Shown here piece by piece: positions 1 through 45,008 of a stretch of DNA of 45,008 bases. The DNA comes from Nemertoderma westbladi (lineage: Eukaryota > Animalia > Xenacoelomorpha), in assembly GCA_032718475.1 (NCBI GenBank), contig JAUCBJ010006308.1, positions 1 to 45,008 of the forward strand, in the 5' to 3' direction. Every line of letters begins with the position of its first letter. Positions within the stretch are counted from its first letter, which is position 1. The notes beneath the pieces were generated by a model that searched no databases, had not been told where the DNA came from, and saw nothing but the letters and a program-made list of their open reading frames with translations. A program made the position numbers and the translations under genes.

Positions 1-148
1 GCTAATAAATTTTAAATAATTGATAGGCCAAACTGGATTGCAGGATTGTGGAAAATGTGGATATACCTTTCACATAATTTAGGCCTATTACTGTATTAGT
101 TTTATAATCAATAATCGATCATGACTACTGTCTGAGTAGTGTTACGGA

Positions 149-990
149 TAACCTGCTCCTTTCCCTGATTTGGTAAAGTGACTGTTTATTGTTTTGGTTA
201 GAAAATCCCGCCTCTGTAACCTGCTCCTTTCCCTCAATTGGTAATGTTATCGTTTATTGTTTTGGTTAGAAAATCCCGCCTCTGTAACCTGCTCCTTTCT
301 CTCAATTGGTACTGTTATCGTTTATTGTTTTGGTTAGAAAATCCCGTCTCTGTAACCTGCTCCTTTCCCTCAATTAGTTAAATGATCGTTTATTGTTTTG
401 GTTAGAAAATCCCGCTTCTGTAACCTGCCCCTTTCCCTCAATTAGTTAAATGATCGTTTATTGTTTTGGTTAGAAAATCCCGCCTCTGTAACCTGCTCCT
501 TTCCCTGAATTGGTAAAGTGACCATTTATTGTTTTGGTTAGAAAGGCCCGCTTTTGTAACCTGCCCCTTTCCCTCAATTAGTTAAATGATCGTTTATTGT
601 TTTGGTTAGAAAATCCCGCATCTGTAACCTGCTCCTTTCCCTCAATTAGTTAAGTGATCGTTTATTGTTTTGGTTAGAAAATTCCGCCTCTGTAACCTGT
701 CCCTTTCCCTCAATTAGTTAAATGATCGTTTATTGTTTTGGTTAGAAAATCCCGCCTCTGTAACCTGCTCCTTTCCCTCAATAAGTTAAGTGATCGTTTA
801 TTGTTTTGGTTAGAAAATCCCGCCTCTGTAACCTGCTCCATTCCCTCAATTAGTTAAGTGATCGTTTATTGTTTTGGTTAGAAAATCCCTTCTCTGTAAC
901 CTGCTCCTTTCCCAGATTTGGTAAAGTGACTGTTTATTGTTTTGGTTAGAAAACTCGGCCTTAACCTGCTCCTTTCCATCAATTGGTAAT
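149..990. repeat. Tandem array, 68-bp unit, about 12.5 copies
   Basis: TAACCTG recurs at 149, 217, 285, 353, 421 ... 897, 962; unit approx. TAACCTGCTCCTTTCCCTCAATTAGTTAAGTGATCGTTTATTGTTTTGGTTAGAAAATCCCGCCTCTG. Confidence 0.95.
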
Positions 991-1404
991 TATTTTTGGC
1001 TATAAAATGAGTGTTTTGCTACGTCATGTGGTAATCGATTATCGACAACAACCACAAACTATTAAATATAGTCTTTTTACCACAGGCGCATATGGAAATC
1101 TATCTCATAGTCTATAAATCATGGAATCATGGAATGTTTTGGCACAGGCATAGTGAAATCAACTGTCTGACAGTCCAGAAATCAGCAGTCTGACAGTTTG
1201 AAGAAATACATACATAAAAAGTCATTAAAAGGACAATAAAAGTCATTAAAAGGACAACAAAAGTCATTATGCATAATTCGTAAAAAAAAGGAGAAAAAAA
1301 GTCAAATAAAAGGACATAAAAAATCACTGCCTATAATTAATCCACATGTATGTAGATTTCTAATGTACTTCTATGATATATCCATGATTTTCCTACGATT
1401 TGAT

Positions 1405-1492
1405 GGCTACACTGATGCTGATGGTTTCAGAACAGAGATTGGTGTGAAACAAGGTTCCCTTATTGGTCCTACCCTCTTCAACTATTATATAC
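1405..1492 (+). mobile_element. Small non-LTR retrotransposon RT fragment
   Basis: Translation FRTEIGVKQGSLIGPTLFNYYI matches the GVxQGxxLxPxLF motif of LINE reverse transcriptases; no other RT motifs nearby. Confidence 0.6.
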
Positions 1493-1912
1493 GCCAAATC
1501 CGCACTCATAAATCCAAATTTTGCAATCAGCACTCTGATATAAATAATGACATCCTATCCAAAGCTTGGGACCACTGGGATCTTGCGAACAAAGACACCT
1601 AGATTTTATAATAACAGCCTATAATTTGAAGACTTCTCACGCAGAATCAACATTATAAAAAAATTACATGCTCTTGGAGGATATGATAAGATGAAAACAA
1701 AAACAATTTTTATGCAATTAGTTTCAAGGAATAGAACCGCCATTTACAAATATGGTATCATTGTGTCCAACTTTTAACTCTTTATTTATATCTGTTTTGT
1801 AGTATAGAAATTTTGATTTTTAGTGATGCTATATTTAACTTTTTATCTGAGATCTTAAGAAATAAATGCCAGCTATATTGGCGCCGCGCGTCTCTTGGTG
1901 TGATATTCTAAT

Positions 1913-2523
1913 CTAAATCTCAGTCCGAGTCTCAGACGATCGGATGCCGACGAGGATCTGAGTCACAATCTGCCGGTTCCGGCAATGCCCGAAGACTTCG
2001 GCATCGTCGGTGAATTCATCCAGTGCGATTCGGAACGAATCAAAGGATTCGTTCGGCCCCTGCTGCCATAGTCGTGGAATTTGATGCCATTGATGGTTCC
2101 TGACTTGTCGGTACCAGTGTCGTCGCGTGTAGCCATGGTGGATGGTGCCGTAGTCCCTAATACACTAGGCTGCTGCCGCTGGGTAGCTAGGACTAGGCAG
2201 GTGTGTGGAGAGAGTCTGTGTTATCGGTAGGTTGGGAGGTTTCCCGTGTTCAGGTTTGCTAACCACTACACCACGGAGGCACTCTGTTGTTGGTTAGACC
2301 GCTGAGCTCCACACTGCAGGCAGGTTCGATCACTGCGCCATGTATGGATATGTGATATGAGGGGACCGGACGGGATGAGCGGAAATACCGAAATATATCT
2401 GACCGGCGGGTGCTCCTTATAATACCAGAGAGATTCTGCTGTACTGGTGTCATGCAGACAGGTGCATGACACCATGGATACACAGCAGAATGCATTAAGT
2501 AGCCACTGCTACTGTATTTTACA
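1913..2523 (-). mobile_element. Ty3/Gypsy-like LTR retrotransposon 5' remnant (candidate LTR 2523-2341, PBS 2340-2323, degenerate gag)
   Basis: Minus strand: a TGT...ACA-bounded 183-bp segment with TATTATAA is directly followed by TGGCGCAGTGATCGAACC, 18 nt complementary to a tRNA-like 3' end (GGTTCGATCACTGCGCCA). Downstream reads QQGPNESFDSFRIALDEFTDDAEVFGHCRNRQIVTQILVGIRSSETRTEI*, resembling the Gypsy Gag QxxxESxxxF..L...Q...GI pattern. No second LTR is available to confirm the boundaries. Confidence 0.55.
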
Positions 2524-3164
2524 AACTGACACGGAATACTGAAAGTAATAATATCTGTGTTCTGGGGCGAGCCACGTAGTGAGGCAAATGCGTGGTATGA
2601 CTACGCTGCTGGGGCGAGCCACATAGTGTTATTGTGGTAGCTGTGGCATTTTCGTATATTGCTAAAATAAGACTGTAACCAATGTTATTGAGTTATCGTT
2701 TATTGTTTTGGTTCGAAAAGAAAAGCACTGTAACCTGCTCCTTTTCGTAAATTAAGAAATCTAGGGATAAAATTAGGGAGTATTCTCAGCTAACATTACC
2801 GGCACGCAATGTAGGGTCTACTGTAAGGTTTCATCATGGTTTCGCACGTCGCACCGGAAAACAAATCTCGAATGTTGTACGAGACGCGTTCTACCAATTT
2901 CGTTACCTCTCTAAAACCAAGCGATATCTCTGCAAACCTTAGAAGAAATCTTACTTTTATGACAAGTAAATTAGGTAGCAATCATTCTCTCTATTATATT
3001 CTTCTCAAATTATATATTTTTAGGCGTGGAGGCGACCCAATCTGTAAGAAATATTAAAACCTACCTTATGCCGATAGTATTAATACTGAAATATTAATTT
3101 ATCATGTGAACACCTCAACGAAATTATTTCGCTAATTATTATTAAAAACGTACAAACATCGCAC

Positions 3165-4478
3165 CTAATTGAAACAAAGTTCACAACTAATTGGATCCAA
3201 TTTCGCAACTAATTGGAAAAGGTTCGCAATAAAAATGGAAAAAAATTCGAATTTTGATTGGAACAAAGTTTGCAATTATTAATTGGAACAAATTCGCAAT
3301 TAATTGAAACAAAGATTGCAACTAATTGAAACAAAGATCGCAACAAATTGGAACAAAGTTTGCAAATAAATGGAACGAAGTTCGCAATTAATTGGCCCAA
3401 AGTTTGCAACTAATTGGAACATAGTTCGCAACTTATTGGAACAAAAGTTCGCAACTAATTGGAACATAGTTCGCAACTAATTGGAACAAATTCGCAACTA
3501 ATTGAAAACAATTTCGCAACTAATTGTAGTTCGCAATTAATTGGAACATAGTTCGCAACTTATTGGAACAAAGTTCGCAACTAATTGGAACAAATTCGCA
3601 ACTAATTGGAACATAGTTCGCAACTAATTGGAACAAATTCGCAACTAATTGAAAAAAATTTCGCAACTAATTGTAGTTCGCAATTAATTGGAACATAGTT
3701 CGCAACTTATTGGAACAAAGTTCGCAACTAATTGGAACAAATTCGCAACTTATTGGAACAAAGTTCGCAACTAATTGGAACAAATTCGCAACTAATTGAA
3801 AAAAATTTCGCAACTAATTGTAGTTCGCAATTAATTGGAACATAGTTCGCAACTAATTGGAACAAAGTTCGCAACTAATTGGAACAAATTCGCAACTAAT
3901 TGGAACATAGTTCGCAACTTTTTGGAACAAAGTTCGCAACTAATTGGAACAAATTCGCAACTAATTGGAACATAGTTCGCAACTAATTGGAACAAATTCG
4001 CAATTAATTGAAAACAATGTCGCAACTAATTGTAGTTCGCAATTAATTGGACCAAAGTTCGCAAATAATTGGAAGAAAGTCGCAACTAATTGGAACATAG
4101 TTCGCAACTAATTGGAACAAATTCGCAACTAATTGGAACAAATTCGCTACTAATTGGAACATAGTTCGCAACTTATTGGAACAAAGTTCGCAACTAATTG
4201 GAACAAATTCGCAACTTATTGGAACAAAGTTCGCAACTAATTGGAACATAGTTCGCAATTAATTGGAACATAGTTCGCAATTAATTGGAACATAGTTCGC
4301 AATTAATTGGAACATAGTTCGCAACTAATTGGAACAAAGTTCGCAACTAATTGGAACATAATTCGCAAATAATTGGAAGAAAGTCGCAATTATTAATTGG
4401 AACAAAGTTCGCAACTAATTGGAACATAGTTCGCAACTTATTGGAACAAAGTTCGCAACTAATTGGAACAAAGTTCGT
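3165..4478. repeat. Minisatellite, 20-21-bp unit (GCAACTAATTGGAACAAAGTTC variants)
   Basis: Directly visible array with degenerate edges; explains the repetitive ORFs at 3209-4541. Confidence 0.95.
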
Positions 4479-5743
4479 AATAAAATTATTTATTGTTAAT
4501 GGTTTATTCTTTATTCTCATTTGTTGCGAACTTTGCCGCAATATAACTTTATTGCAACTAAATATTCAAAACATGCGTTGGAATAAAGTTCACCTTTATT
4601 GGAACAATAAGCAATTTCAAACTGTATATGGCCAATTCCATGGTGTCGGACGTAACGTACATTCTCAATTTTTGAATATTTTTCTTTAAATTTACGAAAA
4701 TACTTGAATTTTTGACACCAGATTGCGTTGAATAAATGAGACAATTTATTAATTAATTCAGAATAGCGCAAATATTCTGCATTGGGAAACGTTATTCTTC
4801 TTAAACAGTTGACTTTTAAAAGGTGTCGGACGTTACAAAAATAGGACACTTTTTATTGTACATATTTTATTTTTGATTGCAATTAATGCCGAAGACTGGT
4901 CTGTTATTATTATTATATTGTTGGGCTCAAATTGTAGCTCAACTATTATATTTTTCGAAAAGGTTTTCGCAATTGCACTGCAGATCTTTTGAAGCCGACA
5001 TTTGCAATTCAAAGTTGTGCGGAATTGTGTCGGACGTTTCGTTTTGGACGTTACATAAAAATGAGCAATATTTAGCCACCTCAGTCACCTTTATTTTTCG
5101 TCTTTGGAATGAGATATAGATATCAATAGAACCGCTTTCATCAGCAGATTCCGAATCTGAAAACCATTTTAAATTTCACCAACAATTGCCAAATATATTA
5201 TCAAAATAATAAGGTGTGAATTTTGAGTCGTAAATCGCAATTTTTGAAACCTATTTTTATATATTTATTTATTTTATTATTGAAAATCATATGGACAAAG
5301 AGATTTGATGTTTTAGGGCCAAGTATTTAGTAGTAGGCCTACATGCATATAAACAATACAGTTCTGGAATATTCCTTTACACTATACACTGCAATTTAGA
5401 CATTCACACGGTCACAAAGACCTAGCGCTCTTTGTGACCTGTACAAAACAAGGAGGTAAGTATCGATAGGTCCCAAAGAGCGTTAGGTCCCATTGCCATT
5501 AAAAGGAGCAGGTTAGTAAAGGAGCAGGTTACAGAGGCGTGTTGGGGGAACCAAAACAATAAACGAAAAACAAAAAACACGTGTTTTGTACAGGTCTTTA
5601 TTCTATGGGTCTTTGGTCTTTGTTTTGTAGTCACCAGTACGTGTATCCCAATAATACTGAGATTATGATAACACAAGCCTTGTGGCTTTTGTACGGTGGC
5701 TGAATGTGGCCACTTTAAGATAATAAAATCGTTTCACTTTAAA

Positions 5744-6814
5744 AGGGGGCGGTACACCACCTAAGCGCATTTTTTACAAAAATCATTGTCGTGTGCTTCA
5801 ACATTGTCAAGTATTTTCGAAAATTGACACAATTAGAGTTGGGTTGTAGATACAACTTTTGGCAAAAAAAATTTTTCGAATTAACTATTTATAATAATTT
5901 AATAATAGTTAATATTAATAAATATTGACTATATTACAAAACCTATCTACATATTTATTTATAATTATTTTCGCTCGAAATTTGGTGTGCATATTCTCCA
6001 AGTCATGATAAACAGAAATTGTGGTCAAATTTGTAAAATTTTGTTTTGATCTTTTTTTATAGCCAATCAAAAATAACTTTTCATTTTGAACGAAAAAATC
6101 ACGAAATTTCGACATTTAACATTGAATAAAAAACGAACGAAGCTAAAAAAAAAAAATTTGACCACAATTTCTAAAGAGTGCGTCGGTCTGGAGATACTTT
6201 CCAAATTTCAACTCAATTCATTGAAAATTGGCGGACTAGATACATTTTTGAGGTCAAAAAATGACATTCTGAGAAAAATGAGGTTAAAGTTTTTAAAAGT
6301 AATATACAGTAGATATTTAATATCATACAGTTGCTTGTCCATGGTGGCGTACAGGATTGTCTGTGGATTCTGTATTTTTATACAGACTGTGGCAGAAGAC
6401 TAGACAACATGTCAACAACATGTACATGTACAACATGGACAATATGTACTGTAACTGATAGTACCTACACAGAAATGTACCGGTACCCGTGGTACCGGTA
6501 CAGCCTTTCCTGTATATGCCACATTAGATACTTTCAGTTTGTACAATGTGCCTAACTACCGGTACCCTAAAGAAGCAAGCGCGATTAGGCTTACCTTATA
6601 GTTTTGCTAAACTGGGACAACAGTCAAGTGCCTAATAAACAGTTTTCTCCATATTGGTAAGCTGACATGGTCTCAGTTAAAGACGTATAACTCGAGATCC
6701 AATCGAGATATGACAAAACCGATTTCAGATTCGGAATCTACATAAAATTTCACACAATATTCGGCAAAAAAATTTTTTTTCAATTTTTTGACACCAGGTG
6801 GTGTACCGCCCCCC
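5744..6814. mobile_element. MITE with GGGGGCGGTACACCACCT TIRs (Kolobok-like)
   Basis: TTAAAAGGGGGCGGTACACCACCT at the left end and AGGTGGTGTACCGCCCCC at 6796-6814; right-hand TTAA missing. The superfamily call rests only on TTAA plus purine termini. Confidence 0.6.
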
Positions 6815-7243
6815 GCCCGCCGTGATGTACAAGCTCACCCGCGGTGAACCTGGCTCACCCTGATTCATCCGCTTTGAGCCAGGCTAAATTGAGTTTTCTA
6901 CAATGTTCCTAACTCTCGTTTATTGTTTTGGTTCCTTTCAACCCGCCTCTGTAACCTGTTTCTTTACGACGGTGAGCCAGGCTCAGCTCTCGGGGCAAAT
7001 ACCACACCCTGGTTTGCCATTCCACAGAGTGGGTGTCGCAGTGGAGTCAGATATGAGGCCCATCACCATCACCCATACCTACTCTGCTGGGCCATGCCCT
7101 GTGCCCCTGCTGCCAGGTGCAGGTCGCAGTGAAGTGCACTCAGAGTAGACATGATCTATCACTCTACTCCTGACCAGCTATTCGTAGATCACCATCTGCC
7201 TGGCCAGGCCATATACCACTGGGCCAAGTATATGGGCCCTTAA

Positions 7244-8475
7244 CCCTATTTGGCCCGGGGGGGGGGGGGGGGGGTCATTTTAGAAATTTTTTTGTAAATC
7301 ATCTGTCAGTTTTTTTCAGTCAGGTTTGTTGGGAAAACCGAAATTTCGTGACTTTTCCTAGAATTTAATGGGCTATCCAACAGCGAAAACGCGATTTACA
7401 TGGCTATATTAGTTTTCGTGCTATGGTCCCTTTCTGGCACCCATCTCCAGTATTTCTCGTGCTAAAATTTTCAAAAATTTTTATGGCTCACTAAAATAAA
7501 TTTATTTGCAGTATATAGCGGTTTTTTTTGGATGCTGATCACGATTATAGAACTCAAATATAATATTCGAGAAAATTTTTGGTAATTTTGAATGTGCCCC
7601 CTGGGGCACGAAAAAAACAAGTAGTGCAAATATGATAATGAAAAATCACCACAAAATCAACTCAATTTTATCACCATATAGGTTTTTTAGGATGCTGATC
7701 ACGAATATGACACTGAAATATATCGTACATTGTTGATTAGGGCATTTTTGGATGTGTCAATGTGCGGCACGAAAAATACAAGTAGCACACAATTTGATAA
7801 TCAAAAATCATCACCAAATCAACCTGATTGTTAGATATTATGGGTTTTCTGGGACGCTGATCACGAATATGACACTCAAAAATATCGTATTATCCAACCA
7901 AAATTCGATTTTTGCCGTTTGAAATTTTATGCTACTTGCATTTTTCGTCCCACCAGACAAGCACCCAAAATGATAGTTGCGTTACCACATATGATTTTAA
8001 CGAGTTGTATCGTGATTAGCGACCTTGAAAACCAGTATAGCTTCAGAATTAACAAACCAAAGGAAAAATTTAACAGTTTATAATTTTGTGCTACTTGCAC
8101 TTTTCGTTCTGGGGCACCAGAATGGCACCAAAATTGGGTTTGCATTGCCGGAATATTTATAGCTAGTGTCATCGTGATCAGCGATCTCGAAAACCCGTAT
8201 GCGTTCAGAATTATCAAACCAAACACAACATTTTCTAGTTTGACATTTTTTTACTTGTATTTTTCATCCTGGGGTCCAAAATAGCACCAAAAATTATGGT
8301 TGCATTGTCAGAAAATATTTTTAACAAGTTTTATCGTGATCAGCGACCTCGAAAAACCTTATACCATCAAAATTTTAATTTTTGACCCAAGATCTAAAAA
8401 ACTAATTACCCCCCCCCCCCCCCCCCCCCCCCCCTCGGGCCAATTACGTTGCAAAATAGCCCGGGCCAGATAGGG
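7244..8475. mobile_element. Non-autonomous piggyBac-type element
   Basis: TTAA|CCCTATTTGGCCCGGG ... CCCGGGCCAGATAGGG|TTAA: TTAA target duplication and CCC/GGG termini. Internal GCTGATCACGA repeats run forward at ~7530-7870 and inverted at ~8010-8350. Confidence 0.88.
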
Positions 8476-9487
8476 TTAATCAAGAACCAAGGGCGTCCCT
8501 ATCCCAGAACGAAGGGGGTTCTAGTTACAAGACCAGATTTGCCCATAGTAAGAGGGTCTATGCAGCCACAGATGGCACCTCCTTTATGCTGCACGGAGGT
8601 GGCAAGTTTTCTTGATAAATGACCTAGAATACCTGACCTGACCAAAAAGATGAGAAACCAGGCGATGACCCAGGCTCACTGTACCTTTAAACTGTTAAAG
8701 TGAAACTATTTTTTTATATTAAAGTGGCCATATTCAGCCACACCGTACTTTTTGCCTTGCAATTGCAAAGATAAGTGGTTGACAGATTATTTCTACCACT
8801 GCGAGATGTAGGCCTAAGCATTATTGTTATGTGGATAATATAAAACGGTATGATGTAACTTTGTCGTCCAACGTTGGTATATTCTATTGGTTGTAATTTT
8901 AGCCAATGGAGATCGGTTTATGATATATAGTATTGCCATCCCGCCATCCTGCCAGCCTTAGTTGGCTGCTTGTAATATTGTAGTGGAAATTTCCTATGGG
9001 GATGACTCATAGATGTAAGTTGCTACTGAGGTACCGGTAGTGACGCTGTCTAATTGCTCATTTGGTTCGTAAGGTACAGACGTATGCTGCTGCTGCCCTT
9101 GCTTCTGTGTACCGGTACTGCTAATTAACGGAGTTTTATAATTCTGATATACCAGTAACGTTTGGTAAAGGTTCACTTCAAGGTTTCCAGGTACCGGGAT
9201 TGTGGTTGTTTCATTGCCTGTTTGCTACGAGTGTACCGCTGTACCCTACGACCAAAGGCAGTTTGGAGTTGCTTGTCTGCTTACTGCAGCTTCAACCTAC
9301 AGATATATACAGATTGCAGACTGACTGTCGCTGTTCTACACATTTTGCTGATACAGTTTTTAGGTAAGTTCAACCTGTCACCTAAATCATTACCGGTATC
9401 TGATTATACAGTCTGACAGTTATAGGCCCTATACCAGTGTACTGTTATAGACTGATAGAAATTAATTAAATTAATTTTGCTCAACAT

Positions 9488-9610
9488 GTGTGGCGCGGAT
9501 TAAGGATCCTGGCGCGTAGTGACAGGAGCGTGTGGCGCGGATTAAGGATCCTGGCGCGTAGTGACAGGGGTGTGTGGCGCGCATTGAGGATCCTGGCGGT
9601 CCTGGCGCGA
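9488..9610. repeat. Short tandem repeat, 42-bp unit, about 3 copies
   Basis: GTGTGGCGCGGATTAAGGATCCTGGCGCGTAGTGACAGG starts at 9488, 9530 and ~9572. Confidence 0.85.
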
Positions 9611-11087
9611 ATATCTGAATATGGATGTAGGGTTAGGTTAGGACAGTAGGAGGTTACGTAGCAGTGCACTAGCAACACATCCCACTCTACAGCTCTATTT
9701 GAAATTATTCTAGGACCTATAGGTTTAAAAAGATTGAAAAATGTCCGCTTGCTTCGCTCGCGTTTATAGTCAGTTAGTGTAGGGCTCCTCTTAGCACTGT
9801 CTGGCTGTGGACAAATGGAAACAGACAGATTGAGCATGACCATTAAAAACATGACTTGTTTCAAAAGTTTTTCAATTGTCAGATTCTTCAAACCAATAAA
9901 ACCATGACAGCCTGCATGATTCAGCAGAATTTTCGTGCTCGCTACGCTCGCATCTTGTGTCTTGATCACATCTGCATTTAAAAACAGTCCGTTGACGTTG
10001 ACCTACTAGCTACTACTGCAACTACAGCACTATCTGACTATTACTGTCAGACTGTATTTATGTTTAACATAATTGGAAAATTTCCTTGCTCGCTACGCTC
10101 GCATTTTAATGTTAAAATACTGTAGGGCTACAGCATTATAAATTATATTATTGATAAATTATTAAAATTAAGCAATTACTGCAAAATTTCATAGTCAATT
10201 GTTGGCTTGGCGGGGGCGCGCATTAGATGTCATGGCTGGCGCGATTTTCGTTTAACCAGATCGCGTGTGGCGCGCTTTTTGTCAGTATTCCATATAGATG
10301 AGGGAAAGGAGCAGGTTACTGGTTAGGTTACGGGCTTTTCTAACCAATACAATAAACGGCCACTTTACCAATTGAGGGCTGGAGGGAAAGGAGCAGGTTA
10401 CTGGTTAAAGAGGCGGGCTTTTCTAGAACCAAAACAATAAAAGATCACTTTACCAAGGTGGGTCTACCGAAACCGATTTTAGCCGATAGGCTTATTAAAC
10501 ATAATGCAGTAATGTGTATGCCTATATAATTACCCTATTTATTTAATCCAGTAATCTGTTAATTCCTGCAGGTAACATTTGAGGCACAGTGGTTAAGAAA
10601 TTTTTTTATTGATTCCCCTATGCCCGTGCGTGGCGAACCACTTGTACTTTTTTCAAACTTTGATGATTCCCCTATGCCCGTGGCGAACCACTTATACTAC
10701 TGTACTATTTTCAAAAGTTTATTGATTCAGCTATGTCCAGATGTTCATGGTAATAGTACCGGAAGTAATAATAACAATACTTGATTAGCATACATCTGTA
10801 CATTGCACTGTAATATTGCATATAATTACCTAATTAACTAAAACTGCTAATTAATTATTAATAAATGCCACAAACTGCAAATTGATTTATTATTGTACAA
10901 AATGCCACAATTCCTAAAAATATGCACTGTAATACACTAAATACAGTAATATAATAATTGCTTAATAATAACTTGACTTAAAAAAAACGTACTAAAAAAT
11001 GATCGATTAATTTTATAAATTACATAACTAACTAAAAAACTATTATTAAAAATGTATTAATTATTAATTACATGAATAATACTTAGT

Positions 11088-13205
11088 TTAATTTTCGTTT
11101 AATCGCATTTAATTCTCATTTTGGTTCAATTGGCCCAACGCTAGAAAAGGCTATACCGATATCCAACCGGTCCCCAACAAGATATATAAATAATAAACAC
11201 CCAAAATCATTTTCACTAATCGGTACTTGTACCGCTGAGATCTCCCTTTTTATTCTAGAATTGGACAACTCCTGCTCAACCAATGACAATTTCCCACTAA
11301 AATTAGTAAAATTAGCTGTTAAACAAATTGCACCTCGATTAGCCGCGCTTATAAATTTATCCATTGACCAGGGTTTCTTCCCAGATGCCCTAAAGTGTGC
11401 AAAAATTATCCCCGTTTACAAAAATGGTGACCCTTTTGATGTAAACAATTATAGACCTATATCCATTTTGCCAGTTTTCAGTAAATTGTATGAACGTCTC
11501 ATAAATAACCAATTATTATCATATCTGGACAAATTCTCCCACCTCTCTGAATCACAGCACGGCTTCCGTAAAAAAAGGTCCACTACAGACGCGATATTAA
11601 TTACCACAGAAAAAATAAGGAACTGTCTCGATAATCACAACACTGCTTGTCTCATCAGTCTGGACCTTAAAAAAGCGTTCGATACGCTTAACCATAATAT
11701 TTTGTTGAAAAAATTAGAATCATACGGTATCAGGGGTCTCCCGTTAAAACTAATTGCTGACTATCTAAAGGATCGGCAGCATGTAGTTAGTATTAATAAC
11801 GTCCTGTCAGATCCTTTAATCTTGCTTTGCGGTATTCCACAAGGGTCCCTAATCTCCCCTACTTTGTTTTTAATATATATAAACGACCTTCCCAACTCCA
11901 CAAAATTAATCACCACTCTTTTTGCAGACGATACCACACTTCTCCACTTTGATAGAAATCCACATAGGTTGATACAAACAGTAAATGATGAATTAAAGAA
12001 TATTGACCAATGGTTAATAGACAATAGGTTATCCTTAAATCTCACAAAAACAGAATATATTTTTATCTCCAGTACTTATGACAACCATCCAACAACTCAT
12101 CCAATCAAAATCCGTGACCAACTTATAAAAATGAAACCATCTACTAAATTTTTAGGAACATTAATCGATAATAAATTATCTTGGAAACCACACTGTGACT
12201 ATATCCTGTCAAAAATATCTAAAACTATAGGAATTTTTTATAAATTGCGATACATATTTCCTTTAAATATACTTAGACTTCTTTACTACTCCCTGCTATA
12301 TCCTTATATATCCTATGGAATAATTCTCTGGGGAAATACATGCAAAAAATATTTAAATCCAATCCAAATAAAAATAAATAAGGTCATCCGCGCTATAACA
12401 TTCAACCACTACCAGGCACACGCCGCCCCTATCTATAAGTCCCTACATATCCTTCCTCTAGATCTACTATACAAACAAGAAGTAGCAAAATTCATGTTTT
12501 CAATACATCATGGCAACAAACCAGTAGCATTAAAATCTTTATTTCAAAAATCCTCGCAAATACACGAACATTACACTCGATCTAGCTCGCGAGGAAACTA
12601 CTTTATTCCATCTACAAGATTAGTAGTTGCACAAAAATCAATACACTATGACGGGTCAATAGTATGGAATAACCTTCCCCAAAATATTAAATTACAAAAA
12701 TCTCGAAGCAGTTTTATAAAGTACCTAAAAAATCACCTCTTCTCACTGCTTGATCGTATTTAAAACTCCGAAAACTAGTTTTCCCAAAAAATTTATTCTT
12801 ATCTAAATTGTTATTATTTAAATAATTATTTCCCCATAATTTACTTATTATTCGCGCATAATTTCATAACTAGATGTTAGTAACTATAATTTGTAAGCAT
12901 CTATGATTCGGTGAAAGCCCATCGTCCTCATTTCGTGTTCGCCGTCGCCCTTCATGTCTCTGATTAGTAAATCCACCCCTTGCCCCCCCCCCCCCCCTAT
13001 ATTCCCCACTACATCTTCCTCCTGTCATCTACCGTTATAATTACATCTAAAATTACATTAATACCGAAATATTTACATTTCATCACCTGTTATAATTTGG
13101 CCGCACTAGCTCTGTAGAGCTATGGCCTAGTCTAAACTGTGCTATGGTTTGTGCTTACGTGAGAAATGTAAAAAAATGTAAATTAAATTGAATTGAAAAA
13201 AAAAA
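11088..13205 (+). mobile_element. 5'-truncated CR1/L2-group LINE retrotransposon
   Basis: Uninterrupted RT frame, a 3'UTR, an AATTG-repeat plus poly(A) tail at ~13181-13205, and a 7-bp target-site duplication ACTTAGT (11081-11087 and 13206-13212). No endonuclease domain is present. Confidence 0.9.
11105..12763 (+). CDS. LINE ORF2 reverse transcriptase (N-terminally truncated, no start codon)
   Basis: Motifs NYRPISILPVFSKLYE, QHGFR, LDLKKAFDT, GIPQGSLISPTLFLIYIND, FADDT, KFLG. The frame stays open upstream of the track ORF (AFNSHFGSIGPTL from 11105). Confidence 0.92.
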   Translation, partial: AFNSHFGSIGPTLEKAIPISNRSPTRYINNKHPKSFSLIGTCTAEISLFILELDNSCSTNDNFPLKLVKLAVKQIAPRLAALINLSIDQGFFPDALKCAKIIPVYKNGDPFDVNNYRPISILPVFSKLYERLINNQLLSYLDKFSHLSESQHGFRKKRSTTDAILITTEKIRNCLDNHNTACLISLDLKKAFDTLNHNILLKKLESYGIRGLPLKLIADYLKDRQHVVSINNVLSDPLILLCGIPQGSLISPTLFLIYINDLPNSTKLITTLFADDTTLLHFDRNPHRLIQTVNDELKNIDQWLIDNRLSLNLTKTEYIFISSTYDNHPTTHPIKIRDQLIKMKPSTKFLGTLIDNKLSWKPHCDYILSKISKTIGIFYKLRYIFPLNILRLLYYSLLYPYISYGIILWGNTCKKYLNPIQIKINKVIRAITFNHYQAHAAPIYKSLHILPLDLLYKQEVAKFMFSIHHGNKPVALKSLFQKSSQIHEHYTRSSSRGNYFIPSTRLVVAQKSIHYDGSIVWNNLPQNIKLQKSRSSFIKYLKNHLFSLLDRI

Positions 13206-13277
13206 ACTTAGTATAAAACGCCACAACAAATTACCGTACTGTAAAGTAATTCACAACCCACAACCAGGGACCTGGGA

Positions 13278-13921
13278 CAGGGACAGGATACGATATGATT
13301 CGAAAATTGATACGTAAATTTCGTATTTCGTATCGCAGTAATTTATTCGTATCGAATTTCGTATCGTATCATAAAAATTGACTTCGTATCGTATAATACG
13401 AATAAATAGTTTTCGTATTTCGTATCGGTTTTTCGTTTCTTATTATTTTATAAATATTATGTTTTTAACAGTCAATCGAGAGATCACACCACTTATTTAT
13501 TAACATTTTTTTTCTCAATATTGGTGTATAAATTAGGATGAAGCTTATAGTTTTATTATGTCAATAAAATGTGTAAGAAAGGAGGAGGATCGTTAATCAC
13601 ACTATTGGGCCATGTTTCATAACGTTGTTATGGATGTATAGCCAGACACATTGAAATAATAAATATTTGCCTATTATATAGAAATTTATATGATTTTCTA
13701 ACTGCAATACAAAATACAATACATATATTTTTATCAAGTTTTAGATAAAATACGATACGAAAAAAATACGAAATATTTTTCGTATTTCGTATCGTATCTT
13801 GGATTTTTCGTATCGTATCAGCGTATCGTATTTTCTCAAAATTGCATTCGTATCATTTCGTATCGTGAATAATTATTTCGTATCGTATCGTATTTTCGTA
13901 TCGTATCGTATCCTGTCCCTG
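13278..13921. mobile_element. MITE with CAGGGACAGGATACGAT TIRs and CGTAT subterminal repeats (hAT-like)
   Basis: Perfect 17-bp TIRs at 13278 and ending 13921, many TTCGTATCGTAT motifs; no clear TSD. Confidence 0.75.
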
Positions 13922-14984
13922 TAAAGTTATATTATTTAGAAAATACGATGTCGAAAATACGATACGGTGTCTTATCCACCACTGAAAGACGGCTGCAGAT
14001 GACAGGATGACATGACATCTGCCATCTCTGCTAATCGTAAATCGTTCCAGGCACTTAAACTGGCATTCTTCCTCTCCTCCCCCAGTGCCTCCGGTACAAT
14101 TAAACATCTACTTTTAAAATATTATTGCGAGTGCAGTAGGTACCGGTAATGCGGTTGTCTGGTACTGGCGGCAGGGCGGTAGGCCTGACAGTGGTCAAAT
14201 TAAGTTAAGTATTTTTCTAGAAAATACCGTTTTTACACGTGCTGCGCGAAGGGCACAAATTTACACCACATTAAATCAGTAAATACACGACCTGGCCAAA
14301 GACATGTCCAATGTCTGTCTGTAAATTTTCCGGCAAATTGAAGGAAAATTGAGGAAATGATGCACATTTGAAAACAGGCAAAAATTGACTTTTCGAGAAA
14401 AAAAAAGTCATAAACTCATGATTTTCATTCGTGCTGCTCGAAGCGGAAAATCACCCTAATTTAAAATTTTTTTTCTTTGAAGTCACACATAGGTCAGAGA
14501 GTGTATGTGTGAAATCGAATCGATCCAAAAATGGCCACTGGGGAAAGGTGTTTGTCACTGTGCCTCAAATGTGATAGAACCATTCCTGCATATTTATCAT
14601 CTGCGACATAGTGTTTTATTTGATTCATTTTGAGCCGTATTCTTTTATTTGATTACGGATTATGCCATCAGTAAGTGCTTTATGCCTTGTTGGTTTTCCC
14701 TCCATATATTTTTAATTTAACTGTCTATTGTATTGTATTGTATTTCACTCCAAATAAAATAAATTAAATTAACAACTGAACAAACACTAACGAAAAGGCA
14801 TATATAATTGGTTGTATATTTAATCCAACATATGGAACATATTTGATTAGACTCTATAAAAACTGAATACAACAAAATAAGTAAATAAAATACAATACTG
14901 GAAAGTAAAAATACGGACAGGGGGGGGGGGGGGGGGGGGTGGCTACATACATGGTTTGTCGGTTGTCATTAGTCCTCGTTGTCA

Positions 14985-15745
14985 GCTGTCCTCAGCTCCG
15001 ATGTGCACTGCGGTACGTGTACACTCGCAGTAGTGTTCCTTAGCAGTTGCAGGGGAACCGCACATCCAACACACGCATTCATCTGAGGGTCTCCAGCAGT
15101 TTGTTTTTGTACATATTCGGTGGTGGCAGCCGTTCGATATAAGCAGCGCGGCAGAGCGACGATTGGTTAGTCCAGTCAGGTATATTCCAGAATCCAGGGG
15201 GTTATCAATTGCATTGAGGATCGCTGTTGTTGATGAGAACTTGCTAATTCCACACCACAACTTCCAGTAAAAAGCCCGAACGCGGCGAATATGGTCCAGT
15301 TGTGTGATTTCACTGTGGTGTGCGAATATGCTACAGCCATAGGATGTTGATGGCAGTATGATAGATTGTCATATACGTTTTGCTGATTCGATCGATATTA
15401 TACGCATATTCACCTTGGTAGCGATCATTACACAATTGGAGACTTCTTTTGAATATAAATGATCGAAATGGCCACGTGCACCATTTTTAGTAGATAGAAT
15501 AACCCCCAGGTATTGGAAAGTATTCTGGAATTCAATTGATTGGCCGTTGTATTCTAGAACATCATTACGTGATAATCTACTGATCTACCTCCCTTGCGGA
15601 ACTTTACTGCTTTGGTTTTATCGAGATTTACCTGGAGCCCATTCGTTTTACAATAATCTGCCAATTTATTTAAGCTGATTTGTACGTCTGCGATTGTGTC
15701 ACCAACAATAACAAGGTCATCAGCATACATAAAAAGGCATATATA
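14985..15745 (-). mobile_element. Decayed LINE RT 3' fragment
   Basis: LFMYADDLVIVGDT...LADYCKTNGLQVNLDKTKAVKFRKGGR (YADD catalytic motif), followed by an FQYLGV-like segment and stops or frameshifts. Confidence 0.8.
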
Positions 15746-16701
15746 AAATAAACAAGTTAAGCTGTAGGCATTAATTACGGTAATTAATTTAAATTTCACT
15801 ATAAGGATGAAGAATAGTTGCAGTGTAACTGGTGGAATATCGCCGGAAACACCTTTTTCAAACACTTGTAGCTAAAGATTGAAAGCAAAAATAAAAATTC
15901 TGGCTCACCCAGGGCTGCACGGAGGAGGAGGGAGGTGAAACTATCTACAGATTTATGTTTCAAATCCGATCCGATCCAACCCTCCCTTGCAATTAGCAAC
16001 TTAATTTTTCACATTCACAACTTAGATTGTTCGCAATGCGAACGTGGCAAACTTCTTACAGCAATTTCATGTTTACAGGGAGCAACTTCATCGGCAACCC
16101 GAGTTTTTCACCAAGTTGCTGAGAAAGTTACTCAAATGGTTGTCACGTGTAAACCGGTCTTAAGATTACATTTGCATTGTAATGTTGAAGTAATGAAATG
16201 CAGTACCGGACCGGTATAAATAATTGAAGCATTACAATTATTACAAAATTGTATGGCCATTGTATTTTAATATGGCGCGCATATGGCATAACACAAACAT
16301 ACATACAGACAGACATGACTTGTGCGCTTTTCACTTAATCTGAAGTCTGAACCCGTGTGGGTGTTGCGCGCTTTTTGTCAGTATTCCAAGCAGGGGCCCT
16401 GCCCTACATCCTACAACAAACTGTACAATATTTAACAAATTGGTTCAAAAACACAAATATTTACCATTTCCGTAGTCTGTTAGTTATAGTTTTCGGCTCA
16501 ACTTATATATTTTATAAAAACTCTGCTGCTGGTTTAAAATGTTACCGGTACATTATATATTAAAGCTATATAAATTTAATTAGGCAACTAATAGACCCAA
16601 GTACTGTAGAGTTGAGCACAGTGGCAGCAGATAATGGTATTGACAGATGGGAGGCCATGAGGAGGTAAATTGCGGACATAGCAGGCCTATCTTTTACCTG
16701 A

Positions 16702-16772
16702 GCCGCTAGCTGAATGGTTAGAGCGTCAGACTTTCAACACGGGGGTCACCAGTTCGATCCCACTTGGATGTC
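16702..16772 (+). mobile_element. tRNA-derived SINE head or tRNA pseudogene
   Basis: A-box-like TAGCTGAATGGTTAGAGC and B-box GTTCGATCC at tRNA spacing; the acceptor stem does not pair cleanly. Confidence 0.6.
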
Positions 16773-17059
16773 ATTGCCGACTTTGCAAAAGCTGTCCCCA
16801 ACAAAAAGTTATATAATACTAGGCCTTCTAGACATAGACATGTAATTAATATTTACATTACATCTTTGTGGGACTTCGCGCAGCACCAAATCTAGATGAG
16901 GCAAGCAGTACAATTCGTGTACCTGTTCAATACCCCTAGCGGTCGACATAGGAACTATAGAAGTTAATTAATGGCAGGGGGATGACACAGGCACACCCTA
17001 CGTTAAACTAGTATTACATTACAAGATCACACTAATTTATACTTTTTTATCTATTTCAG

Positions 17060-17128
17060 CTGGCGCTCTGTCCAACTATATATATATACTTCTACTACCG
17101 TACCGGTACCTACTGGATAACGATTTGG
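17060..17128 (+). other. Putative non-coding 5'UTR exon of the + strand DDX5/17-like gene
   Basis: Pyrimidine tract with TTTCAG acceptor before 17060, TGG|GTGAGT donor at 17129, no ATG inside. Predicted from splice signals only. Confidence 0.5.
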
Positions 17129-17507
17129 GTGAGTGTGATTTACAGTCGGTACTTAATTAATTAATTATCGTTAACAATTCTGATGTTTTAAGTTTTGATT
17201 TTTGCGGTGATAATAAAGGCTGATTACGCTTTTGGTGTTGGTTTCGATATTTTGAATATATAATATTACAGATACCGGTATTTTTCTAGGGATTTGATCT
17301 AAGCCTGTAGTATTTTTCTTAAATTTTATATAAAATTTAAACTTCAGATTGAGATTTAAACTTTAATTCCAAAATTATAAATTTACTATACACTTGTACT
17401 ACGTTTATATGTAGGATAATTTTATATAATAATTATAATCTATATATAAATGTTGCGTACCGGTATTTATTTATCCATTTCTAATATATATATGTCATAT
17501 GTTGCAG

Positions 17508-17736
17508 GGCTCAGTTTGAACCGGTCCACCCAATCTGGTTCGAATATGGGTCAGGCGAGGAGACGTAAATTACCCAGGCACCATTGCATTGCCATGGAAA
17601 CTGGGGAAACTTGCGTCCCAAACATAGTATGGCCACCTTGATGGAGGCTATTCGAGTCATAGGTATAGGCCCTAACACGTTTTTGGCAGCAAAAAAACGC
17701 AAAGCCGTGGCTTTGGTGTTGTATATTATATTAAAG
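17508..17736 (+). promoter_or_regulatory. Putative uORF-containing 5'UTR cassette exon (copy A) with 5' hairpin and long-range pairing arm
   Basis: TTGCAG acceptor, AAG|GTACGT donor at 17737 (weaker alternative TAG|GTATAG at 17663), 4 ATGs, uORF 17546-17641; homologous to 34565-34332. Confidence 0.65.
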
Positions 17737-17895
17737 GTACGTTGAGTTGCTTATTAATTAAAATTATATATTAGAAGTTGAACGCCGGGAAGTATTTGTA
17801 ACATAACCATGTTTGTTTAATATCTGAGTACCTGACTGCGTGTCCTAGTATGTATGTAAGGTGGGGGTGTGTGTATGTATGTGTATATAGGTGGT

Positions 17896-18186
17896 ATATG
17901 TGACGTGTGTTGTGTGTGTAGTAGGTGCTATAATATGTGACGTGTGTTGTGTGTGTAGTAGGTGCTATAATATGTGACGTGTGTTGTGTGTGTAGTAGGT
18001 GCTATAATATGTGACGTGTGTTGTGTGTGTAGTAGGTGCTATAATATGTGACGTGTGTTGTGTGTGTAGTGGGTGCTATAATATGTGACGTGTGTTGTGT
18101 GTGTAGTAGGTGCTATAATATGTGACGTGTGTTGTGTGTGTAGTAGGTGCTATAATATGTGACGTGTGTTGTGTGTGTAGTAGGTA
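17896..18186. repeat. Tandem array, 37-bp unit, about 8 copies
   Basis: TATGTGACGTGTGTTGTGTGTGTAGTAGGTGCTATAA repeated with period 37. Confidence 0.95.
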
Positions 18187-19703
18187 TTGTGTTCGCGGTA
18201 TTAGGAACTGATACCTCGGGGACTTAATATCACAGTGTTGCAATGGGATCGGGATTACAACAGTAGGGATCGGGATTTCCCTTGTCAGGATTTGTAATTT
18301 TATTGCGGCCATACTCATCCAAAAATCTCATGTACTAATATGTATTGTATATATGTATATCGAGTATCGTATATGTAATAGCATCTACTTCAATCCGAAT
18401 GAATCGCTGCCACATAAAAATGTTTATCATATTCAATAAAATGCAACAAGTGTCCGTTATATTATTTATAATAGACATTTAGACATTCATGTATATATAT
18501 TTGATACATTAAGGGCACGTGTTTGTATTAAAATAAATTGGACTATTAAGTTTATGGACCTCTTCTGAGGAATTGGTTCAAAAAATTTGAAATTTGTGGG
18601 GGAACTAATTTTGCATGTGTCTCAGTCATGGTAGCAGAATAAATACAAAAAATTATTTCTATCACCAGAAATTTTCAAAGTGAAAAATGTAAAAAAAAAG
18701 TATTTTTGTCGTTTTTAGTGATGTAACTTTTGAAATTTCTAACTTATTCTATTATTATTCTAATTTCTTTGAAAGAAGTTTTCCTGGTCGCAGAATCATT
18801 TTGAGTGTCAGTTTTAACATTTGACGACTTCCAAATTGTCTGTATGGCTGTCGGTTATATTTGACGGGACAGACTCACACGCTAAATTTGAATACTAACA
18901 TCAGAAATGAAGTCACCGACCCCGAAAACCCATATACGGAATTTTTTAGAAATATAGTATGCTTTTTATTGACGGACAGACCGGTGATTCAGAAATCAGT
19001 TATAAATCATGTAAATCAATCAATCTGTCACAAATCATCTTATCAATCATCCAATGAAAATCCTCCAAAATTACTGCAGTCGAAGTCCGTATCGGAATCT
19101 TAATTAGAGCTCTCACTTTACTTAACCAAATCGGAGTCTGATCAAGTCGGAATCAAATCGGAGCTTCCCACTAAGGTAGCACTATAGGTGATTGTAAAAG
19201 CAAAACCGTTATCTATTCTTTTACTTTATTATTCATTATTTATGTTTTTGTTATTGGAAGAAATTGTACATTTCTTTACAATTCTACAAATTTTATGCTG
19301 CAGGGTATATAATATAAATTCAGATATAGCAAATCCCGATAAATCCAGTGTAGATCCATTAATGTACTTTATTACTAAATTTAGGTTTTGGTTTGGTTTG
19401 TTATTACATAAGAGGCCTTCATTGATTTAATATTTTGTTACTCTTACTTTTAAGTACTAATTCATTGCGATAGGTACGGTATTGGATAAGTTTACTTTAC
19501 CTTCATGTACGTACGGTCTCACCCCCAATGACCCATGCCTACCGGTACCGGTATATAGGGATATTTATTTATGTGTGGATTTTTATGATTTATGATTGGT
19601 ACCGGTACATTATTATGAGTGGATATTGTGTGTGTCAACTAAAAATTGTACTTAACCCACTAGTCTACTTCACCCAGTAATCTTCCCAATGCCGCCAATT
19701 TCG

Positions 19704-19775
19704 GCCATGGCTTTTGTTTTCATTCCAGGGGGAATGCCACTGCTGTCATTGTGTGCCCTAGGGCCTGTCCTATGA
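19704..19775 (+). promoter_or_regulatory. Intronic complementary element (copy A), pairs with 17657-17711
   Basis: GCCATGGCTTT...TGCTGTCA..GTGT....TAGGGCCTGTCCTATGA is the near reverse complement of 17657-17711 and is homologous to 31991-31915. Confidence 0.7.
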
Positions 19776-20301
19776 TAAACTACAAGTTCAAATTCTCAAT
19801 AGTAACTAAACAATACGTGAGGGGGGGGGGGGGGGGGGGGGGTAATATAAGTTGCGTAATGTGGAAGCCTGGTTCAAAATTCACTGATGCCTTATATTAT
19901 AACTCCGTTATATTATAACTAAGTCGGACAACAATAGGTTATTGTTAGTTCCTCTTAACTAAACAGAAAAAAAGGCCCCATTTCTTCCGCATATTATCGG
20001 AAAGGCTGACACCAAACTAGCTACAATAACGCCTATAACGGTCATCAATATTACGGAAAATAATTGCACCAATTGGTATTGTGCCCCATTTCCTTTACCT
20101 ATAAGTATTTAAGATTTATTACTTACCGGTCAAACGTGAATTAATTATATATACTCTCCAATTAGCAAAATCTGTTGTTATTATAATATTAAATTTAGTT
20201 ACTTTCCATTATTGTGGAATGTAAAGTAACACTTTACTATTTGTTTGTCTGCAGCTCAACAAACCTAAGTTCATCCTATCTATCTTCTACACCCGAGCTA
20301 A

Positions 20302-21951
<1,650 letters not shown>

Positions 21952-23503
21952 TATTACCTCACTATCACAGTCTTTGTCTATAAACTGCGATCCGAGATGT
22001 CGGCGTAATGATGTTAGCTCCGCACGTCTACCTACATACAAACTGGTCTTAATTATATCTGAGGTAGAAGATATATACCCTCAAGTTTGAGATTATTTAT
22101 ATTTACTACAATGTAACACTCTTGTATGACTGTCAGTCTGTCAGGTCGCAGTCTATTAATTTGTTGTCGTATTATTCTAACCCTTATACGTAACAGCTAA
22201 CGTGTTATGAGTGAGTGACACCCATTTTATTAAGTATAAACCCAATTTGAGTCTTTTACACTCTTCAAATATTAGGTAACTATTTTTAAGCAACATTGTA
22301 GGACTTCACTTAACCTATAGAATATAGTTTATAAATTATTAGGTTTACTAATTCAAACAATATTTAAGTAACCCGCTGTTTTCGTAACAACTGCAAGTAA
22401 CCTATATGCTTATTGTTGCTCACTTACTTTCTTTGCTAGATATTATCAGTGTTTGTGGACTGGACAGGAACATGGTGTAACATTGTAATGTAACATTTAG
22501 GTTTGTCGGTTATTTTTGATAAAATGGGTGTCTTTATATCCTCGTTTGATCCTGTTTTTACTTTGTTTCTAAACAGATTGTATTAAAGGCAGTTACCAAT
22601 TGGTGCTGTTCAATATTCTACCAGCCTCTTTTACTTCAAGTTTTCACTGATTTTAATTTCTTGTAGCTGATATTTGGCACCAGTGCAATGTATTACTCAA
22701 TGCACGTATGTTGTTTTATGTTACTGGAAATTGCATAAGTGACCTAAATAGTTTTTAAATATTTATTTATTTACATTGGGAGCGGGGCGGGGCCTGGTCA
22801 ATTTTTGGGTTTCACGAAACTTTAATATTTAGTTTCCGCATCTTTGTATCAGCTGTTTCAATCCGCTATAAATAAGGGGGGGGGGGGTCGCATTCTGGCT
22901 TTTCGCAAACCTAAAACAAAGTTATGTAATCTGTGATATTGACTTTCGTTTATTGTTAATTCTCCGACATGGTGTGTGTGGGTTGGGAGAGCAGAAAGTG
23001 ATATCATACCATCCCGGTATGTAATTTTAATGTAGCTGTGTGTGTACCGTACACGGCAGAACGGTGCATCGGTACTACAGCTAGGTATTGACATAATTTG
23101 TGTTTTATCATTAATATTGTGGGCGACTCTATTTGTCAGAAAATATTAAATCTTTTCTTATGCCGATGACGATGTAGGCCTAGTAATGATATTTGAATTT
23201 TATTAAATTAATTTACCCTGTTAATGACTAAAGGGGACACAAAAATAATAATATCATTTTTAAGAACATGTCAAAGAAATCCAATCAAAAATAATCAAGC
23301 GACCCAATATTTTGTGGAATAAATTATATCAGATATAAGCCGACTGCAGTGTGGTAATAAGATAAAGTCAAACATACTGCACCAACCCAACACTCTCCAC
23401 AGATGATGTTGTATCTTGTATGCTACCGAATCAGTCATGGTACAGTAACTGGAGGACTTCTGATATGGTAAATAATAACATAAATAAGGGGTGTAAACGT
23501 TAC

Positions 23504-23795
23504 ACTGGTGCAGACAGTGGTGCAGACAATGATGCAGATAGTGGTGCAGACTCCTGGTGCAGACAGTGGTGCAGACACTGGTGCGGACAGTGGTGCAGAC
23601 AGTGGTGCAGACACTGGTGCAGATAGTGGTGCAGACAGTGGTGCAGACAGTGGTGCAGACAATGATGCAGATAGTGGTGCAGACTCCTGGTGCAGACAGT
23701 GGTGCAGACACTGGTGCGGACAGTGGTGCAGACAGTGGTGCAGACACTGGTGCAGACAGTGGTGCAGGCACTGGTGCAGACACTAGTGCAGACAG
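23504..23795. repeat. 12-bp unit array (GTGCAGACAGTG), left arm
   Basis: Visible array; an inverted counterpart lies at 26116-26268. Confidence 0.9.
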
Positions 23796-24044
23796 TAAAG
23801 GAGCAGGTTAGTAAAGGATCAGGTTTCAGAGGAGTATTGGGGGAACCAAAACAATAAACGTTATTGTTTTGCGGGCAAAGAATACCCACGGGCTAAGAAT
23901 ACTCGCGGGCTAAGAATTCCTGAGACCTTACTGTAGTTAGTGCATGTATATCCCCAGCATGAGACAATAACTTAATTAGCTCGTTTTATTATAATAAGCA
24001 CTGGCTCCAGTAAAGGTAAACAAATTAAAAATACTCTGTATAAA

Positions 24045-25807
24045 GGTGATTGGGGGACGTTAGTGCCCGCGGGCACTAATGTCTCAGGACTTTAGTGCTC
24101 GCGAGTCGTTAGTGCCCGGGAACCATGTCTGCAAGTGAGACGTTAGTTCCCGCGAGTCATTAGTGCCCGGGAACCATGTCTGCAAGTGAGACGTTAGTGC
24201 CCGCGAGTCATTAATGCCCGAGGACCTTGTCTGCAAGTGAGACGTTAGTACCCGCGAGTCATTAGTGCCCGAGGACCTTGTCTGCAAGTGAGACGTTAGT
24301 GCCCGCGAGTCATTAGTGCCCGAGGACCTTGTCTGCAAGTGAGACGTTAGTACCCGCGAGTCATTAGTGCCCGAGGACCTTGTCTGCAAGTGAGACGTTA
24401 GTGCCCGCGTGTCATTAGTGCCCGAGGACCTTGTCTGCAAGTGAGACGTTAGTGCCCGCGAGTCATTAATGCCCGAGGACCTTGTCTGCAAGTGAGACGT
24501 TAGTACCCGCGAGTCATTAGTGCCCGAGGACCTTGTCTGCAAGTGAGACGTTAGTGCCCGCGTGTCATTAGTGCCCGAGGACCTTGTCTGCAAGTGAGAC
24601 GTTAGTGCCCGCGAGTCAATAGTGCCCGAGGACCTTGTCTGCAAGTGAGACGTTAGTGCCCGCGAGTCATTAGTGCCCGAGGACCTTGTCTGCAAGTGAG
24701 ACGTTAGTGCCCGCGAGTCATTAGTGCCCGAGGACCTTGTCTGCAAGTGAGACGTTAGTGCCCGCGAGTCATTAGTGCCCGAGGACATTGTCTGCAAGTG
24801 AGACGTTAGTGCCCGCGAGTCATTAGTGCCCGAGGACCCCTTGTCTGCAAGTGAGACGTTAGTGCCCGCGAGTCATTAGTGCCCGAGGACCTTGTCTGCA
24901 AGTGAGACGTTAGTGCCCGCGAGTCATTAATGCCCGAGGACCTTGTCTGCAAGTGAGACGTTAGTACCCGCGAGTCATTAGTGTCCGAGGACCTTGTCTG
25001 CAAGTGAGACGTTAGTGCCCGCGAGTCATTAGTGCCCGCATTGTATTTGGAAGTTAGTATAAGGCAATCCGTATTTCTTCTTACTTATACCCCATTCAAC
25101 CAAAGTCGTCCATTAACATACACTAATTTAATTAATTCCCTAATTTAATTAACTAAAAGTACTACTCTACTTTTAAATCGTCGACAGAATGTCAGACAGT
25201 CGACTGAGTATTTTCCTTGAAATCATTAATTCATTATAATATATTAGTTAGTGCGACCTCCGACGATTATACTGTATAGTACTGCACCTTGTTTTACACA
25301 CTGTCTCCAGTAAAGTTCAACAAATTAAGTATAAACTCAATCAAAAGTAGGCTATCTATAAACAATCAAACACTGTTGCTTAATCCTCATTCCTTGAAAA
25401 CTTTACCGAAAAACCAAATAATATAATTGATACCATGTCTAACTGAGGTTAATATATTTTTTAATCATAAACGATCCAAGTTGAAATTCATATGTTAAAT
25501 AACGAGATGCGGGAACTAAAGACTGGAAAATTACCTTAGAAGTTTGAAGAAAGTAACGACTCGTTTGCATCGGCAGGAACTAAAGAAGCGGGAAATGTCT
25601 TCCTGGCTTCTAGTATTTATTACATATACTAAATAAGTAGCTAGGCGGGCACTAATGTCTCGCGGGCACTAACGTCTCGCGGGCACTAACGTCCCTTGGG
25701 ACATTAGTGCCCGCGATAATGCGACTAAGTGACCGCGGGCACTAAAGGTACTGAGATATTAGTGCCCGCGGGCACTAATGTCTCGCGGGCACTAACGTCC
25801 CAAGACC
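24045..25807. mobile_element. Non-autonomous TIR element (GG...CC ends) carrying a 51-bp tandem array
   Basis: Left GGTGATTGGGGGACGTTAGTGCCCGCG versus right CGCGGGCACTAACGTCCCAAGACC. TGTATAAA occurs at 24037-24044 and 25813-25820 as a probable 8-bp TSD (5 extra bases on the right). Confidence 0.7.
24090..25040. repeat. Tandem array, 51-bp unit, about 18-19 copies
   Basis: GTTAGTGCCCGCGAGTCATTAGTGCCCGAGGACCTTGTCTGCAAGTGAGAC repeated head to tail without spacers. Confidence 0.96.
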
Positions 25808-26115
25808 GGTCATGTATAAACAATCAAACACTGTCGCTTAAACCTAATTCCTTTGAGACATTGCTGCTTAGAATTTATATACATTTATTGTTTATATAAA
25901 AACGGGAATACCGATTAATTACTTTCGTACACACTCCTTATAATTATTTGTAATCAGAGGGCACATTCACCCCCACGCACCCCGACTTGTACTACATACT
26001 TCCTCTCTACTGCATGTAGAACCTTTCAAGAGTTACTCGCATATTTGTAGTTAATATAATAGTGCCTGGTGGTATTGTGTTTTGTGGTACTCTGGTATTT
26101 GAGTATTTTCACCAT

Positions 26116-26268
26116 GTGTCTGCACCAGTGTCGGCAGCACTGTCTGCAGCAGTGTCTGCACTACTGTCTGCACCACTGTCTACACCACTGTCTGCCCCAG
26201 TGTCTGCACCACTGTCTACACGGGTGTCTGCATCACTGTCTGCACCACTGTTCTGCACCACTGTCTGC
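26116..26268. repeat. 12-bp unit array (CACTGTCTGCAC), right arm, inverted relative to 23504-23795
   Basis: Reverse complement of the left-arm unit. Confidence 0.85.
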
Positions 26269-26545
26269 CCCGGAATATGTAAGTTTTGCCAAAACTTAAC
26301 AAGAGATCTGGGCACTCCCAATCAAGTTCCTTACGCATTCATTCCAAATCAACCTTAATTGAGTGCCACCAATTAATTCTTCTTAAATATTTATGTGTGA
26401 CAAAAGTAAGAATTTGGAAATATCATAATCGAAAATAACAAAATTAGTTGTATTCAATATCCGGTATTATTAGACTCAAGTCAAAGTTTGGCACCATAAA
26501 ATTTAATTAAATAAATAAAACATACAATTATTATTGTATTCAATA

Positions 26546-27941
26546 ATGAGTTCAACTAAACCTGAAGCTCCGTTTTTCCGCAAGGAAACTCCATTAAAGT
26601 TGAGCTACCTCCATCGCCCGAGTTCCAAACCGTTTCTGCGGAAAACACTGGGAAGTCTCCTCCAATCTCGGGCAATAGAATCCCGCGACGAGGTCGCCTT
26701 TGTGTTCCATGAAGAAGATGAACCTTAACCTTCGGTGAAATCTTTGAGGAAGTCGAGAAGGTAGCTAGTGGTTTCGTCGAGTTGGGTTTAAAACGCGGTG
26801 ATAGGATAGGAATCTATGGCGTGAACTCCCGCCAGTTGATGGTGGGGACCTACGCCGCCGCACGGGCGGGTCTGGTTACGGTTAACGTGAATCCTGCATT
26901 CACTCCCTTGGAATTGCGGCAGACACTCAGCAAGGCTGGAGTCAGTGCTCTGCTGGCAGACTCCGGCGTCCGACACATAAAGTACTACGACCTGCTATGT
27001 ATGGCCCTACCCGAACTGTCCAGCTCGAAACCTGGAAATTTAGAGTCAGAATTTATTCCGAGTCTTCGTCATATTATATTCATGGATGAAATATCTCGTC
27101 CGGGTTGCCATACCTACAAAGCGATTAAAAAAATCGGTGGCTCGGCATCACGTGATCAAGTTCTTCAACTGCAAACTGTGATCGAGCCAGACGATATTTT
27201 AGTGATGATGTTTACTTCTGGAACGACCGGGAACCCCAAAGTGGTTCCAGCTTCCCACCGGTCATAGTATTATTGAATCCGCGGCTAATGGCGGGAATGC
27301 GATTGGTTCTAGCACTTCTAGGCATCCTATTTCTATTTCATTCCCTATGCCATTTTTCCATGTTTCAGCTTATATTATCGCGATTATTGGTTCTGTGGTC
27401 AATGAATGGAAGATTGTCGTACCTTCACGGCTGTTCGATGCAAATAAAACCTTAGAAATGCATAGAGAAGCACAAGTGCAATGTTGTCGGGGCGGTTCCT
27501 TTTATGTTAGTCGATGTCATGAAAATTTATCAAAACTACGATTTGACTTCCCTAAAGAGCTGTGTGGTTGGTGGCATGTCCATTCCTGAAAAAATATATT
27601 CCGATGTCGCTGATAAATTAGAATTAAAATCGCCTTTACGGGCTTATGGCATGAGCGAAATCGGGATTGTGATCGCTGGTGATTGGCGATATTCCAAGGA
27701 GATGTTGCTGCATAATGACGGTTATCTCATGGAGGGGTTGGAGGTTAAAATAACTGGAGAGAACGGGGAAATTGTGTCGGTAAACACCGTCGGCGAGATC
27801 TGTTTCAGAGGTCATTGTGTGTTTCAAGGTTACTTGGAGAATGAAGAAAAGACAAAGGAATTGATGAAATCCAATGGGTGGTTTAAAACCGGGGACTTGG
27901 GGACCATGGATGAGAATGGGTACATTAACATTGTGGGTCGG
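26546..27941 (+). pseudogene. ACSF2: ACSF2-like acyl-CoA synthetase (AMP-binding) pseudogene, intronless, 3'-truncated
   Basis: LSYLH..., LTFGEIFEEVEKVASGFVELGLKRGDRIG, VNVNPAF, FTSGTTGNPK, MPFFH, AYGMSE, GEICFRG, GWFKTGDLG, IVGR. Frame breaks near 26725, 27265 and 27460; similarity stops after IVGR, so the C-terminal domain is missing. Confidence 0.88.
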
Positions 27942-30147
27942 ATACAATACGGTGCGGTTGTCACTGGAAGAGGTAAAGTCTTTACAGTTGACACTTTTAC
28001 ACTTTCTACACAACAAACGCGTGCCTAATATTTTGAATACTTATATAGATAATTTGATTTTAATGTAGGTGTGTAAACGATATGCAGACAACAGACAATT
28101 GACAGTCGACAAACACTGTCGACAACCTTAATTATGAACAAAAATAAAACTGGAACCTGTGATCTTAACTTTCGTTTATTGTTTTGGTTCGAATACTGCA
28201 AGTCACCACTGTCTCTATATATCGGTTGTCTGCTGTCGGTAAGTCTGCTTTGCATGAGATAATTGTTGCTAGTCACACATGTCAGGGTTTAACTAATAAG
28301 CTGATTTGTAATTTGTTAAATAAATAGTACAGTATAATTTTTTGCTGCTTTAATTGCTAGTGTGTAACTATAACTTGTCAACATTTTGATTATAATAATT
28401 TATATCTGTAGCTTTATATTTATATATAAAGTTATAAAAATTATTGAATGTATTAATCATAACGACATTTTTCGAAATTACAAAAAATTTGGATTGTACA
28501 TGCACAATGAATGAATGTACTGTTGTTGTTTGTACAGTATGCCCAAGCCCATGCCCAAGGACTACTTCAGTAGTCCTTGAGTATGCCGAAAGAGATCTTT
28601 TAATAGGGAAATGACGTCTAAGATACCCGCAAACAGTACAAAAAAAGTTGAATTTGTAGCTAGCTTTCAAATTAGAGCCCTTGAAGTCCTTCCTACCTTG
28701 GCTGAGTTCATTTAATATAAAACATTAAGGGAAAGGAGCAGGTTGCAGTGTCGGTGTTTTCTAACAAAGACATTATAAACAAAACTTTATTTCATATCAT
28801 TCTGCCTTGCGTCCTTAAGTGGTAGCTAAATGACTCACCACACTGCCTACCGGTAGTCAGGTGACTAGATGTGCTATAAACCAACCACAACCACTCACCA
28901 TGGTATAGAGCATGAGTTGGGGTTATAGTCCGAGAAGCATAGTTCTAGAAGGAAAATGTTGAGGAGTAAAAAGTGAGTCGAATAGTTAACGTAATATTTT
29001 TTGCTCGTAATAAATGCTATACATTTAAAACACCATATTCCTATAAGAATAACTACCAAGCGCATGATACATATTGCTACACATTCAAAACGAATTAATT
29101 CAATACAAAGGAAAGCCTATGGCTACGGTAGAGCTAACTAAACTATAAAACCAGACTTGAACTTTAAAAACTCGAAACACAACCTGACAAGAATTGCCCG
29201 AAATTATGTATTGCTGCATTAATAAAAGAACAACAATGTACTGCGCTAATATAATTGTAATTAATGTGCAATACTAATAATGTATCGATCATAATTTCCA
29301 CTCAATATTATAACATCAACAAGGTAATAAAACATGATAATATACTTTATTTTAACGTATATCCAATATTTCCCCGCATACAATATATGATAAAACAAAA
29401 ATCTTGCGTGGGTGGGTAGCTAGCTGCGTGCGAAAGCAATAAATGTACAAAATTTTCACGAAAAAGAATGAAGAACGCACAATACTATTGTACAAAAAAT
29501 AGTGATGCTGAGATACTGTATAACAAACGAATATAATTGTGTAGGCGATACGATATTATTATCACACACAATAGTGACTGATTCTCAACAACATAGGCTA
29601 AATCAGTGCCCCTGTCATATTTCGTGTTCTATGGGAGCTATTTACACTTGAATGATTGTAAAGTAGTAAATTAGAGTGATGATAAGAGTGGTTTGTTTCA
29701 CGAACGAAGATTGTGAGTGAGTTAAATAAAGCAAAAAAGTTTGTAAAAAGTAGTTTGGATAGTTAAGTGGCGCTTAGGTCAATAATTGCTTATTCCCTTT
29801 GCATCATTCATTGAAATATGAAAGCTGTGGGACATGCAATGAACGATTTGTTAGGGTTAATTTTGTATCAGAGCATTTTAATATAGTTAGTCTTAAAGGA
29901 TTATTGGATACAATAGTTTCGAAATTCTACAGTTTGCACAATTTTGTAGAGAATCAGCCATAAACATGTTTATAAAACAGCACAGCACAAAAACGACAGT
30001 ATCTATACCCCAATACGCCGTCCATCACAAAGAGTATAACCGGAAATTAATTAAATATCAGTTGATAAAACAAAAATGAAGTTATCAGCTTCTCCAACAA
30101 ACCAAAAGTCATCAGTAACAATTCAGTTGATAACAAAGTATTTATAT

Positions 30148-31743
<1,596 letters not shown>

Positions 31744-31914
31744 TCAACACGGGTACTGTACTTAAACAGCGGCAGACTCAGCTCAAGTTCTTCAACCTAA
31801 GAGGAAACATTACAAGTCATAACATGACTAAGTGACTTCCTATCTATAAATAGAACAATAAAATCCAGCAAACGTAATATATTGTTAGAGATAGTTAGAA
31901 AATATTTTTAACTT

Positions 31915-31991
31915 GTAGGACAGGCCCTATTGCACAAAATGGCAGCAGTTAAAAAATACCTTTTGTTTCTTTATTGAAAATAAGCCATGAC
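31915..31991 (-). promoter_or_regulatory. Intronic complementary element (copy B), pairs with 34403-34351
   Basis: Transcript sense GTCATGGCTT...TGCTGCCA....GTG..ATAGGGCCTGTCCTAC is complementary to GTAG.GATAGGCCCTATCAC.....TGGCAGCA...AAGCCATGAT. Confidence 0.7.
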
Positions 31992-32141
31992 ATATAAATA
32001 TATAAACAACATACCGAATAGGAGCTCATGCTCATTCTGATAACATTAACAACTCACACAGAAATCCTACGTCCACTCCACACTGAATACCATTGGGCTA
32101 ATACCAATTCATATTATATATATAGCCAAGTATATTCTATA

Positions 32142-32966
32142 TAGTGCTGCGAACTGAAACAATATTTCACTAGTTTCAGTTCGAATAAACCTATTTATTT
32201 CAGTTCCAGTTGCAGTTCCAGTTTCCAAAAAAAAAAATAGTTTCAGTATCAGTTCTAGTTTCAGTTTGAATGAGGCTGTTTATTTAAGTTCCAGTTTCGG
32301 TTCCAGTTCCTGAAAAAAATAGTTTCAGTTTCAATTCAAGTTTCATAACAATACTACGTAATCACCAATGGCCTGAATTAGCAACATTTGCACTCGCTCA
32401 TTTGGCATTTTCTGGCGCTGGAATCGGTGTGGAGCGTTTGTTTTCTGGCGCTGATATACAATCAGATGGGCGGCTTCGTTCAGTATCCAATACTGCACTC
32501 CGCCAGAGGACCCTAATTGCCTCAAACAAAAACCTTGTCGAACATATTGATTAAAGTTTTAACTTTTCAGAAATTCACAACTTATCCTTGATTTAGTTTT
32601 ATAGTTATATACTTAGTTTTACTTGTTGTTTATACTTTATGTAGTTTCCAAATCAACAAAAACTGGTTTTGATATAAGTGAAATATCTTTTGTTTTTTTT
32701 ATTCCCGGGGGGGGGGGGGGGGGGTGGGGGGGGGGGGCAATATTGTAATATATGTTTACATTTATTTTCAATTTATTACTTTCAGTTTTCAATTTTGAGG
32801 AATTCAGTTCTAGTTCCAGTTCTAGTATTTCAATATATCACGTTTCAGTTCTAGTTTCAGTTTAAGTTTAAAAACATTTTAAGTTTCAGTTCCAGTTCCA
32901 GTTCAGAAAAAATGCCAAAAACAATTTCAAGTTCCAGTTCAGTTTCAGTTTCAGTTCGCAGCACTA
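32142..32966 (+). mobile_element. Internally deleted hAT transposon with transposase C-terminal remnant
   Basis: 19-bp TIR TAGTGCTGCGAACTGAAAC, 8-bp TSD ATTCTATA/ATTGTATA, TTCAG subterminal repeats. 32369-32554 reads WPELATFALAHLAFSGAGIGVERLFSGADIQSDGRLRSVSNTALRQRTLIASNKNLVEHID*, with the ERxFS signature of the hAT dimerisation domain. Confidence 0.88.
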
Positions 32967-32987
32967 ATTGTATATACCGGTACACAT

Positions 32988-33180
32988 GGTACGCAGCAAA
33001 CTTTGCTTGCGAGAAAGCTTCGCCTGTGTTTTGTTAGAAAAAGCCGACTCTGTAACCTGCTCCTTTCCCTAATTTGTTACTAAAATGGTTAATAACACAA
33101 ATCTTATTGGGCGAAGGTTGCTCGCGGGCAAAGATTTGAAGCGGGCGAAGGTTGTACGCGGGCGAAGATGGCACCCAACC
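32988..33180. mobile_element. Short GG...CC element (~190 bp) containing the 68-bp module; second copy at 42913-43101
   Basis: CAGCAAACTT...GAGAAAGCTTCGCC, 68-bp module, CGGGCGAAGGTTG repeats, GCACCCAACC end; flanks GTACACAT/GTACAGAT (7 of 8 match). Confidence 0.7.
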
Positions 33181-33551
33181 GTACAGATACCGTCAAATTG
33201 GTACCACAGTAGACATACCCCAGACAGACCCCACCCGAATCCATATCTTACTAAATTATATTGGGGGGTGAGGGGAGTATATCAAGTTCTCACTTCACTC
33301 AGTAATTAGATAAAAAGTAAGAGTTCATATCATATGGATAGTTGGAACTAAATTTATTAACTCGCGCGCGCACCTTGCAGGAAATGAAAGTTTTTACATC
33401 ATAGTCTCACTGATTTATTAGGTTGTCGTACCAGCACTGAAATACAATAAGTACTAATTTAGTATATCTATCTACTCCACTCAACTGCTTATAATAATAT
33501 ACAACAACTTAGTGACCGCTGGTTACAAAAACAGAATGACATAAAAATAAA

Positions 33552-33815
33552 GTTGTTATTGTTAATGGTCAATACGATGAGTATGAGCTCCAACTATGAC
33601 ATCACATATACAACAGTGCAGGGGCGCGAAGTAAAATACATCAAATGAACATGGATTGCAGTACTTATTTATCATAAATTCTGGTTGTTATTGTTAATGG
33701 TCAATACGATGAGTATGAGCTCCAACTATGACATCACATATACAACAGTGCAGGGGCGCGAAGTAAAATACATCAAATGAACATGGATTGCAGTACTTAT
33801 TTATCATAAATTCTG
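33552..33815. repeat. Exact tandem duplication, 132 bp x 2
   Basis: 33552-33683 is repeated at 33684-33815. Confidence 0.92.
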
Positions 33816-34331
33816 GTATGAGGTAGGAAATATAAAGGCAAGTCACCAGAGATCCCCCGCCTATTGATATTCGATGCAAAATAACCAAAATCTGGCCTGC
33901 AATTTCTCCTACTACATAAAAAAATATGCTTAATAATATAATTTGACGTCATGAAGTCAGTATAATAATTAAAAGAACTAATATTTAGCCCTGTAAAGCA
34001 TTAAGTAGATTGTAGACACCGAGGGGTAAGTAAATCTACCTAGTTGAAACAACTCAATCGAAATAAATGCCCCTTTTAAACTCCCTTCCGAGCTCGCTTG
34101 ACTCAGTACATATTCTTTTTAGAGCACTGCACTGCATGTATACATTAAATCATAATTATATATATACCGGTAGTCAAAAAAAAAATATATATATATCCCT
34201 ACTGATTGGCAATTCGTTTTGAAATAATTATTACTGTATTAAAACCAGATATATAACTAATGATTTACTAAACTTTTCCTATCAGGTCAATATTTTGTCA
34301 AGATATGTACTCATTTATACATAAAACTTAC

Positions 34332-34565
34332 CAATATTTTCCATTTTCAAATCATGGCTTTGGGTTTATTTGCTGCCAAAAACGTGATAGGGCCTATCTC
34401 TACCTATAATACACCATACACAGCATCCTCGTGGAATGCCATCTATTTAGATACATTTTACTCCAGACGCAACAGCCAGTTTTACAATTACCAGCCGTGT
34501 GTCCGTAAATATGTCTTCTTGTGACCCATATTCGAACCAGTATCGATGCCGGTTCAAACTGAGTC
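34332..34565 (-). promoter_or_regulatory. Putative uORF-containing 5'UTR cassette exon (copy B)
   Basis: Long pyrimidine tract and TTCCAG acceptor, TTG|GTAAGT donor at 34331 (weaker alternative TAG|GTAGAG at 34403), 7 ATGs, uORF 34529-34488 (MGHKKTYLRTHGW*). Upstream donor ACG|GTAAGG at 34860. Confidence 0.65.
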
Positions 34566-35912
34566 CTGGAAGATATGAGAAAAACAATATTAGGAAGATG
34601 GGTAGGTAGGGGTAGTAGGATAAGTAGGGGTAGACCTAGCACTATAATAATTTCTAGTAGGGGGCCCATAAAACTGAACTGACCAGTGCTTGTCCTTTCT
34701 GCCTTTAACCATGGCTACATGATGACAGACCACTAAATATATTCTGCCAAATTGCAAAAATTTAAAAATAGAACCAAAATTCAAACGAACAATCGAGTTA
34801 AACAGTTAAAAGTGATTGAAAGTGCAGTTAAGTTTGCTACCGGTACAAGGTTACCTTACCGTCACATCACAACAATCAGACAGTAGCAGTCTGGCAGTTA
34901 GCAGTCAGGTAAGGCAGTTGGACTTGGAATGGAACAAGGAACTGACCTGACAGACTGACTGCTGGACTGAAGACTGCAGGACTGTATGGTCTACAGGTCT
35001 ATGGCTGTATGGCATGCTGGTATCTGGCAGTCTGTGGTCTGGCGTCTGGCTGTATGGTATCGCTATCCAGCTATCGGTATCTGGGTATGTACACTGTACA
35101 GACAACTGCAAACTGAGACAAGCAAGCCATGTAGGCCTAACTCCAGAACTCAGTCTGTCAGTAACTGGTAACTGCAATAGCTGATAGCATACTGGCATAG
35201 ACTGATAGAGCTGTAGAGTTAGTGTTATTTAGATACTGTCATAGACTGATAGAGCGCCTTTCTGCTCTTGCGTTGGCAACGGGCAGACGGCAGACGGGGA
35301 TATTTGACAGTAGAATGAATACAGGCAGACAGGAATAGGCCTACCTGAATACTGACTGGCTGGGTTTGCGTACCTGTCTTTTTAAGATTTGTAGACTACC
35401 GGACCGGCAGGCAGCAGGGCCGGTACAGATTCGTCGATTAGGCTATACCAGTACAGCAGTATACAGGTATACCGACCGACCAGCTGACAGACTGACCAAA
35501 CGGTACGGGCAGACGGGTAGGCCTTCACTTCAATTCCTTGGCAGCTTGGTACCTGGGTATGGTTGATGGTACCGCGGTTACTATACTTCAGATCAGAACT
35601 TGAGTCAGCTACAGTGTCTGACAATCTGAGTGTAGACTGGACTGCAGCACTGCATCAGCCAGTCAGCACTGACAGCTTGACTGGCTTGTTTGAGCCTTCT
35701 TTGATCTTGTCGACTTGGGACTTTGTGAAGCTGATCCTCTCCTTATTGCAGTATTGTGCTGTTGTTATTGTAGGCTTATCTTCTCTTCAGTCTTCACACA
35801 CCACTCGGTCTGCAGGTCTGACAGTTTTGTCTACCGGTACCGTAGCGCGTAGCGGTAGTGCAACTTATGCAAGTTTCCTGAACTGAACTCTCAAATACAT
35901 TGTTGCTGTCTT

Positions 35913-36744
35913 GCATGGAATACTAACATGTATTCACCATCAGACCATGTCCTGGAATATAGTGCCGTTATTCTGGTACATGCACAAAACGGGTCTGGTA
36001 CATCCAAAAATTTTTTTTTGCAAATCTTAATGAGATTGCATGAAATTTGATACAGAGATAGTTTCACCTCCCTCCTCCTTGCTGGGTGAGCCAGAATTTT
36101 TACTGACCGTGCAAGGATTCCAAATATGTAAAAATACAGTATATGAATTTGGTGGGAAATGGCTGAGATATGGGCATTCGAATTTTGCATGTATACAATG
36201 TTCTAGAACATTTTGTTTATCTCATAAGTAGCTGGCAACAACTGAACAATGCTATGCCTACATGATAATACTAGTACGTGGATATTCAATAATTCATACG
36301 TAATCAAAATATTGTAGAACATTGTGTATTTATTAAATAGAATAAATGGCCTGCATATCTCAGCCATTTACCAACCAAATTCAAATATTTTTACATATTT
36401 GGAATCCTTGCATGGCCAGCTTTTCCACTAGTATCTACAAATCACTATAAGGTTGAATATTAACTGTGCTGTAACTGGCGCAATATCGACGGAGACACTT
36501 TTTTTAAACGCTTGTAGCTATTCAGCTATTGAACGAAAGCGAAAGTAAAAATTCTGCCTCACCTGCAGAGGAGGAGGGAGATGGAACTAACTCTGTTTCA
36601 AATTTCATGCAATCTCATTACAATTTGTAAAAAAATTTGGGTGGGGGGGGGGGGGGGGGGGGGCATGTACCAGAATAACGACACTATATTCTAGGACATG
36701 GTATAATGTATACATGTATGTATACAGTATTTAGTATTCCATGT
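35913..36744. mobile_element. Foldback-type MITE with long imperfect TIRs
   Basis: ACCATGTCCTGGAATATAGTGCCGTTATTCTGGTACATGC versus GCATGTACCAGAATAACGACACTATATTCTAGGACATGGT, plus further inverted blocks. A related fragment is at ~15797-15965. Confidence 0.75.
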
Positions 36745-36759
36745 GTCTTGCTTTTAATT

Positions 36760-38606
36760 CAGGGGCGGGCGTCACGAAGCTCTGTTAATTTTAAAGTTAA
36801 CGGAGGTTTAACGGAAGTGCACTTAACGGAGAACTCATAATGGGCGACACGAACGAGTATTTAGGCCTCCGTTAGTGAGTTCTCCGTTAAGGCTCCGTTA
36901 GTACTAAACGTGATACTTTCCAAATGATTATAAAATTGCGTACAGGTGAGTGTTGTTGTGGTTGCTTAGGCAACTCGATAATGTTATTGTTGGAGTGCCG
37001 TTTCAAATTGAAACCCTTCCACATCTAAAAAATATTATACTACCGCACATGCAGTACATACTACCGCTAGAGTTTCATGTTTAGGCAATAGCGCACATAA
37101 TTAATGTTAAGATCTGGCATCTGGGGCGGGCGACAAGAAGCTCCGTTAATTTTAAAGTTAACGGAGGTTTAACGGAAGTGCACTTAACGGAGAACTCATA
37201 ATGGGCGACACGAACGAGTATTTAGGCCTCCGTTAGTGAGTTCTCCGTTAAGGCTCCGTTAGTAATAAATGTGATACTTTCCAAACGATCATAAAATTGC
37301 GTACACGTGAATGTTGTTGTGGTTGCTTAGGCAACTCGATAATGTTATTGTTGGAGTGCCGTTTCAAATTGAAACCCTTCCACATCTAAAAAATATTATA
37401 TACCAAAGCAGTACATACTACCGCTACAGTTTCATGTTTAGGCAATAGCGCACACAATTAATGTTAAGATCGGGAATGTAACATCATCAAAACAACTAAT
37501 AGAGCATATGGAGTGCCCGAGTATTGGGTAGAAATCTACTCTACTCAATGACCAACGACTTCCACCTGGTCATTGAGGAATCGTTCGTAAAATTATGTAT
37601 CTCTAAGATTTCTGAAAGGGTCTAACTGATGACGGAAAACTAAGTTGAACTGTGTTTATAACCGTGATCGCACATCTAAGTCCACCCACATCAGCTGTAA
37701 TGCGCCGCAATGTTTAATTAGAACTCAAATAGGACTTTGATAATGCGGAGATGATTGAATGTCACACAGAACGTGAATTCAAGTTCTATACTATGAAAGC
37801 TATATATATAGTTTTTCAGAATGCTTTTAGTTATGTAGAGTAGAATACAAAATATTTATTAACGGAACCTTAAAGGTGCTTTCTGGTGGATGGTGTAAAA
37901 TACCTTAACGGATAGTCCTCCGTTAGTGTAACGGAGCTTCGAGACGTTGGATTCCGTTAGTTAAAGCCGCCGTTAATTTAACGGAGGCTTCGTGTCGCTC
38001 ATAATTTTAGTTAACGGCGCCGTTAGCACTAACGGAGCTTCTTGTCGCCCGCCCCTGGAATGTAACATCATCAAAACAACTAATAGAGCATATGTAGTGC
38101 CCGAGTATTGGGTAGAAATCTCTCAATCTCTCAATGACCAACGACTTCCACCTGGTCATTGAGGAATCGTTCGTAAAATTAGGTATCTCTACGATTGCTG
38201 AAAGGGTCTAACTGATGACGGAAAACTAAGTTGAACTGTGTTTATAACTGTGATTGCACATCTAAGTCCACCCACATCAGCTGTAACGCCCCGCAATGTT
38301 TAATTAGAACTACCGTCAAATAGGACTTGGATATATGGATAATGCGGAGATTATTGAATGTCACACAGAACATGAATTCAAGTTCTATACTATGAAAGCT
38401 ATAAATATAGTTTTTCAGAATGCATTTAGTTATGTAGAGTAGAATACAAAACATTTCTTAACGGAACTTTAAAGGTGCCTACTGGTGGATGGTGTAAAAT
38501 ACCTTAATGGAAAGTCCTCCGTTAGTGTAACGGAGCTTCAAGTCGCTGGCTTCCGTTAGTTAACGGCGCCGTTAGCACTAACGGAGCTTCTTGTCGCCCG
38601 CCCCAG
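36760..38606. mobile_element. MITE (GGGGCGGGCGAC TIRs) interrupted by a second copy of itself at 37121-38057
   Basis: 36760-37115 matches the start of the inner copy and 38058-38606 matches its remainder; four TIRs and CCGTTA/TAACGG subterminal motifs are present. Confidence 0.88.
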
Positions 38607-38659
38607 GTGGTCACATGATCACATTTTTTTATGAGCGGATTTGTAGGGCTATCCATAAT

Positions 38660-39142
38660 TTTAGCACTTTACAACTTTAGAGGACATTACAGCATTGTAT
38701 TGGCCTGTATATTTAGTATTGTATTTGGTGTTATTGTTTACGTGGTAACCATGACGGCGTTAAGTAATATCCACTAAGGGAACATTACACAACGCCGTTA
38801 GTATTAACAGCGAGTTGTTATTTAGCACTTTACAACCTTAGAGGACATTACAGCATTGTATTGGCCTGTACATTTAGTATTTTATTTGGTGTTATTGTTT
38901 ACGTGGTAACCATGACGGCGTTAAGTAATATCCACTAAGGGAACATTACACAACGCCGTTAGTATTAACAGCGAGTTGTTATTTAGCACTTTACAACTTT
39001 TGAGGAAATTACAGCATTGTATTGGCCTGTACATTTAGTATTGTATTTGGTGTTATTGTTTACGTGGTAACCATGACGGCGTTAAGTAATCTCCACTAAG
39101 GGGACATTACTTAACGCCGTCATTGGATACCACGTAAACAAT
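38660..39142. repeat. Tandem repeat, 161-bp unit, about 3 copies, ending in an inverted repeat
   Basis: TTAGCACTTTACAA at 38661, 38822, 38983. Terminal ACGCCGTCATTGGATACCACGTAAACAATA folds back on TATTGTTTACGTGGTAACCATGACGGCGT. Confidence 0.9.
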
Positions 39143-40181
39143 AGCTGGAAATTTGCCTGACAGTCAGGGCCTACTGCTTTACCTACCGGTAGGCGGGGTA
39201 TAGCTATTAATATCCAGTAGGGCCGAGCTATATTATTATAACATGGCTCTAAACACCGCCATAAATATAAGCTAACTTATTTATAACATAATTTATGTCA
39301 TTTTTACATATATTTATTCAACTTCAATTACCGTATTCCAGAATGTATTATTTCCATTTATGTTAATGAGTGCTGCTTTATTAAAATAATTCATTTTAAA
39401 GTAAAAAGAAGGTCTATTTGGCTAATATAATTACATAATACAACGTAAACGCTTTCGGCCTACCGGCCTGCCTCAGGATTAAAGAATACAGGAATGCACC
39501 ACCATGTTTGGTGAAATTTGAGAAATTCGAGAGAAAATTCGAGAAATTTTTTTTACGGATTCTGGATGACAAATTTTAGTTCTCGAGTTATAGCTGTCTG
39601 TTTGTCTCTCAGTCGGTCAGTCAGACAAAATTTAAAAAACACATGCAATGTAGGCCTACAATTTTCGCTATATGACATTTCCTGTTTAGTGATCAAATTT
39701 CTAATGTCAGTTTTAATGTTTCATGTATTCTAGATTGTCTGTCATTCTGCTTGCCCGCCTGCATGTCTATCTGTCAGCCTGTCTGTCTTGCTGTCTGTTG
39801 GCCTGCAGGCCTGTCTGTCAGTCAAAAAGTACTGAATGAAATACACAACTGAAAATATTGCAGAGGTTTTCCTGCTCTGTGATCCCATTTCTTATGTCCG
39901 TTTTAACGGTTAAAGGATTTTAGATGGTCTATTAGGTTGTCTGTCTGTCTGTTATATTTTGACGGACAGACCGACATGACATGACATGACAAGAACATGA
40001 CATGACCTATAAGTTCATATGACCAATTTGTTAAAATGACTAATTTCTTGTTGTTTTAACAACATAAATACCATGTTCACGGAAAATTTTTTATACTGGA
40101 AAATAAATTTTGAACAGTTTTTCGTTGTATTTATGATTTACGATCACCTATCACTGTACTATACGTAAGTTATTCCACATT

Positions 40182-40270
40182 GGCGTGCCCTACAGTAGTT
40201 GGTTAAATCGGTTGCTTTGAATTCACATTCTCCTTAGGTCGAGGGTTCGATCCCATCATGGGGGATAGGG
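40182..40270 (+). mobile_element. tRNA-derived SINE head (degenerate)
   Basis: GTAGTTGGTTAAA A-box-like and GGGTTCGATCCC B-box; no clean cloverleaf. Confidence 0.45.
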
Positions 40271-41724
40271 TAGTTTTCGTTTCGGCACGAATACATTAAA
40301 AATCCATAAATGGTAGTTAAATGAGAACTGGAGTTTCCTCTGGGGAATATACTGTAGGTCTGGGGGGTCTGGTCTGGTCTGAGGGGGCAATGGAAGTAAT
40401 TATTGAGACTTTGTGCGTAATCCCTGGCCTAACGGCCGAATAAAACTTAATTTTTGTATCACAATCCATCCATTTCTCACTCGTTTCATGAATTCCTGGC
40501 GAACTTCGCGGGTATCATAGGCCCTACTATACAATGCTTTGTCAGTAATTTCTATCACTCGTGATATATGCCGTTTGGCCCTTTCGCCACCAGAAAGGTG
40601 AGTTAATTAGCCGTAACAGACAGGACTAACTGGCGCAATGCAGAATGTCGTAGGCCTACAGTAGGATAATATATGAATGAATACTTAGAATGTACTGTCG
40701 ATGGGCACTTGTCAGACTAAGGAGTTAAATACTTTCAGTTTACATATTGAATAAATAATGTATACAACGCAGACTGATTCATACCAAACCTACCGCGTGG
40801 TGAGTCCGTAACGAAAAATGTGTGAGTCCGTAACGCTGTTCTTAAACCTTTCAGCTGCTATACCTAATAGATAGAGATAGACCTAATGGGTGGATTTGAT
40901 TGGTTGTTTAACCCAAAGGAAAATAATTGTCAGTGCAATATGAATGCGGGGTGTACTCCAAATTAAAACTTTTATTAAAATTAAAAGTACTTTTCGTTAC
41001 GGACTCACATAATTCTGTAGGCCTAATCTACAATTTTTGAAACTTTGACTACTCAATGCTACGATGTCAATATTCAAATTTTTATCATCAATAGCTTCTA
41101 CAGTAATAAATATTGAATTTTCGGTTGGTGTATTTACCTGTCTTAATCAGACAATTTCAATGGTAGTAAGATTATGTTAAAAATGACATGGATTAATTTT
41201 GACAAATTTGAAAATACGTAAAAATATTTCCCCATATTGAATAATGAAAAACCAGTTGTTACCCTCAAAAATATTAAAAATCCGTCACTTTTATTAAAAT
41301 TGTAATTCTTTCTCTCTCGTCATTTTGATACCAAAATTATGCTGATTAGATGTCTTTTTATTTTTGACGTATAAGTGTTACATCAATGGTGGAATTGCCC
41401 ATAGTAACTTACTAAACGTACCCAATTAAGGGTTTATCGTTAAACGCACCACAGAATCCACTAGTACTGTAATTTAAATGAAAAATAGAAGAAAAAAATT
41501 TAAAGATAGCTGCATATGTATATACAGTAGAAAAAAAACAAAAATAACTGCAGCAGACTCATACAACTACAACTTTTACAGAGACAAAACAGAAACAAAT
41601 TTTTTCAAATTGTGCGCCATAACTACAAAAGGTTGCAGACCATGTACACAGTACTGTACAGTGTAGTATAAAGTACGTGTTTCTGAGAGTTTGTAAAAAA
41701 TGCTTTCATTTAATTATTTAACAG

Positions 41725-43234
41725 CATGACCTACTATCAGACTATAGAATAGATACTGTACGACCCGCCAAGCTGTTGCAAAGCCCCTAAATTTAGTGGA
41801 CCAGTTATTTCTCTTAGATATAATCCCCTGAAACAATATGTCTAGCGCGTCGAAAGTACTTGTCCGGTTGTCCCTAACTAAAATTATGTCTTCTTTCAGG
41901 AGACAAATAAAAAGTTAATAGCTAGTTTTCGAGATATGAGTTCTTGGCACACATACCATATATCAACACCTTTGGGGATTGATAAAATTACCCAAAATAC
42001 ATCACCGTTCATTAGACCACATACTATGCTTTTTTGGTTTGTGAATCATTATTACCCGGGTTGAGAATCTTATCATATTAGTAAAGTACTACCTAATGGC
42101 ATGGCAAGGTACTGGCATGATAATTTTACTAAATTTTTACAATTACCACATTTTGCATTATTTGTTAAGGAATTAAAAAATACTTGCCAAGTACAGTATA
42201 GATTTTAAGAAATATTTGGGTGGGCACTTATCATGCAATGCACTTACCAAATTCTTAACAAATTTTGTATACCTAGTACATACTTTCGGTGACTTTATAA
42301 CTTGACAAAAATAGTAGTGGTGCTTGACACGCATTGCAATTAAAAATCAGTCACATGATCCACCGCCAATAAATGACTCATTCAGTCATTTTGTGGTCAG
42401 TAGGCCTACTGCTTTACTGCAGAGTTGCGTTTATTGAGTTTTCTTAATTTACGTTCAATTGCTTAATGAGTTTTGCTTACTTTAATAAATAGTGTATAAC
42501 GTTTTGTTACTTTAATTTATACTGGTAGTTTTATTGCTGTTTGTTTATTTCAATTCAATTGTTTATTGTATTTTGTACTCTTTATTTTTGTAATTCTTTA
42601 TAGAGTTTTGTAATCTTTAATTGTTTAGTGCCTTTTGTATACTTGTTTTGTTTATTGTTTATTTGTTTTGTTTGTACTATCTATATCGTTAATGAAATAT
42701 TTATGGTTTGCCTAATTGTCTGATTGTTGCTAATTGACAATTTAATTGAATTAATGCTTAATTGATACAATTAAAATTCAAATTATTTGAATGTTAGTGA
42801 AATTTGATTAATAACAATTGAATTTAATCGTAAGTTAGTCGCAAAGTTAATCGAAAGCAAGATTAGGAGCAAAAATATATTCAATCTTCTTAAGTACGCG
42901 GCACTATAGTAAGGGACACAGCAAACTTCGCACGCGAGAAAGCTTCGCCCTCACAATGAGTGTTAACAAACCTCGTTTATTGTTTTGGTTAGAAAAATTT
43001 ATCTCTGTAACCTATCGTGCCTGTAACCTGCCCCTTTCCCCCAATCGGGCGAAGGTTGGACGCGGGCGAAGGTTGGACACGGGAAAAGATTGCACCCAAC
43101 CTACAGTACTGGTCCGGTATTGCAGTGTATTATGCTGTTAGGGATTCTACCGAAGAGAAGTAACTGGCCCACTAAATGTACAGTATGAGCTTTGCAGTAG
43201 CTTGGCGGGTCGTCTATAGTAGTAGTAGGTCATG
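41725..43234. mobile_element. Non-autonomous TIR element with ~85-bp imperfect TIRs
   Basis: CATGACCTACTA...ACGACCCGCCAAGCT..TGCAAAGC...TTTAGTGG.CCAGTTA.TTCTCTT (41725-41815) is inverted at 43153-43234; TTAA near both ends. Confidence 0.7.
42913..43101. mobile_element. Short GG...CC element, copy of 32988-33180
   Basis: Same ends and modules; flanks TATAGTAA/TACAGTAC (6 of 8 match). Confidence 0.65.
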
Positions 43235-43602
43235 TTAAACAGAAACAGAAAATATAATTAACTAGGCCTAACAGAAATTACAGAAACTAATATTTAATTC
43301 TGGAGTTTATGACCGATTAGGCTATCTCTCCACCCGAATAATATACGTAATATATAATAGGCTTATCGGGGCAGATTCGCCTAGCTAGGCCCAGAGGCCT
43401 AGGACACGATCAGACCGTAACACTGCAAACTGCCAGAAAATATTATATTTTATTTTATTTCCCTAATTCTGAAATACTGAAATAGGCCTACAGGTCTAGG
43501 CCTACTGCTGTATTGATGAGTGTGGTGCAGTGGTGTGACTGTCTGCCTGTAGTCTGATTGTCTGATGTATTGTTTTGGACTGCAATACAGCAATCTGACA
43601 AT

Positions 43603-43690
43603 ATGGAAATATTTCCTGGAGTCACACGATTATTGGCTATTACTGCTGGAAATGGTCGTGAAGTTACCACTGTCTTTAGGGAATGGGCAG
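43603..43690 (+). CDS. DNAJC2: DNAJC2/zuotin-like gene, putative coding exon 1 (MEIFPGVTRLLAITAGNGREVTTVFREWA-G)
   Basis: ATG at 43603, open 88 nt to CAG|GTTGGT; phase 1 joins in frame to the acceptor at 44725 (G+GA = Gly). Confidence 0.6.
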
Positions 43691-44249
43691 GTTGGTTTGT
43701 TTAGTAATGCGGTTTATAATAATTATAGTGCATAGTGTAGGGGTAGGGCAGTATCAGTGTGTATGGCCTAGCTCCCAGTACAGCAGTAGCTACAATAGAT
43801 GGATGCTGCGGTGGCTGGTGTAATGGGCCTACCCTACCCATCCCGTCCAACCACCGTCTACATTCAGACATTTTACATTGTCTGATTGTACATGCTGCCC
43901 ATTGTACATGTACATTGTAATACTCATGATACTGTACATTGTACATGTTCATACTGCCATAGGCCAGCAGGCAAACCGTACTGTAAGTAAATATTATCAC
44001 GCTTGAAGGGAATCGAACTTATAGATCCTACCACCATAATAATAATAATAAATAATACATTGCAACGAATTAGCTATTAATTTGCAATTTATAGTTTGTT
44101 GCTGAGTAGGCCTAACTAATCGCTACTACTCTGAGTGTATGACTTATTTCCATTAGATCATTATAAGTCTGTAAGTATACTTTTATATGCTTAATGTAAC
44201 ACAGTACAATACTATAATATCAATTGAACGCGGCCAACGCACTACAGGA

Positions 44250-44525
44250 TGTGGGATCTAAGTTCGCTTCTCCTCTAGCAGTTTAGCATGTGCTAAGGAA
44301 TTTGTATAAATTGGGATCTAAGTTCACCAAGTTAGGATCTAAGTTCACCTAGTTCAGTAGTTAGGATCTAAGTTCCCCCGGACTGCCGGATAGGATCTAA
44401 GTTCACCTAGTTAGGATCTAAGTTCACCCAGATTTAGGATCTATGTTCGCATATATAGGACCCAAGTTCGCAAAGATATAAGTTCCTCAAACTGTAAAAG
44501 TCGGGCCCTGCAGGATCTAAGTTCG
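44250..44525. repeat. Dispersed GGATCTAAGTTC short-repeat cluster in the intron
   Basis: About 9 copies of GGATCTAAGTTC(A/G)C and variants. Confidence 0.8.
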
Positions 44526-44724
44526 TTTACCGAAATATAATGCATTATAATAAATTTGCATGAAAATAGATTTAGTTTAAAATACATTATTAATCTAATA
44601 ACTGGCTGACTGGTGCCTATCAGTACTAATTCCATTGATTAAATGATTAAAATGAATATGATTGAAATGAAGGAAAATGAAAATGAAATGAAAATGAAGG
44701 AAAATGATTAACTTATGTTTGTAG

Positions 44725-44933
44725 GATCCAGGCCATGGTGTGTCGAAGCAGCTGGTGCCGCTTACCAAGAGTTACTCCGCAGACATTACTCCTTACTTAA
44801 CGGCAATGACGATTCAGACAACCTGGACGATGACGATACTTCCTCATCATCTGATGAAGTAGATGATGACGATGAGTCATATGTGATCTTTAATGATGAC
44901 TATCTTATGAAGCTTGACCCTGTGGATTGGAAG
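44725..44933 (+). CDS. DNAJC2: DNAJC2 (MPP11/zuotin) coding exon 2; gene continues beyond the window
   Basis: VEAAGAAY, an acidic stretch and YLMKLDPVDWK match the zuotin-homology N-terminus (VEPVG...LKTLDPKDWK) that precedes the J domain; TTTGTAG acceptor and AAG|GTAGAT donor. Confidence 0.85.
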
Positions 44934-45008
44934 GTAGATTATATCTTGGGGTTAATTCTGACACTGGCAACGCTTCTCTGTGAGATACATTTTCAACTTA
45001 ATTAGAAT

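Follow-up and report, generated by a model that had tools for sequence, protein, structure and literature searches.

How might a DDX5-type helicase gene without coding introns limit its own expression? Helicases of the DDX5/Dbp2 type have long been reported to do so by means of an intron (PMC1920232 and PMC12311795, in the parts of these papers available), and in the literature found the RNA structure responsible is defined in plants only. The question is raised by a window of 45,008 nt, the whole stretch of DNA analysed, which holds two convergent DEAD-box helicase genes, A on the plus strand and B on the minus strand, each consisting of one uninterrupted reading frame. An earlier note on this DNA had described a long-range RNA duplex upstream of both. 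The analysis presented here points to a candidate sensor made of two parts, which lies in the 5' UTR intron of DDX5 genes of an animal, genes whose coding regions lack introns.

Gene A (20323..21951, plus strand) encodes a DDX5/DDX17/Dbp2-type DEAD-box helicase of 542 aa with RGG-rich ends, as judged from the reading frame, Pfam and the best matches. Gene B (30148..31737, minus strand), identified through its reading frame and Pfam, encodes a paralog of 529 aa; neither coding sequence (CDS) has an intron. Pfam DEAD and Helicase_C domains are present in both proteins, the top database matches of which are DDX5/DDX17/Dbp2-type proteins at identities of at most about 69%. In two FastTree trees the A+B pair is placed, on a long branch, as the sister of a group with named ascidian DDX5 proteins (local support 92 and 95). 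Domains, best matches and tree position agree in assigning both host proteins to the DDX5/DDX17/Dbp2 subfamily, in trees that hold no other DEAD-box subfamily as an outgroup. The two coding sequences are 89.5% identical in nucleotides overall and 93-100% identical in the core, which includes identical runs of 128-169 nt. The two genes differ at 28/37 and 14/29 four-fold degenerate sites over the first 150 codons, and at 14/37 such sites at the end. Given these sites differ widely outside the converted core, the duplication is old, with a coding core that was homogenised later by gene conversion.

The 5' UTR of gene B contains a GT-AG intron of 3577 nt (31797..35373, minus strand), which encloses both parts of the element, a hairpin and the two arms of the duplex. 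Four runs (X1, X2, X4 and X5) were compared at this locus, in the form of assembled contigs only, which drop rare forms. Contigs of X4 and X5, obtained in two different studies, link 35374 to 31796, which corresponds to the removal of the intron, while X1 and X2 present an even depth across the locus without a splice joint. X1 and X5 derive from the same sample. Because the GT-AG joint is present in X4 and X5 and absent in the same-sample run X1, we take X4 and X5 to be RNA in spite of their label, 'DNA?'. Nor does the joint come from a processed pseudogene, since the DNA run of the same sample, X1, lacks it.

That this region belongs to the pre-mRNA of the helicase, a premise of the earlier note, is borne out for gene B by the spliced contigs. 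The description in that note of the duplex as one between exon and intron fails for the spliced B mRNA observed: in this main mRNA the duplex pairs intron with intron, and both arms are removed. The covered 5' UTR of the spliced B mRNA (227 + 59 nt) contains no AUG. Regarding gene A, we infer from the sequence and by analogy to B an intron at 17129..20254 (plus strand), with a candidate donor TGG|GTGAGT and an acceptor at 20254.

Both arm pairs of the long-range duplex were found where the earlier note had placed them. The 5' arm of A (17656..17712, plus strand) faces a 3' arm at 19703..19776 (plus strand), about 480 nt before the putative final acceptor, and the 5' arm of B (34351..34398, minus strand) faces a 3' arm at 31919..31991 (minus strand), about 120 nt before the used acceptor. 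All four arms were delimited by RNAduplex, whole-intron folding and pair probabilities, with the runs in addition for the 5' arm of B. The pairing energies given by RNAduplex are -67.5 kcal/mol for A and -58.6 kcal/mol for B, compared with means of -34.5 and -25.4 kcal/mol for shuffled controls. These values correspond to z-scores of -7.3 and -8.1, and 0/1000 shuffles of either 3' arm paired as well. The antisense pairing is weaker than the sense pairing in both genes (-53.3 vs -67.5 in A, and -54.3 vs -58.6 in B). Among 4492 tiles of the window, taken from both strands, neither 5' arm had better partners than the two 3' arms once the antisense 5' arms are set aside; unrelated tiles came to -48.7 and -49.1 at best.

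Four shared helices recur in the whole-intron minimum free energy (MFE) structures of both genes, with 3.3-3.7 kb folded at once. Most pair probabilities, which are equilibrium predictions and not a description of co-transcriptional folding, are at or close to 1: they are 0.85-1.0 for helices H1, H3 and H4 and 0.65-0.99 for H2, values under 0.85 being confined to the 4-bp helix of A (0.65-0.80). As a predicted structure, the duplex is thus confirmed as real in both paralogs. Its helices are short and wobble-rich, with 4-11 bp between bulges, and it loops out 2.0-2.4 kb of unrelated repeats.

The duplex has 32 pairs shared by the two genes: 28 are identical, three differ on one side without loss of the pair, one differs on both sides, and no pair is lost in either gene. 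The substitutions listed in the earlier note are correct, i.e., a G-C to A-U double change (17710/19705 vs 34352/31990), G.U to A-U and G.U to G-C, and an additional one that keeps the pair, C-G to U.G, was found. At position 34351 of B, two DNA runs have C instead of T (minus strand), which turns a U.G pair into C-G. Some details of the helices had to be revised. The 4-bp helix is present, but folds as CACG/UGUG, identical in both copies, instead of in the register proposed before; the outer GTAG/CTAC helix of B is complementary, yet absent from the whole-intron MFE structure. As for the compensatory changes that had been claimed, pairing is kept throughout, but only a single change is doubly compensatory, which leaves the evidence from covariation thin and, in a comparison of two sequences, short of statistical covariation.

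The second part of the element, overlooked in the earlier note, is a 17-bp hairpin located about 105-125 nt upstream of the 5' arm in both genes (17508..17552, plus strand, z = -4.1 in A; 34523..34565, minus strand, z = -4.9 in B). Sixteen of the 17 pairs are identical between the copies, while the loops, of 10 nt and 8 nt, have diverged and are unrelated. In both copies the hairpin begins at the first base after a putative cryptic acceptor (17481..17507, plus strand, in A; 34566..34593, minus strand, in B). Each acceptor combines a branch-point-like CTAAT with a CAG, the CTAAT being placed at about -24 from the CAG in both copies. The acceptor of A closes a 91-nt AG-free zone, the longest gap among the 128 AG sites of the putative A intron; its pyrimidine tract is mediocre (7/12), equalled by 28 of 77 YAG sites. 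In B the AG-free zone is of 68 nt, in an intron where about 6% of AG gaps reach 60 nt, and the pyrimidine score (10/12) is the highest among 121 YAG sites. According to the predicted fold, the first AG is largely unpaired and flush with the base of the stem. The lower stem holds a second CAG, which is paired, and facing it a bulged A (17546 in A). In both copies this bulged A is the first letter of an AUG that has A at -3 and G at +4.

Between the cryptic acceptor and a strong donor lies a candidate cassette exon. In A it spans 17508..17736 (plus strand, 229 nt) and contains 4 upstream AUGs, and in B it spans 34332..34565 (minus strand, 234 nt) and contains 7, counts to be read knowing that any AT-rich 230-nt stretch would contain several. 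The donor of A, AAG|GTACGT at 17737, matches 8/9 consensus positions, the best of 271 GT sites. That of B, TTG|GTAAGT at 34331, matches 7/9 and is among the top 11 of 223 GT sites; the used donor of B likewise scores 7. These donors are just inside the duplex loop, 20-26 nt past the last shared helix, so that the stronger donor is looped out, as had been claimed, at about the same place in both copies. The AG|GTA donor said to be covered by the duplex is weak and was rejected, since it matches 5/9 consensus positions in both copies and is shifted by 4 nt between them relative to the helix. The 5' arm falls within the candidate exon, and only the donor is looped out. The first upstream open reading frames (uORFs) stop ahead of the last exon junction, by 95 nt in A and by 156 nt in B, and the uORF peptides are not conserved between A and B. 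The contigs of the four runs, from which rare forms are dropped, present neither inclusion of the candidate exon nor use of either cryptic site.

The runs also bear on whether the element is found in RNA. No contig of X4 or X5 lies over B's own element, and X4 has no cover where the 3' arm of A seems to cross-map in the DNA runs, contigs again dropping rare forms. X1, X2 and X4 have one contig each that matches the hairpin and 5' arm of B with other sequence between them, which is most likely copy A. In X4 the depth of this putative copy-A contig is 12.9, compared with about 200 for the A coding region (an estimate by subtraction). On the hairpin side its match covers 57 nt, just like that of the DNA runs, reaching 13 nt upstream of the exon start, and the contig is unspliced through the cryptic acceptor. 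If X4 is RNA, the element of A likely exists in RNA in unspliced form, as a retained intron or a nascent transcript, on evidence that is indirect and weak. A third paralog was considered as the origin of a divergent X5 contig and rejected, 10/11 listed letters being in agreement with copy A.

When the hairpin and the duplex are taken together, 44 of their 49 shared pairs are identical, four are changed on one side with the pair kept, one is changed on both sides, and none is broken. Identity between A and B is 82% (129/158) at positions paired in the fold of A, against 59% (117/199) at unpaired positions (Fisher p = 3.5e-6); the background, obtained from unrelated intron pieces with the same aligner, is 52 +/- 3%. 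That conservation tracks pairing is a stronger argument than the single double change. The splice signals (the CTAAT, the AG-free zones, the strong donors and the exon lengths of 229/234 nt) are kept independently of the pairing. We conclude that the element is real and selected.

Copy number was judged from run depth. Arm depth in the two DNA runs is about 19-34, compared with 15-25. This equals the depth of the arm itself together with one further single-copy locus; a real repeat within that intron comes to about 5000-7700 copies. Only two copies of the element exist inside the window. Hence the arms, which might have been the ends of a multicopy transposon, are not multicopy at a likeness of at least 85%, their depth in X1 and X2 being that of two single-copy loci. 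An origin as transposon terminal inverted repeats was rejected on the same depth, for copies of 85% likeness or more.

On balance we lean towards reading the element as a helicase-sensing switch of unproductive splicing in a DDX5-type 5' UTR intron, which would work like the DEAD motif of plants. In the folded state, the 17-bp hairpin would block recognition of the cryptic acceptor, and the duplex would tie up the 3' third of the exon and keep the donor inside the 2.0-2.4-kb loop, such that the whole intron would be removed and an AUG-free 5' UTR produced. High DDX5 activity would melt the short, wobble-rich helices. In the opened state, the cryptic sites would be used or the intron would be partly retained, which would add 4-7 upstream AUGs; the added uORFs would lower translation and probably cause nonsense-mediated decay, the rule for which fits uORF stops 95/156 nt before the last junction. 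The placement of the switch in the 5' UTR would be explained by the intronless CDS, which cannot make an ordinary in-frame poison exon. The steps after folding, feedback by the helicase included, extrapolate from what is established, namely the sequences, their conservation between paralogs, the predicted folding and the productive splice of B. The effect of the duplex on the donor could be repressing or promoting, both directions being conceivable. The only RNA-like contig over the element counts against a switch: no splicing has taken place at its acceptor, as would be the case in a retained intron and in ordinary pre-mRNA alike.

The same structures might instead regulate the same exon in answer to another signal (elongation rate, temperature or another RNA-binding protein), or be static insulators that silence a cryptic exon. 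All the structural and splice-signal evidence fits this equally well, and structures in BRD2/BRD3 respond to transcription slowdown, according to the available text of PMC10789245. We nevertheless consider it an unlikely explanation, if one to be taken seriously, given a cryptic exon that is purely silent could more simply do without splice sites, while both paralogs keep theirs, and the host genes are helicases with a record of autoregulation. The unspliced RNA-like contig also suits an RNA bridge that aids splicing, in which the duplex would shorten a transposon-swollen intron or bring the internal donor near the final acceptor; unwinding by the helicase would then produce intron retention, which is compatible with the switch. 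The unrelated repeats looped out and the end of the duplex about 120 nt before B's acceptor agree with a bridge, and zipper stems are described as helping the splicing of long yeast introns in the part of PMC12350175 available. However, the linkers here (about 970 nt from the used donor of B) are far above the 42-85 nt defining a zipper stem, and a bridge leaves the acceptor hairpin and the second set of splice signals unexplained, which makes it quite an unlikely reading.

Mammalian DDX5 hosts intronic microRNAs, and the hairpin might be a microRNA precursor overlapping the splice site, with the duplex as a separate element. Both strands of the stem are conserved while the loop has diverged, 19 nt on the 3' strand are identical, and the fold is about 60 nt long when its flanking pairs are counted. 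Yet the shared stem has just 17 bp, B is without the lower stem, Rfam yields no microRNA match at E<=1, and the stem begins exactly at an acceptor with a branch-point-like motif; a precursor is thus highly improbable. The pairing of a candidate exon with a remote arm in the intron, in a duplex that is long, imperfect and intramolecular, has the layout of ADAR editing-complementary elements, a role for the pre-mRNA that had been raised before. We give this role very little weight, considering the duplex is without coding sequence, its helices are short, and inspection revealed no conserved arm adenosine whose editing makes or breaks a splice site. Finally, the similarity could be neutral, with inverted-repeat relics or transposon ends kept alike by gene conversion, a process that clearly homogenised the coding core in identical runs of 128-169 nt. 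Neutral similarity is scarcely credible, however: identity is patchy and follows the pairing, the arms are interrupted, wobble-rich complements rather than a clean inverted repeat, and depth corresponds to each arm's own locus and one other single-copy locus, with two copies in the window.

Relatives of the element were sought in several ways. In metagenome contigs the 5' arm had 0 exact matches. A protein search for relatives kept 80 loci of 580 confirmed, and among the 37 near-full-length relatives from these loci placed on the tree, none groups with the A/B proteins. For the hairpin and each of the arms, profile HMMs built on two sequences gave no E-value under 2 in the 80 fetched loci. Rfam covariance models gave 0 matches at the gathering score in the window and, on 17000-20400, a single chance-level match (E = 0.54) outside the element. 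Neither this element nor an animal 5' UTR version of it is described in the titles and abstract openings searched, a coverage that leaves subscription papers outside. An ascidian p68 gene (Molgula 'bobcat') reportedly has a non-coding first exon spliced onto the coding region; a literature search for that report of a first exon found nothing.

In two of the fetched genomic loci, L019 and L061, the RGLD motif is directly followed by an intron of 2 kb, and A/B have none there. This is what we take to be the conserved position of the autoregulatory intron of DBP2/p68. It is possible, and we propose it tentatively, that an animal lineage lost all DDX5 coding introns, the ancient autoregulatory one included, rebuilt the feedback in the 5' UTR, and converged on the DEAD switch of plants. 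The element would then be a helicase sensor with two locks, an acceptor hairpin with a bulged start-codon A and a kilobase-spanning duplex over the donor, which together would gate a uORF decoy exon. If true, structure-based self-sensing would be a recurring need of this helicase family, whichever intron carries it. Genes without the usual regulatory intron provide a test of whether helicase self-sensing is re-invented after the loss of that intron, and this locus in particular tests whether a poison exon can be replaced by a uORF-bearing exon of the 5' UTR. As an animal candidate it is compact and open to mutation, and the pairs that would be broken and restored are exactly defined.

Among known systems, yeast DBP2 and human p68 are reported to autoregulate through an intron (PMC1920232 and PMC12311795, citing Barta and Iggo 1995, in the text available). 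The helicase subfamily is the same, and the negative self-control proposed here would likewise be mediated by an intron; the difference is that the DBP2/p68 intron lies in the coding region, where A/B have none. In BRD2 exon 3b and BRD3 exon 5b, long-range complementary pairs repress poison exons (PMC10789245, available text). As in the present case, these are paralogs with long-range intramolecular pairing that keeps, or here would keep, an unproductive exon skipped. Their arms, however, are both intronic and flank the whole exon, whereas here the 5' arm is inside the candidate exon, and their structures arose independently, whereas here the element is common by descent. The zipper stems of yeast share with the duplex a pairing between distant parts of one long intron. 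Their total linker to donor and branch point is 42-85 nt (PMC12350175, as far as its text is available), a range which the roughly 970 nt from B's used donor exceed.

A direct published precedent for the helicase-sensing negative feedback proposed here is plant DRH1, the closest human homolog of which is DDX5. There a hairpin hides an alternative acceptor, its opening requires helicase activity, with helicase-impaired mutants producing a much weaker shift, and compensatory mutants bring back the wild-type pattern (bioRxiv 10.64898/2026.01.23.701338, available part). This DEAD motif, which DRH1/RH14 and RH46 carry in a long intron, is a hairpin of 19-20 bp (bioRxiv 10.64898/2026.01.23.701338 and PMC12218528, in the parts available). 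In both cases the host is a DDX5-subfamily helicase together with its paralog, the intron here being shown for B and putative for A. In both, the hairpin belongs to a long intron, is located at an alternative acceptor, a putative one here, and has a bulge next to an AG of the stem; in both, too, the main product is fully spliced, while the alternatives (cassette, alternative 3' site or retention) would be non-productive. The differences are also clear. Compared by eye, the plant consensus (PMC12218528, from the portion of its supplement available) shares only YAG with the hairpin described here, which has a stem of 17 bp and a loop of 8-10 nt as opposed to 19-20 bp and 3-5 nt in plants. The better of the two candidate acceptors here abuts the stem, whereas the plant acceptor is paired within it; the intron here is in the 5' UTR, where the penalty would be uORFs, whereas in plants it is an in-frame stop. 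The host here is moreover an animal, and a long-range duplex of 32 bp is added on the side of the donor. Hence the element is not a member of the plant DEAD motif, yet by analogy it likely works alike.

Gene A, a DDX5-type DEAD-box helicase gene (20323-21951, plus strand), and its paralog, gene B (30148-31737, minus strand), present 93-100% identity in their helicase cores (20500-21800 against 30350-31300), which include identical runs of 128-169 nt, whereas divergence at their coding ends is near saturation. Given this contrast, the paralog comparison points to recent gene conversion between the two genes, which are inverted neighbours. In comparison with run X4, a run labelled "DNA?" that the GT-AG joint suggests is RNA, the window carries 21 additional nucleotides at 31646-31666, within the glycine/tyrosine repeat of the gene B N-terminus; this difference is an in-frame length polymorphism of gene B.

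The gene B 5' UTR intron (31797-35373, minus strand) contains a 132-nt tandem duplication at 33552-33683 that is absent in DNA runs X1 and X2, which cover the locus, and is either an allele or an assembly artefact. A 68-nt unit, arranged as a tandem array at the start of the window (13-1060), has dispersed copies at 42973-43101 and, within this intron, at 33010-33180, the latter presenting a depth of approximately 5000-7700 times the single-copy level.

Pfam identified reverse-transcriptase (RVT_1) frames at 11087-12763 (plus strand) and 15554-15871 (minus strand), which probably originate in LINE-type retrotransposons. Two mutually inverted arrays of a 12-nt unit (23478-23803 and 26105-26268), 2.4 kb apart, enclose a 51-nt tandem array (23986-25154).

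Between the helicase genes lies an AMP-binding (acyl-CoA synthetase-like) gene (26519-28040, plus strand), which appears to be intron-poor and broken across several frames, whether through pseudogenization, assembly indels or short introns. A short acidic frame (44712-45005, plus strand) yielded no match in a Pfam search; it ends in a DP-DWK-like motif, of a type present in zuotin/DNAJC2 proteins.

The 568-aa protein P0100, a DDX5 belonging to the ascidian clade, is recorded from assemblies with a contig of up to 24 kb. This record hints that an intronless DDX5 coding region may be common to tunicates.

Follow-up and report, generated by a model that had tools for sequence, protein, structure and literature searches.

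A structured 5'UTR segment in two DDX5/Dbp2-type helicase genes of Nemertoderma westbladi: a candidate autoregulatory poison exon

The mechanism by which DDX5/Dbp2 helicases sense their own level through a conserved intron, which in DBP2 and DDX5 interrupts the coding region, has been open since 1995. A window of 45,008 nucleotides from Nemertoderma westbladi (the whole of the stretch analysed; contig JAUCBJ010006308.1) contains two helicase genes, here called A and B, each with a segment of similar length in its leader that is bounded by splice signals. In an earlier note this segment was proposed to be a cassette exon rich in upstream ATGs and a candidate poison exon. The locus raises the question of whether the segment can be understood in this way, what exactly has been kept between the two genes, and what might control its use.

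Host genes and leader layout

The exons that frame the leaders of the two genes, which are in convergent orientation within the window, are the following.

17060..17128, plus strand: upstream non-coding exon of gene A, with its own acceptor at 17060, donor GTGAGT and no ATG (splice scan)
20255..21951, plus strand: coding exon of gene A, acceptor at 20255, with an unbroken ORF at 20323-21951 for a DDX5/Dbp2-type helicase of 542 aa with RGG tails
34860..34970, minus strand: upstream non-coding exon of gene B, its 5' limit tentative, donor after 34860 or alternatively 34855, ending in ATG-TGA, with TCAGTY matches at 34970, 34958 and 34945
30148..31796, minus strand: coding exon of gene B, acceptor at 31796, with an unbroken ORF at 31737-30148 for a paralog of 529 aa

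Both proteins carry DEAD and Helicase_C domains above the Pfam cut-off, as well as RGG-rich tails. The top matches in the PDB are DDX17 (E 8e-206) and Dbp2 (E 1e-181), followed by DDX42 as the next full-length family (E 1e-112), and helicase residues 57-495 align in a single stretch to residues 5-444 of DDX17. Among the 120 matches listed, the closest homologs are animal DDX5/DDX17/Dbp2 proteins with an identity of at most 69%, and the named entries are mostly DDX5, DDX17, dbp2 or p68. Genes A and B are members of the DDX5/DDX17/Dbp2 helicases. Neither protein is present in the 15-billion collection that was searched. In a quick tree of 49 rows (the two window proteins and 47 of the 120 listed homologs), A and B are sisters (100) on a long branch among animals, the placement of which is without support; they are old, lineage-specific DDX5/Dbp2 paralogs. 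A coding-region intron, as in the conserved DBP2/DDX5 case, is absent from A and B, of which the ORFs are uninterrupted.

The age of the pair is unevenly recorded along the coding region. Four-fold sites differ between A and B at 42 of 66 positions in codons 1-150 and at 14 of 29 in codons 61-150, outside the glycine-rich start, against 9 of 126 in codons 151-450, where identical DNA runs of 128-169 nt occur. The near-identity of codons 151-450 between these inverted paralogs is a gene-conversion pattern, and the N-terminal part is near silent-site saturation. Introns and UTRs of the two genes are unalignable, except for the cassette segment and one distal intron block. A and B align no better than shuffled sequence elsewhere in the leaders; this holds for the upstream intron, for the downstream intron over its first 500 nt, for both UTR parts and for the upstream exons, whose homology was rejected.

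Since the upstream exon of gene A has a strong acceptor of its own, for which no donor partner was mapped nearby, it is either not the first exon or marks a trans-splice site. In gene B the last base of the upstream exon is 34860 (GT at 34859-58) and not 34861, as had been given earlier, and a second donor is present at 34855. Upstream of this exon, about 1 kb (35900-34870, minus strand) looks promoter-like, with a higher GC content, abundant CAG, CTG and CAGT and several TCAGTY matches; no counterpart was found within 4 kb of gene A. On the upstream side of gene A, the 4-mer profile nearest to that of this region (weak score) belongs to ~9000-9364 (plus strand), which ends in AG/GTAAGT and is a candidate distant first exon of gene A, with LINE insertions in between. 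A LINE-type reverse-transcriptase ORF of 558 aa (11087-12763, plus strand) and a second RT fragment (15554-15871, minus strand) lie upstream of gene A. A stretch at ~16700-16790 (plus strand) is tRNA-like by eye, possibly a SINE head; ARAGORN called no tRNAs in its scan. A block shared by both upstream regions (15892-15946 / 36102-36056) was rejected as a promoter element because of a third copy at 36539-36592; the three-copy repeat end (15892-15946, 36056-36102, 36539-36592) happens to lie ~1.2 kb upstream of both upstream donors. Between the helicase genes, at ~26542-28028 (plus strand), there is an intronless AMP-binding (acyl-CoA synthetase-like) gene that is truncated and split over several frames, likely due to pseudogene formation or sequencing errors. 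Tandem arrays occupy 149-984 (68 bp x 12), 3152-4477 (22 bp x 61), 23502-23796 (12 bp x 24), 24088-25038 (51 bp x 18.6) and, inside the looped-out intron of gene A, 17896-18185 (37 bp x 7.8).

The segment as a cassette exon

The segment itself and its splice signals are located as follows.

17508..17736, plus strand: candidate cassette exon of gene A, 229 nt, ATGs at 17546, 17594, 17629 and 17641; 68% of its bases are paired in the predicted pre-mRNA fold
34332..34565, minus strand: candidate cassette exon of gene B, 234 nt, 7 ATGs; 71% of its bases are paired in the predicted fold
17481..17507, plus strand: branch-point match (CTAAT, branch A at -24) and CAG acceptor of gene A; positions -6 to -3 predicted to pair with exon +48 to +51
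34566..34593, minus strand: branch-point match (CTAAT, branch A at -25) and CAG acceptor of gene B; positions -8 to -4 predicted to pair with exon +48 to +52
17737..17742, plus strand: cassette donor GTACGT of gene A, within the loop closed by a predicted long-range duplex

The segment lengths, the flanking CAG and the donors GTACGT (A) and GTAAGT (B) noted earlier were all confirmed by a sequence check. In a consensus-level splice-site scan, a usable acceptor and donor flank the candidate cassette in both genes, and the cassette donor of gene A is the best-scoring donor in the upstream region of that gene (8 of 9 consensus positions). Branch point, acceptor and donor are retained in both A and B. 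The downstream introns, from cassette donor to coding-exon acceptor, are 2518 nt (A) and 2535 nt (B) long. Local alignment of the two cassettes gives a score of 78, with a maximum of 25 in 100 shuffles. According to BLAST and shuffle tests, the conserved stretches between the leaders are limited to blocks in the exon and the distal intron block, and each occurs in two copies only within the window. The 3' block might be taken for a branch point and CAG acceptor inside the exon (CCCTAAC...GGCAG in gene A); this reading was set aside, because in gene B the branch A and the base it pairs with have both changed, and the duplex described below explains the whole block. Both cassette donors also have a short predicted intronic pairing partner (17735-17740 with 17828-17833, plus strand; 34334-34327 with 34302-34295, minus strand), which is weak and unalignable between the genes.

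The upstream ATGs deserve a more cautious interpretation than they received before. Their numbers, 4 in A and 7 in B, were counted correctly, as was the lack of ATGs in the UTR parts of the coding exons (68 nt in A, 59 nt in B). The expected numbers are 4.75 and 7.8, respectively, from 2000 dinucleotide shuffles, and intron windows of 230 nt contain 4.2 ATGs on average, with at least 4 in 59% of the 44 windows. The counts are at chance level and the segment is therefore not rich in upstream ATGs; any exonised stretch of intron DNA from this genome would carry them, and they are not a conserved feature. The first ATG is positionally conserved, as had been claimed, and opens unrelated peptides of 31 aa (A) and 13 aa (B), whose stop codons end 95 and 156 nt upstream of the donor. 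Its conservation is due to its location in a conserved hairpin arm; a conserved uORF peptide was rejected on the sequence check. A second positionally common ATG (17629 / 34442) opens another hairpin, P3.

What these ATGs could do if the segment is included can be predicted from their context. In both genes the first one stands in a strong start context (A at -3, G at +4). Reading from 2 of the 4 upstream ATGs in A (95 nt) and from 5 of the 7 in B (68-156 nt) stops more than 55 nt before the predicted junction, so that, given the predicted junctions, inclusion places a stop beyond the 50-55 nt that mark poison exons coupled to nonsense-mediated decay (AS-NMD). Since the coding region has no intron, the junction between cassette and coding exon would be the last in the mRNA. 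The cassette uORFs are out of frame with the main ORF, except for one in-frame uORF of 5 codons in B that stops 54 nt before the main ORF; another uORF in gene A ends 2 nt before the main ATG. Skipping was earlier expected to give a clean leader. The upstream exon of gene A lacks ATG, but that of gene B ends in the start-stop ATG-TGA, and the skip leader of B is consequently not ATG-free. The proposed poison exon thus keeps its conserved branch point and acceptor, in gene A its top-ranking donor, and its strong-context, out-of-frame uORFs stopping more than 50 nt before the junction, and loses the argument from ATG number. Judged on these sequence features, a cassette of which inclusion would silence the gene is the best reading of the segment.

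Predicted RNA fold of exon and intron

Both segments fold better than shuffled versions (z-scores -3.19 and -2.79; 1 of 200 shuffles equally good for each). Three local hairpins are predicted.

17508..17552, plus strand: P1 of gene A, a 17-bp predicted hairpin from exon nt +1, burying a second CAG (+5 to +7)
34565-34523, minus strand: P1 of gene B (fold prediction)
17562..17617, plus strand: P2 of gene A, positioned as in gene B, with mostly unalignable sequence
34505-34464, minus strand: P2 of gene B (fold prediction)
17629..17651, plus strand: P3 of gene A, 23 nt in both genes, starting with ATG
34442-34420, minus strand: P3 of gene B (fold prediction)

The arms of P1 show a single difference between A and B, from G-U to A-U, and the loops are unrelated; 19 of 3910 pieces of 46 nt from the window fold as well as P1. 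Its sole bulged base is the A of the first upstream ATG. The acceptor AG abuts the P1 stem and, with pairs on both sides, is itself predicted to be unpaired in a small internal loop, which differs from a site that is wholly buried, the second CAG being paired; the bases just 5' of the AG are predicted to pair with exon +48 to +52 in both genes, by differing sequences. In P3, which is misaligned in the MAFFT alignment of the segments, there are one two-sided and two one-sided changes and one mismatch in gene A. According to fold prediction, P1-P3 persist in the included leader. Searching the whole window against Rfam gave no matches at E<=1 and thus no known ncRNA family (miRNA, snoRNA). The hairpin pattern gave no matches in viral contigs and 7 loci in metagenome contigs, none with a helicase tblastn match nearby, which were treated as chance. 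In the metagenome contigs L002 (5001-5026) and L003 (2231-2256) the P1 core pattern occurs with four more matching bases and no helicase nearby, again regarded as chance. The pattern of the exon 3' block had no matches in genome contigs.

The 3' part of the exon is predicted to pair at a distance, with the following arms.

17656..17724, plus strand: exonic arm of the duplex in gene A (P4-P7 and extensions; fold prediction)
34335..34398, minus strand: exonic arm in gene B (fold prediction)
19689..19776, plus strand: distal intronic arm of gene A, junction hairpin at 19721-19736, ending 479 nt before the coding-exon acceptor
31919..32008, minus strand: distal intronic arm of gene B, junction hairpin at 31973-31950, ending 123 nt before the coding-exon acceptor

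Self-comparison of the window revealed one further shared intron block, 19739-19772 / 31949-31916, which is complementary to the conserved 3' block of the exon. It was picked by conservation first, and pairing was examined afterwards. When 6422 pieces of the window, from both strands, were scanned as partners of the 45-48-nt 3' block of the exon, the distal block came out best, antisense self-copies aside. Its predicted duplex energy is -45.4 kcal/mol in A and -45.6 in B, whereas the pieces average about -15 (sd 5) and the best unrelated partners reach -33.1 / -37.8; when the exon block of one paralog is paired with the distal block of the other, the values are -41.4 and -41.9. Of 200 random 45-mers, 5 had a partner at least as stable as -45 kcal/mol in the 2.6 kb that follow. 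Including flanks, the duplex is predicted at -73.1 (A) and -59.3 (B) kcal/mol, compared with minima of -57.5 and -45.8 in 300 partner shuffles each. Co-folding and unconstrained folding of 2.4-3.2 kb gave the same helices in both genes: P4, P5 and P6 are predicted to come first, P7 follows after a junction from which the intron forms a short hairpin, its sequence unrelated in the two genes, and weaker pairing then continues in the direction of the donor. The unconstrained fold of the 3.1-3.2 kb pre-mRNA contains 58 (A) and 46 (B) pairs that span more than 1 kb. The distal arm is located 2.0 kb (A) or 2.3 kb (B) downstream, and the donor falls within a predicted loop of 1.95 kb (A) or 2.3 kb (B).

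The comparison of the duplexes involves two sequences, too few for covariation statistics, and helices chosen from their own folds, so that it is circular in part; in it, 49 of 59 homologous pair columns are the same, a number that gene conversion between A and B could inflate along with the identity of the conserved blocks, 6 have a one-sided and 2 a two-sided change, and 2 are unpaired in gene A only. Pairing occurs in both genes in 57 of the 59 columns, 8 of which changed. G-U is found in 20 and A-C in 1 of the 118 pair cells, and the antisense strands fold more weakly, in the case of the gene B duplex by only 5 kcal/mol. The G-U excess and the weaker antisense folding are as expected for selection on the sense RNA and not for a DNA inverted repeat. 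The conserved part of the segment would thus be an RNA fold, including a duplex of 2-kb range that extends beyond the coordinates considered earlier, and such a fold would supply the control mechanism that was absent from the earlier reading.

Proposed control and its precedents

We consider it somewhat probable, on the basis of the predicted folds and by analogy, that both DDX5/Dbp2 paralogs carry a fold-locked segment that is likely opened by helicase and then spliced in as a poison exon. P1 would form once the first 45 bases of the exon have been made, crowding the 3' splice site. About 2 kb later, the distal intron block would pair with the 3' third of the exon, which would leave the donor in a closed loop and bring the upstream donor closer to the coding-exon acceptor, so that skipping to a productive mRNA would be the default. 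This default is suggested by the predicted geometry, in which the fold lies within one intron when the exon is skipped and has to be opened at both ends for inclusion. High helicase activity may melt the short helices (mostly 4-12 bp between bulges), leading to inclusion or to stalling of the long intron, a step proposed because of the precedents of the plant DEAD motif and yeast DBP2; by the same analogy the helicase itself may be the opener. The included leader would gain out-of-frame uORFs and keep P1-P3. Given these hairpins and uORF stops that precede the last junction by 95 and 156 nt, the main ORF would be poorly translated and the mRNA would probably be an NMD target. The arrangement would replace the autoregulatory coding-region intron of DBP2/DDX5 that both genes lack, and the paralogs may well regulate each other.

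The closest functional parallel comes from land plants. [quoted passage not shown] The present element would work like such a hairpin at a 3' splice site plus a long-range pair. Compared with the plant motif, which resides in an intron within the coding part of land-plant genes and leads to a premature stop codon, it lies in the 5'UTR of an animal gene, with an animal-type protein and an uninterrupted coding region, it would poison through uORFs and not through an in-frame stop, and an extra predicted duplex of 46-58 pairs reaching 2 kb encloses the donor. For yeast DBP2 and human DDX5, PMC4695336 links a conserved intron to autoregulation. Genes A and B share with yeast DBP2, S. pombe dbp2 and human DDX5/p68 the helicase subfamily and a long intron with conserved internal sequence that would limit productive mRNA (PMC4695336), but their regulatory intron precedes the start codon of an intronless coding region.

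Kilobase-range complementary pairs that favour skipping are described for BRD2, BRD3, PHF20L1 and CASK in PMC10789245 and PMC10573301. Kilobase-range conserved pairing predicted to favour skipping, poison-exon control and convergent re-acquisition at non-homologous positions are common ground with these genes, and conserved complementary regions more than 1 kb apart, as in PCCR-type pairs, are present in both paralogs. In the genes as described there, arms in the flanking introns loop out the whole exon; here the exon provides one of the arms, just the donor lies in the loop, and the host gene codes for an unwinder. The element is a member of neither the DEAD-motif nor the PCCR family, and is likened to the former by function, without claimed homology. 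With regard to the output, the alternative exon of ~224 nt in intron 1 of Arabidopsis At-SR34a adds 5'UTR uORFs and is NMD-sensitive, and the same study notes uORFs that fail to trigger NMD (PMC3315328). It resembles the predicted exon in being an NMD/uORF-type alternative 5'UTR exon of similar length in an RNA-processing gene; the text consulted describes no RNA-structure gate, and the NMD-linked uORF overlaps the main start there, whereas none does here, the nearest ending 2 nt before. In the literature searched, which leaves out most subscription papers, no animal DDX5 gene with a structured cassette exon in its 5'UTR was found.

A poison exon gated by the same structure could also respond to another input, such as transcription speed, temperature or another RNA-binding protein, as proposed for BRD2/BRD3. 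A partner located 2.0-2.3 kb downstream, in introns of 2518 and 2535 nt, suits a kinetic race in which the distal arm is made before the donor commits, and elongation slowdown leads to poison-exon skipping according to PMC10789245. This alternative is nonetheless unlikely, since P1 is local and requires no delay, and the host gene encodes an RNA unwinder of a family with reported intron-based self-control. Quite unlikely is also that the segment is seldom spliced in and acts as a decoy, with a fold that compacts the 3.1-kb leader intron and unwinding that exposes decoy sites, upon which the pre-mRNA would be retained and degraded in the nucleus; a variant would be a trans-spliced outron. Intron retention is the output for yeast DBP2 and one output for DRH1 (PMC4695336 and bioRxiv 10.64898/2026.01.23.701338), the ATG content is unselected, and the unpartnered acceptor of the gene A upstream exon would fit, but usable splice signals at matching positions at both ends and the kept segment length (229 / 234 nt) argue for an exon that is used. 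With strong donors, conserved branch points and hairpins that persist after inclusion, one may also think of a constitutive or mostly included 5'UTR exon, in which the duplex is an RNA bridge that helps the donor reach the far acceptor, and translation is tuned by the hairpins and uORFs. This is very unlikely, as the duplex takes up exonic bases and leaves the donor within the loop, and 4-8 upstream ATGs, a hairpin of -20 kcal/mol and a gene A uORF ending 2 nt before the main ATG would seem a poor design for a housekeeping helicase. Least probable is the absence of any splicing role, with P1 as a small-RNA precursor or the blocks as inverted ends of a transposon or patches of gene conversion: in P1 the arms hardly vary and the loop does, Moore et al. 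are said to have described in 2011 a miRNA hosted by a conserved intron of human DDX5, and the window is repeat-rich, another shared block being a repeat (15892, three copies), but a 17-bp stem is short for a canonical pre-miRNA, Rfam is silent over the window at E<=1, each block has two copies only in the window, and the duplex has conserved asymmetric loops, a G-U bias and a same-place junction hairpin of unrelated sequence.

The segment is therefore most likely an autoregulatory poison exon that came to lie in the leader once the ancestral intron had been lost. It is possible, though we hold this wider history only tentatively, that the lineage lost the ancient DDX5/Dbp2 autoregulatory intron together with all coding introns, and regained the feedback through a helicase sensor with two locks in the 5'UTR, P1 at the acceptor and the 2-kb duplex around the donor, which both paralogs have kept since an old duplication. 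In the literature found, a structure-based sensor of this kind has been shown only in plants. The locus offers a compact, fully mapped animal candidate, with two diverged natural versions and individually named pairs, suitable for disruption and restoration in a minigene. It suggests that relocation to the 5'UTR may let the feedback loop outlive its ancestral intron, a point relevant to the retention or replacement of regulatory introns. If true, the plant DEAD sensor would have a counterpart in an animal that is of new architecture and acts through uORFs, and self-sensing through RNA structure would be so necessary for this helicase that it was re-invented after intron loss.
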